Source: Burkholderiales bacterium
GTDB lineage: Bacteria; Pseudomonadota; Gammaproteobacteria; Burkholderiales; SG8-39
Length of the DNA: 64,000 bases
Assembly: GCA_035632415.1 (NCBI GenBank)
Contig: DASQGW010000203.1
Coordinates: 1,176 to 65,175, forward strand
Direction: 5' to 3'
The position numbers were made by a program, and so were the translations under genes. Positions 1 to 64,000 of the stretch are shown in pieces. Every line of letters starts with the position of its first letter. The first letter of the stretch is position 1. The notes below the pieces were generated by a model. It worked only from the letters and a program-made list of their open reading frames with translations. It did not search any database and had not been told where the DNA came from.

Positions 1-217
1 GCACCGCCGCCCCCGCAATGGCCAGCCCATGGTGCTCCGTGAGCGCTTGATCCGGCGGGCGATAGAGACCCCGAGCGATACGTTCGAGCTCCCCGCCGGC
101 AACCAGCCGGCTGAGCACCTGGCGGTGAATCCCCGCCTGCGCCAGCTCGCGCGCCGTCACGCCCTGGCGGCGGCGGGCGAGCTTCAGCGTACGGTCACGG
201 TCGGTGGCTGCAGGCAT
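1..217 (-). CDS. AbiEi-family (type IV TA / abortive infection) antitoxin, N-terminal fragment; the gene runs off the left edge
   Basis: A minus-strand ATG at 217..215 opens MPAATDRDRTLKLARRRQGVTARELAQAGIHRQVLSRLVAGGELERIARGLYRPPDQALTEHHG... This is the winged-helix pattern typical of AbiEi N-terminal domains. It is absent from the ORF track because the window truncates it. Confidence 0.45.
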   Translation of the reverse strand, partial: MPAATDRDRTLKLARRRQGVTARELAQAGIHRQVLSRLVAGGELERIARGLYRPPDQALTEHHGLAIAGAAV

Positions 218-297
218 GTGGCGAATAGTAGACTTTTCTGCATATCTGTCAACGTTTCGCCACAACGCCCCAATGACTGCTCGAACAGCCTTGGGAA

Positions 298-714
298 CTA
301 CTTTGGCTTCTTCTTGTACCCAGCGACGGCGCCTGCCACAGCACCGACCACGGCAGCGGCCACCCTGAACTGCGGTGGAACAAGAAACAGGGCGAGAGAA
401 CCGATGCCAGCGCCAATAGCCGCATTCCGCTTTTTCTTCCGAGCAGAATAGGGAGCGCATTGATAACCGTGCTGCCGGCGCGCCGTCCTCGAAGACCAGT
501 CACCTTTGCTGCGATTACACGAGATGTGAGCGGCGAAAAGATTGTTTCCGTGATCGGTTCCGCCACGAGCCTGCGCGACGGAATGCTCAATCTCCCAGCC
601 GCCTCTTTTTCCAAACAGGGCGTAGTTGCGGAAGCTTAAGCGCTTCCGGCAGATGTGGCACTGGCCTTCCGTCCGGTCATAGATCGTTCGCAGTTGCGCT
701 TCTTCTCGTTTCAT
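298..714 (-). CDS. HNH endonuclease with a C-terminal hydrophobic glycine-zipper/TM tail
   Basis: CHICRKRL ... EIEHSVAQARGGTDHGNNLFAAHISCN gives a CxxC plus H-N-H zinc-finger nuclease core. The C-terminus is NAAIGAGIGSLALFLVPPQFRVAAAVVGAVAGAVAGY. The gene lies 7 nt downstream of the ImmA gene on the same strand. Confidence 0.75.
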   Translation of the reverse strand: MKREEAQLRTIYDRTEGQCHICRKRLSFRNYALFGKRGGWEIEHSVAQARGGTDHGNNLFAAHISCNRSKGDWSSRTARRQHGYQCAPYSARKKKRNAAIGAGIGSLALFLVPPQFRVAAAVVGAVAGAVAGYKKKPK

Positions 715-721
715 CGAGCGC

Positions 722-1747
722 CTACCCTATCTCGGCCGCGATCAACGCCTGCACGCCGCCTTGCGTTCGCCGCGCGACGACCCGAACGGCCACAGCATCC
801 AAGCACTCGCCGTCCGAAGAGGCCCACCACGACAGGTCTTCCACGGCGTCCATCTCTGCGTCCTGATCCTCAAGGATTCGGGCAATTACCGAGCGTTTAG
901 GGACGCGCATGTTCTCCGGAATGAAAAAGTTCTGCGCGCGCGCGGCTTCATTTGCCGTTACGCGCACCGCACGCAGAGCCGCCTCGGGGGCGTCCTCGAT
1001 TGCCACGGTCCCACGAGCAATGCGCTCCGCATCGCGCTTCTTCCGCGCCAGCTTGGCGTCGACGAGCAAGCACGGCGCCGGCCACGCCTGGAAGAAACCG
1101 AAAAGCGACGCCTGGGCGCTTGCTTCGGGGCACAGCCGTGCTTTCAGATCAGCGAAGGCGTCGAATGAGATCGGCCCTTTGGTGTGCTTTCGAACGATCT
1201 CGTCCCAGAACCCGATATTGCCGGCGATGGCATCCATTACGGATTCCTCGGGATCCTTTTCATCCGCCGGCACATGCGTCCGATAGAACTTCAGTCGCTG
1301 CTGGGGCGTGAGGGTAAGCAAATGTGCGAGCTCGTGCCACTTGGTGAAGTAGCTACGAAACGCTTTTTCTCCTCTGCAGTCGATCACCGAAACGAAGCGG
1401 CGCTGCCCCGGCTTCGGCGCCTTCAGAGTGTAGGTGATTCCAAACGTATGCGGGTGCGCCAACTCCCTCTCAATCTCGGCGAAGATGAACTCGCGGTCCG
1501 CTACGTACTGTTCCCGGATTTTTCGCAGATCCGCGTCGTTGTGCACCTCAAGGAACAACGTATCGACTTTCGTGGCGACCACTCGGAGCAGGTCGCTCAG
1601 CCGTTCGCACGGCACTTCCTTTAGGAATGAGCGCACCTGCTTACGCGCATAACGCAGGATGTCCTGCAGCGGATTTTCGCTCGGCTTCAAGCCGAGATCC
1701 TGCGCCAAAGCCAATACCTCAGGCTTATCTACGAGTCTTGGAGGCAC
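722..1747 (-). CDS. ImmA/IrrE-family zinc metallopeptidase (CapP-like)
   Basis: HEXXH motif in FTKWHELAHLLTL. GTG start overlaps the 3' end of the upstream XRE gene by 23 nt. This is the typical repressor-protease gene pair. Confidence 0.8.
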   Translation of the reverse strand: MPPRLVDKPEVLALAQDLGLKPSENPLQDILRYARKQVRSFLKEVPCERLSDLLRVVATKVDTLFLEVHNDADLRKIREQYVADREFIFAEIERELAHPHTFGITYTLKAPKPGQRRFVSVIDCRGEKAFRSYFTKWHELAHLLTLTPQQRLKFYRTHVPADEKDPEESVMDAIAGNIGFWDEIVRKHTKGPISFDAFADLKARLCPEASAQASLFGFFQAWPAPCLLVDAKLARKKRDAERIARGTVAIEDAPEAALRAVRVTANEAARAQNFFIPENMRVPKRSVIARILEDQDAEMDAVEDLSWWASSDGECLDAVAVRVVARRTQGGVQALIAAEIG

Positions 1748-2156
1748 TTTCGTAAGCCCCTTTTATCGCCTTATGTAGATTCTTCCAGTCATCGACCGTT
1801 CGATGCTTGCGAACCTTCGTGCTCCGCCTCGCTACCACGGCCTCATGTGCATCGAGGAGGGTAAGCGTCTCGCTATAAGTTAGGCCAAGCTCCTCTGCGG
1901 CCTGTGAAAGCTCAGGTGGAATTGATACTGGCCCTCGCGCCGACTCCTGTTTGACCTGTTCACCTCGCATTAAATAGTCGAGGGAGAAACCTAAAGCGTC
2001 GGCAATCTTCAGTGCGTTGTCTGCACTCACGTTTCGCTTATTGTTCTCGACATCACTTAGAAAGCCCTTACTTATCTGAGCCTTATCTGCTAATTGTTCT
2101 TGAGTCCAGCCCATTTTTTCTCTCGCTTCCCTGATCCTGTCCCCAGGGGTTGGCAT
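1725..2156 (-). CDS. XRE-family helix-turn-helix transcriptional regulator (CapH-like)
   Basis: N-terminal Cro/C1 HTH: IREAREKMGWTQEQLADKAQISKGFLSDVENNKRNVSADNALKIADALGFSLDYLM. Transcribed divergently from the Ubl operon. Confidence 0.85.
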   Translation of the reverse strand: MPTPGDRIREAREKMGWTQEQLADKAQISKGFLSDVENNKRNVSADNALKIADALGFSLDYLMRGEQVKQESARGPVSIPPELSQAAEELGLTYSETLTLLDAHEAVVARRSTKVRKHRTVDDWKNLHKAIKGAYESASKTRR

Positions 2157-2195
2157 CGGTTCCTCCGGAAAAGCGTTCCAATAGTCTAACCCTAA

Positions 2196-2276
2196 ATAGC
2201 GAATTTGGCTCGCTTTCCTTGATGTCCGCTCGCAGTTCGCAATACAATATCTACACCGCTATACGAATCATAGCGG
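2196..2276. promoter_or_regulatory. Candidate operator(s) in the divergent promoter region
   Basis: Inverted repeat CCGCTAT-N7-ATAGCGG at 2256-2276, plus a third ATAGCG half-site at 2196-2201. All lie inside the 147-bp AT-richer intergenic region between the XRE gene and the Ubl operon. Confidence 0.3.
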
Positions 2277-2303
2277 CACACTTTGCGAAACAGGAGATCG
2301 AAG

Positions 2304-2471
2304 ATGCCTGCACCCATTGGAACCACAGCTAGAACCGGCGAAACCTGCCCCGAAAGTGGCGTCTGGGAAGTGACCAGCCGGCCGAGCACCACGGCGCCGA
2401 TCGCGAAGCGGAACCGCATGCCGCCCTATGGTGGCCAAGCGGTGACCTGGAAACTCATCAGACTCGCCTAA
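2304..2471 (+). CDS. Small (55 aa) leader protein of the Ubl operon, YjzC-like pattern
   Basis: ATG at 2304 is preceded by CAGGAGA (2291-2297). The sequence MPAPIGTTARTGETCPESGVWEV...IAKRNRMPPYGGQAVTWKLIRLA resembles small G-x-x-x-P-x-SG-x-W ... PP ... W-x-L proteins. The family assignment is tentative. Confidence 0.5.
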   Translation: MPAPIGTTARTGETCPESGVWEVTSRPSTTAPIAKRNRMPPYGGQAVTWKLIRLA

Positions 2472-2493
2472 CTCACGTAAGGAAGGAAAGCTC

Positions 2494-3150
2494 ATGACCG
2501 AAGCGCTAAAGGAAGCGTCCGCCGAACACGGCCAGAAATTCTTCATCGACATCGAGGGCACCATCCACGAGTGGTCCTCGCCGACGATCACCACCGAGCA
2601 GCTCGCGCAACTCGGTGGCTGGGACGTGTCCGCAGGGGTGATCGAGATCGACCCCGACAACAATGAGCGCACGCTCGCCCCCGGCGAGGTCATCGAGCTC
2701 AAGCCCGGGCACGGCTTCGCCAAGAAGGTCCGCTGGAAGCGAGGCGACAACGCCTTCGACGCGAGGCTGGACCTGGAGATGCAGCTCCTCCAGGGACATT
2801 TCGGAAAGGCCGTGACCCGCAACGGCGCGTGGTTCCAGGTAATTGACTATCCCGTTGCAGGCAAGGACTGGAACCGCGACAAGACGCCGGTTGCGTTCCG
2901 TGCACAGGTCGGCTATCCGGGCACGCCGCCTTACGGAATCTTCGTGCCCGCCGGCATCCGGTTTAATGGCGCTCCGCCGCAAAACTATCAGGAGCCAGCG
3001 GGTGACAAGCCGCCTTTCCCCGGCGACTGGGGGCTCTTTTCCTGGTCGCCTGAAGACGGGCAATGGCGCCCGGGCCCCACGCCGCGCGAGGGCTCCAACC
3101 TCCTCAACTTCACCCTGGGATTTGCGCACCGCTTCCGGCAGGGAGCCTGA
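2494..3150 (+). CDS. Ubiquitin-like (multiubiquitin-type beta-grasp) domain fused to an E2/UBC-like domain without cysteine
   Basis: The N-terminal part KFFIDIEGTIHEWSSPTITTEQLAQLGGWDVSAGVIEIDPDNNERTLAPGEVIELKPGHGF reads as Ubl-like. The C-terminal VGYPGTPPYGIFVPAGIRF... resembles the YPxxPPxxxF core of UBC/RWD folds. The 218-aa translation has no Cys. Operon partners are JAB and E1. Confidence 0.7.
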   Translation: MTEALKEASAEHGQKFFIDIEGTIHEWSSPTITTEQLAQLGGWDVSAGVIEIDPDNNERTLAPGEVIELKPGHGFAKKVRWKRGDNAFDARLDLEMQLLQGHFGKAVTRNGAWFQVIDYPVAGKDWNRDKTPVAFRAQVGYPGTPPYGIFVPAGIRFNGAPPQNYQEPAGDKPPFPGDWGLFSWSPEDGQWRPGPTPREGSNLLNFTLGFAHRFRQGA

Positions 3151-3152
3151 CT

Positions 3153-3683
3153 GTGGCGCTCATCAGCATCGGCGCGGCCGAGCTCGACCGGCTTCGCAGG
3201 CATCTGCTGAGCACGCCGCGTTGTGAGCAGGGCGCCTTTCTGTTCTGCCGGCACTCAGTCTCGGGCGGTGTCGACCACGTTTTCGCCTGTGAAGACTGGT
3301 CTCCCCTCAAGCGCTCCGACTTTGAAGTTCAGGCAGGCGACTACCTCGAGCTGACCGATGCCGCGCGCGCCCTGCTCATCAAGCAGGCGCATGACCGCGG
3401 CCTTTGCCTCGTGGAAAGCCATTCGCATCCCGGCCCGTATCCGGCGGCGTTTTCCTACTCCGACCTCACCGGCCTGGACGAATTCGTGCCGCACGTGCGC
3501 TGGCGGCTCCGCGGGCGACCCTATGCGGCGCTGGTGTTCGCGCCGAGCGGCTTTGACGGCCTTGCCTGGACCGATGGGCCGGGCACGCTGCCGCAGCAGC
3601 TCGTGGCTATCGAAACCGAGAAAGCGCGGCTTGCCGCGACCGGCTTGACCTTGGCTCGCACGGCAAGGGCAGCCCATGGATAG
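3153..3683 (+). CDS. JAMM/JAB-family metallo-isopeptidase (Prok-JAB type)
   Basis: GTG at 3153 lies 2 nt after the upstream stop, with GGCAGGGAG just upstream. Motifs are EQGAFLF (catalytic Glu) and ESHSHPGPYPAAFSYSD (HxH...S..D). Confidence 0.8.
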   Translation: MALISIGAAELDRLRRHLLSTPRCEQGAFLFCRHSVSGGVDHVFACEDWSPLKRSDFEVQAGDYLELTDAARALLIKQAHDRGLCLVESHSHPGPYPAAFSYSDLTGLDEFVPHVRWRLRGRPYAALVFAPSGFDGLAWTDGPGTLPQQLVAIETEKARLAATGLTLARTARAAHG

Positions 3684-4545
3684 GTTCGACCGCAACATCC
3701 GCTTCTTTGGCGCCGACGGCCAGGCGAAGCTGCGCAACGCGCATGTTGCGGTCGCGGGCTGCGGCGGCCTCGGTCAACACGTGATTCAGCAGCTCGCGTT
3801 CCTAGGCGTCAGCAAGCTCACGTTGATCGAGGACGAAGCGCTCAGCCGCAGCAACCTGAATCGATACATTCTGGCGCGGCACGACGACCCGATTCCCGGA
3901 ACCCACAAAATCGACAACGCGCTGCGCGCGATTTCGGCGATTGACCCGTCCATCGAGGTCACGCCCATCCGGAACTCGATCCGCTCGCGTGAGGCCTTCG
4001 AGGCGCTGCGCCCGGTACACAGCGTCTTCGGCTGCTTCGACAACGATGGAGCGCGGCTGATCCTGAATGAATACGCTAAAGCATATTCAAAGGAATACTA
4101 CGATCTTGCGAGCGACATCGAACAGGACGCCGGTCTGCGTTATGGAGGCCGCGTCGTGCGCGTCGACCACACTCCGGGTTGCCTAGTGTGCTTGGGGCAC
4201 ATCGATCTTGCCGCAGCCCGCGAGGACCTCGAGAGCGATGCCGCACGCCGGGACCGCGCCAAGATCTACGGCGTGGATGCCGACCTACTGGATGACGGCG
4301 GACCGTCCGTGGTATCCATCAACGGCGTCGTAGCGTCACTTGGCGCAACCGAGTACGTGCTCTCAGTGACGGGTATCCGATCGCCGAAACGGCTCCTGAC
4401 CTACCGCGGAGATCGCGGCATCGTAACTACCGGAAACGCGGACGCAACGCCAGGATGCTATTTCTGCGAAACCATCGCGGGTACCGGCGCTAGTGCTGCT
4501 GTCGAACGCTACATCATCACCGCGGCCGAGAGCGTCGCTGTCTAG
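3676..4545 (+). CDS. ThiF/MoeB-type E1-like adenylyltransferase
   Basis: VAVAGCGGLGQHV (nucleotide loop), EDEALSRSNLNRY, FDNDGARLILN, and two CxxC pairs (CLVC, CYFC). The start overlaps the JAB stop by 8 nt. Confidence 0.85.
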   Translation: MDRFDRNIRFFGADGQAKLRNAHVAVAGCGGLGQHVIQQLAFLGVSKLTLIEDEALSRSNLNRYILARHDDPIPGTHKIDNALRAISAIDPSIEVTPIRNSIRSREAFEALRPVHSVFGCFDNDGARLILNEYAKAYSKEYYDLASDIEQDAGLRYGGRVVRVDHTPGCLVCLGHIDLAAAREDLESDAARRDRAKIYGVDADLLDDGGPSVVSINGVVASLGATEYVLSVTGIRSPKRLLTYRGDRGIVTTGNADATPGCYFCETIAGTGASAAVERYIITAAESVAV

Positions 4546-5372
4546 GATTTTCTGTCGCCGCTCAAGCTGGCGATAGCCGCCTTCAGAACTTGAAGGCAGA
4601 TTTCGGCGGTGTGCTTGTCCGGTTTGAACCCGGAACTCATTTGCGCATAGGGATGAATGTAGTTTCTGAAGTCTCTAAGCGCGTGACTGAATTTCTTTAC
4701 GTCCAACTTCAGATAGCCGACCTCGCACGCGACATCGATCAAATTTGCAAGCGTCCACTCATGAAATTGCTTCGCGGCGCCAGCTTTGTCTTTTGGACAG
4801 TTCGGCGCCTGGTTGAACTCCTGTGGATTGGCGCTTGCCACACCGAGTAGCAATCCCTCCAGAATGCTTCCGCAATGAAACACCACCGCTAGCGGTGAAT
4901 CGGCCTTCAGGCAGCGGACCGCTTCGGAGAATCTCGACTCGAGAATTGGGGCCAAAGGGCCGGTAGTCGGGATTTTCTGTAGCGAGAGTGCCCCGTAGCT
5001 CTGCTTGAGGAACTCCTCGGCGGAATCCTTCTGCTGCACCGGTTTTCCGAGCAGCTTCTGAACAACATGATTTACGCGCTCGGCGAGCGCGGTTTCCTTG
5101 GCCGTGGGCTGCAGGGTCTTGTAGCGCCAGTACTCCAATAGGTCGGCGATCGTCTTGCCGACAACCGAGTCAGGTTCAAGTTCGACGAAGGCTCTGAGCC
5201 TTCTCGCCTTTGAATCTCCGTTCTTGGCGTACTTGTCTGCGTAAATGTCTATGCGAGCGCTCTCCCGAAAGAACTCGCTGAATGTCCTGTTCGAAAAATC
5301 CATGACATAGCCGCCGCCCATCGCAAAGAGTTCTTCAAGACACTCGCGCTCCAACATCTTCAGGCTACTCAT
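4542..5372 (-). CDS. HEPN-like / Abi-like protein encoded at the tail of the type I M-S operon
   Basis: The start overlaps the hsdS stop (ATGA-type, 5369-5372). The C-terminal helical region is WTLANLIDVACEVGYLKLDVKKFSHALRDFRNYIHP (R-x6-H, RN..H-like HEPN signature). The N-terminal GGYVMDFSNRTFSEFF...SKARRLRAF segment is common in genes embedded in R-M loci. Confidence 0.5.
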   Translation of the reverse strand: MSSLKMLERECLEELFAMGGGYVMDFSNRTFSEFFRESARIDIYADKYAKNGDSKARRLRAFVELEPDSVVGKTIADLLEYWRYKTLQPTAKETALAERVNHVVQKLLGKPVQQKDSAEEFLKQSYGALSLQKIPTTGPLAPILESRFSEAVRCLKADSPLAVVFHCGSILEGLLLGVASANPQEFNQAPNCPKDKAGAAKQFHEWTLANLIDVACEVGYLKLDVKKFSHALRDFRNYIHPYAQMSSGFKPDKHTAEICLQVLKAAIASLSGDRKS

Positions 5373-6721
5373 ACACGTTCGATGGCTTCCACAGCCTCTT
5401 CCACACTAAGCTCACCGGATATAAGTTTTGGCAGAAGGGTGTCGCGAAGTTCGGCGAGTGTTTCAGATTCCTGTTCTGTGGTTTGTATGCGATCAAGGAC
5501 CAGACCGGCCACCGAGTCGAACGCCCCAATGAGAAGCGATGGCGGGCAAGCAAACCGAAAGGACGGCACGGCATTCTTCGCAAGATGCAACACTGTCGTG
5601 CCTGTCGTATGCGCGTATGTGTGAGCCACAAATCTGTCACTGCAAGCCAAGAAATAAAGGAATGAGCGACGAATGTCGTCCCGGCTAGCTCGCACAATCA
5701 GTGTGTCGAGCGACGCCACTAACGTCCTAAACCTGCTCGTGGACCGCACAATTGCAGGACGACCGATCACCTCCGCGGCCTGTGTCACATCCGTACATGC
5801 GATGATGAGATCGCCGGAACCTACCACTTGTTCCGGTTTGTACCTCCCCACGAAGGGTTTCAGACCCTCAGAACGATAGCCGCCGCCACGCGCAAAGGAT
5901 TTGAGTGTAACTAGCGCGACACTCGATTCGACCAATTCTTCACTTGTGTAGGATCGCCCCTTGGTCGTTTCGATCAACCCTCCAAGCGCACATACTGTCC
6001 AGCCTTCCGGAATTTCGCCGATGTCCGACTCTATGAGGCGAGCCGGAAAAAGGTCCGCGAGAGTTTTGGCAAGCACAGGGACGCGGCCTTCTGATTTGGC
6101 GCGGACCGGGTCGAAGTCGACGAACCACGATTTGAAGAGCGCTCGTGCCGTCGCCTCCAAGGTTCCATCTATCCGACGGTTCAGCTCAATCTTGTCGTCA
6201 AGGGCTGCGAGGATGCTCGCGATGGTACGTTGAGTCTCGACATCAGGAAATCGAAAACGAAAATCATGTTGTTGCGAAATGCTGACGTAGTCAGCGGCCA
6301 TCGCGCCATGAGTCTTTACCCCGTCGAGAGCCGATTGAAACTCGTAACTGCGCATGAAGTAGAAAACAAAGCCTGGGTCGAGGACGTTGCGGTCGGTGAC
6401 ACGCCAATAAGCGACCTGCGGGGCAAACACGACGGGTGGCTGCTCCGGGCGCAGCCATCCTGCTCGGCCCACCGTCCCTTTCGTGATAAATGCAGCGTCT
6501 CCGGGTTGAGTAAGCTTCGCCGAGATGCGGCTAACGAACTCCGGCCTAATGTGGTCTACCGTGTTCGTATTAATCCAACCATCCCCTATGTCACCACCGC
6601 GGACAAAGGGCACTCCTTCCGAGCCTAGCTCCTCGTTGCGGACGCGATATCCATCAGAGATCCTAAGCGCCCCCTGATCCACAAGGTCACCGACGCGAAT
6701 CTCACACCAGTCAGCCGCCAT
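5369..6721 (-). CDS. hsdS: Type I restriction-modification specificity subunit
   Basis: Two target-recognition-domain halves are separated by conserved helices ([17 protein letters not shown] ... [17 protein letters not shown]). The gene overlaps hsdM by 11 nt. Confidence 0.85.
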
Positions 6722-8258
6722 ATCCTAGCCTCGCGAGTTTGGCTGCAATAGCGGCGTCGAGCTTCGCTGCATCGGCCTGCTGTTTGCGGAGTGTCGAGAT
6801 CAGCAGTTTGATTCTGCCCTCGAACGGTTCCCCGTTATCTTCCTGCGCTGCCGTGCCTACATAGCGGCCAGGCGTGAGAACATGGCCGTGCTCGCGGATC
6901 TCCTCTAGCGAGGTACTCTTGCAGAAGCCCGGGGTATCTTCGTATTTGCCGGCATCCTTCTCACCGCGCCAGGCGTGATAGGTCTTGGCGATTCGCGAGA
7001 GCTCGTCGTCGGTTAGCTCGCGATGGATGCGGTCCACCAGTTTTCCGAGCTTGCGAGCGTCGATGAAGAGGACATGGCCGCGGCGCTCGCGGAATTTGTG
7101 GTTTTTCTTGTCGCGCGCGAGGAACCAGAGGCAGGCGGGTATTTGTGTCGAATAGAAGAGCTGGCCGGGGAGCGCAACCATGCAGTCGACGAGGTCGGCT
7201 TCGACGAGGCTGCGTCGGATGTCGCCTTCGCCTGACTGATTGGATGACATCGAACCGTTCGCGAGCACGAAGCCTGCGAGCCCGGTAGGCGAGAGGTGGT
7301 GGACGATGTGCTGGACCCAGGCGAAGTTCGCATTGCTCGCGGGCGGGGCACCATATTTCCAGCGCTTGTCCTCGCGCAGGCGGTCGCCCCCCCAGTCGCT
7401 CACGTTGAAGGGCGGGTTGGCGAGGATGTAGTCGGCCTTGAGGTCGGGGTGGCGGTCGTTGTGGAAGGTGTCGCCGTGCTCGATCCTGCCCTCGATGCCG
7501 CGGATGGCGAGGTTCATCTTGGCGAGGCGCCACGTGGTGTAGTTGGATTCCTGGCCGTAGATGCTGATGTCGCCGAATTTGCCGCCGTGGGCGACGATGA
7601 ATTCCTCGGACTGGACGAACATTCCGGATGAGCCGCAGCAGGGGTCGTAGACACGGCCCTTGAAGGGCTCGAGCATTTCGACGAGGAGCTTGACCACGCA
7701 GCGCGGGGTGTAGAACTCGCCGCCCTTCTTGCCTTCGGCGCTCGCGAACTGCGAGAGGAAGTATTCGTAGACGCGGCCGAGCACGTCCTTGGACCGGCTC
7801 TCGGCGTCGCCGATGCGGATGTTGGAGACGAGGTCGATAAGCTGGCCGAGGCGCTGCTTGTCGAGCGCGGGGCGCGCGTACTCCTTCGGCAGTACGCCCT
7901 TAAGCGAGGGGTTGTCGCGCTCGATGCCCGCCATGGCTTCGTCCACGAGCTGGCCGATGGTCGGCTGTTTCGCCTGCGCCTTGAGCTTCGGCCAGCGAGC
8001 CTCGGGCGGCACCCAGAAGATGCCCTTCGCGCGGTATTCGTCCGGATCTTCGGGGTCGGCGCCTTGCTTCTTCTCGGCGTCGAGCTTGGCGTGCAGCTCT
8101 TCGAAGGCGTCGGAGATGTACTTGAGGAAGATCAGGCCGAGGACAACATGCTTGTACTCCGCGGCGTCCATGCTCCCGCGAAGCGCATCGGCCATGCGCC
8201 AGAGCTCGGCTTCGTAGCCGACGTTCGCGCCGTTGGAATTGCCTTTCTTCCCCGCCAC
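6711..8258 (-). CDS. hsdM: Type I restriction-modification N6-adenine DNA methyltransferase subunit
   Basis: [32 protein letters not shown] (HsdM N-terminus), GEFYTPR, DPCCGSGGMF-like motif I ([10 protein letters not shown]) and NPPF ([12 protein letters not shown]). The GTG at 8258 has an upstream GAGGGG; the longer ORF start at 8324 is an alternative. Confidence 0.9.
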
Positions 8259-8590
8259 AGCGTTCCCCTCGAATTCACGATAACACGGGCCCGCAACGCA
8301 CGCGCCAGTAGAAGCGACTGTCACGCGGTTGCAAATTCACGACGTGGGCCGCCACGTCGCAAGACCTGATTATCCCCAAGTCCTGAAACGCGCCGCCCAG
8401 GCGGCTTAGCTGCAATCCCCGCGCGCCCCTCAGCTCGAGGTGAAGGGGACGACAGCGGGAGCAGCTAGGCAAGCCGCCGAACGGGCGGCTTAAGCATTTC
8501 CATTCGTGTAGCTCCCCTCCCGTCCCCAGCGGGGAGGCGAAGAGAACTCCGCATGAGCAGCAGTTTTTTTTAACAGGCCAAGGAGGCCCA

Positions 8591-9220
8591 GTGCTCAGGC
8601 GCGAAGTCACCCATGCAACCGACCTCGATTTGCTGACCGTGCTTATCGGGGATCGCAAGAAGGCAGCGAAGCTATTCGCGAAGGCGAAGTTTTCGCTCTT
8701 TGCCCTGCTCCATTCCCAGCCCACCGAGAACGGGGACCTCTTCTGCGCCGAACGGGCGAGCGCCTACGGGGACGAGCCGATCATGAAGCTACAGGCGGCC
8801 GTGGAGCTTGCAGCCCGGACGCTCACCGAGCAGCTAACGAGCAAGACGAGCCTGACCAGCCCCGGAGCCGTGCGCGATCTGCTCAGGCTGAAACTCGCAG
8901 GCCTGCCGCACGAAGTCTTTATGTGCATCTACCTCGATGCTCAGCACCGGGTTATCGCCGTCGAGGAGCTTTTCCGGGGAACGCTGACACAGACAAGCGT
9001 TTATCCCCGCGAAGTAGTGAAGGCAGCGCTCCGAGCCAATGCCGCCGCAGTCATCTTCGCTCACAACCATCCCTCGGGCGTAGCGCAGCCCTCCCAAGCG
9101 GACGAGCTATTGACCCGCAACCTCCGGGAAGCGCTGTCCCTCGTCGAAATCAAGGTCCTCGATCACTTCATCGTCGCCGGCAATCAGGCGCTCAGCTTTG
9201 CCGAGCGAGGCCTTCTGTAA
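8591..9220 (+). CDS. radC: RadC-like JAB-domain protein
   Basis: C-terminal JAMM-like core [25 protein letters not shown] start preceded by AAGGAGG. Confidence 0.85.
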
Positions 9221-9264
9221 CCGTTTTTCCACGCAGTACAAACCAACCGAAAGGAGAAGTAAAG

Positions 9265-9603
9265 ATGGAATCAGCACAAGCACTCGCAGTCGTTCGCAGC
9301 CTTGCCAATGGGGTCGACCCGGAATCGGGAGAAGTCTTCCCGCCGGAGAGCACCTACCAGCGCCCGCTGGTGGTCCGAGCCCTCTACGAAGCCGCAAGCG
9401 CCTTGGAGCGCACCGAGCGCTTCGAGCGCCGCAAGTCTCAGATGCCCGCCAAGACGGGCGAGCCGTGGAGCGAGGACGAGGACCGTAAGCTCCTCGCCGC
9501 CTTCGACGCTGGCCGAGCGCTTCAAGAACTCGCCGCCGCGCATGAACGCACGATGGGCGCGGTACGGGCCCGCCTGCTCAAGTACGGGCGCATAAACGCT
9601 TAA
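9265..9603 (+). CDS. Small hypothetical protein with a Myb/SANT-like C-terminal helix bundle
   Basis: ATG preceded by AAGGAG (9251-9256). The C-terminus GEPWSEDEDRKLLAAFDAGRALQELAAAHERTMGAVRARLLKYG looks Myb-like. Followed by a terminator. Confidence 0.6.
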   Translation: MESAQALAVVRSLANGVDPESGEVFPPESTYQRPLVVRALYEAASALERTERFERRKSQMPAKTGEPWSEDEDRKLLAAFDAGRALQELAAAHERTMGAVRARLLKYGRINA

Positions 9604-9617
9604 GCGCCGTTCATTGA

Positions 9618-9644
9618 GGCCGGGATTAACAGTCCCGGCCTTTT
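9618..9644 (+). terminator. Rho-independent terminator after the 9265-9603 gene
   Basis: GGCCGGGA-ttaacag-TCCCGGCC followed by TTTT. Confidence 0.55.
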
Positions 9645-9653
9645 GTCGTCCAT

Positions 9654-9679
9654 AAAAAACGAGGTGCTGCGCCCCTCGT
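9654..9679 (-). terminator. Rho-independent terminator after the integrase gene
   Basis: On the minus strand: ACGAGG-ggcgcagca-CCTCGT followed by TTTTTT. Confidence 0.45.
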
Positions 9680-9689
9680 TGCTCCCGCC

Positions 9690-10970
9690 CTATGCCGCCT
9701 TGGCGGCCGAAATAGGGACGACGTTCCGCGATTTCAGTGCGTCCATGTGGTCAGCCCATTTTTGCAGCCAGCTTCGCGCCTCAGCGTCGTAGCTATGTCG
9801 GTCGTAAATGGCCGATACGGAATTGTCGACGTGATTCAGAATCCGATCCTGGACGACCCGCGGACAGCCGAGCCTCGCAAGTCCGGTTGCCACCGTCCGG
9901 CGCAGATCGTGAACTGTCCAGGGAACTTCGATGGGATCCTTGTTCCCGCTATTCGGTTCCATGTGGCGCGCAGTGTACTGGGCAAGCCCGAGCGCCTTTT
10001 GGGCGACGTGCTGACCCGCGATCCTGGACGGGAATACGAACGTCTTGTCGATTCCTTGCCGATACTTGAGAAGCTCGACGGCCTGCTCCGGAAGCATCGC
10101 GTCGTGCGGCTCACCGTTCTTCGTCTCGCGCATGGTCCAGACGCCCCGCTCGAGATCGATGTCCCGCCATCGCGCCGCGATCACTTCGCCGGACCGGCAG
10201 CCGGTCAACAGCACCAGCAGCAGCGATTCCCGAATGATCCGGCTATACGGACTGTGCGGCAGCCATCTCAGGAAGCTGGCGAGCTCGGCATCGGTCAAGG
10301 CGCGCTTCCTGCGCACCTGCGACGCCCCTTTGATCCCGAGCGTCGGCGAGTTGAAGGAATCCGGCAACCGCCCCTGCTCCACAGCGTGCACGTAGGCGCA
10401 GCGGATGCGGGATAGAAGCTGCGTGGCCTTGCGCGGATGCTTGAGTAGCGTCGGGCGGATTAGCTCGTCCTGGAGCTCGCGCCGCGTGAGCTCGCTTGCC
10501 GATTTGGTGCCGAACAACGGAACAAAGTCTCGCCGCAGCAGACGGGCGGATTCGGCGCCGCGCTTCTGCTTCGAGAGCGCTTCCTTGATGTATTCCTCTA
10601 CCAGGTCGCCGGCGGTGTACTCGCGCTCTCGCTCCGCCGCGCGCTTGCGCATTGCCTCCTCGCGCGCTTTTCGTTTCTCTAGTTGCGGGTCCTTGCCCTG
10701 CTGTCGCTCGAGGCGCTTTTTCAGTGCGGCATCGCGCGCCTTCGCGAGCGTCAATGGGCCGACGTCGCCCAGGATAATCTCGCGCAGAGCCCTGTCCCGC
10801 GAGCGGTAGCGATAGAAGAAGACCTTTTTGCCCGTGGCCGAGGAACGCACGCGCAGTCCAGCCACTTGCGTGTCGCCGCGGTCCTCTCCGGGCGCCATGT
10901 CGGCGATAATCGCCGCGGTCAGGGGCCCTGGTTTTTTCAGTGTAGGTTTTAGTGTAGGTAGCTTCGACAT
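9690..10970 (-). CDS. Tyrosine recombinase / phage-type integrase
   Basis: Catalytic residues in LLTGCRSGEV (R), HDLRRT (H-x-x-R) and SAIYDRHSY (Y). The ATG at 10970 is preceded by GGGAGG; the ORF-track start at 10982 is an alternative. Confidence 0.9.
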   Translation of the reverse strand: MSKLPTLKPTLKKPGPLTAAIIADMAPGEDRGDTQVAGLRVRSSATGKKVFFYRYRSRDRALREIILGDVGPLTLAKARDAALKKRLERQQGKDPQLEKRKAREEAMRKRAAEREREYTAGDLVEEYIKEALSKQKRGAESARLLRRDFVPLFGTKSASELTRRELQDELIRPTLLKHPRKATQLLSRIRCAYVHAVEQGRLPDSFNSPTLGIKGASQVRRKRALTDAELASFLRWLPHSPYSRIIRESLLLVLLTGCRSGEVIAARWRDIDLERGVWTMRETKNGEPHDAMLPEQAVELLKYRQGIDKTFVFPSRIAGQHVAQKALGLAQYTARHMEPNSGNKDPIEVPWTVHDLRRTVATGLARLGCPRVVQDRILNHVDNSVSAIYDRHSYDAEARSWLQKWADHMDALKSRNVVPISAAKAA

Positions 10971-11015
10971 CGTGCCTCCCATTGGTTCGACCTACACCGC
11001 CACCTACACTGAAAA
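10934..11015. repeat. 26-bp imperfect inverted repeat bracketing the integrase RBS and start codon
   Basis: TTTTCAGTGTAGGTtttaGTGTAGGT (10934-10959) pairs with ACCTACACcgccACCTACACTGAAAA (10990-11015). 22 of 26 positions are complementary. Each arm contains a tandem GTGTAGGT unit. Confidence 0.6.
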
Positions 11016-11165
11016 GACCGGCAAGGACTTGCAAGAACTTGCCTGGACTTGTACAGAAAAGCTGTCGGTGAAGGTCACTTTTCCTTGGAACGACAAGACC
11101 TTATAACGCAAAAGGCGAGCGCCGACAAGGGCCCCGGTGAAATCGGGAATTCAGGTCACACGCCC

Positions 11166-13670
11166 ATGATGCAGCAATACCTGCGCATCAAGGGCGAGCA
11201 TCCGAACGTCCTCGTGTTCTACCGGATGGGCGACTTCTACGAGCTCTTCTACGACGACGCCGAGAAGGGCGCGCGGCTGCTCGACATCACCCTCACCTCG
11301 CGCGGCCAGTCGGCGGGCGCGCCGGTGAAGATGGCAGGCGTCCCGGTGCATTCCGTCGAGCAATACCTCGCAAGACTGGTGAAGCTCGGCGAATCGGTGG
11401 CGATTTGCGAGCAGGTGGGCGATGTGGCGAGCGCCAAGGGCCCGGTGGATCGGCAAGTGACGCGCATCGTCACCCCGGGAACGCTCACCGACTCGTCGCT
11501 CCTCGAAGACAAGGCCGACAACATCCTGCTTTCCATCTCCAGGGATAAGAGCACGGTGGGCCTCGCATGGCTCTCGCTCGCCAGCGGCACGCTGCGCGTC
11601 GCCGAAGTGGCGCCGCAAGCATTGCAGAACGAGCTGCGCCGCATCGCTCCAGCGGAGGTCCTGGTCGCCGAAGGCGTCGTGCTCGACGGCTATTTCACGA
11701 CACGGCTGCCGCCCTGGCACTTCGACATCGAGGCCGGCAAGCGCAAGCTCTTGAAGCAGCTCGGCGCGGGCACTCTCGCCGGCTTCGGGGTGGAGGACAT
11801 GACGCTCGCGGTCGGCGCCTGCGGCGCGCTCCTCGAGTACGCCGGCAAGACCCAGGGCCAGGCACTCGCGCATGTCACCGCAGTCACCGCCGAGCGGGCA
11901 GGCGAGTACGTGCGCCTCGACGCGGCGACGCGACGCAATCTCGAGCTCACGGAAACGCTGCGCGGCGAGCCTGCGCCCACGCTCTTTTCACTGTTGGACG
12001 AATGCGCCACCGGCATGGGCAGCCGCCTGCTGCGTCACTGGCTGCACCACCCGTTGCGCGACCGCGAAGCGCTGAAGCACCGTCATGAGGCCGTGGCGTG
12101 CCTTGTTGACTCGTTCAATGAGATTCACCGCGTGCTGCGCGGCTTCTCGGACGTAGAGCGCATCACGGCCCGCGTTGCGCTGAAAAGCGCTCGCCCGCGC
12201 GAGCTTGCCGGCCTGCGCGAGACTCTCCAGCAGCTTGGCGCGCTTCGCGACGCCACGAATCGAGGTGAGACCCCTCCTCTTCTTCGGCAATTGGTCTCGG
12301 ATCTCGCGACCCCCGACGAGTGCATCGCCCTTCTGCAGAAGTCGCTGAAGGAGGAGCCGGCGGCGCGCGTCGTCGACGGCGGCGTGATCGCCGACGGCCA
12401 TAGCGCGGAGCTCGATGAGCTGCGCGGATTGCAGACCAACGCCGGCGCCTTCCTCGCGGAGCTCGAGGCGCGCGAGCGCGCGCGCACGGGCATCCCGAAC
12501 CTGAAGGTCGCCTACAACTCGGTGCATGGGTACTACATCGAGGTGAGCAACGCGCAAGCGGAGAAAGTGCCCGTCGACTACCGCCGGCGGCAGACGCTGA
12601 AAAATGCCGAGCGCTATATCACGCCGGAGCTGAAGACTTTCGAGGACAAGGCGCTCTCCGCTCGCGACCGAGCGCTCGCGCTGGAGAAATCGCTCTACGA
12701 CGCCCTGCTCGACTCTCTGAACGCGCACGTCCCTCAGTTGCAGCGCATTGCGCGGGCGCTGTCGCAGCTCGACGTGCTGGCGGGCTTCGGCGCGGCCGCG
12801 GCGAGACGCAGCTATGTCCGGCCGCAGTTCGTGGACGAACGGCAGATCGAGATCGACGCCGGGCGACACCCGGTGGTGGAAGCACAGATCGACAATTTCA
12901 TTGCCAATGATTGCCGCCTCTCGGCCACGCGCGCGCTGCTGCTCATTACCGGCCCCAACATGGGCGGCAAGTCCACCTACATGCGCCAGGTCGCGCTCAT
13001 CGTGCTCATGTCGCACATCGGGTCCTTCGTGCCGGCCAAGGGCGCCCGCATCGGGCCGATCGACCAGATCTTCACGCGCATCGGCGCTGCCGATGACCTC
13101 GCCGGCGGTCGCTCGACCTTCATGGTCGAGATGACCGAGAGCGCATCGATACTGCACAACGCCACGGCGCAAAGCCTCGTGCTGATGGATGAGGTCGGGC
13201 GCGGCACGTCGACCTTCGATGGCCTCGCGCTCGCCTGGGCGATCGCGCGGCACTTGGTCGAGCGCAACCGCTCCCTCAGCCTCTTCGCCACGCACTACTT
13301 CGAGATGACGCGCCTCGCGCTCGAGTACAAGGAGGTTAAGAACGTGCACCTGGATGCGGTCGAGCACAAGGACACGGTCGTCTTCCTCCATGCGGTGGAG
13401 GAAGGCCCGGCGAGCCAGAGCTACGGCCTGCAGGTCGCCGCGCTCGCCGGCGTGCCGAAGGACGTGATCCGCCGGGCGCGCAAGTATCTCGAGCTTCTCG
13501 AGGAATCGGCCGTCGGCCGCGGCGGCCAGGACGATTTGTTCGCCAGGACGCGCGCCGCCGAACCGGAACCGCCAGCCGACGCGCTGCGCGACGAGCTTGC
13601 GAAGATCAATCCCGACGAGCTCTCGCCGCGCGAGGCGCTCGAGCTCCTTTACCGCCTCAAGAAGCTCTAG
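11166..13670 (+). CDS. mutS: DNA mismatch repair protein MutS
   Basis: [33 protein letters not shown]-terminus, Walker [14 protein letters not shown], and STFMVEM. The internal ATG at 11166 is chosen over the ORF-track start at 11049. Confidence 0.95.
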
Positions 13671-14633
13671 TCACCACTTCGGCTTCAGGCCGAGGAGCCT
13701 GGCCGAGTCGTTGAGCTGTTTCGTCTGGTCCTCGATCGACTGGGCGAATTCAGCTGCGTTGCCCGGCACGTTGAGCTGCGCGGTGGCAGCGAGGCGCTCG
13801 GCGACCAGCGAGTCCTGCGATACGGTCTTGATGTCGGCGGCAATCCGATTCTTCGCCGCCTCCGAGAGATTGCTCGAACGCGCCGCGATGATGCCGACCA
13901 GCCCTTCGAAGTCGAGCCCCGGGTAGCCGAGCTCCGAAACGGTGGGAAGGTCGAGGCCCGGCACGCGGTGACGCGCCTGCACAGCGAGGAGCTTCACCTT
14001 GCCCGACTGCACCGCGGGCCGCACGATCGCATAGGCGGAGCTATAGAGATGCAGGCGCTCCGAGATGAGGTCGTTCACCGCCTCGGCCGGGACCTTGTAG
14101 CGCACATGCGCCGCCTCGATGCCCTGCGTCTTGAGGAAACCCTCGAGGATGATGTCGGTCATGGTGACCGCGGTCGTCCAGTTCAGCCAGCCGCGCTTCT
14201 CCCTGGCCATCGTGAGGATGTCCTTCAGCGAGCCGACGTTCATGCTCGCCGGCACTTCGAGCGTGACCACGGTGCCGGAGACGCGCGCCACGGGCACCAG
14301 CTCCTTCGGGTCGTAGGGAAGCTGCTCGAGGCTGTAAGGATGGCCGACGAAGTTCGCCGTCGGTCCCCACATCAGGACGTGATCGTCCTTGGCCTGGATC
14401 ACTGCGTTGATGGCGATGACGCCGTCGCCGCCGGGCTTGTTCTCCACGATCACCGGCTGGCCCCACATCCGGGTGAGGCGGTCGGCATAGAGCCGCGCGC
14501 CGATATCCGCGCCCGATCCGGGTCCGAGAGAAAGAACGAACCGCACCGGCTTGTGCGGCCAGTCCTGCGCGAGCGCCGAAGCGGCGGGAAACGCCAGCGC
14601 GAACGCGGCGAGAATGCGAAACAGCGTCTTCAT
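13671..14633 (-). CDS. Bug-family (TctC-like) tripartite tricarboxylate transporter substrate-binding protein
   Basis: Signal peptide MKTLFRILAAFALAFPAASALAQDWP, then KPVRFVLSLGPGSGADIGARL, typical of Bug proteins. Its stop abuts the mutS stop. Confidence 0.85.
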   Translation of the reverse strand: MKTLFRILAAFALAFPAASALAQDWPHKPVRFVLSLGPGSGADIGARLYADRLTRMWGQPVIVENKPGGDGVIAINAVIQAKDDHVLMWGPTANFVGHPYSLEQLPYDPKELVPVARVSGTVVTLEVPASMNVGSLKDILTMAREKRGWLNWTTAVTMTDIILEGFLKTQGIEAAHVRYKVPAEAVNDLISERLHLYSSAYAIVRPAVQSGKVKLLAVQARHRVPGLDLPTVSELGYPGLDFEGLVGIIAARSSNLSEAAKNRIAADIKTVSQDSLVAERLAATAQLNVPGNAAEFAQSIEDQTKQLNDSARLLGLKPKW

Positions 14634-14674
14634 CGGGTCTATCCTCCTCTCGATATACTCGCCGACACCCCTGC

Positions 14675-15082
14675 ATGAATGCAATACGAAAAGTCGGAAT
14701 GCTCGGCCTGGGCAAGATGGGCGCGCCAATGGCACGTCACCTCATCGCGCGAGCAGGCGGCCAGGTCGGCAAGATGGTGAACAACCTCATCCTCTGGGCG
14801 TGCACGTCGGCGAACGACGAGGGTTTGCGGCTCGGCGAAGCCCTGGGCGTCAAGGCCGAGAAGCTCCGCGCGGCGCTGCATCACTCGAGCGCGCAGAACC
14901 GGTCGATGGACCAGCGGGCCGAGCTCTCCGGCATGCCGTGGGCGGAGAAAGACATGCGCATCGTGCTGCACGAGGCGGATCTCGCGCGCCTCGCCCTGCC
15001 GCTCTGCGGTACGGTGAAAGAAACGATCCAGGACCTGAAGGTCCGGCTCGGCTACGGGCTGCCGGAGGGAGCGCAAGAGTGA
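14675..15082 (+). pseudogene. Internally deleted 3-hydroxyisobutyrate-dehydrogenase-like (NAD-binding) gene remnant
   Basis: The Rossmann start KVGMLGLGKMGAPMARHLIARAG joins directly to the C-terminal helical domain (GQVGKMVNNLILWACTSANDEGLRLGEALGV). The product is 135 aa, whereas my general knowledge of this family puts it near 290 aa. Confidence 0.5.
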
Positions 15083-15897
15083 CCTTCACCGACATCGGCG
15101 CGAACCTCACGCACTCGAGCTTCCACGGCGACCTGGACGCCGTGCTCGCTCGGGCCTCGGCAGCAGGCGTATCGACGATCGTGGTCACCGGCACGACGGT
15201 CCTGGAAAGCGAGATGGCGGCGCAGATCGCCGAGCGCCTCGATCTCTATTCGACGGTTGGCGTCCATCCGCACCATGCGCGTGACTGCGGCCCGGCCACC
15301 ATCGGGGAGCTGCGAGAGCTCGCGAGGCATCCGCGCGTCGTCGCCATCGGGGAGTGCGGCCTCGACTTCAACCGCAACTATTCGCCCCATCCGGACCAGG
15401 AGAAATGGTTCATCGCGCAGCTCGAGCTCGGCCTCGAACTCGGGCTTCCGCTTTTCCTGCACTCGCGCGATGCGCATCCGCGTTTCGCCGAGATCCTGCG
15501 CCACCACCGCGTGCAGAACGCCGTGGCGCATTGCTTTACCGGCGAAAAAGACGAGCTGCACGCGTACCTGGATCTCGGGCTTTATATCGGCATCACCGGC
15601 TGGATCTGCGACGAGCGCCGCGGCACGCACCTTCTGCAGCTGGTGCGCGACATTCCCGCCGATCGCCTGCTCCTCGAGACGGATTCCCCGTATCTCACGC
15701 CGCGCGACATGCATCCGCAACCCAAGTCGCGGCGCAACGAGCCGGCGTTCCTGCCTCACATCGCAAAGGCCGTGGCGCGCGCGCTCGGCCGCCCGGCGGA
15801 GGAAGTCGCCGCCGAGACCACGCGCAACGCCCGGACGCTCTTCCGCCTCCGTGAATCTGGCGCATCTACTGTCGCGAAGCGCGCGGCTCGCGCCTGA
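15079..15897 (+). CDS. tatD: TatD-family metal-dependent hydrolase/DNase
   Basis: FTDIGANLTHSSF, VGVHPHHA, AIGECGLDFNR, LPLFLHSRDA, LLLETDSPYLTP. GTG start forms a GTGA overlap with the upstream stop. Confidence 0.85.
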   Translation: MTFTDIGANLTHSSFHGDLDAVLARASAAGVSTIVVTGTTVLESEMAAQIAERLDLYSTVGVHPHHARDCGPATIGELRELARHPRVVAIGECGLDFNRNYSPHPDQEKWFIAQLELGLELGLPLFLHSRDAHPRFAEILRHHRVQNAVAHCFTGEKDELHAYLDLGLYIGITGWICDERRGTHLLQLVRDIPADRLLLETDSPYLTPRDMHPQPKSRRNEPAFLPHIAKAVARALGRPAEEVAAETTRNARTLFRLRESGASTVAKRAARA

Positions 15898-17299
15898 TTC
15901 CCCCGCGATCGCGCTCGGTAAGCGAGCCGTGCGGTCCTATGGGCAGCTTGCGGATCGCGTCGCGCGCCTTGCCGCGGGTTTCCCGAGGCTGAATCTGGAA
16001 CCAGGAGATCGCGTCGGCCTCGCGATGAAGAATTGCGTCGAGTACCACGAGGTCCTCTTCGCCTGCTGGCACGCGGGTCTCGTCGCCGTGCCGATGAACG
16101 CCAAGCTCCACGCCAAGGAGTTCGCCTACATCCTGGAGAACTCGGGCGCGAAGGCGTGCTTCGTCACGAGCGACCTGGAAGCCGCGGTGCCGAGTGCCAC
16201 ACCGGTTAGTGAAATCGCAAAACTCCGCCGCGAGCCCATCCCGGTCGCCGAGCGCAAGCCCGACGACGCCGCGTGGCTGTTTTACACCAGCGGTACCACC
16301 GGAGTGCCGAAGGGCGCGGTGCTCACGCATCGCAACCTCCTCTTCCAGACGCAGGCCTATTTGGCCGACATCGACAAGCTGGACGCGGGCTGCTCGATCC
16401 TGCATCCGGCGCCGCTCTCGCACGGCTCGGGCTGCTATGCCCTGCCGCACTTCGCCGCGGGCGCGGTCAACGTCATCCCGGAAAGCGGGCACTTCGAGCC
16501 GGACGAGATCTTCGAGCTGCTGGACTTCTGGCCGGATTCATCCTTCTTCGCCGCGCCGACCATGGTGGTGCGCCTCCTCGCGGCAAAGAGCGCCCGGTCG
16601 CCGAAGCACCTCAAGACGCTCGTCTATGGCGGCGCACCGATGTACGTCGCCGATTCTCTGCGCGCGATCGAGCTCCTCGGCCCTCGCCTCTACCAGCTCT
16701 TCGGCCAGGGTGAAGCGCCGATGACGATTACCGGCCTCGGGCAGCAATTCCACAGGCGCAAGGCCCATCTGGAGACGTGCGGGATCGCGCGCACCGGCTG
16801 CGAGGTCCGGATCGTCGACGCCGAGGATCGCGAGCTCCCCGCGGGCGAGATCGGCGAGATCGTGACGCGCTCGGACTGCGTGATGGCGGGCTACTGGCAG
16901 AACCCCGAGGCGACGAAGAAGGCGCTACGCGGCGGCTGGCTGCATACGGGCGATGTCGGAGCCATGGATGAGGCCGGCTTCCTCACCATCCGCGACCGCT
17001 CGAAGGACATGATCATCTCCGGCGGCTCCAACATCTATCCGCGCGAGATCGAGGAAGTGCTGCTGCGCCATCCCGCGGTCGCCGAATGCTCCGTGGTCGG
17101 GCGGCCGCACGCGGAATGGGGCGAAGAGGTGGTGGCCTTCGTCGTCAAGAAAAGCGATCTGCGTCCGCAGGACCTGGACGAGCTCTGCCTGCAGAACATC
17201 GCGCGCTTCAAGCGCCCGCGCGAATACCGCTTCGTCGAGTCTTTGCCGAAAAATAATTACGGGAAGGTGCTGAAGACCGAGCTCAGGAAGCTTCTATAA
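15851..17299 (+). CDS. AMP-dependent acyl-CoA synthetase/ligase
   Basis: AMP-binding motif YTSGTTGVPKGAVLTH, then GWLHTGDVG and ISGGSNIYPREIE. GTG at 15851 gives the N-terminus VNLAHLLSRSA. Confidence 0.85.
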   Translation: MNLAHLLSRSARLAPDSPAIALGKRAVRSYGQLADRVARLAAGFPRLNLEPGDRVGLAMKNCVEYHEVLFACWHAGLVAVPMNAKLHAKEFAYILENSGAKACFVTSDLEAAVPSATPVSEIAKLRREPIPVAERKPDDAAWLFYTSGTTGVPKGAVLTHRNLLFQTQAYLADIDKLDAGCSILHPAPLSHGSGCYALPHFAAGAVNVIPESGHFEPDEIFELLDFWPDSSFFAAPTMVVRLLAAKSARSPKHLKTLVYGGAPMYVADSLRAIELLGPRLYQLFGQGEAPMTITGLGQQFHRRKAHLETCGIARTGCEVRIVDAEDRELPAGEIGEIVTRSDCVMAGYWQNPEATKKALRGGWLHTGDVGAMDEAGFLTIRDRSKDMIISGGSNIYPREIEEVLLRHPAVAECSVVGRPHAEWGEEVVAFVVKKSDLRPQDLDELCLQNIARFKRPREYRFVESLPKNNYGKVLKTELRKLL

Positions 17300-17306
17300 G
17301 CCCTAT

Positions 17307-17873
17307 TTACTGCCGGCCGCGGCAGCAGCCGTCCTTCGGCACGAACTGCGGGTCGTCCATCAGGTAGGTCTCGCGCACGGTGTGGTCGTCGAGGGAGAGC
17401 TGCACCACGAACCACTTGGGATAGCCGCCGCCCGCGATGAGCATCGGATAGGTCCAGACTTCGCGCTCGAGGGGGTGGTACACCCCCGGCTCGTACGGCG
17501 GACCGAGCAGGTCGCGCACCTGCGTCGCGCTCAAGCCCTTTACGACTTTTCCGATGTTGGCTTCGGTGAGGCGCTGCTCGACGCGGATGAGATGGCCGTC
17601 GGGCGCGATGAGCGCAGCATAGCTCGCGTGGCCCCAGGGAAGCTGCGGGTACCAGTACACCGTCTCGCCATTGGGGCCGATGCGCTTGTCGGCGGGCCGG
17701 CCCATGGTCGCCTCGACATCGCGCACCGTGGATTGGCCCGGAACGAGGTTGTGTCCATCGATGCTCGAGCAGGCCGCGAGCGCGAGGAGAAGTGCCGCCG
17801 CTAATCCGACGGCGAGGCTACTCGCCCTTGCCAGGCTCGGGACTGAAGTACTTCTTGAACTTGTCCTGCTCAT
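17307..17873 (-). CDS. BamE/SmpA-OmlA-like lipoprotein
   Basis: Lipobox LLALAAC. Two GxxxxQVxxxLGxP-like repeats ([28 protein letters not shown]). The start is uncertain: ATG 17873 overlaps the 3' end of fdxA by ~56 nt. Confidence 0.6.
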
Positions 17874-18156
17874 CCTTGTGCGCATCCGCATCCGCAGGCG
17901 GCGTGCCCTTGCGCGTGATATTAGGCCACTTCACGGCGAACTCGGCGTTCATCTTGAGCCACTTCTCCGCCTTGCCGTCCGAATCCGGGATGATCGCCTT
18001 GGGCGGGCACTCGGGCTCGCAGACGCCGCAGTCGATGCATTCGTCCGGATGGATCACGAGCATGTTGTTGCCCTCGTAGAAGCAGTCGACCGGGCACACT
18101 TCCACGCAGTCCATGTACTTGCACTTGATGCAGTCTTCGGTAACGACGTAAGTCAT
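17818..18156 (-). CDS. fdxA: 7Fe ferredoxin (Azotobacter FdxA type)
   Basis: [29 protein letters not shown]...[14 protein letters not shown]. Confidence 0.9.
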
Positions 18157-18304
18157 CTATCTTTTTGTCGAGCGATGCACGTTTTCGGGGTGCGGATTAT
18201 CGCACGTAGAGGCGCCGCGACGCCCGCGTACCAGTTTCGTCTACAGCCAAATCCCTAGGGAATAAAACTCGTTGCCCGCGCACGATCAGCGCCCCATCAT
18301 AGCG

Positions 18305-20275
18305 ATGACGATGAATCATCTTGCACGGCCGCTCGCGCCGTTGCTCATCGGCATCGGCGCGGCGATCCTGGTCCTCACGGCTGGCGTGGAGATCGTGTCG
18401 GCGCTGCGCGCCTGGCTCGCCGGCGGCGGGCCGTGGCCGCGCGAGCTGATGCTGCATGTCCTCATTGCCGGCGCCGCCCTGCTGCTCGCCTCGGCGGTGA
18501 TCATCAACCGGCGCTCGACGCAGCGCATGGAAGAAGCCGAAAGCGCGCTGCGCGAGAGCGAAGAGCGGCTGCGGCTCATCGCCAACAACGTCCCGGCGCT
18601 CATCTCCTACGTTGACCGCGACCAGCGCTACCGCTACTCCAACCGCACCTATGACGAGTGGTTCGGCATCCCGCACGAGGGCATGCAGGGCCGCACGATC
18701 GCCGAAGTGTTCGGCGACCAGGCCTACAGCCGGATGCGCCCGGAAATCGAGCGCGTGCTCGCCGGCGCCAACGTCCAGTTCGAGCTCGCCATGGGAGAAG
18801 GCGAGCGGCGGCGCACGCTGCAGGTCGCCTGCGTGCCGCACCTTGGCACGGAGGGGGAAGACGAAGGCGAGGTGCTCGGCTTCTACGTGCTCGCCAACGA
18901 TGTGACGCAGCTGAAGCGCGCGCAGGAGGACTTGCGCTACGCGGCGATCCAGCTGCAGCACGACGCGCGGCGGCTGGAATTCCTCGCGCACCACGACACC
19001 CTCACCGGGCTCCCCAACCGCGCGATGTTCGCCGAGCGCGCTCGCGAGTCCGTCGCGCACGCGCGCCGCCACCAGAAGACCTGCGCGTTCCTCTTCCTCG
19101 ACCTCGACAACTTCAAGACCGTCAACGACACCCTCGGCCATGACGTGGGCGACTCGCTGCTCAAGATCATCTCGTCGCGCCTGCGCGCTTCGGTCCGCGG
19201 CGAGGACTTCATCGCGCGCATCGGCGGCGACGAGTTCTGCGTGCTGCTCCAGGACATCGCCGATCCGCGCGAAGCCGCCGCCGTCGCGCAGAAGCTCCTG
19301 CACGAGCTCGGCAAGCCCTACCGCATCCGCGAGCACCAGGTGACTTCCGGCGCGAGCATCGGCATCGCGTGCGTGCCGCAGGATGGCGACGACGTCGCGA
19401 CGCTCTTGCGCCTTGCCGACCTTGCGATGTACCGAGCCAAGGAGCTCGGCCGCAACGGCTACCAGTTCTTCTCCGCGATGCTGAACGAAAACGCCGAAGC
19501 GGCGAGCGCCATGGTGGAGGGGCTGCGCCATGGGCTTGCGCGGAACGAGCTGTTCCTCGTCTATCAGCCGCGCGTCGACATCGCGACGCGCCAGGTCGTG
19601 GGCGCCGAGGCGTTGCTGCGCTGGCGCCATCCGCGCTATGGCGTCCTTGCTCCCGAGTCGTTCCTGCCCCTGGCCGACGACACGGGGCTGCTCGTGCCGA
19701 TCGGCGCCTGGGCGCTGCGCGAAGCCTGCCTGCAGGGCAAGCGCTGGATCGACGAGGGCATCGCGCCGCTCAGCGTCGTGGTGAACGTGACCTCGCGGCA
19801 GCTGCGCGACGGGCGCCTCGGCGCCGAAGTGCAGGCGGCGCTCGAGGCGAGCGGCCTGCCGCCCGGGTCGCTTCTGGTCGAGGTGCCCGAGTCGGTCGTG
19901 CGCGAGGTGCCCGAATCGCTCGAGGCTGCGCTGATCGCCATCACCGACCGCGGCGCCCGCCTTTCGGTGGACGACTTCGGCACGGGCTACGCGTCGCTGC
20001 CCGCGCTGCAGCGCCTCCGCGCGAGCACGGTGTGCATCGATCGCAAGCTCATCGCCGGGGTGCCGACCGATGCCGAGCGCGCCGGGCTCGCGCGCGCGCT
20101 CATCGCACTCGCACGGGGCATGAATTTCGAAGTGGTCGCCAAAGGCGTGGAGAGCCACGCACAGCGCGAATTCCTCGCCGACGCCGGCTGCCGTATCTGC
20201 CAGGGCGATCTCTTCGCCGCGCCCAATCCGGCGGACGTCGTTGCGCCCATGCTCAGGGCCCGACTGGCAGCGTAA
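18305..20275 (+). CDS. Membrane-anchored PAS-GGDEF-EAL cyclic-di-GMP signalling protein
   Basis: TM N-terminus, a PAS region (ISYVDRDQRYRYSN...), GGDEF (RIGGDEFCVLL) and EAL (ELFLVYQP..., DDFGTGYASL). Confidence 0.9.
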   Translation: MTMNHLARPLAPLLIGIGAAILVLTAGVEIVSALRAWLAGGGPWPRELMLHVLIAGAALLLASAVIINRRSTQRMEEAESALRESEERLRLIANNVPALISYVDRDQRYRYSNRTYDEWFGIPHEGMQGRTIAEVFGDQAYSRMRPEIERVLAGANVQFELAMGEGERRRTLQVACVPHLGTEGEDEGEVLGFYVLANDVTQLKRAQEDLRYAAIQLQHDARRLEFLAHHDTLTGLPNRAMFAERARESVAHARRHQKTCAFLFLDLDNFKTVNDTLGHDVGDSLLKIISSRLRASVRGEDFIARIGGDEFCVLLQDIADPREAAAVAQKLLHELGKPYRIREHQVTSGASIGIACVPQDGDDVATLLRLADLAMYRAKELGRNGYQFFSAMLNENAEAASAMVEGLRHGLARNELFLVYQPRVDIATRQVVGAEALLRWRHPRYGVLAPESFLPLADDTGLLVPIGAWALREACLQGKRWIDEGIAPLSVVVNVTSRQLRDGRLGAEVQAALEASGLPPGSLLVEVPESVVREVPESLEAALIAITDRGARLSVDDFGTGYASLPALQRLRASTVCIDRKLIAGVPTDAERAGLARALIALARGMNFEVVAKGVESHAQREFLADAGCRICQGDLFAAPNPADVVAPMLRARLAA

Positions 20276-20368
20276 GGCGTAAGAGTCGGTCAGCGGCGAC
20301 ACATGCGCCGCTGGGACCAGCCGCTCGATCCGGCAGGCCGCCGTGACTTGTGTCAGGATTCGCCCCTT

Positions 20369-20863
20369 GTGAATTTCCGCCTGATCGTCGCCGTGCTCGG
20401 TCTCGCTGCGCTCCCCGCGTGGGGACGCGGCGATACGTCGCATTTCGTCGACAAGATTTCCTGCGATTCCGGCCCCTACGGGCTCAAGCTCCCGGACACT
20501 TATGACGCGCTGCGCAAGCTCGGGCCCCTGAAGGGCGAGAAGCTCCTGCGCGAGCAGGACTTCGGCGACTACCGGGCGCGCTACCGCGAGATGCTGTTCA
20601 ATGGCCTGCGCCTGGTGGTGGTGACCTACAGCAACGACCCGGGAAATTACAAGGTCGTGTCGGCGGAGATCCGCAGCCCTCACTGGAAGATCGCCGGCCC
20701 GTTCCGCCCGGGCGCTGCGCTGCCGCCGCGCGTAGGCGACGTCGATACCAAGTCGATCCGCTCGAGTTCCACCGTGGAATTCAGCGGCGATGCGGACACG
20801 GTGCGGGTGCGTCTCGTCGGCCGCAGGGCCTCCGTCCTCACCTACCTCTGCCTGCCGGACTAG
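20369..20863 (+). CDS. Secreted hypothetical protein
   Basis: GTG start gives the signal-like N-terminus VNFRLIVAVLGLAALPAWG. No recognised domain. Confidence 0.5.
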   Translation: MNFRLIVAVLGLAALPAWGRGDTSHFVDKISCDSGPYGLKLPDTYDALRKLGPLKGEKLLREQDFGDYRARYREMLFNGLRLVVVTYSNDPGNYKVVSAEIRSPHWKIAGPFRPGAALPPRVGDVDTKSIRSSSTVEFSGDADTVRVRLVGRRASVLTYLCLPD

Positions 20864-20880
20864 ACTCGGGATTAGACTGA

Positions 20881-20900
20881 GTCTCCTCCCGGGAGGAGAC
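20881..20900 (+). promoter_or_regulatory. Perfect 20-bp palindrome containing the Shine-Dalgarno of the cupin gene
   Basis: GTCTCCTCCC|GGGAGGAGAC ends 1 nt before ATG 20902. Confidence 0.6.
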
Positions 20901-20901
20901 C

Positions 20902-21243
20902 ATGCAAGGCATCAAGGACGCGAGTCACCTGTACGAGGCCGAGCACCGTGCCGAGCACGCCGCGCGGCCGGGCTTCCGCATCACCGAGCTCAAGCTCTCG
21001 GCCAGGCAGAAGGTGCCTTGGCACTACCACAGCAACGTCGCGGACACGTTCTACGTGCTGGAGGGACGGCTGCGCATCTTCCTGCAGAAGCCGAAGCAGG
21101 AAGTTCGGCTCCAGCCGGGCGACACCTTCACCGCCGATGCGCGCCGCCCGCACCTCGTGACGAACGGCGGCGCGAAGCCGGTTACTTTCCTCGTGCTGCA
21201 GGGCATCGGCGAATACGACTTCGTGCCGCTCACCACTCGATAG
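20902..21243 (+). CDS. Cupin-domain protein
   Basis: VPWHYHSNVADTFYVLEGRLRI ... GDTFTADARRPHLVTNGG, i.e. cupin motifs 1 and 2. Confidence 0.75.
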   Translation: MQGIKDASHLYEAEHRAEHAARPGFRITELKLSARQKVPWHYHSNVADTFYVLEGRLRIFLQKPKQEVRLQPGDTFTADARRPHLVTNGGAKPVTFLVLQGIGEYDFVPLTTR

Positions 21244-21253
21244 AAAAGCAGCC

Positions 21254-21574
21254 GTGCAGCCGCTTTTCGTCTTCTGGCCGTACCTGCTTTCGGCGGCCGC
21301 AGTGCTCTTCTGGCTCGCGCTTCTTCGCCGGCACATCGACCGGCGCCTGCAGTACGTCATCGTCGCCTTCGTCGCCTGCACGCTCGTCAACATGGCGATC
21401 GAGTTCGCCGCCGCCTATCTCATCCCCCTCGACGTCGCCGGGACGCCGCCGCCCGATATCCGCAACGTGCAGCTGCGGCTGCTCATCACCGCGGCGATCC
21501 AGGTTCCCGTGTCGCTGGTGCTGGCGTACTACATCGCGGCGCGCACGCGCGTCGACCGCTGGCAGAAGCCCTAG
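21254..21574 (+). CDS. Small integral membrane protein (about 3 TM)
   Basis: Hydrophobic segments LFVFWPYLLSAAAVLFWLALL, YVIVAFVACTLVNMAIEFAAAYLI and LLITAAIQVPVSLVLAYYIA. Confidence 0.5.
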   Translation: MQPLFVFWPYLLSAAAVLFWLALLRRHIDRRLQYVIVAFVACTLVNMAIEFAAAYLIPLDVAGTPPPDIRNVQLRLLITAAIQVPVSLVLAYYIAARTRVDRWQKP

Positions 21575-21592
21575 GGCCTGGAACGCCGATTG

Positions 21593-22108
21593 CTACGCTG
21601 CGAGCACGAAGTCGTACAGGCCCTGCCCGCGCGTCGCCATCTGCATAACGAGCTCGGGCGAAAACAGGCTGTCGCGCTCATTGCCGGGGTTGTTCGGGAA
21701 ATAGAGCTGCGTGGTGAGAATGCGGCCGCCGGGCCGCTGCACCTTCACATGGATGTGCCGCGCGCGACCCGGATACTCGGCCGGCACGATCGTCTCGAGG
21801 CGGTAGCGCCCTTCGGCGTCGGTGAACTGGTGGCCGCGGTAGCGGATGCCGTGGTTGTCGTAATGCCCCCTCTCGTCCGCATGCCAGAAGTCGAGCAGCG
21901 CATGCGCCACCGGCTTGCAGTCCGGCCCGAGCACGCGCCCGGTGACGAGCAGCGTCGCTGCCCTCCCCTCGGCTAACGTGTTGCGCTCGGGCGATTGCGG
22001 CTTGAAGAACGGGCCCTCGGTCTGGCGCTCGGTCGGCTTGCCGCAGCTTTGCGCGAGCGAATATCCCGGCCAGAGGAGCGAAGCAAAGAGGAGCCGGCGT
22101 CGAATCAT
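21593..22108 (-). CDS. Intradiol ring-cleavage dioxygenase-like protein (secreted)
   Basis: TEGPFF, LLDFWHADERGHYD and GRARHIHVKV are protocatechuate/catechol dioxygenase core motifs. ATGA overlap with the upstream MFS gene. Confidence 0.75.
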   Translation of the reverse strand: MIRRRLLFASLLWPGYSLAQSCGKPTERQTEGPFFKPQSPERNTLAEGRAATLLVTGRVLGPDCKPVAHALLDFWHADERGHYDNHGIRYRGHQFTDAEGRYRLETIVPAEYPGRARHIHVKVQRPGGRILTTQLYFPNNPGNERDSLFSPELVMQMATRGQGLYDFVLAA

Positions 22109-23295
22109 GGTTGTTTGCGCACGAGCAGAACATACGCGAGAAAGGACGTCGCCGCGCATAGGAACATGACGGTGGCCATCGGCACGGGGCCGCGGCTCCC
22201 GATCCAGCCGACTCCCGCGCTCGTCAGCACGCCGAATGCCGACTGCGCGGAGCCGAGGAGCGATGACGCCACGCCCGCCCGCTCGCCGAACGGCGCCATC
22301 GCCACCGAGGTCGCGTTCGAGGCGATGAAGCCGACCGATCCGATCATGAAGAAGATCGGGAAGAACACGCCCCAGAAGCCGAGCAGGCCGGTCGCCGAAA
22401 GGAGGAGCAGCACGCTCGCGCCGCCCGCGAGGCCGTACACGCCCCAGCCGAGCACGCGGCCCACTCCATGGTGCGCGACCATGCGGCGGTTGACCTGCGA
22501 CATCGTGATGAAACTCGCCGCGCCGGCGCCGAAATACCAGCCGAACTGCTCCGCCGGCACGCCGAAATACTGGATGTAGACGAAAGGCGCGGAAGCGAGG
22601 TAGGCGAAGAAGGCCCCGAAGGGCGCGATGAAGACGATCACCGGCCCGAGGAATCGGCGGTCGCGGAAAAGCGGCGCGGCGGCCGCGAGCGCGCGCGAAA
22701 GCGTCGCGCTGCGGCGATGCACGGGATGGGTCTCTTCCAGGAAGACCGCCACCAGCACGATGCACATCGCGGCGAACGCGGCGAGGAAGCCGAAGATCCA
22801 GTGCCAGGAGCCCTTGATCAGGATCCAGCCGCCGCCGAGCGGCGCCAGGATCGGCGCTGCGCCCATCACGAGCATCATGAGCGAAAGCACGCGTGCCGAC
22901 TGGATCTCGTCGAAGCGGTCGCGAATCACCGCGCGGATCACGACCATGCCCGAAGCGCCGCCGAGCGCCTGCAGGAAGCGCAGCGCGACGAAATGCCCGA
23001 TCGAGCCCGCCAGGGCGCATCCGGCGGAAGCCAGCATGAAAACCAGAAGCCCGCCGAGCAGCGGCGCCTTGCGGCCGAAGCGATCCGCAACCGGGCCGAA
23101 GCCGAGCTGCCCGATGGCGAGCCCGAGGAGATACGCGGACAGCGTGTGCTGCACGCGCGAGGCGTCGACGGCGAACTCGCGCTGCAGCGTGGGCATCGCC
23201 GGGAGATACATATCCACGGCGAGCGGCCCGATGGCCATGACAAGCCCGAGGACGAGCGTGAGTCGCGCTACATGTCTTTGAGGATCGGACTGCAA
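22105..23295 (-). CDS. Bcr/CflA-family MFS drug efflux transporter
   Basis: GPLAVDMYLPAMP, GPVADRFGRKAPLL, 12-TM layout. TTG start. Confidence 0.85.
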   Translation of the reverse strand: MQSDPQRHVARLTLVLGLVMAIGPLAVDMYLPAMPTLQREFAVDASRVQHTLSAYLLGLAIGQLGFGPVADRFGRKAPLLGGLLVFMLASAGCALAGSIGHFVALRFLQALGGASGMVVIRAVIRDRFDEIQSARVLSLMMLVMGAAPILAPLGGGWILIKGSWHWIFGFLAAFAAMCIVLVAVFLEETHPVHRRSATLSRALAAAAPLFRDRRFLGPVIVFIAPFGAFFAYLASAPFVYIQYFGVPAEQFGWYFGAGAASFITMSQVNRRMVAHHGVGRVLGWGVYGLAGGASVLLLLSATGLLGFWGVFFPIFFMIGSVGFIASNATSVAMAPFGERAGVASSLLGSAQSAFGVLTSAGVGWIGSRGPVPMATVMFLCAATSFLAYVLLVRKQP

Positions 23296-23301
23296 GTGTC
23301 G

Positions 23302-23319
23302 TCCCCGCGAAGGCGGGGA
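23302..23319 (-). terminator. GC-rich hairpin downstream of rtcB (possible terminator, no clear U-tract)
   Basis: TCCCCGC-gaag-GCGGGGA. Confidence 0.3.
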
Positions 23320-23339
23320 TCTCGTTTACAAAATTACGA

Positions 23340-23362
23340 AATTACGTACTTGGTACGGAATT
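23340..23362 (-). repeat. Copy f of the AATTCCGGAC-N3-GTCCKTAATT palindromic repeat family (divergent, with a compensatory pair)
   Basis: The plus strand reads AATTACGTACttgGTACGGAATT. It overlaps the rtcB stop codon. Confidence 0.5.
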
Positions 23363-24557
23363 AGCCTTTGACACAGAGTACCTGCTTCAGGGTGTGCACG
23401 ACTTCCACGAGATCGGACTGGTTCGCCATCACCTCGTCGATGTTCTTGTAGGCGCCGGGGATCTCGTCCAGCACGCCCTTGTCCTTGCGGCAAACCACGC
23501 CCGCCGTCTGCGCCTCGAGGTCCTGCACGGAGAAAGCCTTCTGCGCCGCATTGCGGCTCATCCTGCGGCCGGCACCGTGCGCGCACGACTGGAAGCTCTC
23601 CGCGTTCCCCGTCCCGCGCACGATGTAGCTTCGCGCGCCCATGCTGCCGGGGATGATGCCGAGCTCGCCACGGCCGGCGCGGATCGCACCCTTGCGCGTG
23701 AGCCAGACCCGCTCGCCGTAGTGCGTCTCGCGCGCGACGTAGTTGTGGTGGCAGTTCACCGCTTCGTCGGTCGCCTCGAAAGGCTGCAGGTGCCGATGCA
23801 GCGCCTCGATCACGAGCTCCATCATCTCGTCGCGGTTCGTGTGCGCGTAGTCCTGCGCCCAGCCGACCGCCTCCACGTAATCGTCGAAATGCCTGGCGCC
23901 CTCGGGAAAGTAGGCGAGGTCGCGGTCGGGCAGCTGGATGCGGTTGCGCTCGGCATCGCGGCGCGCGAGCTCGATGAAGTACGAGCCGATCGCATTGCCG
24001 ATGCCCCGGCTGCCCGAGTGCAGCATCACCCACGCGCGGTTCTCCTCGTCGAGGCAGAGCTCGATGAAATGATTGCCGCCGCCGAGCGTGCCGAGCTGGT
24101 TGACCCAGCTCGCCCTCTTGCCCACGCGGTTCTCGACGCCCGGATGGCGCTCGAGGATGCGCTTCAGCCCTTTCTGGAAACGCTTGGCGGCATGTGTTCG
24201 TGCATCGCGGTCCTTATGGCTCTCGAAGCCGACCGGCACGTCGCGACTGATCTGCGCGAACACTTTCCGCAGCGAGGCTTCGTCCAGCTCGTTGCCGGTG
24301 AGCGATAGGCGCCGCGCGATCATGCCGCAGCCGATGTCGACGCCGACGGCCGCGGGGATGATCGCCTGCTTCGTCGGGATCACCGAGCCGACCGTCGCGC
24401 CGATGCCCAGATGCACGTCCGGCATCGCGGCGACGTGGTGGTGCACGATCGGCAGCTTCGAGATGTTGACGAGCTGTTGCCGCGCCGCCGGCTCGATCTC
24501 TCCGGTGTAGACCTTCACCGGCACGAGCCCTTCGTGGATTTCGGTCCTGACGGGCAT
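23361..24557 (-). CDS. rtcB: RNA-splicing ligase RtcB
   Basis: MPDVHLGIGATVGSVIP, GGGNHFIEL, HSGSRGIGN, HNYV, SCAHGAGR. Confidence 0.92.
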   Translation of the reverse strand: MPVRTEIHEGLVPVKVYTGEIEPAARQQLVNISKLPIVHHHVAAMPDVHLGIGATVGSVIPTKQAIIPAAVGVDIGCGMIARRLSLTGNELDEASLRKVFAQISRDVPVGFESHKDRDARTHAAKRFQKGLKRILERHPGVENRVGKRASWVNQLGTLGGGNHFIELCLDEENRAWVMLHSGSRGIGNAIGSYFIELARRDAERNRIQLPDRDLAYFPEGARHFDDYVEAVGWAQDYAHTNRDEMMELVIEALHRHLQPFEATDEAVNCHHNYVARETHYGERVWLTRKGAIRAGRGELGIIPGSMGARSYIVRGTGNAESFQSCAHGAGRRMSRNAAQKAFSVQDLEAQTAGVVCRKDKGVLDEIPGAYKNIDEVMANQSDLVEVVHTLKQVLCVKG

Positions 24558-24576
24558 GATTCAGTATAGTCCGCCG

Positions 24577-24816
24577 ATGGCGACGCAAAATTCGGGCGAG
24601 AGCGAGAAGAACGGCGGCCTGATGCTCGTGCTTTGCCTCCTGCTCGGCATCTTCGGAGCGCACCGGTTCTACGCCGGCAAGACGCGCAGCGCGGTGCTGC
24701 AGCTCGTCACGCTGGGCGGGCTAGGCATCTGGACGCTCGTCGACCTGCTGTTCATCCTTTTCGGGGAGTTCACCGACGCGCAAGGCAGGAAGGTCGATAC
24801 CTGGAAGGAGTTGTAG
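24577..24816 (+). CDS. TM2-domain membrane protein
   Basis: LLLGIFGAHRFYAGKTRSAVLQLVTLGGLGIWTLVDL. The upstream ATG at 24556 is an alternative start. Confidence 0.7.
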   Translation: MATQNSGESEKNGGLMLVLCLLLGIFGAHRFYAGKTRSAVLQLVTLGGLGIWTLVDLLFILFGEFTDAQGRKVDTWKEL

Positions 24817-24881
24817 TTTGATCTAGACCAACCCTCACCTCCGGCTGGAACGTTATATAGCGTTACAAAGGAGGTGGACCC

Positions 24882-26111
24882 ATGACGCATTCGCTCTCGC
24901 GCCGGCGCTTCAACGCGAGCCTGCTGGCCAGCGGCGCCGTTGCCGCGCTGTCGCCTTTCCGCATCGCCCGCGCGCAGGCGGGGGCGCTGAAGATCGCCGT
25001 CCTCAACGACATGAGCAGCGTCTACGCCGATTACCAAGGCGTCGGCTCCGTGATCGCGGCCGAGATGGCGATCGCCGACTACGGCGGCAAGGCCGCCGGG
25101 CGCAAGCTCGAGGTGCTCTCGGCGGACCATCTGAACAAGCCGGACGTCGGCTCGTCGATTGCGCGCAAGTGGCTCGACACCGAAGGCGTCGACATGATTG
25201 CCGACATCCCGAACTCCGCGGTCGCCCTCGCGGTGAGCGAGCTGGTGCGCACGGCCAACAAGGTCTTCATCGGCTCGGGTGCCGGCACCTCGGTGCTGAC
25301 CGGCGAGCGCTGCAGCCCCAACACCGTGCACTGGACCTACGACACCTATGCCCAGGGCCACTCGATCGCCAAGGCGATCATGAAGCGCGGCGGCAAGACC
25401 TGGTTCTTCGTCACGGCCGACTACGCGTTCGGCCACGACCTTGAGAAGCAGGCCGCCGACGAGGTCACGAAGAACGGCGGCAAGGTGCTCGGCACCGTGC
25501 GCCACCCGCTTGGCACCAATGACTTCTCCTCTTTCCTGCTGCGCGCGCAGTCCTCCGGGGCGCAGGTGGTCGCGTTCGCCAACGCCGGCGGCGACCTCAT
25601 CAATTCGCTCAAGCAGGCAGCCGAGTTCAACCTCGGCGCGAAGCAGACCCTGACCGGCCTCATCTTCGACCTGAACGGCGTCGCGCCGCTCGGGCTGCAG
25701 GCCGCGCAAGGGCTGCTTGCCGTCGACCCGTTCTACTGGGACATGAACGACGGTACGCGCGCCTGGTCGCGGCGCTTCCAGGCGCGGCATCCGCAGAAGA
25801 ACATGCCGAACGACATGCAGGCGGGCGTCTATGCCGGGACGCTGCATTACCTCAAGGCGGTGGACAAGGTCGGATCCGCCGCGGACGGCAGAGCGATCGT
25901 CGCGGCGATGAAGTCCATGCCGACCGACGACGCGCTCTTCGGCCGAGGCAACATCCGCGCCGACGGGCGCAAGATGCACCCGATGTATCTCTTCGAGGTG
26001 AAGAAGCCCGCGGAGTCCCGCGGCGACTGGGACTGGTACAAGCTGATCGAGACCATTCCAGCCGAGCAGGCCTTCCGCCCGCTCGGCGAAGGCGGCTGCA
26101 AGCAAGGTTGA
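24882..26111 (+). CDS. ABC transporter substrate-binding protein (branched-chain amino acid / LivJ-like family)
   Basis: Tat-like signal SRRRFNASLLASGAVAAL. Type I periplasmic binding fold pattern (KIAVLNDMSSVYADYQG...). Confidence 0.8.
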   Translation: MTHSLSRRRFNASLLASGAVAALSPFRIARAQAGALKIAVLNDMSSVYADYQGVGSVIAAEMAIADYGGKAAGRKLEVLSADHLNKPDVGSSIARKWLDTEGVDMIADIPNSAVALAVSELVRTANKVFIGSGAGTSVLTGERCSPNTVHWTYDTYAQGHSIAKAIMKRGGKTWFFVTADYAFGHDLEKQAADEVTKNGGKVLGTVRHPLGTNDFSSFLLRAQSSGAQVVAFANAGGDLINSLKQAAEFNLGAKQTLTGLIFDLNGVAPLGLQAAQGLLAVDPFYWDMNDGTRAWSRRFQARHPQKNMPNDMQAGVYAGTLHYLKAVDKVGSAADGRAIVAAMKSMPTDDALFGRGNIRADGRKMHPMYLFEVKKPAESRGDWDWYKLIETIPAEQAFRPLGEGGCKQG

Positions 26112-26168
26112 CCGCCCGTTCGATGGGCCGCACAGGCCGCAAGTACACGATGCCGAGCGCCGCGGGCC

Positions 26169-26597
26169 TCACGGCCGGCTGCCCCAGAAGCGCTCCATCG
26201 CGATGTAGGTGTAGGAGGCCGACCAGCCGATCAGCAGCAATCCGTTCAGCGCCTCCACGCCGGCGACGAGGCGCAGGTCGCCGACCGGGATGACATCGCC
26301 GTAGCCGAGCGAGGTATAGGTCTCGGCGGAAAAGTACAGCGCCGTGTCGAGCGAGAAGCGCCCCGGCTCGCCGAGCGTGCCGAGGTGCGCGTAGCGCACG
26401 AGCGCATAGATCGCGACGGCGTAGAGCAGGATCTCCGCGAGGTGGGCGAGGAAGGCGGCGAAGACCACGACGAGCAGCTTGGCGCGCGACGCGACCGCCA
26501 GGCCGGGCAGCATCGCGCTCAGGCCGTGCAGCACCTCGTAGTGGATCGCGGTGGTCAGCACCACGAGGCAGGCGCAGACCGCGGCAACGATGAGCAT
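26169..26597 (-). CDS. Minimal pore-only potassium channel
   Basis: Selectivity filter TSLGYGD flanked by TM helices. 142 aa with no regulatory domain. Confidence 0.75.
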   Translation of the reverse strand: MLIVAAVCACLVVLTTAIHYEVLHGLSAMLPGLAVASRAKLLVVVFAAFLAHLAEILLYAVAIYALVRYAHLGTLGEPGRFSLDTALYFSAETYTSLGYGDVIPVGDLRLVAGVEALNGLLLIGWSASYTYIAMERFWGSRP

Positions 26598-26599
26598 CG

Positions 26600-27457
26600 C
26601 TACAAGGCGAGGAGCCTGGCCGCGTTCTGCTTCAGGATCAGCGGCCGCACCTCGGGCTTGATCGGCAGTTTTTCGAAATCCGCCATCCAGCGCTCGGGCG
26701 ACATCACCGGATAGTCGGAGCCGAAGAGGATCTTCTCCTTCAGGAGCGTGTTCGCATACTGGACCAGGATCGGCGGGAAGTATTTCGGCGACCAGCCGGA
26801 GAGATCGATATAGACCTGCGGCTTGTGGGTCGCGACCGAGAGCGCTTCCTCCTGCCAGGGAAACGAAGGATGCGCGAGGATGATCGGCATGTCGGGAAAA
26901 TCGACCGCCACGTCGTCGAGCAGCATCGGATTGGAATACTTGAGCCGGATGCCGCCTCCGGCGCGCGTGTTGGCCCCGACTCCCGTCTGCCCGGTATGGA
27001 AGAGCGCCGGCAGCTTCGCCTCGGCGATCACCTCGTAGAGCGGATAGGCCATGCGGTCGTTCGGCGCAAACTCCTGCACCGACGGGTGGAACTTGAAGCC
27101 GCGGACTCCGTAGTCCCTGATCAGCCGGCGGGCCTGCGCCACGCCATCGGCGCCCCGATGGGGATTGATGCTGGCAAAGGGGATCGCCACATCGCCGTGC
27201 TTGTGCGCGAGCTCGGCGATCTCCTCGTTGCTGATCCGCTGGCTTGCGCCCTTCTCCGCATCCACCGTGAAGACCACGAAGGCCATCCTGAGCTTGCGAT
27301 ACATCTCGGCCATCTCGGGCACGGTCTGGTGCTGCGGCTGGTAGCGGAAGTAGCGCCCCATCGCCTCCTGCGACTCGGTGAGCTTGTCGCTCACGGCAAG
27401 CGCGGACTTCCACGCATGCGTATGGACGTCGATGGCAACGAGATCGTCGAGCTTCAT
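26600..27457 (-). CDS. Amidohydrolase-2 family metal-dependent hydrolase
   Basis: IDVHTHAW at the N-terminus, FKFHPSVQ, ILAHPSFPW, GSDYP. ATGA overlap with the upstream ligase gene. Confidence 0.8.
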   Translation of the reverse strand: MKLDDLVAIDVHTHAWKSALAVSDKLTESQEAMGRYFRYQPQHQTVPEMAEMYRKLRMAFVVFTVDAEKGASQRISNEEIAELAHKHGDVAIPFASINPHRGADGVAQARRLIRDYGVRGFKFHPSVQEFAPNDRMAYPLYEVIAEAKLPALFHTGQTGVGANTRAGGGIRLKYSNPMLLDDVAVDFPDMPIILAHPSFPWQEEALSVATHKPQVYIDLSGWSPKYFPPILVQYANTLLKEKILFGSDYPVMSPERWMADFEKLPIKPEVRPLILKQNAARLLAL

Positions 27458-29160
27458 GCCGCCATGACCCTCGGGGAACCAGCATACAGCTCCTCGACGA
27501 GCGCCGCGCGGCGCGTGAGCACCGCGCGCTGGTTGATGGAGCCCTTGTCGGTCATCTCGCCCGCGTCGAGCGAGGGCGGCTCCTCCAGCAGGAGCGCGCG
27601 CGCAATGCGGTTCGAGCTGCCTGTGCTCGGCATGCTCTTCAGCCTCGACTCGAACTCTTCGCGCCCCGCCGGGGTGGCCGGAAAGATGAGCGCCCCGACC
27701 TCGCCGCGGCCGGCGCCGGCGATGACCACGTCGCGCACCAGCGGCGCGAAGTGGGCGATGAAGCTCGCCCGCAGCGGCCCGACGTGCACCCAGGTGCCGG
27801 TGGAGAGCTTGAAGTCTTCGGCGAGCCGGCCGCGGAAGAGCAGGCCCTTCGACGGATCGCCGTCCTGGAAGGCGAACGTGTCGCCCAGTCGGTAGTAGCC
27901 ATCTTCGTCGAACGCGGCGCGCGTGAGCTCGGGCTGGCGCCAATAGCCTGGCGTGATATGCGGGCCTTTCACGCGCGCCTCGTACTTACCCTCGATCGGC
28001 ACGAGCTTGATCTCGGCGCCGGGCGGGGGCAAGCCCATGTTGGTCGCATCGGTCGTCTCCCACATGCGGCCCATGGTATAGGGAGCGGTCTCGGTCGAGC
28101 CGAGCCCGGTGAGGAAGAGGATGTCCTCCCCGGTCGACTCGCGCGCGAGCGACTTGATCTCGTCGAACACGTGCTGTGCGATCGCCGCCCCCGCGAACCA
28201 CAGCACCTTCAGCCGGCTGAAGAAGTTCTGCCGCAGCTCGGCATCGGCGCGCAGGTACGGCAGCAGCGCCTCGTAGCCCTTCGGCACGTTGAAATACCAG
28301 TTGGGCGCGATCTCGCGCAGATTGCGTACCGTGGTCTCGATCGCGCCCGGCATCGGCCTGCCCTCGTCGATGTAGTAGGAGCCGCCGTTGTGCAGGACGA
28401 TGCCGAAGTCGTGGTTGCCGGCGGCGGTGTGGTGCCACGGCGCCCAGTCGACGATGACCGGCGGCTCGTCCTGGAAGAACGCGAACTGGCTCGCGATCAT
28501 CGCCTGGTTCGAGCACCACATGCGCTGCGTATTGATCACTGCCTTCGGCTGGCCGGTCGAGCCCGAGGTAAAGAGGAACTTGGCGATCGTGTCGGGGCCG
28601 ACGCGGTCATGCGCCTGCTCGAGGGCGGCGCCCGGCTCGCTTTCGGGAACCGTATCGATCACCTCGACGCCGTGCGCGACGGCTTCCAGCGCCTTGCGAA
28701 ATTGATCCATGTGGGACGCGAAGACCAAACCGGGGGTCAGGAGCTCGAAAATCGCGCGCAGCTTGGCGAAATCCGCGGACAGGAGCGAATACGCGGGCGA
28801 GACCGGCGCATAAGGGATGCCGGCATAAAGGGACCCGAGATGCAGGAGCGCATGCTCGATATCGTTGCCGGAGAGCACGACGAGCGGCCGCTCGGCGGAG
28901 AGTCCCCTGGCGAGGAGCGCCGCGCCGACGCGCTTCGCCTTCGCCACCGCTTCGTCGAATCGCAGCGTGCGCCACGCAGTGCCGGAGCGCTGGGCGAAGA
29001 GGACGCGATCGGGCGCGACCCGCGCCCAGTACTCGAGCCGCTCGGTGATCTTGCGCGGATAGGCCCCGAGGCTGCGCGGCGAGCTCAGGTGCACCTCGCC
29101 GCGCGCATTGCGCTCCACCCGTATCGCCGGCTCGGCGAGCCGCACGCTGCGCGTCCTCAT
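27454..29160 (-). CDS. AMP-dependent synthetase, feruloyl-CoA-synthase-like
   Basis: FTSGSTGQPKAVINT, GYWRQPELT, YRLGD. Overlaps the MarR stop. Confidence 0.85.
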   Translation of the reverse strand: MRTRSVRLAEPAIRVERNARGEVHLSSPRSLGAYPRKITERLEYWARVAPDRVLFAQRSGTAWRTLRFDEAVAKAKRVGAALLARGLSAERPLVVLSGNDIEHALLHLGSLYAGIPYAPVSPAYSLLSADFAKLRAIFELLTPGLVFASHMDQFRKALEAVAHGVEVIDTVPESEPGAALEQAHDRVGPDTIAKFLFTSGSTGQPKAVINTQRMWCSNQAMIASQFAFFQDEPPVIVDWAPWHHTAAGNHDFGIVLHNGGSYYIDEGRPMPGAIETTVRNLREIAPNWYFNVPKGYEALLPYLRADAELRQNFFSRLKVLWFAGAAIAQHVFDEIKSLARESTGEDILFLTGLGSTETAPYTMGRMWETTDATNMGLPPPGAEIKLVPIEGKYEARVKGPHITPGYWRQPELTRAAFDEDGYYRLGDTFAFQDGDPSKGLLFRGRLAEDFKLSTGTWVHVGPLRASFIAHFAPLVRDVVIAGAGRGEVGALIFPATPAGREEFESRLKSMPSTGSSNRIARALLLEEPPSLDAGEMTDKGSINQRAVLTRRAALVEELYAGSPRVMAA

Positions 29161-29639
29161 GCGGCGAGCTTCCCGAGCAAGCGCATCAGCTCGCGCTGCT
29201 CGCGCTTCGCGAGGCGCGCCGCGAAGCGCCGATCCTGCGCGCGCACGCGGCGCCGCAGCGTATCGAGCAGGCGCTCGCCTTTGGCGGTGAGGTAAAGGCC
29301 CCAGGCGCGGCCATCGTCGGGGCGATGGCGGCGCTCCGCGAGGCCGCGGCCCTCGAGCCAGTCGGCGAGCAGCATGGCCCCCGAGCGCGCCGTGCCGAGC
29401 ACCTCGCCGAGCACGGTCTGGCTGATGCCGGGGTTGTTCCGCAGGATGACGAGGGCGGTGAAGCGCGGCGGCGTGATGCCCGCGCCGGCGCTGGCGCGCG
29501 CAAAGGCCTCGAAAGCCGCGACCTGGGCGCGGCGCAGCGCATAGCCGACAATCGTGTCGAGCTCGGCGTAATCGATGCCGGGCACGCGCGCAATGCTGCT
29601 CGGCCGCGGCCCGCGCGCGCTGCGATGAGGCTTGGCCAT
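29157..29639 (-). CDS. MarR-family transcriptional regulator
   Basis: Winged-helix region ITPPRFTALVILRNNPGISQTVLGEVLGTARSGAMLLADWLEGRGLAERR. Confidence 0.85.
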   Translation of the reverse strand: MAKPHRSARGPRPSSIARVPGIDYAELDTIVGYALRRAQVAAFEAFARASAGAGITPPRFTALVILRNNPGISQTVLGEVLGTARSGAMLLADWLEGRGLAERRHRPDDGRAWGLYLTAKGERLLDTLRRRVRAQDRRFAARLAKREQRELMRLLGKLAA

Positions 29640-29696
29640 TGGTTGACGCCGATTGTAAGGCTATATGACAATCGCCCGTCTACACGAGGAGGCCCC

Positions 29697-30917
29697 ATGA
29701 AACGACGCCAGTTCAATACGGCGCTCGCGGCACTCGCCGCCACCGGCGCATTTCCGTCGCTCGCTCGCGCGCAATCGCAGAAGCTCAAAGTCGGCGTGAT
29801 CCTGCCGCGCTCGGGCTATCTCGGCTTCATCGGCCAGTCGTGCCAGAAAGGCGCGGACCTCGCCCCGGACGTGATCAAGGAGATGCTCGGCGTCGACATC
29901 GAGCTGATGAATGCCGACTTCGAGTCGAACGTCGACACCGCGCGCAACCGCGCCGAGCGCCTGATCCAGGAAGGCGCGAACGTGCTGGTCGGGCCGTTCG
30001 ACTCCGGCGCCGCCGCGGCGATCGCGCAGGTCGCCGAGCAGCGCGGCGTGCCCTTCGTGATCAACATCGCCGCCGCGCCGCAGATCACCGAGCAGGGCTA
30101 CAAGTACGTGTTCCGCAACTTCCAGACGGCGATCGACATCGTGCGCGAGGGTCTGGACCTCATCGGCGAGCTCTTCCAGGCGACCAATGTCGTGCCCCGC
30201 ACCGCGGTCTACATGCACGTGAACGACACCTTCGGGCAGGCGATGACCAAGGGCATCGGCGCGATGCTGCCGCGGCGCACGCAGCTGCCCTTCAAGATCG
30301 TCGACACCATCTCCTACGACCCGGCGGCGAAGGACCTGACCGTCGAAGTGTCCAAAGCGAAGGCGGCGAACGCCGACTTCCTGCTGCTCGTCTGCCGCCT
30401 GAACGACGCCATCCTCCTGCGGCGCGAGATGGTGAAGCAGCGCTGGAACCCAATGGGCATCATCAGCCCCGGCTCGCCCGGCATGTACGAGGAGCAGTAT
30501 TTCAAGACGCTCGGCAAACTCTCCGAGTACTCGATCTCGAACGTGCCCTGGTACAACCCGAAGGCGAAGCTCACCCAGGTGGTGGAGAAGGCGTTCCTCA
30601 AGCAGAACCCGAAGGACAAGCTCGTGTTCCACGGGCTCAACGCCGGCTTCACCTTCGAGGCGATCCTCATCGCCGCCGACGCCTTCAAGCGCGCTAAGAG
30701 CACCGACCCGAAGACGCTCGCGGACGCCATCCGCCAGACCAACATCACCGAGAAGATGACGCTCGGCGGCCCGATCAAGTTCAACCAGAAGGGCCAGGTC
30801 GAGGGCATCAAGTCGGCGTGCGTGCAGAACCTGCACATGCTGCCCACGGTCGTGCTGCCGAAGGAAGCGGCAACGGCGAAGCCCGTGTTCCCGGTGCCGG
30901 GGTACAAGAAAGCCTGA
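29697..30917 (+). CDS. ABC transporter substrate-binding protein (LivJ-like)
   Basis: Tat/Sec signal MKRRQFNTALAALAATGAFPSLARA, followed by KVGVILPRSGYLGFIG. Confidence 0.85.
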   Translation: MKRRQFNTALAALAATGAFPSLARAQSQKLKVGVILPRSGYLGFIGQSCQKGADLAPDVIKEMLGVDIELMNADFESNVDTARNRAERLIQEGANVLVGPFDSGAAAAIAQVAEQRGVPFVINIAAAPQITEQGYKYVFRNFQTAIDIVREGLDLIGELFQATNVVPRTAVYMHVNDTFGQAMTKGIGAMLPRRTQLPFKIVDTISYDPAAKDLTVEVSKAKAANADFLLLVCRLNDAILLRREMVKQRWNPMGIISPGSPGMYEEQYFKTLGKLSEYSISNVPWYNPKAKLTQVVEKAFLKQNPKDKLVFHGLNAGFTFEAILIAADAFKRAKSTDPKTLADAIRQTNITEKMTLGGPIKFNQKGQVEGIKSACVQNLHMLPTVVLPKEAATAKPVFPVPGYKKA

Positions 30918-30930
30918 ACGCCAAAGGCCG

Positions 30931-30994
30931 AAAAAGGGGTCAGAGCAATTTTCCGGTAACAACTATTTCAGGAAAATTGCTCTGACCCCTTTTT
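30931..30994 (+). terminator. Perfect 24-bp-stem hairpin (attenuator/terminator) between the binding-protein and permease genes
   Basis: AAAAAGGGGTCAGAGCAATTTTCC-N16-GGAAAATTGCTCTGACCCCTTTTT. A-tract 5' and T-tract 3'. It ends 1 nt before ATG 30996. Confidence 0.65.
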
Positions 30995-30995
30995 G

Positions 30996-31868
30996 ATGCC
31001 GGCCGCTGACCTCGTAGCGAACGTAGTCGTCTCCGGAATCCTCACCGGCTTGGTCTACGGCCTGATGGCGCTCGGGCTGTCGGTGATCTTCGGCGTGGTG
31101 CGCGTGGTCAATTTCGCGCACGGCGAGATGATGATCACCGCGATGTACGCGGCGACGGTGCTCTTCGCCGCCCTGAACCTCGACCCCTTCCTCGCCATGC
31201 TGCCGGTGGCGGCGGCGTTCTTCGTCTTCGGCTATGTGCTGCAGGCCGCAGTCATCAATCGCTTCATCACGCGTCCCGAGCACTCGCAGTTCATGCTGCT
31301 CGTGGCGATCGCGATCATCCTCGTCAACGCGATGCTGATGGTCTTCGGCCCCGACGCGCGCAACGTGCAGGTGGATTACCAGCTCGACTCCTACCAGGTC
31401 GGGCCGCTGCTGGTCGACAAAGCGCGCCTGCTTGCGGCCGGGGCTGCGCTCGTCGCGGCGGCCGCGCTGTTTGCATTCTTCAGATACTCGCTCACCGGAA
31501 AGGCGATTCGCGCCTGCGCCGACAACTATCTCGGGGCCAAGGTCGTCGGCCTGAACGTGAAGCACCTCTACGCCCTCACCTTCGGCCTCGGCGCTGCGTG
31601 CGTCGCCATCGCCGGCTGCGCGATGGTGGTGCTCGTCGACGTCACGCCGCCGCTCGGCCCGGCCTATACGCTGCTCGCCTTCGTCATCGTCATCGTGGGC
31701 GGGCTCGGCTCGATGGCCGGCGCGCTTCTCGGCGGCGTGCTGATCGGCGTCTCCGAAGCGCTCGCGGGCCTCTTCATCGATCCTTCGGCGAAAAGCATGT
31801 TCAGCTTCGGGCTGCTGATCTTGGTCTTGCTGTTGCGCCCTCAAGGGCTGCTCGGGAGGCGCGCATGA
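30996..31868 (+). CDS. livH: Branched-chain amino acid ABC transporter permease (LivH type)
   Basis: GLVYGLMALGLSVIFGVVRVVNFAHGE. Confidence 0.85.
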   Translation: MPAADLVANVVVSGILTGLVYGLMALGLSVIFGVVRVVNFAHGEMMITAMYAATVLFAALNLDPFLAMLPVAAAFFVFGYVLQAAVINRFITRPEHSQFMLLVAIAIILVNAMLMVFGPDARNVQVDYQLDSYQVGPLLVDKARLLAAGAALVAAAALFAFFRYSLTGKAIRACADNYLGAKVVGLNVKHLYALTFGLGAACVAIAGCAMVVLVDVTPPLGPAYTLLAFVIVIVGGLGSMAGALLGGVLIGVSEALAGLFIDPSAKSMFSFGLLILVLLLRPQGLLGRRA

Positions 31869-31884
31869 ATCGCGTGGTCTGCCG

Positions 31885-32847
31885 ATGAACCGCAGATCGA
31901 TCCTCCTCGCAGTGCTCGCCGCATTCCTCGTCGCGCTGCCGCTCTTTGCCGGCAACTACGCGCTCTCCGTCGCAACGCTGATCCTGTACTTCGCCTACAC
32001 CGGCCAGGCATGGAACGTGATGATGGGCTTCGCCGGCCAGCTCTCGCTCGGCCACGCGCTCTACGTCGGCGTCGGCGCCTACGCGGCGGGCGCGCTTTTC
32101 TATCACCTGGGCATCGGTCCGTGGGCGGGCGTCTGGCTCGCCATCGCGCTGTGCGTGGCGTTCGGCCTCGTCATCGGCTTCCTCGCGTTCCGCTTCTCGA
32201 TTTCCGGCGTGTACTTCGCGCTCCTCACCATCGCCTTCGCCGAGTTCACGCGCATCGGGTTCGACCACCTCAATTTCATCGGCGGGCCCGGCGGCATGTT
32301 CCTGCGCGTCGCGCAGCGCGACGCGTGGGACCTCGCGAACTTCCGCGGCCCGCCGCTCATGTACTACTACGCGATCCTCGCGCTCACCATGGCAGCGTTT
32401 GCCCTCTGTTCATGGTTGCTGAAGAGCAAGGCCGGCTACTACTGGCAGGCGATCCGCGAGAACGAGGAAGCCGCGCAGGCGCTCGGCATCGCCAGCCTGC
32501 GCTGGAAGCTGCTCGCGATGGCGATCAGCTCGGCGATGACGGCGGTATCGGGCGTGTTCTTCGCCTTCTACTACAACAACCTCTTTCCCGAGCAGATCTT
32601 CAACATCAGCCGCTCGATCGAGATCATCCTCGGCCCGGTGATCGGCGGCGTCGGCACGCTCTTCGGCCCGGTGCTCGGCGCCGCGGTGCTGACGCTCCTT
32701 TCCGAGGGCATTACCGAGTCGCTTGCCGCGCTCGGCTGGGAGATTCCCGGCGTGAAGCAAGTCTTCTACGGCGTGGTGCTCCTCGCCGTGGTGATGTTCA
32801 TGCCGAACGGCATCTGGCCGGCGCTCGCGAAGAGGCTGCGCCTGTGA
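31885..32847 (+). CDS. livM: Branched-chain amino acid ABC transporter permease (LivM type)
   Basis: GQAWNVMMGFAGQLSLGHALYVGVGAY. Confidence 0.85.
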   Translation: MNRRSILLAVLAAFLVALPLFAGNYALSVATLILYFAYTGQAWNVMMGFAGQLSLGHALYVGVGAYAAGALFYHLGIGPWAGVWLAIALCVAFGLVIGFLAFRFSISGVYFALLTIAFAEFTRIGFDHLNFIGGPGGMFLRVAQRDAWDLANFRGPPLMYYYAILALTMAAFALCSWLLKSKAGYYWQAIRENEEAAQALGIASLRWKLLAMAISSAMTAVSGVFFAFYYNNLFPEQIFNISRSIEIILGPVIGGVGTLFGPVLGAAVLTLLSEGITESLAALGWEIPGVKQVFYGVVLLAVVMFMPNGIWPALAKRLRL

Positions 32848-33572
32848 GCGCGCTCCTCGAGGTGCGCGCCATCAGCAAGTCCTTCCGCGGCCTGCGGGCC
32901 GTGAGCGACGCCTCGTTCGAGATCCCGGCAGGCGACATCAACGGCCTCATCGGCCCGAACGGCGCAGGCAAGACGACGATCTTCAACATGATCGCGGGCG
33001 TCTACGCGCCCGATTCCGGCTCGATTCTTTTCAACGGTTCCGAAATACAGGGACTTCGGCCGGACCGGATTTGCGCCGCCGGCATCGGCCGCACCTTCCA
33101 GATCGTGAAGCCCTTTGCTGGCCTCACGGTGCTCGACAACGTGATGGTCGGCGCTTTCCTGCGCAGCCGCACGGCGCAGGATGCGCGCCAGCTCGCCGCG
33201 AGCATCGTCGAGCGGCTCGGCCTCGGGCCCAAGCGCGACCTGCCCGCCTCCTCGCTCACGCTGCCCGACCGCAAGCGCCTGGAGGTCGCCCGGGCGCTGG
33301 CCACGCGACCGAAGCTCCTGCTGCTCGACGAGGTGATGGCCGGCCTGCGGCCGACCGAATGCGACCAGATGGTGGAAGTGTTCCGCGAGATCAACCGCGC
33401 GGACGGCACGACGATCCTCCTCATCGAGCACGTCATGCGCGCGGTGATGGCGCTCGCCAGGCACATCGGCGTCCTGCATCACGGCGAGGTGATCGCGCGC
33501 GGCACGCCCGAGCAGGTGGTGCGCGATCCCGCGGTGCTCGAGTGCTACCTCGGCGAGGAGGCCGAAGTCTAG
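32844..33572 (+). CDS. livG: ABC transporter ATP-binding protein (LivG type)
   Basis: Walker A GPNGAGKTT, LLLLDEVMAGL. GTGA start/stop overlap. Confidence 0.9.
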   Translation: MSALLEVRAISKSFRGLRAVSDASFEIPAGDINGLIGPNGAGKTTIFNMIAGVYAPDSGSILFNGSEIQGLRPDRICAAGIGRTFQIVKPFAGLTVLDNVMVGAFLRSRTAQDARQLAASIVERLGLGPKRDLPASSLTLPDRKRLEVARALATRPKLLLLDEVMAGLRPTECDQMVEVFREINRADGTTILLIEHVMRAVMALARHIGVLHHGEVIARGTPEQVVRDPAVLECYLGEEAEV

Positions 33573-34277
33573 ATGCTCGCCATCCGGGACCTGGACCTCT
33601 ACTACGGCGATGCACAAGCGCTCGATCGCGTGTCGCTCGAGGTGCCGCAGGGCGCGATCGTCGCCATCGTCGGCGCGAACGGCGCCGGGAAGTCATCGCT
33701 CATCCGCGCGATCGCCGGCATCGAGACGCCGCGCTCGGGCCACATCGCCTTCAAGGGGGCGCCCATCGCCGGCCTCGAGTCGCATCGCATCTGCAACCTC
33801 GGCATCGGCCAGGTCGCCGAAGGCCGGCAGGTGTTTCCCTCCCTCACGGTGCTCGAAAACCTGCAGATGGGCGCGATGATCCCGCGCGCTCGCAAGGACG
33901 CCGCGCGCAACCTCGAGGACGTGCTCGATCTCTTCCCGCGCCTGCGAGAGCGCATGGACCAGATCGCCGGCACGATGTCCGGCGGCGAGCAGCAGATGCT
34001 CGCCATCGGCCGCTGCCTGATGGGCGCGCCCGAGCTCATCATGTTCGACGAGCCCTCGCTCGGCCTCGCGCCGCTCGTCGTGCGGGACGTGCTGCACACG
34101 ATCCACGTGCTCAACCAGCGCGGCCTGACGATCCTGCTCGTCGAGCAGAACGTCGCCGTCTCGCTCAAGATCTCGCAGCGCGCCTACGTGCTCGAGAACG
34201 GCCGCATCGTCATGAGCGGCACGGGCGCAGAGCTCCTGCATGACGATCGTGTCAGGCAGGCCTACCTCGGCCTCTGA
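33573..34277 (+). CDS. livF: ABC transporter ATP-binding protein (LivF type)
   Basis: GANGAGKSS, signature MSGGEQQML, IMFDEPSLGLAP. Confidence 0.9.
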   Translation: MLAIRDLDLYYGDAQALDRVSLEVPQGAIVAIVGANGAGKSSLIRAIAGIETPRSGHIAFKGAPIAGLESHRICNLGIGQVAEGRQVFPSLTVLENLQMGAMIPRARKDAARNLEDVLDLFPRLRERMDQIAGTMSGGEQQMLAIGRCLMGAPELIMFDEPSLGLAPLVVRDVLHTIHVLNQRGLTILLVEQNVAVSLKISQRAYVLENGRIVMSGTGAELLHDDRVRQAYLGL

Positions 34278-34302
34278 AATAATCCCGCTCAAGGGGGTTC
34301 CC

Positions 34303-35661
34303 ATGAAGCTCGCCGGACTGGCCATCGGCCTCTTGCTGTCATCGCTCGCCTGCGCGCAGCCGCGCGAGATTTACAAGGAGCTCGTCGAGATCAATACGGT
34401 GACGAACTCCGGCGACACGGCGCAGGCCGCCGACGCGATGGCGGCGCGCCTGAAGGCGGCCGGCTTCCCGGAGAGCGACGTCCACGTCTTCAAGCCGGCG
34501 CCGAAGAAAGGCAACGTCGTGGCTCGCCTGCGCGGCACCGGCAAGAAGAAGCCGATGCTGGTGATGGCGCACATCGACGTGGTCGATGCGAAGCGCGAGG
34601 ACTGGTCGATGGACCCGTTCAAGCTCGAGGAGAAAGACGGCTATTTCTACGGCCGCGGCACCGGCGACGACAAGTTCATGGCGACGGCGTTGGTCGCCAA
34701 CCTGATCCGCTACAAGCACGAGGGCTTCCGCCCGTCGCGCGACATCATTCTGGTCCTGGAGACCGATGAGGAGATCGGCGACGCCAACAAGCTCGGCATC
34801 CGCTGGTTGATCGAGCACCAGCGCCCATTGATTGATGCCGAGTTCGCGCTCAACGAAGGCGCCGGCGTCGGCATGAAAGGCGGCCGGGCGCTGCGCAACG
34901 GCGTGCAGACCGCCGAGAAGGTCTATGTCAACTACCGCCTGGAAGTGACCAACCGCGGCGGGCACAGCGCGCTGCCGCGCAAGGACAACGCCATCTACCG
35001 CCTCGCCGCCGGCCTCGACCGTCTGGCGAAATACGACTTCCCGGTAAAGCTGAACGAGACCACGCGCCTCTGGTTCGAGCGCAGCGCGGCCATGGAAGCG
35101 CCGCAGACCGCCGCCGACATGCGCGCCCTTGCCGCGGGGAAGGCCGACGCCGCCGCCATCGCGCGGCTTTCCGCCGATCCGGCCTTCAACGCGCGGATGC
35201 GCACGACCTGCGTAGCGACGATGCTCGAGGGTGGGCATGCGCCGAACGCGCTGCCGCAGCTCGCGCGCGCCAATGTCAATTGCCGCGTGCTGCCGGGCGA
35301 GTCGATCATCGAGCTCGAGACCACGCTCGCCCAGGTGCTTGCCGACTACGAGATCAAGGTGACGCGCGCCTACGAGCCCACCACGAGCCAACCTTCCCCT
35401 CTGCGGCCTGACGTCATGGGTCCGATCGAGAAGCTGACGGCGAAGTTCTGGCCCGGCATCCCGGTGATCCCTTCGATGAGCGCCGGCGCCACGGATGGCA
35501 ACTTCCTTCGCAATGCCGGCATTCCCGTCTACGGCCACTCTGGCCTGGCAGAGGATGTCGACGATGTGCGCGCGCATGGGCGCGACGAGCGCGTCGCAGT
35601 CAAGGCCTTCGATGACGGCGTCGAATACCTCTACCAGCTGGTGAAGATGCTCGCGCAATGA
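34303..35661 (+). CDS. M20-family metallopeptidase (secreted)
   Basis: Signal MKLAGLAIGLLLSSLACA, then MAHIDVVDA, GRGTGDDK, ETDEEIG. Confidence 0.85.
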   Translation: MKLAGLAIGLLLSSLACAQPREIYKELVEINTVTNSGDTAQAADAMAARLKAAGFPESDVHVFKPAPKKGNVVARLRGTGKKKPMLVMAHIDVVDAKREDWSMDPFKLEEKDGYFYGRGTGDDKFMATALVANLIRYKHEGFRPSRDIILVLETDEEIGDANKLGIRWLIEHQRPLIDAEFALNEGAGVGMKGGRALRNGVQTAEKVYVNYRLEVTNRGGHSALPRKDNAIYRLAAGLDRLAKYDFPVKLNETTRLWFERSAAMEAPQTAADMRALAAGKADAAAIARLSADPAFNARMRTTCVATMLEGGHAPNALPQLARANVNCRVLPGESIIELETTLAQVLADYEIKVTRAYEPTTSQPSPLRPDVMGPIEKLTAKFWPGIPVIPSMSAGATDGNFLRNAGIPVYGHSGLAEDVDDVRAHGRDERVAVKAFDDGVEYLYQLVKMLAQ

Positions 35662-36176
35662 AAGTCAGCTTCGAGTTCACGGTCGACGACCTCGTCGACA
35701 GCGCGGAGCGAGCGGTGGCACGCTCGAGCCTCATGCGCGGCTGGCGCTGGCAGCGCCTTGCCGTCACCTGCATCCTGAGCGCGATCGTCGCCTATCTCGT
35801 CGTGCCGGGCCCGGAGGGGCGCAAGCTCTTCGCCGCCGTCGTCGCCGCCGCCATCTGCGCGGCCATCCTGCCCTTCTCGAGCGGCGGCGGCCGCAAGCGC
35901 CGGCTGCAGCAGTACTTCCGCGAGCAGTTCGGCGGCGACGGCCCCTTCACCTGCGAGGTCGAGCTCACACCCGCCGCGCTCGTCACGGTGCAGCGCGGCG
36001 CGCGCTCGGAGCGCCCCTGGCCGATGATCCGCGCCATCCAGGTGACCGACAACTCGGTCGACTTCCTCACCCAGGGCGCCGGCAGCGTCATCGTGCGCAA
36101 CCGCGCCTTCAAGTCGCGCGAGGAGCGCGACGCCTTCGTCGAGCTCGCACGCAAGTACGCGCCGCAGGCCGCCTGA
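35658..36176 (+). CDS. YcxB-like membrane protein
   Basis: Two central TM helices, then a C-terminal ...IRAIQVTDNSVDFLTQGAGSVIVRNRAF... pattern. ATGA overlap with the upstream gene. Confidence 0.5.
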   Translation: MKVSFEFTVDDLVDSAERAVARSSLMRGWRWQRLAVTCILSAIVAYLVVPGPEGRKLFAAVVAAAICAAILPFSSGGGRKRRLQQYFREQFGGDGPFTCEVELTPAALVTVQRGARSERPWPMIRAIQVTDNSVDFLTQGAGSVIVRNRAFKSREERDAFVELARKYAPQAA

Positions 36177-36178
36177 GC

Positions 36179-36205
36179 AAGTTCCGGACAACGTCCTTAA
36201 TTATT
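36179..36205 (+). repeat. Copy a of the palindromic repeat family
   Basis: AAGTTCCGGACAACGTCCTTAATTATT. Confidence 0.7.
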
Positions 36206-36226
36206 GGCGCGGCGCTCGCCGGCCTC

Positions 36227-36556
36227 GTGGCGTGGGCGCTGATCGCCACGCTCCTGAATCTCGTGCTGCGTCTCTCGTCACCCGCTTATGCCGCCGTGGA
36301 GAAACAGATGGATTTCACGCTCGGCATGCTCGCAGCGCGCCTCGCGATCGGCGCGCTCGCCTCCATCGGCGCGGGATTCGCCGCGGCATGGATCAGCCAC
36401 CGCAAGCCGATCGCGACATGGGTGCTGGTCATCGCGCTGCTCGCGATGTTCATCCCGATCCACTACTCGCTCTGGCTGCGCTTCCCCGCTTGGTACCATG
36501 CCGTGTTCATCCTCAGCCTGATGGTCCTGCCACCGCTCGGCGCGAGGCTGCGCTGA
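36227..36556 (+). CDS. Small membrane protein (3-4 TM); possible N-terminal extension from CTG 36173
   Basis: Hydrophobic 109-aa ORF. The same frame stays open upstream and reads L-SKFRTTSLIIGAALAGLV through repeat copy a. Confidence 0.5.
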   Translation: MAWALIATLLNLVLRLSSPAYAAVEKQMDFTLGMLAARLAIGALASIGAGFAAAWISHRKPIATWVLVIALLAMFIPIHYSLWLRFPAWYHAVFILSLMVLPPLGARLR

Positions 36557-36897
36557 AATTCAGAACAACGTCCGTAATTATTTCGACGGTGCTCGCCGGC
36601 TGCATCTACGTGCCGCGGACGACGACGGTCTACGACAAGGACTGCGACATCGAGGCAAGGCAGATGACGATGGACCTGCAGCAGGTCGGCCAGTTCGGCA
36701 GCTGCCAGGGAAACCAGTGCGCGCAGCTCCTCGTCACGGCGGGCGCCGTGGCCGCGGCGAGCGCTGTCATCGCCGGCAGCATCGTCGTCGCCGGCAACGT
36801 GGTCTACTGGTTCGAGAAACAGGGACAGTGCATCGCTTCCACGGTCGTCCCTCCTGCGCAAAAACCTACTTCGCCGCCGCGAGCTCCTTCAGGGTGA
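36553..36897 (+). CDS. Putative lipoprotein with a non-canonical (CTG) start
   Basis: The frame reads (L/M)KFRTTSVIISTVLAGC-IYVP, a textbook n-region, h-region and LAGC lipobox. The only canonical in-frame start nearby (GTG 36589) would delete the signal peptide. CTG 36553 overlaps the upstream TGA. Confidence 0.4.
   Translation: MKFRTTSVIISTVLAGCIYVPRTTTVYDKDCDIEARQMTMDLQQVGQFGSCQGNQCAQLLVTAGAVAAASAVIAGSIVVAGNVVYWFEKQGQCIASTVVPPAQKPTSPPRAPSG
36556..36582 (+). repeat. Copy b of the palindromic repeat family
   Basis: AAATTCAGAACAACGTCCGTAATTATT. Confidence 0.65.
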
Positions 36898-37654
36898 AGG
36901 CGTAGCTCGCCTTGTCGAGCGGCTTGTGGCAGGCAAGGCATTCCGCCTGGTTCACGGGGCGGTGCTGCTTTTCGGTCGAGAACACCGCGTAGTTCCAGTC
37001 GCCGTTCTTGAGCATCTCCGGGAATTCGCTGCCCCAGCCGGCGCCGCTCTGCATCGCCGTATAGGCCACCAGCTTTTCCGGCACGAAGAATCCGTCGGCC
37101 CCCTTCACGGGGTTCTTGTCCGCGTCGAGCTTCGCCGTGTAGACCTCGGCGAAGAGATAGGAGCCGCCGGGCAGCGATCTGCCGGCCTTCGCCGCCTGCG
37201 CGGCGGCCTTGTTCGCATAGTAGTAGCGCACCTGCTTCGTCGCCGGGAAGTTGATCGTGTCGTACTTGACGAAGCTCTCCTTGTATCCCTCCGGGAAAAC
37301 GACGCGGCTCTTCGCCAGGTTCGGCAGCAGCGCCGACTTGGACGCGTCGCGGGCGCCGGGCAAAGAGGAGAAGTACGCGGCGACGTTCGCCACATCGTCG
37401 GCGCCGAGCTGCGCGGCGATGGCGTTCATGATCGGGTTCTTGCGCGAGCCGTCCTTCAGCGCCTTCAATTGCGCCTCGATGTATCCGGCGCGCTGTGCGG
37501 CGAGGTTGGGAATCGTGTCGCTCACGCTCACGCCGTTCGCGCCGTGGCAGGCCGCGCACACCTGCGCTGCCCTGGCTTTCCCTGCCTCGATGTCCGCCGC
37601 ACCGCAGCCCAATGCGATGGTTGCGAGCGCCAGGAATGCAAGCGATCTATTCAT
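36866..37654 (-). CDS. Class I cytochrome c domain fused to a cytochrome P460-like domain
   Basis: Signal peptide, then CAACHG (N-terminal heme c). The C-terminal half has GAGWGSEF...NYAVF...CLACHKP, as in P460-family proteins. Confidence 0.7.
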   Translation of the reverse strand: MNRSLAFLALATIALGCGAADIEAGKARAAQVCAACHGANGVSVSDTIPNLAAQRAGYIEAQLKALKDGSRKNPIMNAIAAQLGADDVANVAAYFSSLPGARDASKSALLPNLAKSRVVFPEGYKESFVKYDTINFPATKQVRYYYANKAAAQAAKAGRSLPGGSYLFAEVYTAKLDADKNPVKGADGFFVPEKLVAYTAMQSGAGWGSEFPEMLKNGDWNYAVFSTEKQHRPVNQAECLACHKPLDKASYAFTLKELAAAK

Positions 37655-37707
37655 CGAACCTCCCTATGGCCGGCCGATGCTAACACCGGGCAAAATGGAT
37701 CATTGCG

Positions 37708-37734
37708 AATAATTAAGGACGTTGTCCGGAATTC
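37708..37734 (-). repeat. Copy c of the palindromic repeat family (reverse orientation)
   Basis: The plus strand reads AATAATTAAGGACGTTGTCCGGAATTC. It ends at ATG 37735. Confidence 0.7.
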
Positions 37735-38742
37735 ATGCTCCGCGCGGCGATCGTCGGCATCGGCACCTGGGGACGCAACCTCGTCGAGGCTGCGCAGGAC
37801 AGCGAGACAATCGAGTTCGTTGCCGGCGCGACGCGCACGCCGGCGAAGGCCGAGGCTTTTTGCAGGCAACATGGCATTCGCCTCCTGCCAGGCTATGCGG
37901 CAGTGCTCGCCGATCGCGGGATCGATGCCGTGGTGCTCGCGACGCCGCATTCGATGCATTGCGAGCAGATCGTCGCCGCGGCGAAGGCCGGCAAGCATGT
38001 CTTCGTCGAGAAGCCGCTCGGCGTCACGGCGAAGAGCGCCGAGCAGGCCGCCAAGGCATGCGCGCAGAGCCGCCTCACGCTCGCCGTCGGCTACAACTGG
38101 CGCTTCCAGCCGGCGCTGCAGGAAGCGAAGCGCATGCTCGACGTTGGCCGGCTCGGAAAGCTCTTGCACATCGAAGGCAATTTCTGCGGCCCAAGCGCTT
38201 ACCGCTTCGCGCGCGAGCACTGGCGGCAGGATCGCGACGAAGCGCCGGCCGGCGGCATGACCGGCCGCGGCGTGCACGTGGTGGACGCGATGCTCTACCT
38301 CGCAGGCAGCCCTATCTCCTCGGTGAGCGCCCAGAGCGATCGCCTGGTGCACGACTACGGCGCGGACGACACGACGTCCATGCTCTTTCGCTTCCAGTCG
38401 GGCGCGACCGGCTACCTCGGCACCGTGATCGCCACGGCGGAAACCTGGCGGCTCCAGGTCTTCGGCTCCAAGGGGTGGATCGAAGTCGGCGCCGTCGCGC
38501 ACCTGCACACCTGGGACATGAAGGTCGCGCTCCTCGACCCGCAGGACCTCTTCAAGAAGGACCCGCCGCAGGTGAAGAGCTTTCCGAAGACGAGCACCGA
38601 GCGTGCCGAGCTCGATCATTTCGCTGCGCGAGCCATGGCGCGCCGCCCGATCGCCCTCCCCGGCGGCGATGAAGTGCACAATGTCGCCGTGCTCGAGGCC
38701 ATCGTGCGCTCGGCGCGCAACGGGGAGAAAGTCCAGCTGTGA
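37735..38742 (+). CDS. Gfo/Idh/MocA-family oxidoreductase
   Basis: MLRAAIVGIGTWGRN Rossmann start and EKPLGVT motif. Confidence 0.85.
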   Translation: MLRAAIVGIGTWGRNLVEAAQDSETIEFVAGATRTPAKAEAFCRQHGIRLLPGYAAVLADRGIDAVVLATPHSMHCEQIVAAAKAGKHVFVEKPLGVTAKSAEQAAKACAQSRLTLAVGYNWRFQPALQEAKRMLDVGRLGKLLHIEGNFCGPSAYRFAREHWRQDRDEAPAGGMTGRGVHVVDAMLYLAGSPISSVSAQSDRLVHDYGADDTTSMLFRFQSGATGYLGTVIATAETWRLQVFGSKGWIEVGAVAHLHTWDMKVALLDPQDLFKKDPPQVKSFPKTSTERAELDHFAARAMARRPIALPGGDEVHNVAVLEAIVRSARNGEKVQL

Positions 38743-39119
38743 AGGCATTGCTGCTCATGCTCGCAATCTATGCGGTGCCGGCGGTGATCTTCTTCGGCAT
38801 GACGATCGGCGCGGTCCGGATCTCGAACAAGGACCTGCTGCTGCCGATCGAGCGCGGCGCCTGGATCCTGCCGGGGGTCGTCTATACGCTTGTGCCGGTG
38901 GTGATCTGGAAGCTCGAGATGACCGCGCCGCCGAAGGGCCTCCTGAACCTCGTCGATCCCGTGCTTGTCGCCCTGCTCTGCTGGTTCGTCTTCATCGGGC
39001 GCATCAGGGTCGGCATCAAGCGCCCGCACATCAACCGCCAGGCCGCCTACGCGGCGATCGCGCTCAACATGGCGATCGGCGCCGGCGCGCTCTTCTTCAT
39101 CCCGCCGCTCCCGCAATGA
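38739..39119 (+). CDS. Small integral membrane protein
   Basis: Four hydrophobic helices. GTGA overlap upstream and ATGA overlap downstream. Confidence 0.55.
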   Translation: MKALLLMLAIYAVPAVIFFGMTIGAVRISNKDLLLPIERGAWILPGVVYTLVPVVIWKLEMTAPPKGLLNLVDPVLVALLCWFVFIGRIRVGIKRPHINRQAAYAAIALNMAIGAGALFFIPPLPQ

Positions 39120-40000
39120 ACAGCCTCCAACCCTGGCAGTACCCCGAGGAGCGCTGGCGGCGGATCGTGAACCGCGTGCGCGCGGGAAGGCCGCTCAGGC
39201 CGAAGCGCTGGCAAGGCGGCGCGCGCTGCGCGGTGGCGCTTTCGTTCGATTCCGACCACGAGACGAACGAGCTGCGCGAAGGCGGCGAGTCGATCGGCCG
39301 CCTGTCGCAGGGCCAGTACGGCAACCGGCAAGGCGTGCCGCGCATTCTTTCGATCCTCGGCGACATCAAGGCCACTTTCTTCGTGCCCGCGGTCACGGCG
39401 CTCCTCTATCCGGACGAGCAGCGCCGCATCGCCGCCGACGGCCATGAGATCGGCATCCACGGCTGGATCCACGAGCGCAATTCCGAATTGCCGGAGAAAG
39501 CGGAGCGCGAGCTGCAAATGCGCTCCGCGGACACGCTGGAGAAGATCTGCGGGAAAAGGCCTCTTGGGATCCGCACGCCGTCATGGGACTTCAGCCCGCA
39601 CACGCTTGCCATCACCAGGAAAATGGGGCTGCTGTACGACTCGTCGCTGATGGCCGATGTCGACTGCTACGAGCTCGAGATGGACGGCAAAGCGACCGGC
39701 GTCGTCGAGCTGCCCGTGGAATGGATCCGCGACGACGCGGTGTACTTCAACATGAACCGCTTCATGGCGCTCAGGCCCTATACGCCGCCTGCTAGCGTGT
39801 TCGATATCTTCAAGCGCGAGTTCGATGCAGCGTATCGCGAGGGCGGCCTCTTCCAGCTCACCATGCATCCGCACGTGATCGGGTACCGGTCGCGCGCCTG
39901 GATATTGGAGGAGCTGATCCGCTATATCCGCGGGCACGAGAAGGTCTGGTTCGCCACCCACGCCGACATCGCGAGCTACGCGAAGGCCCACGCTATTTGA
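39116..40000 (+). CDS. Polysaccharide deacetylase (NodB-homology) family protein
   Basis: ALSFDSDHE, GHEIGIHGWIHE, RTPSWDFSP. Confidence 0.8.
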   Translation: MNSLQPWQYPEERWRRIVNRVRAGRPLRPKRWQGGARCAVALSFDSDHETNELREGGESIGRLSQGQYGNRQGVPRILSILGDIKATFFVPAVTALLYPDEQRRIAADGHEIGIHGWIHERNSELPEKAERELQMRSADTLEKICGKRPLGIRTPSWDFSPHTLAITRKMGLLYDSSLMADVDCYELEMDGKATGVVELPVEWIRDDAVYFNMNRFMALRPYTPPASVFDIFKREFDAAYREGGLFQLTMHPHVIGYRSRAWILEELIRYIRGHEKVWFATHADIASYAKAHAI

Positions 40001-40572
40001 GCCCGCTCTTCGCCGCGGGCGCGAGCACCGCGTTCGAGATCGACGCGAGCGAGCTGCCGGCGCTACAGGGGTTTTTTGAGCAGAACCCCGAATACCATCT
40101 CGCGATCGAAGGCGCGCCGCCCGGGCCGACAGCCGCGCAGGAAGCGTTCGACTCGCTGCCGCCCGAGGACTGGCTGTTCGATAGAAAGTGGGTGATCGGC
40201 GTGAACGATGCCGAGGGCCGCATGATCGGCATGGCGAGCCTGATCGAGAACCTTTTCGTCGAAGGCGTCTGGCATATCGGCCTCTTCATCGTCGCGACAC
40301 GGCTCCACGGCCTCGGCACCGCGCCGGGCCTCTACCGCGCGCTCGAAGCCTGGCTGCGCGAGCAAGGCTGCCGCTGGATCCGCCTCGGGGTCGTCGAAGG
40401 CAACGCGCGGGCGGAGCGCTTCTGGGAAAAGTGCGGCTATCGCGATGTGCGCAAGCGCCTCGCCGTGCCCATGGGCGCAAGAGTGAACGACGTGCGCGTC
40501 ATGGTGAAGCCGCTCGCTACCGCGAGCGTGCGTGAGTATCTTTCGGCGGTGGCGCGCGACCGGACCGAATGA
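39997..40572 (+). CDS. GNAT-family N-acetyltransferase
   Basis: RLHGLGTAPGLYRALEAWLREQGCRWIRLGVVEGNARAERFWEKCGY. Confidence 0.7.
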   Translation: MSPLFAAGASTAFEIDASELPALQGFFEQNPEYHLAIEGAPPGPTAAQEAFDSLPPEDWLFDRKWVIGVNDAEGRMIGMASLIENLFVEGVWHIGLFIVATRLHGLGTAPGLYRALEAWLREQGCRWIRLGVVEGNARAERFWEKCGYRDVRKRLAVPMGARVNDVRVMVKPLATASVREYLSAVARDRTE

Positions 40573-42089
40573 ACGACAACTTCTCGACTTCGCAGGTCGT
40601 CCGCAAGCGCGTCGTGCCGGCGCCAGGCGGCGTGGTCGCCGCGCAGCACAAGCGCGCCGCCGAGGTCGGCGCGCGCATCCTCGAAGCCGGCGGCGATGCG
40701 ATCGATGCGGCGGTAGCGACCTCGTTCGCGCTCGGCGTCGTCGAGCCCTGGATGAGCGGCATCACGGCCGGCGGCTGCATGGTGGCGTGGCGCGCCGCCG
40801 CGCAGAAAGCCACCGTCGTCGATTACGGCATGCGCTCGCCCGCGGCGCTGAAAGCCGCCGACTATCCGATCGTCGGCGGACGTGATCCGGAGCTCTTCGG
40901 CTGGCCGCGCGTGAAAGACGACCGCAACGTGCAAGGCGCGAGCGCCGTCGCCGTGCCCGGCGTGGTCGCCGGCATGGCGCTCGCGCACGAGCGCTTTGGC
41001 AAGCTCCCCTGGCGTGAGCTCGTCGCGCCCGCCGCCCGGCTCGCCGAGGAAGGAATGCTCCTCGACTGGTTTGCCGGCCTGCAGATCGCCTCGACCGCCC
41101 GCGCGCTTTCGCTCGACCCGCACGCGGCGGCGATGTTCCTCGAGGACGGCAAATGGCCGCCGCTTGCCGGATGGACCGCGCTCAGCGAGAAACGCCTGGA
41201 CCAACGCCGCCTCGCTTTGACGCTCGAACAGATTTCCCGCGAAGGAGCCCCAGCGCTCTACGGCGGCGACGTCGGCGCAACCCTCGCGAAAGATGTGCGC
41301 GACAAGGGCGGCTCGCTCGCCCTCTCCGATCTCTCGGCGTACCGCGCCGAGATGGTCGAGCCGCTCGAGACGCGCTACCACGGCGGGCGCGTCTTCGCCG
41401 CGCCGGGCTTCACCGGCGGCCCGGTCATCACGGCCTGCCTGAAGACGCTGCCGGAGAAGCCGCGGTACGTCGACTATGCGCGTACGCTCGACCGGGCGTG
41501 GCGGGCACGGCTCGATCAAACCGACGGCTGCACGACGCACTTCAGCGTCGTCGACCGCGCGGGCAACCTGTGCGCAGTGACGCAGACGAACCTTTCCATC
41601 TTCGGCTCGCGCGTCGTGTCGCCGTCGACCGGGGTGCTCCTCAACAACGGCATCATGTGGTTCGACCCCGAGCAGGGCAAGCCCAATTCGCTCGGGCCCG
41701 GCAAGCGCTGCCTCGGCAACTACTGCCCGGTGGTCGGAGAAACGCCGAAGGGCGAGCGCTTCGCCCTCGGCGCCTCCGGCGGACGCAAGATCGTCGGCAC
41801 GGTGCTGCAGCTCGCCTCCTTCATCATCGATCACGGTGCCACGCTCGAGGAGGCCTTCCACCGCCCGCGCATCGACATGAGCGGCGGCGAGCGCGCGATC
41901 GCCGATGCCACGCTTCCCGCGGAAGAGCTGCGCGCGCTGGAAGCCGCGTTCCCGACCGTCCTCGCGCGCCGCCTGCCTTTTCCTTATCACTTCGCGGTGC
42001 CTGCCGGCGTGATGCGTTCGGGCGAAGCGAACCTGGGGTGCACCGAGATCATGTCGCCCTGGGGCGATGCGATCGCCGCAGCTCGCTGA
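40569..42089 (+). CDS. ggt: Gamma-glutamyltranspeptidase family protein
   Basis: GGDAIDAAVA near the N-terminus. Autoprocessing/nucleophile region GCTTHFSVVDRAGN. Also GGRKI. Confidence 0.85.
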   Translation: MNDNFSTSQVVRKRVVPAPGGVVAAQHKRAAEVGARILEAGGDAIDAAVATSFALGVVEPWMSGITAGGCMVAWRAAAQKATVVDYGMRSPAALKAADYPIVGGRDPELFGWPRVKDDRNVQGASAVAVPGVVAGMALAHERFGKLPWRELVAPAARLAEEGMLLDWFAGLQIASTARALSLDPHAAAMFLEDGKWPPLAGWTALSEKRLDQRRLALTLEQISREGAPALYGGDVGATLAKDVRDKGGSLALSDLSAYRAEMVEPLETRYHGGRVFAAPGFTGGPVITACLKTLPEKPRYVDYARTLDRAWRARLDQTDGCTTHFSVVDRAGNLCAVTQTNLSIFGSRVVSPSTGVLLNNGIMWFDPEQGKPNSLGPGKRCLGNYCPVVGETPKGERFALGASGGRKIVGTVLQLASFIIDHGATLEEAFHRPRIDMSGGERAIADATLPAEELRALEAAFPTVLARRLPFPYHFAVPAGVMRSGEANLGCTEIMSPWGDAIAAAR

Positions 42090-42189
42090 CTGTCGTTGAA
42101 TCCGCTACGGCGGCAAAATATCTGGCGGGCTGGTAGATTTCCCCCGCGCGCAGTCATCAATAAGGGCTCCAAGCGCGGGGGGAAGAACA

Positions 42190-42498
42190 GTGGCGATCGA
42201 AATGAAGCGCTATCGGTTCACGCGGCCGATCATCGAGTACGCGCCTAATGACGTAGGCGGCGTGTACGTACTGTGGGATGGCGACGAGGTGATCTATATC
42301 GGGCGCACCGGCGGCGCGAGCAGCATTTGCGCGTGCCTGCTCGAGCACCTCGAGGGCAGGCGCGGCAAGTGCACCAGCGGCGCGACTCACTACTCATGGG
42401 AGATCACCCTCTGGGATTCGGCGCGCGAGACGGAGCTGCTCTCGCTCTTCGCTCGCGAGCATCGCCGCGATCCGCGCTGCCAGCAGAAGCCGGCTTAA
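42190..42498 (+). CDS. Small GIY-YIG-like protein (degenerate)
   Basis: GVYVLWDGDEVIYIGRT matches the GIY...YIG spacing. Later elements (ETELLSLF) are only partly conserved. GTG start. Confidence 0.4.
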   Translation: MAIEMKRYRFTRPIIEYAPNDVGGVYVLWDGDEVIYIGRTGGASSICACLLEHLEGRRGKCTSGATHYSWEITLWDSARETELLSLFAREHRRDPRCQQKPA

Positions 42499-42569
42499 GC
42501 GAGGCTTAAGGGCGCTGTCGCGCCGCGCACTACAAGCTTCAGCATCGCGTCAGGTTATAGAATTTTCGG

Positions 42570-43007
42570 GTGGCAGCCGCAGAACGAAACATCAACGCGG
42601 CGCAATCGTCGAGTGATCCGTCCGCTTCACCCAATGGCTTGCGCGTGCTTATCGTCGATGACGAGCGCGATACCGTCACGACGCTGATGGAGCTCCTCGC
42701 CGACGAGGGGTACCAGGTGCGCGGCGTCTACAAGGGACGCGACGCGCTCGACGCGATGCGGGAGTTCGCTCCCGACGCCGTGGTAATGGACCTCGCGCTG
42801 CCCGACATCAGCGGCTGGGAGGTGGCGCGCCGGATCCGCGCAAGCTTCGGCGACGAACGCCCGACGCTGATCGCCATCAGCGGCCGCTACAAGCAGTCCT
42901 CGGACAAGGTGCTCGGCCGCATCTCCGGCTTCAATCACCAGCTCGACAAGCCCTGCGAGCCCCGGGCGCTGATCGCGCTCCTCGCAAAAAGCGGCGGCAC
43001 AGCGTGA
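42570..43007 (+). CDS. Stand-alone response-regulator receiver domain protein
   Basis: VLIVDDE ... VVMDLALPDISG ... LIAISG ... LDKP. Confidence 0.75.
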   Translation: MAAAERNINAAQSSSDPSASPNGLRVLIVDDERDTVTTLMELLADEGYQVRGVYKGRDALDAMREFAPDAVVMDLALPDISGWEVARRIRASFGDERPTLIAISGRYKQSSDKVLGRISGFNHQLDKPCEPRALIALLAKSGGTA

Positions 43008-43053
43008 ACTACGCCGCATCCAGAATGACATTTTGCGCGCAACGTAGCGCCCC

Positions 43054-43242
43054 ATGGCCGACCGGGACGTCATGGCAAAGGCGCTCGAGCGAGCGCTGAA
43101 GTCGCTCGGGCCGGACGAGCTCTCAGCGCGCCTGAAGTCGCCGCCGGAGCTGATCCAGACCTGGATCGACGGCCACGCCACGATGCCGCAGCGCAAGTTC
43201 CTCGTGCTCGTCGACCTGCTGGACGAGATCGATCACCTGTAA
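43054..43242 (+). CDS. Small hypothetical protein (62 aa)
   Basis: ORF only. It lies downstream of the receiver gene. Confidence 0.3.
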   Translation: MADRDVMAKALERALKSLGPDELSARLKSPPELIQTWIDGHATMPQRKFLVLVDLLDEIDHL

Positions 43243-43501
43243 ATAATTCGACGCGCCACGCCTCAATTGCGAGTCAGGCCGAAATACAGCCCGACGAGCA
43301 TGTAGGCGACGATTACCAGAACACCGATGACGACTGGCCAGTTCATAGGGCATGCCCTTTTCGGCGGCCATGGGGACGCCGCCAGCCTGAATTCTGGACC
43401 GACGCGTTGAAAGTCGCTATTTCCTGGACCTCGTTTCCTGCGCGCTGGGCACACTGATTGCTCGGCTCCTGCGTTACCCATTCCTTCGCAGGAGTTCCGT
43501 C

Positions 43502-44056
43502 ATGCGTTCCCTTCTCTCCGTTTTCGCCATAGCCGCGCTGGTCACCACACCGGCGTTTGCGCAGATCATGAAGTCCGACCAGAAGATCGACAACGCCGAT
43601 GCCGCGGCGATGAAGCAGCTCGCTCAGGCAAACTTGAACGAGATCGACGCCGGCAAGACCGCCGCCTCGAAGGCGCAGAGCCCGCAGGTGAAGCAGTTCG
43701 CGCAGAAGTTGGTCGGCGATCACACGCAGATGCTGAACGACCTGAAGACGCTCGCGCAGAAAAAGAGCGTGGCGCTGCCCGAGTCCGTGAGCCTCAAGGA
43801 CAAGGCGCAGATGGAGATGATGAAGCGCGCCTCGGGTGCCGACTTCGACAAGAAGTACATGGACGAGATGGTCAAGGACCACCAGAAGGACCTGCAGGAC
43901 ACCCAGGACCTGATCGGCAAAGCCAAGGATCCCGACTTCAAGGCCGCGGTCGAGAAGGCGCATGCCCGGATCAGCGAGCACCTGCAAATGGCGCAGCGCA
44001 TCGCCAGCGCCTCGGCTGCCGGATCGACCGCACCGGGCATCCATTACTCCAAGTAG
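43502..44056 (+). CDS. DUF4142-family periplasmic protein
   Basis: Signal peptide, then repeated ...NEIDAGKTAASKAQSPQVKQFAQKLVGDHT... and ...FDKKYMDEMVKDHQKDL... helices. Confidence 0.7.
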   Translation: MRSLLSVFAIAALVTTPAFAQIMKSDQKIDNADAAAMKQLAQANLNEIDAGKTAASKAQSPQVKQFAQKLVGDHTQMLNDLKTLAQKKSVALPESVSLKDKAQMEMMKRASGADFDKKYMDEMVKDHQKDLQDTQDLIGKAKDPDFKAAVEKAHARISEHLQMAQRIASASAAGSTAPGIHYSK

Positions 44057-44083
44057 CCGCAGTTCTCGTTTAAGCTCGCGGCC

Positions 44084-44305
44084 ATGAAAGCCCGCGGGCT
44101 CGTCCTTCTCGGCCTGGGGGCGCTCCTCATCCTGGGGGCGCTCGCCTGGGTCGCCATCGCGGTGTTCCATTTCTGGATGTCTTCCGGCCCCCCGGTGCCG
44201 CAGCCGCGCGAGGCCTTCTTCACGCGCGCCTGGATCGATCTCGGCGTCGCGCTCGTCCTCGGCATCGCCGCCGCGTTCGCACTGCGATATCGCCGCCCGC
44301 GCTAG
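44084..44305 (+). CDS. Small membrane protein (2 TM)
   Basis: Hydrophobic ORF only. Confidence 0.4.
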   Translation: MKARGLVLLGLGALLILGALAWVAIAVFHFWMSSGPPVPQPREAFFTRAWIDLGVALVLGIAAAFALRYRRPR

Positions 44306-44339
44306 CGTCGTTTATGCTTCTCCCGGGAGGAGGAGACCG

Positions 44340-45302
44340 ATGCTTCGAAATGCCGTAGCCCTGCTGCTCACGCTCGCCACGGGTGCTATCGCGAGCGCCG
44401 CATTTGCCCAGTATCCGAACAAACCGGTCCGCGTCCTGCTGCATTTCCCGGCGGGCGGCTCGACCGACGTCGTGACGCGCATCCTCGCCAATGCGCTCTC
44501 CGAATCGATGGGCCAGCCCTTCGTGGTCGAGAACAAGCTCGGCGCCGACGGCGCGATCGCGGCCGACACCGTGATCAAGTCGCCGGCCGACGGCTACACG
44601 CTCTTCGTCGCCACCAATACGGCGATGATGCAGGTGCCGCTCATGAAGAAGGAGCCGCCCTACGACCCGGTCACGGCGTTCACGCCGATCTCGCTCGTCG
44701 GGCGCTATACCTTCGTGCTCGTCGTCACGCCGAGGATCGGCGCAAGAACGATGCAGGAGCTCATCGCCTATGCGCGCGCCAACCCGGGCAAGATCAATTT
44801 CGCGAGCTATTCGAGCGCGAGCCAGCTCGCCTACGCCCAGATCGTGAAGACGGCGAACGTCGACATGGTGAGGATTCCCTACAAGGGCGAGGCGCCTTCG
44901 GTCACCGACCTCCTCGGCGGCACGATCCACGCCGTCTTCGCGACGCCGACGGTCACGCTCTCGCACATCAGGGAAGGCCGGCTCAACGCGCTCGCGGTGA
45001 CGACGCCCGTGCGCTCGCCGCTGCTGCCGGAGGTCCCGACCACGGTCGAGGCTGGCATGCCGCCGATCAACGTCGAGTTCTTCGCCGCGCTCTTCGGCCC
45101 GGCGAACATGCCCTCCGACATCACCCACAGGATCAGCAGGGAAGTGAACGCCATCCTCGCTCGCCCGCAGATCCGCGAGCAGGTCGACAAGCAGGGATTT
45201 GCGCTCGCCGGATCGACGCCGGAAGAGCTCGGCAAGTTCGTGAAAGATCAGCTCGCCGCCTGGAAGCGCGGCTTCGAGGACGCCGGCATCCAGCCGGAGT
45301 AG
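44340..45302 (+). CDS. Bug-family (TctC-like) substrate-binding protein
   Basis: Signal peptide, then YPNKPVRVLLHFPAGGSTDVVTRIL. Confidence 0.85.
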   Translation: MLRNAVALLLTLATGAIASAAFAQYPNKPVRVLLHFPAGGSTDVVTRILANALSESMGQPFVVENKLGADGAIAADTVIKSPADGYTLFVATNTAMMQVPLMKKEPPYDPVTAFTPISLVGRYTFVLVVTPRIGARTMQELIAYARANPGKINFASYSSASQLAYAQIVKTANVDMVRIPYKGEAPSVTDLLGGTIHAVFATPTVTLSHIREGRLNALAVTTPVRSPLLPEVPTTVEAGMPPINVEFFAALFGPANMPSDITHRISREVNAILARPQIREQVDKQGFALAGSTPEELGKFVKDQLAAWKRGFEDAGIQPE

Positions 45303-45310
45303 CCGCCCGC

Positions 45311-45508
45311 TTAGCGGTGGTGGTCTTCGTAGGCGCGGCCGGCGCCGTAGCCCAGCATGGCGCCGCCCAGCGTACCGAGCATGCCGCCGTTGCTGACGGC
45401 CGCACCGGCCGCCATGCCGCCCGCAGTGCCGATCGTCTCCGCCTTGGTGGCGCAGCCTGCAAGGCCGACGAGCGAGGTAACTAGCACGATTGCGATCCCT
45501 GATCTCAT
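45311..45508 (-). CDS. Glycine-zipper lipoprotein (OsmB-like)
   Basis: MRSGIAIVLVTSLVGLAGC lipobox, then GTAGGMAAGAAVSNGGMLGTLGGAMLGYGAG. Confidence 0.6.
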   Translation of the reverse strand: MRSGIAIVLVTSLVGLAGCATKAETIGTAGGMAAGAAVSNGGMLGTLGGAMLGYGAGRAYEDHHR

Positions 45509-45611
45509 GACTCTCTCCGTGGTTGAAGTGAACTGCACGGAGAGCATTGCAGCACCAAGCGATGCTACGGTCGGTGACGGGTTGTTACGCTTCGTAACGC
45601 CCCTACTGGCT

Positions 45612-45662
45612 TTGGTACCTTTACCAAAAGCATCGCACGCACCGGCTTGGTAGAATTACCAA
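45612..45662. promoter_or_regulatory. Two TTGGTA-N4-TACCAA palindromes (candidate TetR operators)
   Basis: TTGGTAccttTACCAA at 45612-45627 and TTGGTAgaatTACCAA at 45647-45662. The second abuts the TetR ATG. Confidence 0.55.
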
Positions 45663-46184
45663 ATGGACGTGCGCGACCGCATCCTCGAAGCCGCCCTGCG
45701 CCTGCTCGCCGAGAGCGGCGCGCACGAGCTGACGCAGCCGCGGGTGGCGAAAGCGGCCGGCGTGCGGCAGAGCCACCTCACCTACTACTTCCCGACGCGC
45801 GCCGACCTCCTGCAGGAAGTCGCGCGCTATTCGATCGGCAAGCTCGCCGGCCAGCTCGAGCATGCGAAGCCGGGCGGGCTGCCGCAGGGCATCGCCGCGG
45901 GCGCGGCCGACAAGCGCCGCGCCCGCGTCATGCTCGGGCTCGTCGGCGCCGCCGATCGCGACCCGAAGATCAAGCAGCGCATGCGCAAGTTCGTCGCCGA
46001 GCTGCGCGAGCGCATGGCGCCGGTGCTCGCAGCCGGCGGCATGGCGACGGATCCGGACAGCATCGCCTTCTTCCATTCGTGCGTGATCGGCTGCGCGGTG
46101 CTGCAGCTCGCGCGCGACAACCCGGAAGCGCGCACCGAGGCGAAGAAGGTCCTGAGGAAAGCGGCCGCCGCCATCCGCAAATGA
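45663..46184 (+). CDS. TetR-family transcriptional regulator
   Basis: RILEAALRLLAESGAHELTQPRVAKAAGVRQSHLTYYFPTRADLL. Confidence 0.85.
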   Translation: MDVRDRILEAALRLLAESGAHELTQPRVAKAAGVRQSHLTYYFPTRADLLQEVARYSIGKLAGQLEHAKPGGLPQGIAAGAADKRRARVMLGLVGAADRDPKIKQRMRKFVAELRERMAPVLAAGGMATDPDSIAFFHSCVIGCAVLQLARDNPEARTEAKKVLRKAAAAIRK

Positions 46185-47113
46185 CCCGGCTACTCTTCCT
46201 GGCGCTCGCGCTCCTCGCCGGCTGCGACAAGCAGGATCCGAATGCGTGGCAGGGCTATGTCGAGGGCGAATACGTGCTCCTCGCCTCGCCCTACGCCGGG
46301 CAGCTGCAAAAGCTCTTCGTGCGCCGCGGCGACCAAGTCGAGGCCGGCAAGCCGGTGTTTGTGCTCGAGCAGGAGAACGAGCGCCAGGCGCGGGCGGAAG
46401 CCGAGGAGCGCGTGAACAGCGCCCAGGCGCGCCTCGAGAACCTGCAGGTGCCGCTGCGCGAGCCGCAGATCAAGGCGCTGCGCGAGGCGCTGAACCAGGC
46501 CAAGGCGGCGAAGGAGCTTTCGCGCGTGAACCTCGTGCGCGAGCAGGACCTGATGAAGAAGGGCTACACGACGAAGCCCCGGCTCGACGAGGCCCGCAGC
46601 GCCTACGTGCGCGACACGGCGCGCGTCAAGGAGGCGGAGGAGCAGCTCAAGAACGCCCAAATGCCGCTGGGTCGCCAGGGCGAGCTGGCGGCTGCCCAGG
46701 CCGAGATGGCCGCGGCCAAGGCCGCGCTCGCCCAGGCCGACTGGAAGCTCGAGCAGAAGAGCGTCGCGGCGCCGGTCTCGGGCCTCGTGCAGGACACCTT
46801 CTTCGTCATCGGCGAATGGGTCGCGGCCGGCCGGCCGGTCGTCTCGATCCTGCCGCCGGGCAACGTCAAGGCGCGCTTCTACGTGCCGGAGACCGTGCTC
46901 TCCGCGATGACGATCGGCCGCCCGATCGAGATCCGCTGCGACGGCTGCCCGCCGATCGACGCCAAGGTGAGCTACGTCTCGTCGCAGGCGGAATACACGC
47001 CGCCCGTCCTCTACAGCAAGGAGTCGCGTTCCAAGCTCCTTTTCCTCGTGGAAGCGCGGCTGCCCAACTCGCCGCTCCGGCCCGGGCAGCCGCTGGATGT
47101 GCGGCTGAAGTGA
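46181..47113 (+). CDS. HlyD-family membrane fusion / secretion protein
   Basis: Lipobox LLAGC, biotinyl-lipoyl-like VEGEYVLLASPYAGQL...GDQVEAGKPVFVLE, and a coiled coil. Confidence 0.85.
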   Translation: MTRLLFLALALLAGCDKQDPNAWQGYVEGEYVLLASPYAGQLQKLFVRRGDQVEAGKPVFVLEQENERQARAEAEERVNSAQARLENLQVPLREPQIKALREALNQAKAAKELSRVNLVREQDLMKKGYTTKPRLDEARSAYVRDTARVKEAEEQLKNAQMPLGRQGELAAAQAEMAAAKAALAQADWKLEQKSVAAPVSGLVQDTFFVIGEWVAAGRPVVSILPPGNVKARFYVPETVLSAMTIGRPIEIRCDGCPPIDAKVSYVSSQAEYTPPVLYSKESRSKLLFLVEARLPNSPLRPGQPLDVRLK

Positions 47114-48036
47114 GCGATCTCGCGATCGATGTAAAAGGCCTCAACAAGAGCTTCGGCGACAAGCACGTCGTCAAGGACTTCTCGCTGCAGGTGAGACGCG
47201 GCGAGATCTACGGCTTCCTCGGGCCGAACGGCAGCGGCAAGACGACCTCGATCCGCATGATCTGCGGCCTGCTCAAGCCCGACTCGGGCAGCGGCCAGTG
47301 CCTCGGCCACGATGTGGTGAGCGAGACCGCCGCGATCAAGCGCGAGGTCGGCTACATGACGCAGCGCTTCTCGCTCTGGGAAGACCTCACCATCCGCGAG
47401 AACCTCGAGTTCGTCGCGCGGATGTACGGCATGCGCGATCGAAAGCAGGCGGTGCAGGCGGCGCTGAAGGACCTCGGGCTCGCCACGCGGCAGGACCAGC
47501 TCGCGGGAACGCTCTCCGGCGGCTGGAAGCAGCGGCTCGCGCTCGCCTCGTGCATGCTGCACAACCCGAAGCTCCTCCTGCTCGATGAGCCCACGGCGGG
47601 CGTCGATCCGCAGGCGCGGCGCGACTTCTGGGAAGAGATCCACGCGCTCGCGGCGAAAGGCATCTCGGTCCTTGTCGCTACGCACTACATGGACGAGGCC
47701 GAGCGCTGCCACCGCCTCGCCTACATCGCCTACGGCAAGCTTCTCGCCACCGGCACGCCGGATGAAGTGCTGCACCTCTTCAAGCTCGCCACCTGGGAAG
47801 TGTCCGGGCCGCCCGCCAGGCTCGCCGGGCTGGCGCAGCAGCTGCGCGGCAAGAGTAGTGTCGCGCACGTCACGGCCTTCGGCAATACGCTGCACATCAC
47901 CGGCGAAAGGGAGGCCGAGCTCGAGTCCGCGATCGCCGAGTTCAGGAACGATGCCGAGCTTCATTGGCGCAAATCGCAGGCCGGCCTGGAAGACGTCTTC
48001 CTCCACCTGATGCAAGGCGCCGAAGACACCCCATGA
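47110..48036 (+). CDS. ABC transporter ATP-binding protein (ABC-2 exporter type)
   Basis: GPNGSGKTT, LSGGWKQRL, LLLLDEPTAGVDP. Confidence 0.9.
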   Translation: MSDLAIDVKGLNKSFGDKHVVKDFSLQVRRGEIYGFLGPNGSGKTTSIRMICGLLKPDSGSGQCLGHDVVSETAAIKREVGYMTQRFSLWEDLTIRENLEFVARMYGMRDRKQAVQAALKDLGLATRQDQLAGTLSGGWKQRLALASCMLHNPKLLLLDEPTAGVDPQARRDFWEEIHALAAKGISVLVATHYMDEAERCHRLAYIAYGKLLATGTPDEVLHLFKLATWEVSGPPARLAGLAQQLRGKSSVAHVTAFGNTLHITGEREAELESAIAEFRNDAELHWRKSQAGLEDVFLHLMQGAEDTP

Positions 48037-49160
48037 GATTCTCGCTCTCGCGGTGGGTGGGGATCATCGTCAAGGAGTTCATCCAGCTCAAGCGCGACCG
48101 CCTCACGTTCGGCATGATCATCGGCATCCCGGTGATCCAGCTCGTCCTCTTCGGCTATGCGATCAACGCGGACCCGAAGCGATTGCCGACGGCAGTGCTG
48201 ACTGCGGATTCCAGTCCCTATTCGCGCACGCTGCTCTCGGCGATGCAGACGAGCGGGTACTTCCGCATCACGAACAACGCGCGCGACGAGGACGAGCTCG
48301 ACGATTTGCTCGCGAAGGGCCGCGTCCAATTCGCCATCACCATCCCGGAGAATTTCGGCCGCAAGCTGGTGCGCGGCGAGCGGCCGGTCCTCCTCGTGGA
48401 AGCCGATGCCTCGGACCCGTCGGCGGTAGGCAACGCGGTCGCGGCCCTGCAGCAGGTGGTCAATTCACTGAGCCGCGACCTGAGCGGCCCGCTCTCCGAC
48501 ATGAAGCCGGTCGCCCCGCCGGTCGACGTGCGCGTGCACCGGCGCTACAACCCGGAAGCCGTCACCGCCTACAACATCGTGCCCGGCCTGATCGGCACCA
48601 TCCTCACGATGACCATGGTGCTGATGACCGGGCTCGCGATGACGCGCGAGCGGGAACGAGGCACGTTCGAGAACCTGCTCGCGACGCCCGCGCTGCCGAT
48701 CGAGGTGATGACGGGCAAGATCGTGCCCTACATCATGATCGGCCTCATCCAGGTCACGCTGATCCTGATCTGCGCCGAGCTTCTCTTCGACGTGCCGATG
48801 CAGGGCAGCTTCGCGCTCCTCTACCTGGTGGTCTCGGTCTTCATCGCTGCGAACCTGACGCTCGGCATCACCTTCTCCTCGATCGCGCGCAACCAGCTGC
48901 AGGCGATGCAGATGACGTTCTTCTTCTTCCTGCCTTCCATGCTGCTCTCGGGCTTCATGTTCCCCTTCCGCGGCATGCCGGAGTGGGCGCAGTGGATCGG
49001 CTCGCTCCTGCCGCTCACCCACTTCCTGCTCCTCGTGCGCGGCATCATGCTCAAGGGCAACGGCTTCGTCGACCTCATCCCGCAGATCTGGCCGATCGTG
49101 GCCTTCATGCTGGTCGTGATCGCGATCGGCCTCGGCTTCTACAAACGCACGCTCGACTGA
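48033..49160 (+). CDS. ABC-2 type transporter permease
   Basis: KEFIQLKRDRLTFGMIIGIPVIQLVLFGYA, ERERGTFENLLATP. Confidence 0.85.
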   Translation: MRFSLSRWVGIIVKEFIQLKRDRLTFGMIIGIPVIQLVLFGYAINADPKRLPTAVLTADSSPYSRTLLSAMQTSGYFRITNNARDEDELDDLLAKGRVQFAITIPENFGRKLVRGERPVLLVEADASDPSAVGNAVAALQQVVNSLSRDLSGPLSDMKPVAPPVDVRVHRRYNPEAVTAYNIVPGLIGTILTMTMVLMTGLAMTRERERGTFENLLATPALPIEVMTGKIVPYIMIGLIQVTLILICAELLFDVPMQGSFALLYLVVSVFIAANLTLGITFSSIARNQLQAMQMTFFFFLPSMLLSGFMFPFRGMPEWAQWIGSLLPLTHFLLLVRGIMLKGNGFVDLIPQIWPIVAFMLVVIAIGLGFYKRTLD

Positions 49161-49162
49161 GG

Positions 49163-49189
49163 ATTAATTACGGACGCTGTCCGGAATTT
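49163..49189 (-). repeat. Copy d of the palindromic repeat family (reverse orientation)
   Basis: The plus strand reads ATTAATTACGGACGCTGTCCGGAATTT, 2 nt after the permease stop. Confidence 0.7.
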
Positions 49190-49206
49190 GTCCTTATGCT
49201 CGAGCG

Positions 49207-49665
49207 ATGGATATTCTCAACGAGGCGGTCAATCTCGTGCGGCGCTACGAGAAGGGCGACGCCTTCCGCAACCATGTGCAGGGGCGGATGAACCTCATCG
49301 TCCCGGTGCTCGTGCTGTGCGCCCTGATCAGCCTCGGTCTCTCCCTCGGCATCCTGGCGATCATGGATCATGGCGGAGTCCGCGCCTTCCTCGCCGTCAT
49401 CGCCCTTCCGATCGTGCTGATCGGCAGCGCGCTGCTGCAGATCTATCTCTTCTTCTCGTGGCTCGAGCTGCGGGCGCTGCGACCGTTGCTCAAGCACGGC
49501 GCCGTGCCGCCGATTCCGTGGATCCCGGTCGGCGTGCTCCTTGTCCTGCCCCTGCTCCTTCTCGCGATCGCCTCGCCGAAGATCGCGGCGCTCGTCGTCC
49601 TCCTCGCAGTCGCGGTTCCGGTCGCCTACGTCCAGCTGGACGCTAATTCCGGACAACGTCCTTAA
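49207..49665 (+). CDS. Integral membrane protein (4 TM), unknown function
   Basis: Hydrophobic ORF bracketed by repeat copies d and e. Confidence 0.5.
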   Translation: MDILNEAVNLVRRYEKGDAFRNHVQGRMNLIVPVLVLCALISLGLSLGILAIMDHGGVRAFLAVIALPIVLIGSALLQIYLFFSWLELRALRPLLKHGAVPPIPWIPVGVLLVLPLLLLAIASPKIAALVVLLAVAVPVAYVQLDANSGQRP

Positions 49666-49667
49666 TT
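49645..49667 (+). repeat. Copy e of the palindromic repeat family
   Basis: AATTCCGGACAACGTCCTTAATT spans the two convergent stop codons (49663-65 and 49667-69). Confidence 0.7.
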
Positions 49668-50803
49668 CAGTGCCTCATCGGAATGTCGGCGCGCACCGCG
49701 CCGACTTCGGACAGCACCTGCTCGGCATCGGGCCGCTGGCGGTGCTCTATATACGAGCCGATCGCCCGCGAGCGCTGGACGCACCACCGGCCGAACTCGC
49801 AGCGCATGCCGTCGTAGCGCGCCAGCGCCGCGTCGACATCGCCGGGCGATAGCTCGAGCGAGCGTGCGAGGCAGCGCGCATCGAGCGACGCCTTGGTCAC
49901 CCCCATGCCGACGTGCGGCCGCGCGACGAATGCGCAATCGCCGAGGAGCACCACGCGGCCGTGCGCGACACGCGGCGACTCGAGGTCGAAGATCGCCTGG
50001 AAGAAGGGCTGCGAGCGCTCGACGATGGTGGCGAGCGGCGGCGCGAGCAATTCACGGGCGTCGGCCTTCAGCCGGGCCGCCAACTCCGGGCGGATGAGCG
50101 GCGGCGCGATCGCATTGCCATGGCGGCGCCCGCCCGCGTCGGTGCAGAGATCGGCGAGCTCGCGCTCGGTGGTCGGCCGGTACCAGACGTAATTCCATTC
50201 GCCGGTCGGCACGGGGTAGGTCAGCATCATCTCGCTGCCCGGCAGGCCGAAGTAGTAGTCGCGCGGGAGATCGATGCCTTTCGCCGTCCCGCGCCAGCCG
50301 ACATAACCCGCATAGCGCGGCTGTGCATCCGGCAAAAGCTGCGGGCGCGCGGTCGAGCGCAGGCCGTCGGCCGCGACCAGCAGATCGCCCGCCGCCTCCG
50401 AGCCATTGTCGAACTGCGCCACCACCTTCTCGCCGTCCTGTCGCCAGCCCGTGAAGTTGTGCCCGGCGTGAAAGCGCGAATCGTCGACGAGCGGCCGCAG
50501 CGCCTCGTAGATGCGCGCCCAGTGCGTCATCACCTGCGGCAGCGTGCGGCGCGCGATCACCTGCCCGTCGCGGCCGAGGCAGATGCGATCGCGCACCAGG
50601 ACTCCGAGCCGCTCCCCCGTGTCGATGCCGAGCTCGCGCAGCCCCTCGAGCAGCGCGTCGTGCGTGCCCAGCCCCGCGCCGCGCGCCGCGAGATCGTCGC
50701 CGGTGCGCTCGTAAACGACGACTTCCCAGCCGATGCGCTGCAGGAATGCGGCGGCGAAGAGGCCGCCCATGGAACCGCCGATGATGATGGCGCGGCGTGG
50801 CAT
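49667..50803 (-). CDS. FAD-dependent aromatic-ring monooxygenase
   Basis: AIIIGGSMGGLFAAAFL (GxGxxG), LLVAADGLRSTAR, VLLGDCAFVARPHVGMG. Confidence 0.8.
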   Translation of the reverse strand: MPRRAIIIGGSMGGLFAAAFLQRIGWEVVVYERTGDDLAARGAGLGTHDALLEGLRELGIDTGERLGVLVRDRICLGRDGQVIARRTLPQVMTHWARIYEALRPLVDDSRFHAGHNFTGWRQDGEKVVAQFDNGSEAAGDLLVAADGLRSTARPQLLPDAQPRYAGYVGWRGTAKGIDLPRDYYFGLPGSEMMLTYPVPTGEWNYVWYRPTTERELADLCTDAGGRRHGNAIAPPLIRPELAARLKADARELLAPPLATIVERSQPFFQAIFDLESPRVAHGRVVLLGDCAFVARPHVGMGVTKASLDARCLARSLELSPGDVDAALARYDGMRCEFGRWCVQRSRAIGSYIEHRQRPDAEQVLSEVGAVRADIPMRH

Positions 50804-51007
50804 CACATGAAAAAGAGCAACCCGTACTTGAGTTGCGCTTCCGTAACCCTCGGAGTGTTGTTTCTTAAGATGTTGCAAGCGATGCGCAAGCTGTCCGCAA
50901 GGCTTCGCGAGCTGCTCCGCAGTCGCGCTCCCTCTCTTTTGATGTGGATCAAATTCCTGTGGCTGAATGCCCCTAGCTTGATTCGATCGCATCCGGAGGA
51001 AAAGGAA

Positions 51008-52396
51008 ATGATCACGAACAAAACGAAGTTCAGCTTTGTCCTCGCATCGCTCGTTTTCGCTCTAGGGCTCGGGGTCGCAACACCCTCGCTCGCGGTTCCA
51101 TCGTACGCGAGGCAGACCGGAATGGCGTGCCAGGCGTGCCACACCGTGTTCCCCGAGCTCACGCCGTTCGGCAGGCTCTTCAAGCTGAACGCCTACCAGA
51201 TCGACAACCTGCCGCAGGTCCAGGGCATCACCTCGTCGAAGGAATACGAGCTCCTGCTGAATCAGGTGCCGCCGCTCTCGATGATGTTCCAGACGTCGTA
51301 CACGCACACGAGCAAGGCGTTGCCCGATTCGGTTATTCCAGGGACCAATTCCCAGGACGGCCAGGTCCTCTTCCCGCAGCAGGCGAGCCTCTTCTACGCG
51401 GGACGCATCGCCCCTGGGCTGGGCGCATTCATCCAGATCACCTATGACAGCGCCTCGGGCAACGTGCACTGGGACAACACCGAAGTGCGCTACGCGAAGC
51501 AGGTTTCCTTCGCGGCCGAGCCGCTGACCTGGGGCCTCACGATCAACAACAACCCGACGGTGCAGGACGTGTGGAACAGCACGCCCGCCTGGCAGACGCC
51601 GTTCGACCAGAAGACGAGCGCCGCGCCGGTGCCAGGCGCGATCACGCAGCTCGATGGTGCGCTCGCCGGTCACGGCGTCGCAGGGCTGACCGGATATCTA
51701 TGGTGGAAGGGCATCTACGGCGAGCTCGGCTTCTACAAATCATCGCCCCAGGGATTCAACGTCAACGGGCTCGCTGGCCCGCTCGACAGCACAACCGGGA
51801 GCGCGCTGACGAACAACGCGCCGTACTGGCGCCTCGCCTACGAGCACCAATGGGACCGCAACTCCATCTCCGTGGGCACCTACGGCATGGAGGCGCAGCT
51901 CAGCCCCCCGGGACAGGCCTTGGCGCCGCCGAGCGACCGCTTCCGGGATACCGCGTTTGATGGACAGTATCAATACATCGGCGATGACAACATCGTGTCG
52001 GTGCAGACGACCTACATCAAGGAGAAGCAGAAGCTCGACGGCAGTTTCCCCCTCGGCCTATCGGAGAACCCCGAGAATGACCTGAAGACCTTCCGCTTGG
52101 CCGCGAGCTACTACTACCGCCGTACCTACGGCGGCGCGCTCGGGGTCTTTTCGACCACCGGCAGCACCGATGCAATCCGCTATGCGCCCGGGCCGACCTT
52201 CGGGTTCGCCAATAACAGCCCGAACAGCAAGGGCTGGATCGCCGAAGTGAGCTACATCCCGTGGCAGAACGTGAAGCTGCTCGCCCAATACGTCGGCTAT
52301 CAGAAGTTCAACGGGGAGACCAACAACTACGACGGCACTGGCCGCAACGCGAGCGACAACAACACGCTCTACTTGCTCGGCTGGCTGGCGTTCTAA
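51008..52396 (+). CDS. Putative outer-membrane beta-barrel protein with an N-terminal CXXCH motif
   Basis: Signal peptide, then SYARQTGMACQACH. A long stretch rich in alternating and aromatic residues follows, ending ...LYLLGWLAF (C-terminal Phe). RBS GGAGGA. Confidence 0.6.
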   Translation: MITNKTKFSFVLASLVFALGLGVATPSLAVPSYARQTGMACQACHTVFPELTPFGRLFKLNAYQIDNLPQVQGITSSKEYELLLNQVPPLSMMFQTSYTHTSKALPDSVIPGTNSQDGQVLFPQQASLFYAGRIAPGLGAFIQITYDSASGNVHWDNTEVRYAKQVSFAAEPLTWGLTINNNPTVQDVWNSTPAWQTPFDQKTSAAPVPGAITQLDGALAGHGVAGLTGYLWWKGIYGELGFYKSSPQGFNVNGLAGPLDSTTGSALTNNAPYWRLAYEHQWDRNSISVGTYGMEAQLSPPGQALAPPSDRFRDTAFDGQYQYIGDDNIVSVQTTYIKEKQKLDGSFPLGLSENPENDLKTFRLAASYYYRRTYGGALGVFSTTGSTDAIRYAPGPTFGFANNSPNSKGWIAEVSYIPWQNVKLLAQYVGYQKFNGETNNYDGTGRNASDNNTLYLLGWLAF

Positions 52397-52409
52397 GGAG
52401 GAGCTCGCC

Positions 52410-53024
52410 ATGAAAGCAAATCACCTCGCCGTCGGCTTCGCATTCATTGCTGCGGGAGTCATTCCCTGCGCGATGGCGCAGGACGCCGACGGCCGCAAGC
52501 TTGCCACGCAGATCTGCTCGTCGTGCCATGGGCCACGAGGCGAAAGCGTCTCGTCGGCCTTCCCGCGGCTCGCGGCACAGCAGGCGCAGTATCTCGACGC
52601 GCAGCTCAAGGCCTTTCGTGATCATTCCCGCGCCGATCCGATGGCGCAGGCCTACATGTGGGGCATGGCCTCCCAGCTGGACGATGCCGCGATCTCGAGC
52701 CTTGCGGCTTACTACTCGGCGCAAAAGCCCGTGCACGGGAAAGGCGGCGACGCCAAGCTCGTGCAGCAGGGCAAGGCCATCTACGAGAAAGGGATCGCCG
52801 GGGCGAACGCACAGCCGTGCGGGACATGCCACGGCAAGGACGGCGAAGGCAACGCGATCTACCCGAGGCTTGCAGGCCAGCACGCCGAATACCTCGTGAA
52901 GCAGCTCGTGGTGTTCAAGGATGCCCTTAGGGCAGACCCGAACGCCGCGATCATGCACAACATCAGCTCGGGGATGTCGTTCGAACAGATGGAGGCAGTG
53001 GCGACGTACCTCGCTTCGCGCTAG
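52410..53024 (+). CDS. Dihaem cytochrome c4-like protein
   Basis: Two CXXCH motifs (CSSCHG, CGTCHG), each followed by a FPRLAGQ/YPRLAGQ..YL..QL pattern. Confidence 0.8.
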   Translation: MKANHLAVGFAFIAAGVIPCAMAQDADGRKLATQICSSCHGPRGESVSSAFPRLAAQQAQYLDAQLKAFRDHSRADPMAQAYMWGMASQLDDAAISSLAAYYSAQKPVHGKGGDAKLVQQGKAIYEKGIAGANAQPCGTCHGKDGEGNAIYPRLAGQHAEYLVKQLVVFKDALRADPNAAIMHNISSGMSFEQMEAVATYLASR

Positions 53025-53029
53025 GGGCC

Positions 53030-53473
53030 ATGAGGCGCGCCGCGCTTTGCGCCATGGCCATGCTGGCGGCCTGCACCGCCCTGCCGGTGCGCGCGCAGCC
53101 GACCGACGAGCTCGAAAGCCTCAAGCAGGAGCAAGCGCGCCTGCGCCAGTCGCTCGACGCGATCGACCGGAGGATTCGCGCTCTCGAGGATGCCCGCGGG
53201 ACACCATCGGCGCCTTTGCCGGCGGGCAATCGGCCCGCGAGCGAGTCAACCCCCTCGCTCGTGGCCTTGCAGCGCAATTGGGGCGAGATAAAGCCGGGAA
53301 TCGCCAAAGCGCGCGTCGATGAGCTTCTCGGCAAGCCGGACCGCGAGATGCACATCAACGGCGACCTGGTCTGGTATTACGTCTATCCGGCGATCGGCCG
53401 CGGGTCGGTCTTCTTCAGCGAGAAGGAAAAGGTCACCGCCATCCAGGCACCGATCTCGGGTTGGACGCGGTAG
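53030..53473 (+). CDS. Lipoprotein with coiled coil and a SmpA/OmlA-like C-terminal domain
   Basis: Lipobox MLAAC and KPGIAKARVDELLGKPD. Confidence 0.55.
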   Translation: MRRAALCAMAMLAACTALPVRAQPTDELESLKQEQARLRQSLDAIDRRIRALEDARGTPSAPLPAGNRPASESTPSLVALQRNWGEIKPGIAKARVDELLGKPDREMHINGDLVWYYVYPAIGRGSVFFSEKEKVTAIQAPISGWTR

Positions 53474-53495
53474 GCCTCTGCAGTGGCGGCGAGTC

Positions 53496-53924
53496 TTAGA
53501 TCGCTCGCGTGAGCGAGAAATCGAGTGAGTCTCGCTGAATCGTCGTGGCGTCCCAATGACAGTCGCACCGAGCGCAGTACAGGCGAATGGGTTCGCCCTT
53601 TTTGAGCACCGCTCTCAACTTCGCCTTATCCCATCCATCCTGAACAACGAAGTGACCATTTGGGCAGCTCACAGAGAATTGCCAGGGCATGGCCACTCGG
53701 TCGATGCTTCCGTGCAGGCGATCTCTCGCCGCTTTAAGGCCCTCGTCCCCGATTTGCAGGATCAATGCAGCATACGTGGTTACGGTCTCGCAAACCGCGC
53801 AGATGAGGTCCGAGGCATCCGTTATCTCCTCGCCCGGCTCGGCACACACAAAGTACGGAGAACGACAGCACTCGCACTGCGCGCGTACGTTGCCCAACCG
53901 AACTTGCAATGCCGGAGCATCCAC
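53496..53924 (-). CDS. Cysteine-rich hypothetical protein (several CxxC pairs)
   Basis: CECC...C, CAVC, C...H and CARCDC suggest zinc-ribbon-like elements. No recognised family. Confidence 0.45.
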   Translation of the reverse strand: MDAPALQVRLGNVRAQCECCRSPYFVCAEPGEEITDASDLICAVCETVTTYAALILQIGDEGLKAARDRLHGSIDRVAMPWQFSVSCPNGHFVVQDGWDKAKLRAVLKKGEPIRLYCARCDCHWDATTIQRDSLDFSLTRAI

Positions 53925-54088
53925 GAGCGCATGCTGCCTTCCTTAACCCAAAGCCTTTTGACCTCAGTCAAACCGGACAGTAGTGCGCGCAAGGCAGACG
54001 TCAGGCTGATGGTCCGCTATCGGGCCAAGAGCGGACATTCTGCTGACGACCAAGCGGCTCTGGCGAAAACGGGTCTATGCCTGCCTTG

Positions 54089-54784
54089 TCACGCTACCGT
54101 TCCGAACAGGGCGCCAACGCTTGCCGTCAGGGCCATGGCGAGTGCACCCCAGAACGTCACACGCATCGCGCCTACTTGCACGCTCGCGCCACCCGCGCGA
54201 GCAGCCAATCCGCCCAAGATTGCGAGGAATACCAACGAAGTTCCCGAGACCACCGGGATCAGACTCGACCCGTGGACTATGGCAGCAGCCACCAACGGCA
54301 TAGCTGCGCCAACGGCGAAGCTGGCCGCTGATGTAAACGCAGCTTGAACCGGGCGCGCGCTGAGCGTCTCGGAGATACCGAGTTCGTCGCGGGCATGCGC
54401 GCCCAGCGCGTCATGGGCCATGAGCTGCTCCGCAACCTGTTTCGCGAGCGCTGGATCGAGACCGCGGCCGACGTAGATCGCTGTCAGTTCTCGTTGCTCG
54501 CCTGGGTCGTCGGCTTTGAGTTCAGCGCGCTCTAGGCTGAGCGCGGCTTGTTCGGAATCTGCCTGTGAGCGCACCGACACGTACTCACCGGCAGCCATGG
54601 ACATCGCTCCCGCAACCAAGCCCGCGATCCCGGCGACAACCACGTTGCCGTGGGTCGCGTTCGCAGCCGCGACACCGAGCACTAGGCTCGCTGTCGAAAC
54701 GATGCCGTCGTTGGCACCCAATACCGCCGCGCGTAGCCAACCGATGCGATCGGTGCGATGCCGTTCCATGTGGCGTATTGCCAT
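54089..54784 (-). CDS. VIT1/CCC1-family iron/manganese transporter
   Basis: LRAAVLGANDGIVSTASLVLGVA and MAAGEYVSVRSQ. Confidence 0.85.
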   Translation of the reverse strand: MAIRHMERHRTDRIGWLRAAVLGANDGIVSTASLVLGVAAANATHGNVVVAGIAGLVAGAMSMAAGEYVSVRSQADSEQAALSLERAELKADDPGEQRELTAIYVGRGLDPALAKQVAEQLMAHDALGAHARDELGISETLSARPVQAAFTSAASFAVGAAMPLVAAAIVHGSSLIPVVSGTSLVFLAILGGLAARAGGASVQVGAMRVTFWGALAMALTASVGALFGTVA

Positions 54785-54969
54785 TCTCGGCGTTCTGTCG
54801 GGCGCCTAACGTCCGCTATAAATGGCCCGCAGTTGAAGAAGCCGCATGAATGTCGGCTTTGGGTCGGTAGCAGACATTAGTGTAGGTCCGGTAACAGCAG
54901 AAGCGGACATAGCAGCCTGGCTATAGAAATGTGTAGAAGACCCGAAATCCAGCCTCCAGATCAACGCGG

Positions 54970-55485
54970 TCAACGTCGCCGCGCTTTCTTCTTTCTCCGC
55001 TGATTCTTCTTCTTCGACGGCGACCAACCCTGCCCCAGGAAAATCGGTGCGGGAAGCTCGCCCAGGCCGCGGCATGCATCCTTAAAGGCAGTTATGTCCC
55101 CCGGCTGGGGCAACACACACTCCACGTGGATTTCAGCCGCTGCGACCGCGGTCCGTGGATTATTCCCGCCGCAGTCCCAACCGATCCAGATGAGCGACGC
55201 CACCTTGCTGCATTGATTCCCCTGACAGGTCACTTTGGGTATGAATGCAGCCGCGCGAGCAAGTGCGCCCATCGCGACTGGATTGGTCCAGGGGTTGCCG
55301 CCGGCGAACCCGGCGAAGCCCGCGCAGTTTGCGACGATAGCGATGTCAGCGGCGTAGATAACCAGAGTGCCGCCGGGACAGAGAAGCGGCGCCGGTGCTG
55401 GCGGCATAGGCCCATTGGCTGGCACCACGACATCGGGATTCTTGTACTGTCCGATCTCCGATTTGAAGCCCAGTGGATTTGGCAT
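54970..55485 (-). CDS. Hypothetical Cys-containing protein with a highly basic C-terminal tail
   Basis: ORF with upstream AGGGAGGAG. Ends SPSKKKNQRRKKKARRR. No recognised domain. Confidence 0.4.
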   Translation of the reverse strand: MPNPLGFKSEIGQYKNPDVVVPANGPMPPAPAPLLCPGGTLVIYAADIAIVANCAGFAGFAGGNPWTNPVAMGALARAAAFIPKVTCQGNQCSKVASLIWIGWDCGGNNPRTAVAAAEIHVECVLPQPGDITAFKDACRGLGELPAPIFLGQGWSPSKKKNQRRKKKARRR

Positions 55486-55513
55486 GATCTCCTCCCTTCA
55501 TCCCAATCAATCT

Positions 55514-55981
55514 TCAGATTTCTCCCTTCCAGTAGTCGACATTGCCCGACGCGGCCTCGGTCGAATGGCGCCATTTGCCGTCGTACGCGATGATCTTTCC
55601 CGAATCGGGGTACTCGCAGATCTCCGGATCCTTCATCGTGCTGACCGAGAGGAAAGCGAGGTCCGCATCGGAATCATTCACGATCTGGTGCGCCGTATCA
55701 GGGCCGCCCACGGGACAGCAGATGACATCGCCCGCCCGGAGCTTCCGGGTCTCTTTCCCATAGCGCAGCGTGCCGGTGCCGGAGACGACGAAGAACATTT
55801 CCTCCTGCGAGCGGTGACTGTGGAACGGGCAGCCGCGCTTGCCGGGCGGCAAGACGTCGTAGGAGTAGCCGAGATCGCGCGCGCCGAGAAGCGGCCCGAT
55901 GCGCGCGCCACGCCATTCGAACTTGTCGCCCCTCGAGTCGTGCTCGAGCTTGAGCTCGTCGAGGTTGATCACATTCTTCAA
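55514..55981 (-). CDS. Cupin-domain protein
   Basis: PFHSHRSQEEMFFVVSGTGTLRYG...AGDVICCPVGGPDTAHQIVN. TTG start after GGGGGT, just past the upstream stop. Confidence 0.7.
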   Translation of the reverse strand: MKNVINLDELKLEHDSRGDKFEWRGARIGPLLGARDLGYSYDVLPPGKRGCPFHSHRSQEEMFFVVSGTGTLRYGKETRKLRAGDVICCPVGGPDTAHQIVNDSDADLAFLSVSTMKDPEICEYPDSGKIIAYDGKWRHSTEAASGNVDYWKGEI

Positions 55982-55992
55982 GAGACCCCCGT

Positions 55993-56247
55993 TTAATCCT
56001 TCGGCCGCCAAGGCATCACGGTCGCGGCGTATACGAGCGACGGCATGAGCAAGATCGTCCACCACGCGACCAGGCCCTCCACGATGTTGCCCAACACACC
56101 GCCGAAGGTGAGGAAGCCGTGAAGTGAGCTGCCGAAGAGCACGAACGAGAGCAGTGCGAGGATTCCACCCAGCGGCACGAAGAGCGCGGTATTGACGATC
56201 GCGGCCATCACGAACATCTGCGGCAGCGAGCCGATGACGAAGCGCAT
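55993..56247 (-). CDS. Small membrane protein (84 aa)
   Basis: MRFVIGSLPQMFVMAAIVNTALFVPLGGILALLSFVLFG... Hydrophobic ORF only. Confidence 0.4.
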   Translation of the reverse strand: MRFVIGSLPQMFVMAAIVNTALFVPLGGILALLSFVLFGSSLHGFLTFGGVLGNIVEGLVAWWTILLMPSLVYAATVMPWRPKD

Positions 56248-56258
56248 TGCCCTGGCGG

Positions 56259-57023
56259 TCAGCGCGCCGGCATCGACTTCGCCATCCGCTCGACGATATC
56301 CGGCGGGACGAAGTTGACGAGCTCGGTCGTATCGGCCTCGACCAGCTCGACGTAGCGCTGCACGACTTCCTTCGGATCCATCTGGCCGACGGTGATGCGC
56401 TGTACGAGCTGGTCCATGACCGCGATGTCTTCCGGCGCGGCCTTTTTGCGGTTGAACCAGGGTCCCGGGTCGTTCGCCATGCGGTCGTTGAAGCCGGTCG
56501 CGTAAGGCCCGGGGTTGATCAGGCACACATCGACGCCGAACATCTTGAGTTCCGCGCGCAGCGCCGTGCCGAACGCCTGGATCGCATGCTTGGTCATGGT
56601 GTAAGGACCCGAGCCCACGCCGGCCCGCACGCCGCCGATGGAGGACGTGATGATGATCCGGCCGGCGCGGCGCTTGCGCATCGCCTGCGCGACGCGCTGC
56701 GTGACGGCGAAGGTGCCGAACACGTTGACCTCAAAAACGCCCCGTAGTCGCTTCAGCGGGATGAGCGACAAGGGCCCCGTTTGCCCCATCGCCGCGTTGG
56801 CGATGAAGACATCGGGCTTCAGCTTGTCGACCTTGGCGATGTCCTTGGCGTTGGTGATGTCCAGCTTGATCACGCTCAGCTTAGGCTCCGCCTTCTTCAG
56901 CTCGCGCGCCTGCTGGTCGTTCAGCACTGCGGCGATCACCTTGTGGCCGCGCTTCGCGAGCTCGATGGCGGCGCCGCGGCCGAAGCCGCTGCCGGCGCCG
57001 GTGATCAGTACGGTCTTGGGCAT
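56259..57023 (-). CDS. Short-chain dehydrogenase/reductase
   Basis: TVLITGAGSGFGRG and YTMTKHA (YxxxK). Confidence 0.85.
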   Translation of the reverse strand: MPKTVLITGAGSGFGRGAAIELAKRGHKVIAAVLNDQQARELKKAEPKLSVIKLDITNAKDIAKVDKLKPDVFIANAAMGQTGPLSLIPLKRLRGVFEVNVFGTFAVTQRVAQAMRKRRAGRIIITSSIGGVRAGVGSGPYTMTKHAIQAFGTALRAELKMFGVDVCLINPGPYATGFNDRMANDPGPWFNRKKAAPEDIAVMDQLVQRITVGQMDPKEVVQRYVELVEADTTELVNFVPPDIVERMAKSMPAR

Positions 57024-57031
57024 TTCCTCTC

Positions 57032-57475
57032 CTAGGTACGCTTCAGTAGAGACAAGAGCAGGGCCACGATCATCACGGCGAGGATGACGAGGTTCACGAC
57101 GGTGCCGGAACTCACGCTGCGCTCGATCGGCATGAGCATCACGATGGCCCTGCGCCCGAGGGATTCGACGATCAGCAGCGCAAGCATGAGGGGCACCATG
57201 GCGCGATAGCGAGCGAGCACCACGATGCAGATCACGCCCAGCACGATATGGAGCCATCCGAGCAGCGCGAAGAGCGACACGATGGCCTGTGCGGCAGCGG
57301 CCGGATACGTATCCAACGGAATCCCGTCTGCCTTGCTCGCCGCCTGGTAGGGGTTGAAGACCGACCCGAAGCCGATCGCGAGCTTGGCGAGCACCGCCAG
57401 CCCGAATAGCCAGAGGGCCAGCTTGTGCCCGCGATAGGTGTTGTCGACGCGTGCCGGAAGCAGCAGCTCGAGCAT
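57032..57475 (-). CDS. Integral membrane protein (4 TM), unknown function
   Basis: Hydrophobic ORF upstream of the SDR gene. Confidence 0.5.
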   Translation of the reverse strand: MLELLLPARVDNTYRGHKLALWLFGLAVLAKLAIGFGSVFNPYQAASKADGIPLDTYPAAAAQAIVSLFALLGWLHIVLGVICIVVLARYRAMVPLMLALLIVESLGRRAIVMLMPIERSVSSGTVVNLVILAVMIVALLLSLLKRT

Positions 57476-57500
57476 GGTTACCTCCGTCCTATTTGCCCAC

Positions 57501-58805
57501 CTAGTCGGGCAGCGGCTTGCCGCGCGTCTCCGGCAGGAAAGGCGCGCTCAAGAGGCCAAGCACGTAGATGGTCGCCATGATCATGGCGGCATTGCTGAAG
57601 CCGCCGAAGTTCGCCACCAGCGTCCCGGCGATGATCGGCCCCAGCCAGGCGATGAAGCGCGGGCTGTTGAAGACGAACGCCGCGCCGGTCGCCCGCATGC
57701 GCGTCGGGAAGAGCTCCGGCAGCCAGACCGGCATCCACGAGTAGAGGCCCAGGCTGAAGAACCCGTTCACGCCGGCCACCACGAGCAGGAGCGAGAGGTC
57801 GTGCGTCCACAGGAAGACGAGCGGCGTCGTTAAGAAAGCGAGCACGATGTAGACGATCGTCACGGGCTTGCGGCCGTAGAGGTCGGCGAAAAAACCGAGA
57901 CCGATGTAGCCGAGGATCGCGCCGATGTTGTAGGCCATGCCGGCATAGCTCGCCCATTGCGGCCCCGGCAGGCCGGCCTTCGCCGCGACTGAGGCCACAT
58001 ACGGCGGCAGCCACGCCGAGATCCCCCACCAGGTGAGCGTCGTGGTGAGCGAAAGGAGGAACGCGAAGAACACCCTGCGGCTCACCTCGGGTTCGGCGAA
58101 GAGCTCGACCAGCGTGAAGCGCGTGCGCTCGTGGCGCTCATGCGCGGCGCGGCGCTCCGCGGCGGCCTGCTCCCACTTCGGCGACTCGGGGATGCCGCTG
58201 CGGATCCACAGCGTGAAGAAGCCCGGCAGCACGCCGATGAAATACATGTAGCGCCAGGCATCGGCGCCCATCGTGCCGACGAAGAGCCAGACGAGCGAGG
58301 CGACGAAGAAGCCGATGCCGAGACCGCACTGCATGAGGCCGGCGCCCTTGCCGCGCGCCCGGTCGGGCCAGAGCTCCGCGACGATCGAGGCACCGGTCGC
58401 CCATTCCGAGCCGATCGCGATGCCGACGAGGAGCCGCGCAGCGGCGAACGACTCCCAGTTCCACGCGAAGGCCGAAAGACCCGTCATCAGCGAATAGGCG
58501 AGGATCGCGAACATCATCGTGCGCTTGCGGCCGATGTAGTCGGCGAGGATGCCGCCCAGCATGCCGCCGATCCCCCAGCCGAGGAGCGTGAGGCCGATGA
58601 CGATGCCGGCGTACTTCGGGATCGCCGCGTACTGCGACGGGTCGAGCAGCTGGTGCAGCGCCGCGCCGATCGTGAGGATCAAGGCATAAGTCTCGTAGCC
58701 GTCGAACATCCAGCCGAGATTCGACGCGAAAAGCGTGTTCCATTGGCTGCGGTTCAGCGTGGAGTACCACGGACGCGAAGCATCTGCTGCAGCAACGTCT
58801 GCCAT
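57501..58805 (-). CDS. MFS transporter (sugar-porter/aromatic-acid type)
   Basis: GWMFDGYE, GILADYIGRKRTM, 12-TM layout. Confidence 0.85.
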   Translation of the reverse strand: MADVAAADASRPWYSTLNRSQWNTLFASNLGWMFDGYETYALILTIGAALHQLLDPSQYAAIPKYAGIVIGLTLLGWGIGGMLGGILADYIGRKRTMMFAILAYSLMTGLSAFAWNWESFAAARLLVGIAIGSEWATGASIVAELWPDRARGKGAGLMQCGLGIGFFVASLVWLFVGTMGADAWRYMYFIGVLPGFFTLWIRSGIPESPKWEQAAAERRAAHERHERTRFTLVELFAEPEVSRRVFFAFLLSLTTTLTWWGISAWLPPYVASVAAKAGLPGPQWASYAGMAYNIGAILGYIGLGFFADLYGRKPVTIVYIVLAFLTTPLVFLWTHDLSLLLVVAGVNGFFSLGLYSWMPVWLPELFPTRMRATGAAFVFNSPRFIAWLGPIIAGTLVANFGGFSNAAMIMATIYVLGLLSAPFLPETRGKPLPD

Positions 58806-58893
58806 ACGGTCTCCTCCTCTAGAGAACGCGAACTATAGCCCTCTCTTGACCCAGATCAAGCGCTCTCGCGCCGAGGCGCCTACGGTTTGCCCT

Positions 58894-59343
58894 ATGAAAT
58901 CCGAAGACTTGCTGATGCGCGCATACCGGCAGCAGTTCGAGTTCGCCGCGGGCCTGATCCAATCCCTGACCGAGGGATCGCAAAAGCTCCAGGAGGCAAA
59001 CCTGAAGGCGGCCACTGAAGCGTCCGCGAGCTTCACGACTGCACAGAAGCAGATCGCGCAGAGCGCCGATCCGAGCGAGATCTGGCGCATCCAGACCGGG
59101 TGGGCGTCCCAGAACATCGAAAAGGCAATGGCCTATTGGCGGGAGCTCACCGATATCGCGCTTGGCGCGCAGTCCGCGATCGCCAAGCGCCTGGCGGAAG
59201 ACCTGCAGCGCATCGATCCGGAGACCACGGTCATCGAGACGCGCGACAACGTGGTGGAAATGATGGAGCGCGCGTACAAGCAGTGGCTGGAGACGACGCG
59301 CCGCATTGCAGCCGCACCCAAAGAACCCGCTCACCCCCTGTAG
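58894..59343 (+). CDS. Phasin-family (PHA granule-associated) protein
   Basis: All-helical, with the pattern ...QQFEFAAGLIQSLTEGSQKLQEANLKAA...WASQNIEKAMAYWREL... Confidence 0.55.
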   Translation: MKSEDLLMRAYRQQFEFAAGLIQSLTEGSQKLQEANLKAATEASASFTTAQKQIAQSADPSEIWRIQTGWASQNIEKAMAYWRELTDIALGAQSAIAKRLAEDLQRIDPETTVIETRDNVVEMMERAYKQWLETTRRIAAAPKEPAHPL

Positions 59344-60968
59344 ACGACGGCAGCCAGCGTGTTCTGGTCGATGACGACATCGACCACCGCAGGTAAACCG
59401 CTCGCCAGCGCGCGTTTCAAAGCCGGGCCGAGCTGCGAAGCATCCACCACGCGCTCGCCATGGGCGCCGAATACCCGCGCAAGCGCGCCGAAGTCCACAT
59501 CGCCGTAATCGACGCCGAAGAGCCGCCCGCCATAGAGCTCCTTCTGGAAAGCGCGCTCGTTGCCGAGCCCGCGATCGTTATAGACCACACAGACCACCGG
59601 GATGCGCTCGCGCACCGCAGTCTCCAGCTCGCCGATATTGCACATCATCCCCATGTCGCCGACCGCGGCCATTACCGGTTGCTTCGGCCGCGCGAGCTTC
59701 GCGCCCATCGCGATCGGCAATCCCGCGCCGACGGAGCCCCAGTCGCTGATGTACATGAAGGTGTCGGGCTGGTGCGTGTCCATGAAGACGCGCATGTGCT
59801 TGCCGGCGTTGCCCGCGTCGACGACCATGATCCCGTCCGGCGGCAGCGCTTCGCGCATCGCGTGCGCCACGACGGGAGGGAGGATCGGCCGGGCGTTGTA
59901 GTCGACGAGGCGCTTGCGCTCGGCATCCCAGTCAGCGCGCAACTTGCTGACGCTGGTCCATTCCCACTTTGACTTTAGCCGCTGGCGCAGCCCCTCGATG
60001 AAGCTCGACGTCGAGCCAACGACCGCCCGCGCGACCGGGAAGACGACGCCGATGTCGGTCGCGACGGGGCTGTGGTGAATCAGCTTCGCCTCGCGGCTGA
60101 TGATGCCGTACTTGAAGGTCGTGGAGAAGAGATCGATATGCGCGCCGAGCGCGATGACGACGTCGGCCTCAGGCACCGCGCGATTCGCGCTCGAATAGCC
60201 GTTGCGGCCCAATGGACCCAGCGCAAGCGCGTGGCGGGTGGGAAAGGCGTCCGGGTGGTATTGCAGCGTCGCCACCGGGATGCCAGTCGCTTCCGCGAGG
60301 GCCTGCAAGGCCGGGAGTGCGTGTTCGCGCAGAACGCCGCCGCCGGCAAGCAGCACGGGACGCTTCGCACCGGCAATCAATTCCGCTGCGCGGTCCAGGT
60401 CGACAGCTGAGCATGCGGCGAGCGTGGTGGGCCGGTACGCGCTGGGCGCGATCGGCTCCGGGTCGCAATGCTCGAGCAGGAGCTCCTTGGATACATCGAG
60501 GTGCACCGGGCCGAGCGGCTCGGCGAGCGCGACACGAAACGCCTTGCGCACCGCCTCCTGGATCTTGGCGACCGTCGGGATGGAGTAGGCCCACTTCGTG
60601 ATCGGCCGGGAGAACGTGACCTGGTCGATGTCCTGGCTCGCATCCTTCTCGCGCACCCAGAGCTCCTGCGCGCCGCTGATGCTCAAGATCGGGACGTAGC
60701 CCTTGTAGGCAGCGCCGATGCCGGTGGCGAGGTTGGTGACGCCGGGACCTTCGGTGGCGGTGACGACCGAGGGGCGGTGCAGCGCGCGCGAATAGCCGTA
60801 GGCCATGAAGGCCGCGCCCTGCTCGTGGCGCGTGAGCACGAAGCGGATCTCGGGCGTCGCGCGCAGCACGTCGAGGATCGGCAGGTTCATCGTGCCCGGG
60901 ATGCCGAACACGTGGTCGACGCCCTCGCGGCGAAGGCAATCGACGACCGCCTGCGCGCCCGTGATCAT
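59331..60968 (-). CDS. Thiamine-diphosphate-dependent enzyme (acetolactate-synthase/benzoylformate-decarboxylase family)
   Basis: GVDHVFGIPG, RHEQGAAFMAYGY, GDMGMMCNIGELETA ... NDRGLGNE (ThDP-binding GDG-x-N motif). Confidence 0.85.
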   Translation of the reverse strand: MITGAQAVVDCLRREGVDHVFGIPGTMNLPILDVLRATPEIRFVLTRHEQGAAFMAYGYSRALHRPSVVTATEGPGVTNLATGIGAAYKGYVPILSISGAQELWVREKDASQDIDQVTFSRPITKWAYSIPTVAKIQEAVRKAFRVALAEPLGPVHLDVSKELLLEHCDPEPIAPSAYRPTTLAACSAVDLDRAAELIAGAKRPVLLAGGGVLREHALPALQALAEATGIPVATLQYHPDAFPTRHALALGPLGRNGYSSANRAVPEADVVIALGAHIDLFSTTFKYGIISREAKLIHHSPVATDIGVVFPVARAVVGSTSSFIEGLRQRLKSKWEWTSVSKLRADWDAERKRLVDYNARPILPPVVAHAMREALPPDGIMVVDAGNAGKHMRVFMDTHQPDTFMYISDWGSVGAGLPIAMGAKLARPKQPVMAAVGDMGMMCNIGELETAVRERIPVVCVVYNDRGLGNERAFQKELYGGRLFGVDYGDVDFGALARVFGAHGERVVDASQLGPALKRALASGLPAVVDVVIDQNTLAAVVYRG

Positions 60969-61049
60969 GGAAACCTCCCGGCCACGATTGTTACACGGGG
61001 TCAGGTCTTGAATTGCAGCAAGCGATGCGCTGATTCAAGATCTGGCCCC

Positions 61050-61610
61050 ATGAAGGCTGTCTTACGCTGCGCCTGGGCCACGACGCCGCTCGGCATCGCC
61101 TACCACGACAAGGAATGGGGCGCTCCGGTGCACGACGACCGCGTGCTGTTCGAATTGCTCCTGCTCGAAGGTGCGCAGGCTGGGCTGAGCTGGGAAACGA
61201 TCCTGCGCAAGCGCGAGGCCTATCGCGAGGCATTCGCCGGCTTCGATCCACGCAAGGTGGCCCGCTTTACCGCTGCCGACGAGCATCGGCTGATGAAGGA
61301 TGAACGCATCGTCCGCAACCGGCTGAAGATCGCAGCCGCCGTCACGAACGCAAAGGCGTTCCTTGCGGTGCAGAAGGAGTTCGGCAGCTTCGACGCCTAT
61401 GTCTGGCGCTTCGTCGGCGGCAAGCCGATCGTGCACCGCCGCCGCGGCGGCGACATCCCGGCGAAGACGAAGGAGTCCGACGCGCTCAGCAAGGATCTCC
61501 TGCGCCGCGGCTTCAAGTTCGTCGGCTCGACCATCTGCTACGCCTACATGCAGGCCGTGGGCATGGTCGACGATCACACGGTAAGCTGCTTCCGAAGCAA
61601 ACGGCCATGA
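61050..61610 (+). CDS. tag: DNA-3-methyladenine glycosylase I
   Basis: CAWATTPLGIAYHDKEWGAPVHDD, LEGAQAGLSWETIL, MQAVGMVDDH. Confidence 0.88.
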   Translation: MKAVLRCAWATTPLGIAYHDKEWGAPVHDDRVLFELLLLEGAQAGLSWETILRKREAYREAFAGFDPRKVARFTAADEHRLMKDERIVRNRLKIAAAVTNAKAFLAVQKEFGSFDAYVWRFVGGKPIVHRRRGGDIPAKTKESDALSKDLLRRGFKFVGSTICYAYMQAVGMVDDHTVSCFRSKRP

Positions 61611-62191
61611 CCAAAGGGAGACTCGAAGCATTCACCGACGGCGTGCTCGCCGTGATCATCACCATCATGGTGCTGGAGCTGAAGGTGCCGCACGGCGCCG
61701 AGGTCGCCGCGCTCGTGCCGCTCGCCGCGACCTTCCTCTCCTACGTGCTCTCCTTCGTGATGATTGCGATCTACTGGAACAACCATCATCACCTGTTCCA
61801 CGCCGTGCACCATGTCACCGGCGGCACGCTATGGGCGAACCTGCACCTTCTCTTCTGGCTGTCGCTGATACCCTTCACGACAGGCTGGATGGACGAGAAC
61901 CACTACGCGCCCCTGACCGTCGCCGCTTACGGCGTGGTGTTGCTCTGCGCCGGAGGCGCCTACTTCGTATTGACGCACGTGCTGCTTGCGAGCCATCCGC
62001 GCGACTCGTTGTTGCACAAGGCGCTCGGCACCGATTTCAAGGGCAAGATCTCGGTCGTGATCTACGCGGTCGCGATCGTGCTCGCCTTCGCGCTGACCTG
62101 GGCCGCGCTCGCCCTCTACGTGGCCGTCGCGCTGATGTGGCTCGTGCCGGATACGCGCTTCGAGCGCCTGCTGGCCGAGCACAAGCCATGA
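61607..62191 (+). CDS. TMEM175-family (DUF1211) potassium channel
   Basis: RLEAFTDGVLAVIITIMVLEL signature helix, 6 TM. ATGA overlap with tag. Confidence 0.75.
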   Translation: MTKGRLEAFTDGVLAVIITIMVLELKVPHGAEVAALVPLAATFLSYVLSFVMIAIYWNNHHHLFHAVHHVTGGTLWANLHLLFWLSLIPFTTGWMDENHYAPLTVAAYGVVLLCAGGAYFVLTHVLLASHPRDSLLHKALGTDFKGKISVVIYAVAIVLAFALTWAALALYVAVALMWLVPDTRFERLLAEHKP

Positions 62192-62901
62192 AGCTCGCCT
62201 GGCTGCTGCTCGCCTGGAGCGTAGGTTGCTTCGCCCAGGCGCCGACCCAGGTCCCCAAAGTGTTCGTGACGACGATCCAGCCGAGCCTCAAGCCCCAGCA
62301 CGCGCTGCAGTTCGACGGCACCGCGCTCGTCTATACGATCCGCTTCGGCGCGCAGGTCGAGACGCAGAAGATCACGCCCACTCCCGCGCAATGGGCGGCC
62401 TTTCGCCATGCGCTCGACGAGCTGAAGGTCTGGCGCTGGCGCGCGAGCTACACCGAGAGCCGCGTGCCGGATTCGACGACCTGGTCGCTCAAGGTGGAAT
62501 ACGCCGACCGCTCCGTCGCTTCGGCGGGCACGGCGGCCTTTCCCGACCGCTCGACCGACCGGACGCTGCCGCGGTACGCCTTCAACCGCTACCAGCTCGC
62601 CGTGCAGGAGCTGATCGGGCGCCCGTTCGGGCGAGGCGTGAAGTCGATCGAGGTCTTCGACGTGAGGGAATTGCACCTGGTCGGAACCCATGCGTCGAAG
62701 GACGAGGCGGAGGAATGGGCCGACTTCCGCGATCCCAAGGGCAAGGTGCACCGCGTGGCGCTGCACGAGCCCGTCGGCGCCCGCGGCACGCTGCAGAAGG
62801 TGCATCGCTCGTCCGTAACGGTGTCCGTGATGTCGCGCGACGCCAAGGGCGAGTGGAAGCCGCAGGAAAAGACGCTCCCGCTCACGCCGGCGAAGAAATG
62901 A
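62188..62901 (+). CDS. Secreted hypothetical protein
   Basis: Signal MKLAWLLLAWSVGCFA. ATGA overlaps on both sides. Confidence 0.5.
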   Translation: MKLAWLLLAWSVGCFAQAPTQVPKVFVTTIQPSLKPQHALQFDGTALVYTIRFGAQVETQKITPTPAQWAAFRHALDELKVWRWRASYTESRVPDSTTWSLKVEYADRSVASAGTAAFPDRSTDRTLPRYAFNRYQLAVQELIGRPFGRGVKSIEVFDVRELHLVGTHASKDEAEEWADFRDPKGKVHRVALHEPVGARGTLQKVHRSSVTVSVMSRDAKGEWKPQEKTLPLTPAKK

Positions 62902-63773
62902 TCGCGATCGCGATCCACGGCGGCGCCGGCGCCATGCCGCGCAAGAAGATGACCCCGGCAGCCAGCCGCCGCTACAAGACCGCGCTACTGCAAGCGCTCG
63001 AGGCAGGCTATGCGGTGCTCAAGCACGGAGCCGCGATGGATGCGGTCTGCGCGGCCGTGGTCGAGCTCGAGGATTCGCCGCTCTTCAATGCGGGCCACGG
63101 CGCTTGCTACAACACGGACGAGAAGCATGAGCTCGACGCGTCGGTGATGGACGGCGCGACGCTGCGCGCCGGCGCCGTGGCGGCCGTCAGCCGGATCCGC
63201 AATCCCGTGCTTGCGGCACGTGCGGTCATGGATCGAAGCCGGCACGTGCTGCTCGTCGGGCGCGGCGCCGAGCGATTCGCCGGCAAGCACGGTGTCGTCC
63301 TCGTGCCCGAGGATTATTTCTCGACGAAGGAGCGGCTCGTCGCGCTACGCAAGAAGCTCGAGGGCCATCACGGCACGGTGGGCGCGGTGGCGCTCGATGC
63401 CGGCGGCAATCTCGCCGCCGCCACCTCGACCGGCGGCTACACCGGCAAGCTGCCGGGCCGCGTCGGGGATTCCCCGATCATCGGTGCCGGCAATTACGCC
63501 GACAACGAATCGTGCGCGGTCTCCGGCACGGGACTCGGCGAAGCCTTCATCCGCGGCGTGCTCTCCTACGACGTCGCTGCGCGCATGAAGTACCTCCACG
63601 AGCCGCTTGCCCGCGCCGCGGACGCGGCGATGAAAAAGCTCTCGGCCCTGAAAGGCGACGGCGGCCTGATCGCGCTCGACCGGCGCGGCAACATCGTCAT
63701 GCCGTTCAACAGCGAAGGGATGTACCGGGGAGCGGTCGACCGCAAAGGCAAGCGGACCGTCGGAATCTACTGA
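62898..63773 (+). CDS. Isoaspartyl peptidase / L-asparaginase (Ntn hydrolase)
   Basis: IAIHGGAG, SPLFNAGHG, nucleophile region HGTVGAVALD, GDSPIIGAG. Confidence 0.88.
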   Translation: MIAIAIHGGAGAMPRKKMTPAASRRYKTALLQALEAGYAVLKHGAAMDAVCAAVVELEDSPLFNAGHGACYNTDEKHELDASVMDGATLRAGAVAAVSRIRNPVLAARAVMDRSRHVLLVGRGAERFAGKHGVVLVPEDYFSTKERLVALRKKLEGHHGTVGAVALDAGGNLAAATSTGGYTGKLPGRVGDSPIIGAGNYADNESCAVSGTGLGEAFIRGVLSYDVAARMKYLHEPLARAADAAMKKLSALKGDGGLIALDRRGNIVMPFNSEGMYRGAVDRKGKRTVGIY

Positions 63774-63776
63774 GCG

Positions 63777-64000
63777 ATGTACGAGAGGCGTAGCGACCCG
63801 GTTCTTCCCCGCTCGCGGTTCAGGGCGCGGCTGCTGCGTCATGCCGCAGCGGCCGCGGCACTCGTGCTCGGCTCGCTCTTCATGGGCATGGCGGGCTATG
63901 TGCACTTCGAGCATCTGTCGTGGCTCGACGCCTTCGTCGACGCCTCGATGCTCCTTGGCGGCATGGGGCCGGTGCACAACCCGCAGACGGCCGGCGGCAA
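63777..64000 (+). CDS. Membrane protein, 5' fragment (runs off the right edge)
   Basis: ATG 63777 opens MYERRSDPVLPRSRFRARLLRHAAAAAALVLGSLFMGMAGYVHFEHL... It is truncated by the window. Confidence 0.35.
   Translation, partial: MYERRSDPVLPRSRFRARLLRHAAAAAALVLGSLFMGMAGYVHFEHLSWLDAFVDASMLLGGMGPVHNPQTAGG

Follow-up and report, generated by a model that had tools for sequence, protein, structure and literature searches.

The window, that is the whole 64-kb stretch of Burkholderiales bacterium DNA that was analysed, carries on its plus strand four closely spaced ORFs at 2283-2471, 2494-3150, 3063/3153-3683 and 3676-4545, which are separated, in this order, by a 22-nt gap, a 2-nt gap and an 8-nt overlap. 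The ORF list thereby reproduced the layout given in an earlier sequence-only reading of this DNA. An independent gene call on an identical metagenome contig gave a 176-aa JAB protein and a 55-aa product of the first gene. The last three ORFs encode a fusion of a ubiquitin-like (Ubl) and an E2-like domain, a JAB peptidase and a ThiF-type E1. The ThiF and Multi_ubiq scores, 187 homologue clusters and 69 syntenic genome loci that keep the order Ubl(-)E2, JAB, E1 demonstrate that these are more than chance ORFs. The operon had been described as a four-gene unit; the conserved genes are three, and the first ORF has no homologue at any of the 69 related loci. The island holding the cassette and its regulators is bounded by an integrase, and restriction-modification genes as well as other defence-type genes adjoin the cassette, in agreement with the proposed defence-type island.

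The 218-aa product of the second gene (2494-3150) contains no cysteine, as had been noted before. Its residues 1-84 (2494..2745, plus strand), which end in WKRG84, form a single beta-grasp domain of the multi-ubiquitin family according to Pfam (Multi_ubiq, E 2.5e-5, at the gathering score), AF2 and Foldseek. The AF2 model of the fusion protein (pLDDT 91.5) had Bub multi-ubiquitin proteins, BubA and BubB as its best structural matches, and for the Ubl domain Foldseek matched both BubA 9ea8_B and Bub multi-ubiquitin structures with a probability of 1.0. R83-G84 is invariant in the family. In 36 of the 69 loci the Ubl is a separate gene, the stop codon lying exactly after the G84-equivalent in 30 of them and after a tail of 1-4 residues in the other 6. 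An exhaustive search likewise found that standalone Ubls stop at the G84 profile position and that standalone E2s begin just past it. As standalone Ubl genes stop at or just after the matching glycine, the comparative data support G84 as the predicted maturation site and end of the mature Ubl.

The remainder of the protein (residues 85-218; 2746..3150, plus strand) was assigned by profile, hhalign and Foldseek comparisons as a cysteine-free E2-like domain of the BubB/Prok-E2_E type. The Ubl-E2 family profile reached Citrobacter BubB (9eae_C) with E 1.2e-5, hhalign of the E2-like domain against BubB gave a probability of 94.9% (E 4e-8) and Foldseek a TM of 0.65 to 9eae_C. Only the family profile reached BubB; phmmer searches of the PDB with Ubl-E2 or JAB returned nothing meaningful, and no PADLOC model (2023 library) matches either protein. 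Prok-E2_E (PF14462) does not match the window protein; among the 120 listed homologues, 14 carry it. Across 63 sequences the invariant polar residues of the domain are R91, E95, Y147 (2932-2934, plus strand), S183 (3040-3042, plus strand), N202 and R213, while no cysteine, histidine, lysine or aspartate is invariant. Y147 aligns with Asp299 of BubB. Of three alignments, two cover the loop and put S183 at +4 or at -2 of BubB S333, and one leaves the loop unaligned; a manual aromatic-Ser pairing would make the two serines equivalent. Since few BubB homologues were retrieved (6), the profile-profile alignment is shallow and that of the catalytic loop lacks confidence. As the register of S183 relative to S333 cannot be fixed, the domain may be inactive or work with a different residue.

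The third gene (3153..3683, plus strand, GTG start at 3153) encodes a JAMM/JAB zinc peptidase of 176 aa. Its match to Prok-JAB (E 6e-5, 23.3 bits) lies just below the cut-off of 25, and residues E25, E88, H90, H92, S101 and D104 are invariant in 67/67 sequences; the catalytic residues are also kept at loci whose Ubl needs no processing. BLASTP aligned the protein to the BubC domain with E 3e-4. Like those of the window, which overlap by the 8 nt mentioned above, the JAB and E1 genes of 54 out of 60 related loci are separate; in the other 6 they are fused. The 289-aa ThiF-type E1 adenylating enzyme (3676..4545, plus strand; Pfam ThiF E 1e-35) has G28/G30/G33, R63, D122, the CxxC motif C169/C172 and Y198-G199 invariant in 61/61 sequences, and a second CxxC motif (C261/C264) conserved at ≥90%. 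Y198 (4267-4269, plus strand) is located in the crossover loop, in which any cysteine occurs in only 2 of the 61 sequences, and aligns within 2 residues of Y370 of Citrobacter BubCD. E1 matched this BubCD with E 9e-12 over residues 23-231 (BLASTP E 3e-13). The N-terminal Rossmann half scored best with MoeB (E 2.5e-16), and MccB and PaaA matched as well. All NCBIfam MoeB/ThiF scores were below their cut-offs, the best being 83.7 bits against a cut-off of 266, and the E1-E2 models of PADLOC match the E1 region only. All motifs quoted in the sequence-only reading are present and fall on family-invariant residues of JAB and E1. Of the Pfam families it had named, ThiF and Multi_ubiq were found, whereas Prok-JAB stayed below its cut-off and Prok-E2_E did not match the window protein.

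No DUF6527/BubE turned up in the 64-kb window or in 68 of the 69 loci when three seeds were used in tblastn, jackhmmer and motif searches. The sole exception (L026) has one DUF6527 gene convergent to the operon and a second one farther along beside prophage-lysis-like genes. The sequence-only reading had overlooked both the missing BubE and the altered active-site residues of the E2. No moa/thi, molybdopterin, thiamine or microcin genes were present in the window or in the conserved flanks of the 69 loci, no conserved downstream effector was found across the related loci, and the cassette has no recognisable toxic effector. At five loci, which come from Methylophilus, Methylotenera and an unclassified proteobacterial MAG, E1 is followed by a small protein with two transmembrane segments. 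The neighbours of the Aquimarina locus, considered as CapK/CapS, are a TPR histidine kinase and a response-regulator-like protein. Viral contigs almost entirely lack the cassette, which gave 1 match there.

Upstream of the cassette and divergent from it lies a gene for a CapH-like Cro/C1-type HTH repressor (1725..2156, minus strand; Pfam HTH_3 E 3e-19), which in PADLOC matched capH with E 1.6e-14 and a control protein with E 2.3e-15. The end of this gene is overlapped by 23 nt by that of a 341-aa protein with a HELAH motif (722..1747, minus strand), a putative CapP/ImmA/IrrE-like metallopeptidase. The latter gave zero matches in Pfam, NCBIfam, PADLOC and the PDB, and its single-sequence AF2 model was unusable (pLDDT 38.5). 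A profile of the M78 peptidases of related loci matched it in the HExxH/HELAH segment only (E 0.02). An M78 peptidase occupies the equivalent position in about 42 related loci, and at one locus (L012) a homologue of the 341-aa protein (32% identity) lies beside a homologue of the HTH protein (42% identity). From its motif and position the 341-aa protein is putatively CapP-like, with the neighbouring repressor as its presumed substrate. Counting the window, 45 loci have HTH and/or M78 peptidase genes upstream. CapH/CapP pairs consist of an HTH repressor and an M78 (ImmA/IrrE) zinc metallopeptidase with a GAF domain, are encoded divergently from the operon they regulate, keep company mainly with immune operons and have been linked to 6e/Bub operons in published work; regulators of this type respond to DNA damage. 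The divergent CapH/CapP-like pair had gone unnoticed in the sequence-only reading.

Between the repressor gene and the cassette, a consensus scan yielded a promoter-like site, TTGATG-18-TACAAT (2219-2248, plus strand), followed by a 12-pair inverted repeat (2252-2280, plus strand) that may serve as operator. The first gene of the putative transcript has its own RBS and encodes a conserved 55-aa protein (2304..2471, plus strand), starting, in the independent gene call, at the ATG at 2304 and not at the TTG at 2283. Across phyla, this protein has at least 662 homologue clusters with identities of 73-89%, is under protein-level selection and adjoins M78/HTH or WYL regulators in 32 of its 69 informative loci. 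It is thus a real protein that lies outside the conserved Ubl cassette and is part of a separate recurring module beside Cap regulators. The idea of a YjzC-like protein had no support from Pfam.

Of the known systems, the cassette is closest to Type I Bub (formerly 6E.1/DUF6527), which consists of BubAB, BubCD and BubE (Ye, Gong, Chambers & Corbett, bioRxiv 10.1101/2024.11.21.623953; PDB 9EA4, 9EA8, 9EAE and 9EAV). There, JAB cuts the Ubl-E2 fusion after a conserved glycine, and the cysteine-less cascade proceeds through Tyr and Ser oxyester intermediates (bioRxiv 10.1101/2024.11.21.623953). The Pfam, Foldseek and BubB/BubCD matches agree with the sequence-only reading in that a Ubl-E2 fusion, a JAB and a ThiF-type E1 make up a prokaryotic ubiquitin-like cassette, and place it in the 6E/Bub lineage. 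The statement that the fused, cysteine-less architecture was uncharacterised is out of date, because Bub is by now a characterised oxyester pathway that works without cysteine. The window cassette shares with Type I Bub a Ubl of the multi-ubiquitin family that is joined to a BubB-fold E2 and predicted to be freed at a conserved glycine, the JAB peptidase, the homodimer-type ThiF E1 with an invariant tyrosine in a crossover loop devoid of cysteine, the lack of a catalytic cysteine anywhere, and frequent CapH/CapP-like regulators. In contrast to Type I Bub, the DUF6527/BubE serine protease, reportedly found in all Bub operons, is missing; JAB and E1 are separate genes and not fused as in BubCD; the Ubl consists of one beta-grasp domain with RG at its end; and E1 has two CxxC motifs, which the aligned Citrobacter BubCD does not contain. 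The E2 of Type I Bub has an invariant serine at the canonical Cys position together with invariant His and Asp. Where BubB has Asp299, Ser333 and His335, the window family has a tyrosine at the Asp position, no invariant histidine and, in uncertain register, Ser183. Type II Bub (6E.2; BubA, BubBD and BubE) has the cysteine-free Tyr/Ser chemistry that is predicted for the cassette and shares with it the multi-ubiquitin-type Ubl and the type of regulators, but is distinguished by an E2-E1 fusion, a JAB that is usually missing, the presence of BubE and a catalytic serine paired with Lys and His. Type II CBASS Cap2/Cap3 also combines an E1 adenylation domain and a JAB peptidase with CapH/CapP control, which in the window is putative; the window cassette has neither a CD-NTase nor an E2-E1 fusion, and CBASS conjugates the cyclase, not a Ubl.

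Taken together, the cassette is likely to be a stress-inducible, cysteine-free Ubl conjugation system of the Bub (6E) lineage that is devoid of BubE. We infer the chemical steps of its cascade by homology. The CapH-like repressor would hold the operon off until DNA damage or infection activates the CapP-like peptidase and the repressor is cleaved. JAB, by analogy with Citrobacter BubCD, would cut the Ubl-E2 pre-protein after Gly84, and the homodimeric ThiF-type E1 would adenylate the Gly84 carboxylate and take over the Ubl as an oxyester on Tyr198 of its crossover loop. From there the Ubl would pass to the E2 domain, where Ser183 is the most likely acceptor and Tyr147 stands in place of Asp299 of BubB, and finally to lysines of target proteins. 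Since BubE is missing, the removal of conjugates is probably a further task of JAB. There is no evident target or effector.

That the E2-like domain is dead and acts only as an adaptor for E1 docking or target binding, as Aravind's group first predicted for 6E, is improbable, though worth considering. The adenylated Ubl would then be transferred directly or the system would be non-conjugating, and JAB would be purely a maturase. The lack of any invariant Cys, His, Lys or Asp, the missing confident alignment of the catalytic loop with BubB and the failure of the Prok-E2_E model to hit the window protein speak for such an adaptor; the invariance of S183, Y147, N202, R91, E95 and R213 across many phyla is not readily accounted for by a pure scaffold, and JAB is intact even where maturation is unneeded. 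A sulfur carrier of the MoaD/ThiS kind, or an MccB-like peptide adenylation in place of protein conjugation, is very improbable. The adenylation-domain fold and the CxxC...CxxC motifs are indeed shared with MoeB/ThiF, to which the Rossmann half is closest, and MccB and PaaA match too. This alternative fails on the absence of moa/thi neighbours and on E1 scores far under every MoeB/ThiF cut-off; moreover, sulfur-transfer partners, a rhodanese domain and molybdopterin, thiamine or microcin genes are lacking, an E2-fold protein, fused to the carrier or encoded after it, and JAB are present, and the regulators are CapH/CapP-like.

A Bil-type system, in which an ISG15-like Ubl is conjugated by thioesters to phage tail proteins, can hardly be entertained. 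BilABCD comprises the same general functions (Ubl, E2, JAB, E1) in defence-island context and is reported to work through cysteine thioesters and to possess a large E1 that contains tandem adenylation domains and a Cys domain, its anti-phage role through tail-protein modification being proven (Hor et al., 2024; Chambers et al., 2024). The Bil-like label of the sequence-only reading is already contradicted by an E2 without catalytic cysteine and by an E1 of 289 aa that has a single ThiF domain and lacks the inactive adenylation domain and the Cys domain of the IAD-AAD-CYS architecture; in addition, Pfam and Foldseek assign the Ubl to the multi-ubiquitin (Bub) type, and the best PDB relatives are Bub proteins. 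As to the biological role, the cassette could be anti-phage or serve a general stress response. The sequence-only reading had called Bub systems anti-phage, while phage protection by a Bub operon has so far not been demonstrated (PMC13373217). This, the regulators of a DNA-damage-responsive type, the integrase-bounded island and the missing toxic effector would fit a cassette that works for the mobile island or in a general response to DNA damage, for instance through modification of proteins of the host or the element, a possible role to which we give less than even weight; the restriction-modification and other defence-type neighbours, the predominance of CapH/CapP at immune operons and the near-absence from viral contigs speak against it.

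The cassette represents a system related to Bub that, as far as the sequences tell, is without one Bub enzyme and has other predicted catalytic residues. The clade may, in a tentative proposal that we rate almost as high as its opposite, constitute a third, BubE-less Bub type with a Ser183/Tyr147 pair or Tyr147 as acceptor and no His, Asp or Lys helper, in which one JAB matures the Ubl and reverses conjugation and most copies are controlled by DNA-damage-sensing HTH/ImmA-type regulators. As the published Bub catalogue was built from DUF6527-containing operons, it could not capture such a clade. The overall picture of bacterial ubiquitin-like systems is unchanged by it. Given the fact that Bub systems are the only ubiquitin-like cascades known to work without cysteine, a clade with altered E2 residues and no second protease would be a natural comparison for the residues of the oxyester relay and for the purpose of BubE, and its three-protein cassette would offer a smaller system for reconstitution.

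Four plus-strand open reading frames were found where the sequence-only reading had placed them, with gaps of 22 nt and 2 nt and an overlap of 8 nt (ORF listing), and the same products were called independently on an identical metagenome contig. In the metagenome calls, the first gene encodes 55 aa and starts with an ATG at 2304 behind a GGAG, and the JAB peptidase (3153-3683, +) has 176 aa and a GTG start at 3153. The anticipated Pfam families were recovered in part: ThiF matched the E1 (3676-4545, +; E 1e-35) and Multi_ubiq matched residues 18-73 of the 218-aa protein (2494-3150, +; E 2.5e-5, 24.8 bits, cut-off 24.5), whereas Prok-JAB stayed slightly below its cut-off of 25 (E 6e-5, 23.3 bits) and Prok-E2_E did not match the 218-aa protein. 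Of the 120 listed homologues of this protein, which contains no cysteine, 14 carry a Prok-E2_E annotation.

From 114 homologues, AlphaFold2 modelled the 218-aa protein with confidence (mean pLDDT 91.5), giving the expected N-terminal beta-grasp followed by a helix/four-strand/helix domain. Among solved structures, the first domain best matched the Bub multi-ubiquitin proteins 9CD2, 9D5A, 9D59, 8U38 and 9D5B and BubA (9EA8_B), and the second Citrobacter BubB (9EAE_C, TM 0.65, 128 columns), with eukaryotic UBC enzymes ranking lower. Sequence comparisons agree with these matches: the family profile recovered BubB (E 1.2e-5) and, more weakly, a multi-ubiquitin protein (E 0.002), a small BubB alignment matched the family with 94.9% probability (hhalign), and Citrobacter BubCD aligned to E1 residues 23-231 (E 9e-12; BLASTP E 3e-13) and its BubC domain to the JAB (E 3e-4). 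The locus can be assigned to the Bub/6E lineage with good support. Two other assignments were weighed against these matches, a Bil system and a sulfur carrier pathway; for the latter, the E1 scored far under the cut-offs of all MoeB/ThiF NCBIfam models.

Relatives were sought in one genome per species, and 69 loci were found in Nitrospira (86% identity), Beta- and Gammaproteobacteria, Planctomycetota, Acidobacteriota, Dehalococcoidia, Gemmatimonadota, Kribbella, Meiothermus and others, with the order Ubl(-)E2, JAB, E1 in every sufficiently long locus. An exhaustive profile search (E <= 1e-3) yielded 707 representative proteins, including Ubls and E2s encoded on their own and fusions that carry three Ubl domains; the cassette is nearly absent from viral contigs (a single match). 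The Ubl-E2 fusion occurs in 31 loci and the window, while a separate Ubl gene stops exactly after [KR]RG at the G84 position in 30 loci and carries a tail of 1-4 residues past it in six. Since R83-G84 is invariant in the family alignments and standalone Ubls end at G84, this glycine is the predicted C-terminus of the mature Ubl. The JAB residues E25, E88, H90, H92, S101 and D104 are invariant in 67 of 67 sequences, and the catalytic residues are intact also where the Ubl needs no processing. Judged by this conservation, the JAB must have a further task besides maturation of the fusion, for which deconjugation would be the obvious candidate.

The 6E/DUF6527 operons were renamed Bub by Ye, Gong, Chambers and Corbett (bioRxiv 10.1101/2024.11.21.623953), whose catalogue is restricted to DUF6527-containing operons. 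Type I Bub comprises BubAB (Ubl-E2 fusion), BubCD (JAB-E1 fusion) and BubE (DUF6527, a Ser/His protease); JAB cuts after a conserved Gly of BubAB, the E1 works via a crossover-loop Tyr (Y370), the E2 via Ser S333, flanked by the invariant His335 and Asp299, and the intermediates are oxyesters throughout (bioRxiv 10.1101/2024.11.21.623953). The fused, cysteine-less architecture, which had been taken as uncharacterised, has therefore already been characterised. Using Citrobacter BubE, E. coli BubE and Pfam-verified DUF6527 as seeds, tblastn, jackhmmer and motif patterns found no DUF6527/BubE in the 64-kb window or in 68 of the 69 loci, and clustering of the flanking ORFs of related loci found no other conserved accessory gene. 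The exception, locus L026, has two DUF6527 copies (Pfam E 8e-12). One (9032-9481, -) has an N-terminal hydrophobic segment and lies convergent to the E1, 49 nt apart; the other (13075-13803, -) adjoins genes that look like a prophage lysis module, with endolysin-like features seen by eye, so DUF6527 may also occur in phages.

In contrast to Type I Bub, JAB and E1 are separate in the window and in 54 of 60 related loci; as they are fused in the other six, the split is variable and not diagnostic. The six fused ORFs (L036, L039, L041, L046, L049, Dehalococcoidia; L062, Latescibacterota) have 457-463 aa, as in BubCD, and in these loci the Ubl is its own gene ending in RG, so that the clade has every fused/split combination. 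Just six polar residues are invariant across 63 E2 domains (R91, E95, Y147, S183, N202 and R213), none of them a Cys, His, Lys or Asp, and an inactive E2 was considered as an alternative to a serine- or tyrosine-dependent one. BubB Asp299 is robustly aligned to Y147. S183 and BubB S333 share a loop, in which S183 is offset by +4 (HMMER) or -2 (MAFFT) and which hhalign leaves unaligned; the two serines would become equivalent if aromatic-Ser pairs were matched by hand. The crossover loop of the E1 holds an invariant Y198-G199, and a Cys occurs in this loop in no more than 2 of 61 sequences; the CxxC motifs of the E1 (C169/C172 and C261/C264) are missing from the aligned Citrobacter BubCD sequence.

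The first ORF (2304-2471, +), which had been counted as part of a four-gene operon, is a real gene but does not belong to the cassette: all 69 related loci lack it. Its homologues form at least 662 clusters (73-89% identity) in Proteobacteria, Bacteroidota, Verrucomicrobiota and Actinomycetota; loci L070-L076 and L078-L163 have the gene, and eight viral contigs carry it. Amino-acid identity of 76-80% versus 35-49% at third codon positions indicates selection at the protein level. It belongs to no Pfam family, its consensus is PIGTTARTGETCPESGVWxVVGxPSTTAPIAKGNRMPPYxGxAVTWKLIxYA, and no description was found in the consulted papers on Cap regulators. In a separate set of 69 loci carrying this gene with enough upstream sequence, an M78 peptidase (21), a CapH-like HTH (20) or a WYL (CapW-like) regulator (5) lies just upstream in jointly 32, where the 55-aa gene stands first. 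It precedes the Ubl operon in the window and a type II CBASS in L080/L081, and in L082/L083 it is the sole cargo facing the regulator pair.

Divergent to the window operon lie a CapH-like Cro/C1 HTH gene (1725-2156, -; PADLOC capH E 1.6e-14) and, overlapping it, a gene for a 341-aa HELAH protein (722-1747, -); the intergenic region holds a promoter-like site (2219-2248) followed by a 12-pair inverted repeat (2252-2280). The 341-aa protein had no match in any library search, an M78 profile aligning only around HELAH (E 0.02), and gave no usable single-sequence structure prediction. Its position suggests that it is CapP-like, supported by about 42 related loci with a clear Peptidase_M78 and/or HTH-M78 fusion there. 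CapH/CapP are published as DNA-damage (ssDNA) sensors, their location beside 6e systems is already in the literature, and both occur in 31% of catalogued Bub operons (bioRxiv 10.1101/2024.11.21.623953). Directly downstream of the CapP-like gene, a 138-aa HNH nuclease (298-714, -) has a C-terminal glycine-zipper (membrane-like) tail; homologues adjoin the 55-aa protein in L084/L085, L080/L081 (between WYL regulator and CBASS) and L093, with none in the 69 Ubl-E2 loci.

Downstream and convergent, hsdM (6711-8324), hsdS (5369-6721) and a DUF4145-like gene (4542-5372) form one minus-strand operon (4542-8324) with no hsdR nearby. The DUF4145-like protein (276 aa, weak Pfam match) has an R-x6-H HEPN-like motif noticed by eye, and its gene, the last of the operon, overlaps the E1 stop by 4 nt. 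The right-hand island edge (8591-10982) is probably marked by the genes for a RadC-like JAB protein (8591-9220) and for a tyrosine integrase (9690-10982, -; Arm DNA-binding domain) that abuts mutS (11049-13670). G+C is 0.54-0.65 in this region and 0.65-0.70 beyond; these features place the cassette in an integrated island. The window yielded no tRNA gene. Outside the island, two long ORFs (18197-20683, -, 828 aa; 20790-21704, +, 304 aa) without Pfam match at E <= 0.001 may not be real genes, given the high-G+C DNA. Among the relatives, five loci from Methylophilus, Methylotenera and an unclassified proteobacterial MAG (L005 8972-9211, L006 8487-8759, L007 8972-9244, L009 6694-6972, L011 8987-9286) encode a 79-99-aa hydrophobic protein that begins within 20 nt of the E1 stop, looks two-transmembrane, has no Pfam match and may act as an accessory or effector specific to the lineage. 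Other small proteins just 3' of the cassette are YjzC-like (L035 9126-9320, +; Pfam E 1.5e-5) or DUF2188-like by eye (L066 9438-9677, +); DUF2188 has been linked with HTH/metallopeptidase operons (Lau et al.).

By homology, Ubl-Gly84 would be activated with AMP and relayed via E1 Tyr198 and E2 Ser183 (or Tyr147) to a target Lys, with JAB in a dual role and DNA damage inducing the cassette. A role other than defence was considered beside an antiphage one; phage protection by a Bub operon had not been demonstrated as of June 2026. The locus is of moderate interest, chiefly for workers on bacterial ubiquitin-like systems.

What the first reader, a model, noticed from the sequence alone, without database searches (positions are those of the whole stretch)
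2494..3150. The E2-like protein has no cysteine and carries its own N-terminal Ubl, so a canonical E1-to-E2 thioester relay is impossible
The 218-aa translation contains no Cys, and the HPN motif of UBC enzymes is absent. The domain therefore behaves like a UEV/RWD-type pseudo-E2. The Ubl is N-terminal, so its C-terminus is buried in a linker (KPGHGFAKKVRWKRGDNAF). The whole protein ends ...FRQGA, with a penultimate Gly. Two mechanisms are possible. The JAB peptidase could cut the linker to release a Ubl ending in Gly. Alternatively it could trim the terminal Ala so that the entire Ubl-E2-like protein is adenylated by the E1 and conjugated directly. Either route differs from the described Bil/CBASS-Cap2 chemistry.
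Basis: partly seen in the sequence, partly recalled or inferred. Interest (0 to 1): 0.7.

Follow-up and report, generated by a model that had tools for sequence, protein, structure and literature searches.

The report
Cysteine-free bacterial ubiquitin-like conjugation operon
The cysteine-less "E2 with its own ubiquitin-like domain" is real, but it is a relative of the already described bacterial Bub (6E) pathway, in which a peptidase cuts the fusion protein and serine and tyrosine replace the usual cysteines; this copy is a stripped-down three-gene variant with a different E2 active-site make-up.

Summary
ORF 2494..3150 encodes a 218-aa protein with no Cys and no HPN motif, an N-terminal Multi_ubiq beta-grasp and a C-terminal UBC-like domain, ending ...FRQGA.

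It is not a decayed allele: across 226 relatives no column holds Cys in more than 22. It is probably not a pseudo-E2 either. Ser183 is kept in 223/226 and aligns with the catalytic Ser333 of Citrobacter BubB, the Bub/"6E" pathway of Ye et al. 2024.

The E1 (3676..4545) has no crossover-loop Cys but an invariant Tyr198, like BubCD Tyr370. The JAB (3153..3683) has an intact JAMM motif.

The Ubl end is Gly84 (WKRG|DNAF), not "GHG". In 25 related genomic loci Ubl and E2 are separate genes, and in 23 the Ubl gene stops right after this Gly.

The second mechanism (trimming Ala218) is not supported, although the penultimate Gly is truly conserved and remains unexplained.

Differences from described Type I Bub:
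- JAB and E1 are separate genes.
- No BubE/DUF6527 gene is present.
- The Asp/His partners of the catalytic Ser are replaced (Tyr147, Ser185).

Verdict: a known kind of system, and a probably uncatalogued variant of it.

The parts
722..1747 (-). 341-aa protein with an HExxH motif (WHELAHLL), overlapping the HTH gene by 23 nt. Candidate CapP/ImmA-like metallopeptidase partner of the repressor.
   Evidence: ORF. No library hit. The assignment rests on the motif read in the sequence, on synteny with the HTH gene, and on a 33%-identical homologue next to a capH-like gene in L031. Inferred, not shown.
1725..2156 (-). CapH/ImmR/DdrO-like XRE-family HTH repressor, transcribed divergently from the operon.
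   Evidence: Pfam HTH_3 3e-19. PADLOC capH 1.6e-14. PDB ImmR 7t8i, 7t5u and DdrO. An upstream HTH gene is the only neighbour conserved across related loci, in 28 loci.
2219..2280 (+). Promoter-like site (TTGATG-18-TACAAT, 2219-2248) followed by the inverted repeat CCGCTAT-N7-ATAGCGG (within 2252-2280). Candidate operator of the repressor.
   Evidence: (consensus scan; 1 promoter-like site against 0.4 expected) and the sequence. Function inferred only.
2483..4573 (+). Extent of the three-gene cassette as a transferable unit.
   Evidence: blastn shows 85.6% identity to a Nitrospira MAG contig (L006) over exactly 2483..4573. The flanks are unrelated.
2494..2745 (+). Ubl (BubA-like) part of the pre-protein, residues 1-84. 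Residues 1-15 are disordered, then a single beta-grasp, then a basic flexible tail K-K-V-R-W-K-R-G84. The predicted JAB cleavage and adenylation site is after Gly84 (codon 2743-2745).
2746..3150 (+). E2 (BubB-like, Prok-E2_E) part, residues 85-218, plus the stop codon. Candidate catalytic Ser183 (codon 3040-3042); Tyr147 (2932-2934) sits where Type I Bub has Asp; Ser185 sits where Type I Bub has His. The conserved C-terminal E/Q-Gly217-x tail is at 3139-3147.
3153..3683 (+). Stand-alone JAB/JAMM metallopeptidase (176 aa). GTG start 3 nt after the E2 stop, with GGGAG 7 nt upstream. E25, H90, H92, S101 and D104 are invariant.
   Evidence: Pfam Prok-JAB 6e-05. 41-sequence alignment. The homologous genes are 171-184 aa and start right after the E2 stop.
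3676..4545 (+). Stand-alone single-domain ThiF/MoeB-type E1 (289 aa), overlapping the JAB gene by 8 nt. It has a GxGxxG loop, N62-R63 and D122, a Zn site (C169, C172, C261, C264), and an invariant Tyr198-Gly199 in the crossover loop (codon 4267-4269).
   Evidence: Pfam ThiF 9.9e-36. PDB BubCD 9e-12; a profile of the crossover region gives BubCD as best hit, 2.6e-6. 37-sequence alignment.

Best explanation
This is a compact, three-gene relative of the Type I Bub (6E) bacterial ubiquitination-like pathway. It sits in a defence island and probably under a CapH/CapP-type, damage-responsive repressor.

Proposed mechanism:
1. The 218-aa product is a pre-protein.
2. The JAB peptidase cuts it after Gly84 (…VRWKRG|DNAF…). 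This yields an 84-aa Ubl with a free Arg-Gly end and a 134-aa E2.
3. The ThiF-type E1 adenylates Gly84. Its invariant crossover-loop Tyr198 takes the Ubl as an oxyester.
4. The Ubl passes to Ser183 of the E2 as an oxyester, and from there to target amino groups.
5. There is no BubE, and the JAB is kept even where the Ubl gene already ends in Gly. The JAB therefore probably also removes the Ubl from targets.

Basis of each step:
- Shown by the sequence here: gene order, intact motifs, and the conservation pattern.
- Shown only for the Citrobacter and E. coli homologues in the literature: cleavage after the junction Gly, and dependence on Tyr and Ser.
- Inferred: that this clade, which has Tyr147 and Ser185 in place of Asp and His beside the Ser, uses the same chemistry; the deconjugating role of the JAB; the regulation; and the biological role.
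For: Family and fold:
- 48/53 relatives hit Multi_ubiq and 29/53 hit Prok-E2_E.
- A profile of the family hits Citrobacter BubB at 3.9e-5 and the Citrobacter multi-ubiquitin protein at 6.5e-3.
- Foldseek's top hits are BubA-type Ubls and BubB.

Cleavage site:
- R83 and G84 are invariant in 140/140 fused proteins.
- 25 of 41 non-redundant genomic loci encode Ubl and E2 separately, and in 23 of these the Ubl ORF ends …[KR]RG-stop.
- 17 of 28 stand-alone Ubl cluster representatives end exactly there; most of the others end 1-6 residues after an RG.
- In the model, residues 81-83 have pLDDT below 50, like a Ubl tail.

E2:
- Ser183 is kept in 223/226, and no column has Cys in more than 22/226.
- In an alignment with the Asp/His clade and the Citrobacter BubB fragment, S183 aligns with S333, Y147 with D299 and S185 with H335.

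E1:
- Y198-G199 is invariant in 37/37, and no Cys lies between the Zn-site CxxC and GPSV.
- BubCD is the best PDB hit for the crossover region. Y198 lies within 2 residues of the Tyr called Y370 in the paper.

JAB:
- The JAMM residues are invariant in 41/41.
- A JAB is present in every split locus.

Literature (PMC11601596):
- BubCD cleaves BubAB after the conserved Gly.
- Y370F and S333A/H335A abolish conjugation.
- 31% of Bub operons carry CapH+CapP.
Against: - The window protein itself does not reach any Pfam E2 model, and it finds BubB only through a profile.
- The helper residues said to activate the Ser in both described Bub types (His+Asp, or Lys+His) are absent: 0 of 207 members of this clade have His185. 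Ser183 chemistry here is therefore an extrapolation, and the nucleophile could be Tyr147.
- BubE, said to be present in all Bub operons, is missing.
- No Bub operon has yet been shown to protect against phage (PMC11601596; PMC13373217).
- The conserved E/Q-Gly-x end of the E2 is not explained by this model.
Confidence: 0.7

Rival explanations
1. Pseudo-E2. The UBC-like domain is a non-catalytic UEV/RWD-like adaptor that only binds the Ubl or the E1. After JAB cleavage the E1 transfers the Ubl directly from the adenylate or from a Tyr ester to targets.
For: No Cys and no HPN. The His/Asp or Lys/His partners of the described Bub catalytic Ser are missing. The 2006 comparative analysis reached this reading.
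Against: Ser183 is kept in 223/226 proteins from many phyla and aligns with the experimentally required Ser333 of BubB. Tyr147, Trp184, Trp179 and Arg213 around it are also invariant or nearly so, which is the pattern of an active site. In Citrobacter the equivalent domain is required for conjugation.
Confidence: 0.13
2. Same pathway, but in this clade the E2 nucleophile is Tyr147 (or a Tyr147/Ser183 pair with Tyr as the acyl carrier). The relay would then be Tyr to Tyr rather than Tyr to Ser.
For: Tyr147 is fixed in 207/226 and replaces the Asp of the other clade in strict covariation with loss of His185 (14/14 against 0/207). The E1 of the family already uses a Tyr.
Against: Ser183 stays invariant in both clades, and position 147 aligns with a helper residue in BubB, not the nucleophile. 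No coordinates were available to measure distances.
Confidence: 0.1
3. The JAB trims Ala218, and the E1 adenylates Gly217, so that the E2 domain (or the whole Ubl-E2) is itself conjugated.
For: The penultimate Gly is conserved in 180/207 of this clade, with exactly one variable residue after it in 184/226. BilA is a precedent: a Ubl ending Gly-Ala that must be trimmed. Cap2 adenylates a non-Ubl C-terminus (own knowledge of CBASS type II).
Against: Stand-alone Ubl genes end at the Gly aligned to G84, so that is the reactive end. Gly217 follows a helix (210-215) by two residues, too short a tail to reach an E1 active site without unwinding (inference). The fixed one-residue length looks like a structural constraint, whereas Ubl pro-extensions in this family vary from 0 to 6 residues. 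The Asp/His clade mostly lacks this Gly (3/14).
Confidence: 0.04
4. Decayed allele of a Cys-dependent E2.
For: None found.
Against: The most frequent Cys column in the E2 domain has 22/226, and 139/226 have no Cys in the domain at all. All three genes are intact, with invariant motifs.
Confidence: 0.01

Closest known systems
Type I Bub operon (formerly 6E.1/DUF6527): BubAB, BubCD, BubE of Citrobacter sp. RHBSTW-00271 (Ye, Gong, Chambers, Corbett; PMC11601596; PDB 9ea4, 9ea8, 9eae, 9eav)
   Same: Ubl-E2 fusion pre-protein with an invariant junction Gly. Multi_ubiq-type Ubl. Cys-less UBC-like E2 with an invariant Ser at the catalytic position. JAMM peptidase. ThiF-like E1 without a crossover-loop Cys and with an invariant Tyr. 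CapH/CapP-type regulators, and a location in a mobile or defence island.
   Different: JAB and E1 are separate, overlapping genes rather than one BubCD protein. No BubE/DUF6527 gene. Tyr147 and Ser185 stand where BubB has Asp299 and His335. One beta-grasp rather than three. The E1 keeps a CxxC…CxxC Zn site, and BubCD shows no Cys at the first CxxC in the alignment. The E2 ends in a conserved E/Q-Gly-x.
Type II Bub operon (6E.2): BubA, BubBD (E2-E1 fusion), BubE, E. coli ZDHYS365
   Same: Cys-free Tyr/Ser relay and a Multi_ubiq Ubl. A separate Ubl gene, as in the split relatives found here.
   Different: Type II has an E2-E1 fusion, usually no JAB, BubE present, and Ser accompanied by Lys+His.
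Operon type 6e of Iyer, Burroughs and Aravind 2006 (PMC1779556); Pfam Prok-E2_E (PF14462) and Multi_ubiq (PF14452)
   Same: The same protein families. The Cys-less E2-like domain, sometimes fused to the (poly)Ubl or standing alone between the Ubl and JAB-E1 genes, was described there.
   Different: It was read there as an inactive RWD-like domain, in an operon with a JAB-E1 fusion and a metal-binding protein 'Y'. Neither the fusion nor 'Y' is present here.
Bil (BilABCD) and CBASS type II Cap2/Cap3
   Same: Bacterial E1/E2/JAB conjugation modules in defence islands. The JAB exposes or removes a C-terminal Gly.
   Different: Both use Cys thioesters. The Bil E1 has IAD-AAD-CYS domains and a CEHH E2. 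Cap2 is an E2-E1 fusion that conjugates the CD-NTase rather than a Ubl.
MoeB/ThiF/UBA5-type minimal E1s
   Same: Single adenylation domain of about 290 aa with a Zn site. MoeB is the best plain-sequence PDB hit of the E1 (2.5e-16).
   Different: They act on MoaD/ThiS/UFM1 and use Cys or persulfide chemistry. No E2 or JAB partner sits in an operon with them.

Membership tests
Bub (6E) pathway, Type I, as defined in PMC11601596 | Ubl-E2 fusion (BubAB) with a conserved Gly at the Ubl/E2 junction | tested here: met
   R83 and G84 are invariant in 140/140 fused relatives. The junction equals the stop of stand-alone Ubl genes.
Bub (6E) pathway, Type I, as defined in PMC11601596 | BubA-type (Multi_ubiq) beta-grasp Ubl | tested here: met
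   Pfam PF14452 at 24.8 bits against a 24.5 cut-off. 48/53 relatives hit it. Foldseek to 9d5a/9d59/9ea8_B with probability 1.00.
Bub (6E) pathway, Type I, as defined in PMC11601596 | Cys-less UBC-like E2 (BubB) with an invariant Ser at the catalytic position | tested here: met
   Profile hit to 9eae_C at 3.9e-5. Foldseek TM 0.67 on the target. Ser183 in 223/226, aligned with S333.
Bub (6E) pathway, Type I, as defined in PMC11601596 | Catalytic Ser accompanied by an invariant His (Ser+2) and Asp | tested here: not met
   The window has Ser185 and Tyr147. In this clade 0/207 have His185. The Asp147/His185 pair occurs in a separate clade, 14/14.
Bub (6E) pathway, Type I, as defined in PMC11601596 | JAB/JAMM peptidase fused to the E1 (BubCD) | tested here: not met
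   Separate ORFs 3153..3683 and 3676..4545 in different frames. They are separate in nearly all related loci. Asp/His-clade locus L049 has the 459-aa fusion.
Bub (6E) pathway, Type I, as defined in PMC11601596 | E1 lacking a crossover-loop Cys, with an invariant crossover-loop Tyr | tested here: met
   Y198-G199 in 37/37. Only Zn-site Cys are present. BubCD is the best PDB match of this region.
Bub (6E) pathway, Type I, as defined in PMC11601596 | BubE (DUF6527 Ser-His protease with a C4 zinc site) encoded in the operon | tested here: not met
   No + strand gene follows the E1 in the window. No conserved neighbour other than an HTH gene within 3.5 kb in about 40 loci. No DUF6527 hit in candidate small neighbours. 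No plausible CxCxC ORF in the window. Caveat: absence was judged by clustering and motif, because no known BubE sequence was at hand.
Bub (6E) pathway, Type I, as defined in PMC11601596 | Ubl~Tyr and Ubl~Ser oxyester intermediates; JAB cleavage of the pre-protein | not testable with these tools
   Biochemistry exists only for the Citrobacter and E. coli proteins.
Pfam Prok-E2_E (PF14462) | Score above the gathering threshold of the model | tested here: inconclusive
   The window protein gives no hit even at E<=10. However, 29 of 53 aligned relatives at 47-88% identity do (precomputed hits).
UEV/RWD-type pseudo-E2 | UBC fold with no catalytic nucleophile at the active-site position; acts by binding only | tested here: not met
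   The fold and the lack of Cys are met. The active-site position, however, carries a near-invariant Ser homologous to a proven catalytic Ser. Non-catalytic behaviour itself was not testable.
Bil (BilABCD) | E2 with a catalytic Cys (CEHH motif) and an E1 with IAD-AAD plus a mobile CYS domain | tested here: not met
   No Cys in the E2. The E1 is a single 289-aa adenylation domain without an inserted Cys domain. Definition.
CBASS type II Cap2/Cap3 | E2-E1 fusion with catalytic Cys residues, conjugating a CD-NTase | tested here: not met
   Only the ThiF part of the E1 resembles the PADLOC E1-E2 models. There is no E2-E1 fusion. No CD-NTase was seen among the ORFs examined at 1..9000.

The most novel reading that the evidence does not exclude
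The window carries a member of an uncatalogued third type of Bub pathway. This type is a self-contained Ubl(-)E2 / JAB / E1 cassette without BubE, found in at least ten phyla. Its features would be:
- The E2 catalytic Ser works with a Tyr rather than with His+Asp or Lys+His.
- The stand-alone JAB is both the maturase and the only deconjugase.
- The conserved E/Q-Gly-x carboxy-terminus of the E2 has a function of its own, for example docking the basic KRWKRG tail of the Ubl at the active site, acting as a pseudo-substrate, or taking part in catalysis.
Probability: 0.4. Interest if true: 0.55.

Novelty: new variant of a known kind. Interest (0 to 1): 0.4.

Why it matters
The headline of the finding, ubiquitin-like conjugation with no cysteine at all, is a real and remarkable piece of biochemistry. 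It was, however, published as the Bub pathway in 2024, and the Cys-less Ubl-E2 fusion has been in the literature since 2006.

What this window adds is narrower:
- A widespread minimal three-gene form lacks the supposedly universal BubE protease and carries a third active-site make-up around the catalytic Ser. That make-up would test which residues really activate a serine oxyester in an E2 fold.
- Natural split and fused gene pairs mark the maturation site to the residue, without an experiment.
- A JAB is retained where no maturation is needed, which points to a deconjugating role.
- A conserved E2 carboxy-terminal Gly-x has no explanation.

The biological role of any Bub pathway is still open.

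Tried and rejected
- Single-sequence searches of the 218-aa protein against the PDB gave only chance hits. The C-terminal domain alone hit no Pfam family even at E<=10, and NCBIfam and PADLOC gave nothing. Only profiles of homologues linked it to BubB and Prok-E2_E.
- HMMER's local alignment to BubB put the catalytic S333 opposite Gly180, and S337/W338 opposite S183/W184. I rejected that register after finding the Asp147/His185 clade. A joint MAFFT alignment then gave S183=S333, H185=H335 and Y147=D299 without conflict.
- The C-terminal half of the E1 alone found nothing in the PDB. A 15-sequence profile of that region was needed.
- The search for BubE/DUF6527 covered neighbour clustering, Pfam on small downstream ORFs of L001, L003, L048 and L049, and a CxCxC scan of the window. 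Nothing was found. The 117-aa ORF after the E1 in L048 is the frameshifted tail of the E1 itself.
- The small ORF 2283/2304..2471 upstream of the operon has a good Shine-Dalgarno sequence, which suggested a fourth gene. It has no family hit, no counterpart in any related locus, and lies outside the cassette shared with L006. I did not count it as part of the system.
- The CapP assignment of ORF 722..1747 could not be confirmed by any library or by the PDB.
- Phage records hold no relative, and plasmid records hold one.
- Supplementary Table S1 of the Bub paper is not held, and the published 2026 version was not found. I could not check whether this clade is among the 107 catalogued BubAB proteins.
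Full report
**Observation**

ORF 2494..3150 on the + strand encodes 218 residues behind a good ribosome-binding site. The translation has no Cys and no HPN, and it ends FRQGA.

Residues 18-73 match Pfam Multi_ubiq just above threshold. The C-terminal 135 residues match nothing on their own.

The gene is real and widespread. There are 187 homologues with E<=1e-3, the best at 88% identity. A full HMMER scan of 1.84 billion representatives finds 713 clusters at 50% identity.

An AlphaFold2 model built on 53 homologues is confident (pLDDT 88.6). It shows a beta-grasp, a low-confidence linker at residues 81-83, and an alpha/beta domain that begins with a long helix at 87-106. Its best matches among solved structures are the Citrobacter, E. 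coli and Methylobacterium multi-ubiquitin proteins and Citrobacter BubB (9eae_C, 128 columns, TM 0.67 on the target). Eukaryotic E2s follow at lower probability.

**Surroundings**

The gene is the first of three tightly packed + strand genes:
- A JAB/JAMM peptidase with a GTG start at 3153, three bases after the E2 stop, ending at 3683.
- A 289-aa ThiF-type E1 at 3676..4545, overlapping the JAB gene by 8 nt.

Upstream and divergent lie an XRE-type HTH gene and an overlapping 341-aa gene. The HTH gene matches the PADLOC capH model and the PDB entries ImmR, 7t5u and DdrO. The 341-aa gene has an HExxH motif but no family hit.

Downstream on the other strand are a DUF4145-like gene and the type I restriction-modification S and M subunits. 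Then come RadC and a tyrosine integrase that abuts mutS. The operon therefore sits in a defence island at the edge of an integrated element.

Nucleotide similarity to the closest relative, a Nitrospira MAG contig, covers exactly 2483..4573 at 85.6% and stops at both ends. The three genes thus move as one cassette and exchange regulators.

**Related loci**

In 42 genomic loci and several metagenomic ones, the order Ubl(-)E2, JAB (about 176 aa), E1 (about 290 aa) is constant. The genomes include Nitrospira, Beta-, Alpha- and Deltaproteobacteria, Acidobacteriota, Planctomycetota, Dehalococcoidia, Gemmatimonadales, Verrucomicrobiota and Saccharibacteria.

The only other gene conserved within 3.5 kb is an upstream HTH regulator, present in 28 loci.

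**Where the Ubl ends**

R83 and G84 are invariant in all 140 fused relatives.

In 25 of the 41 non-redundant loci the Ubl and the E2 are separate genes. In 23 of those the Ubl ORF ends …[KR]-R-G followed directly by the stop codon, and the other two end KRGAR.

Among stand-alone Ubl cluster representatives, 17 of 28 end exactly at that Gly. Most of the others end 1-6 residues after an RG.

Evolution has therefore marked the mature end: Gly84, in VRWKRG|DNAF.

**The E2 domain**

Across 226 fused or stand-alone E2 domains, 139 have no Cys at all, and the commonest Cys column holds 22. The Cys-less state is the family's normal state, not decay.

Ser183 is present in 223 of 226. Trp179, Trp184, Trp191, Arg213, Pro146 and Glu95 are also nearly fixed.

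Position 147 is Tyr in 207 proteins and Asp in 14. All 14 with Asp have His at 185, and none of the 207 with Tyr do.

A joint alignment with the Citrobacter BubB segment recovered shows that the Asp/Ser/His clade carries the D299/S333/H335 constellation of BubB. The window's Tyr147, Ser183 and Ser185 occupy the same three columns. HMMER's first local alignment had put S333 opposite Gly180. I reject that register for this reason.

**E1 and JAB**

In 37 E1 sequences the nucleotide-binding glycines, N62-R63, D122 and four Zn-site Cys (169, 172, 261, 264) are invariant. No Cys lies in the crossover loop, and Tyr198-Gly199 within it is invariant.

A profile of this region has Citrobacter BubCD as its best PDB hit (2.6e-6). 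It places Tyr198 two residues from the loop Tyr of BubCD. That Tyr is chain residue 372, which is Y370 in the paper's numbering if the chain carries two extra N-terminal residues (the offset is my inference from the chain length of 458 against 456).

In 41 JAB sequences E25, H90, H92, S101 and D104 are invariant.

**What is known**

Iyer, Burroughs and Aravind described this operon type (row 6e) in 2006. Their description includes a Cys-less E2/RWD-like domain that is sometimes fused to the (poly)Ubl, which they read as inactive.

Ye, Gong, Chambers and Corbett (bioRxiv 2024, PMC11601596; cited as Ye et al. 2026) renamed it Bub and reported the following:
- The JAB domain of BubCD cleaves BubAB after the conserved Gly229.
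- The E1 has no catalytic Cys but an invariant Tyr370.
- BubB has an invariant Ser333, with His335 and Asp299 in Type I and with Lys+His in Type II.
- Y370F and S333A/H335A abolish conjugation.
- All 544 catalogued operons carry BubE (DUF6527), a Ser-His protease.
- 31% have CapH+CapP.
- No phage protection has been found yet.

**How this copy differs**

- JAB and E1 are separate genes here and in nearly all relatives. An Asp/His-clade locus has the 459-aa fusion.
- No BubE could be found in the window or near about 40 relatives.
- The Ser's partners are Tyr147 and a small or polar residue at 185.
- There is one beta-grasp, not three.
- The E1 keeps a Zn site.
- PADLOC 2.0 has no model that recognises the Ubl-E2 or the JAB.
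- The JAB is retained in all 23 loci where the Ubl is already born with a free Gly. It must therefore do something besides maturation. With BubE absent, deconjugation is the obvious candidate (inference).

**The second mechanism and the C-terminal Gly**

The penultimate Gly is real. It is found in 180/207 of the Tyr clade, with exactly one variable residue after it in 184/226 overall, and it is also kept in stand-alone E2s. In the Asp/His clade it occurs in only 3/14, while the preceding Glu is kept.

I do not think it is a second conjugatable end, for three reasons:
- The Ubl end is independently defined.
- The Gly sits two residues after helix 210-215, whereas the Ubl tail is seven flexible residues.
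- Its extension has a fixed length, unlike the 0-6-residue Ubl pro-extensions.

BilA (Gly-Ala, trimmed by its DUB) shows that the idea is not absurd, and I cannot exclude it. In Citrobacter, BubA was attached to Lys358 of BubB, four residues from its end, so this tail is likely to lie near the active site. A role of the acidic Glu-Gly-x-COO- tail in holding the basic KRWKRG tail of the Ubl, or in catalysis, is speculation.

**Verdict**

The system is a member of the Bub/6E kind, but of a form that fails three of the features used to define Type I: the JAB-E1 fusion, BubE, and the Ser-His-Asp constellation. I file it as a new variant of a known kind.

One caveat applies. The catalogue table of the Bub paper and its published version were not available.

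Noticed in passing
window 2252-2280, just after the promoter-like site at 2219-2248: Inverted repeat CCGCTAT-N7-ATAGCGG immediately downstream of a -10-like TACAAT, between the divergent HTH gene and the operon. It looks like an operator for the CapH-like repressor.
   Followed up: partly
window 2304-2471 (+) (or from TTG 2283): A 55-62-aa ORF with a strong AGGAG Shine-Dalgarno sequence in the 5' leader of the operon. It has no family hit, no counterpart in any related locus, and lies outside the cassette shared with L006. It may be a leader peptide, an orphan small gene, or nothing.
   Followed up: partly
window 2483-4573 against L006 3187-5283: The three-gene cassette is 85.6% identical in DNA to a Nitrospira MAG contig with sharp ends. 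The flanks, including the regulator genes, are unrelated. The cassette appears to be exchanged as a unit between different regulatory contexts.
   Followed up: partly
loci L012, L018, L020, L023-L025, L027-L031, L033-L044: The JAB gene is retained in every locus where the Ubl gene already ends in Arg-Gly-stop and needs no maturation.
   Followed up: partly
window 3139-3147 (E2 residues 216-218) and homologues: The E2 domain almost always ends E/Q-Gly-x, with exactly one variable last residue. This also holds in stand-alone E2 genes. It is much less so in the Asp/His (Citrobacter-like) clade. Unexplained.
   Followed up: partly
proteins P0124, P0129, P0130, P0132, P0136: Some members of the same family are 340-367 aa, with the match starting near residue 140-157. 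P0129 and two others have 2-3 matched stretches. They presumably carry extra N-terminal beta-grasp or other domains, as reported for BubA.
   Followed up: no
locus L025 6517-8055: In one Dehalococcoidia genome the JAB and E1 matches fall in a single 512-aa ORF, whereas its close relatives L023 and L024 have two genes. This is either a true JAB-E1 fusion within the Tyr clade or an assembly artefact.
   Followed up: no
window 298-714 (-): A 138-aa HNH endonuclease with a C-terminal glycine-zipper (membrane-like) tail, next to the HExxH gene.
   Followed up: no
window 4542-8324 (-): A minus-strand gene row: type I R-M HsdM (6711..8324), HsdS (5369..6721) and a 276-aa weakly DUF4145-like protein (4542..5372) that ends 4 nt inside the E1 stop region. 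I did not look for an HsdR.
   Followed up: no
window 8591-10982 and 11049-13670: RadC-like JAB protein (8591..9220), then a tyrosine integrase with an Arm-binding domain (9690..10982, -), directly beside mutS (11049..13670). This is probably the border of the integrated island that carries the operon. No tRNA gene occurs anywhere in the window.
   Followed up: partly
locus L048 6631-8071: In this Asp/His-clade locus the JAB-E1 gene is broken by a frameshift. The 117-aa 'next gene' is the E1 C-terminal part, and a DDE transposase follows.
   Followed up: partly
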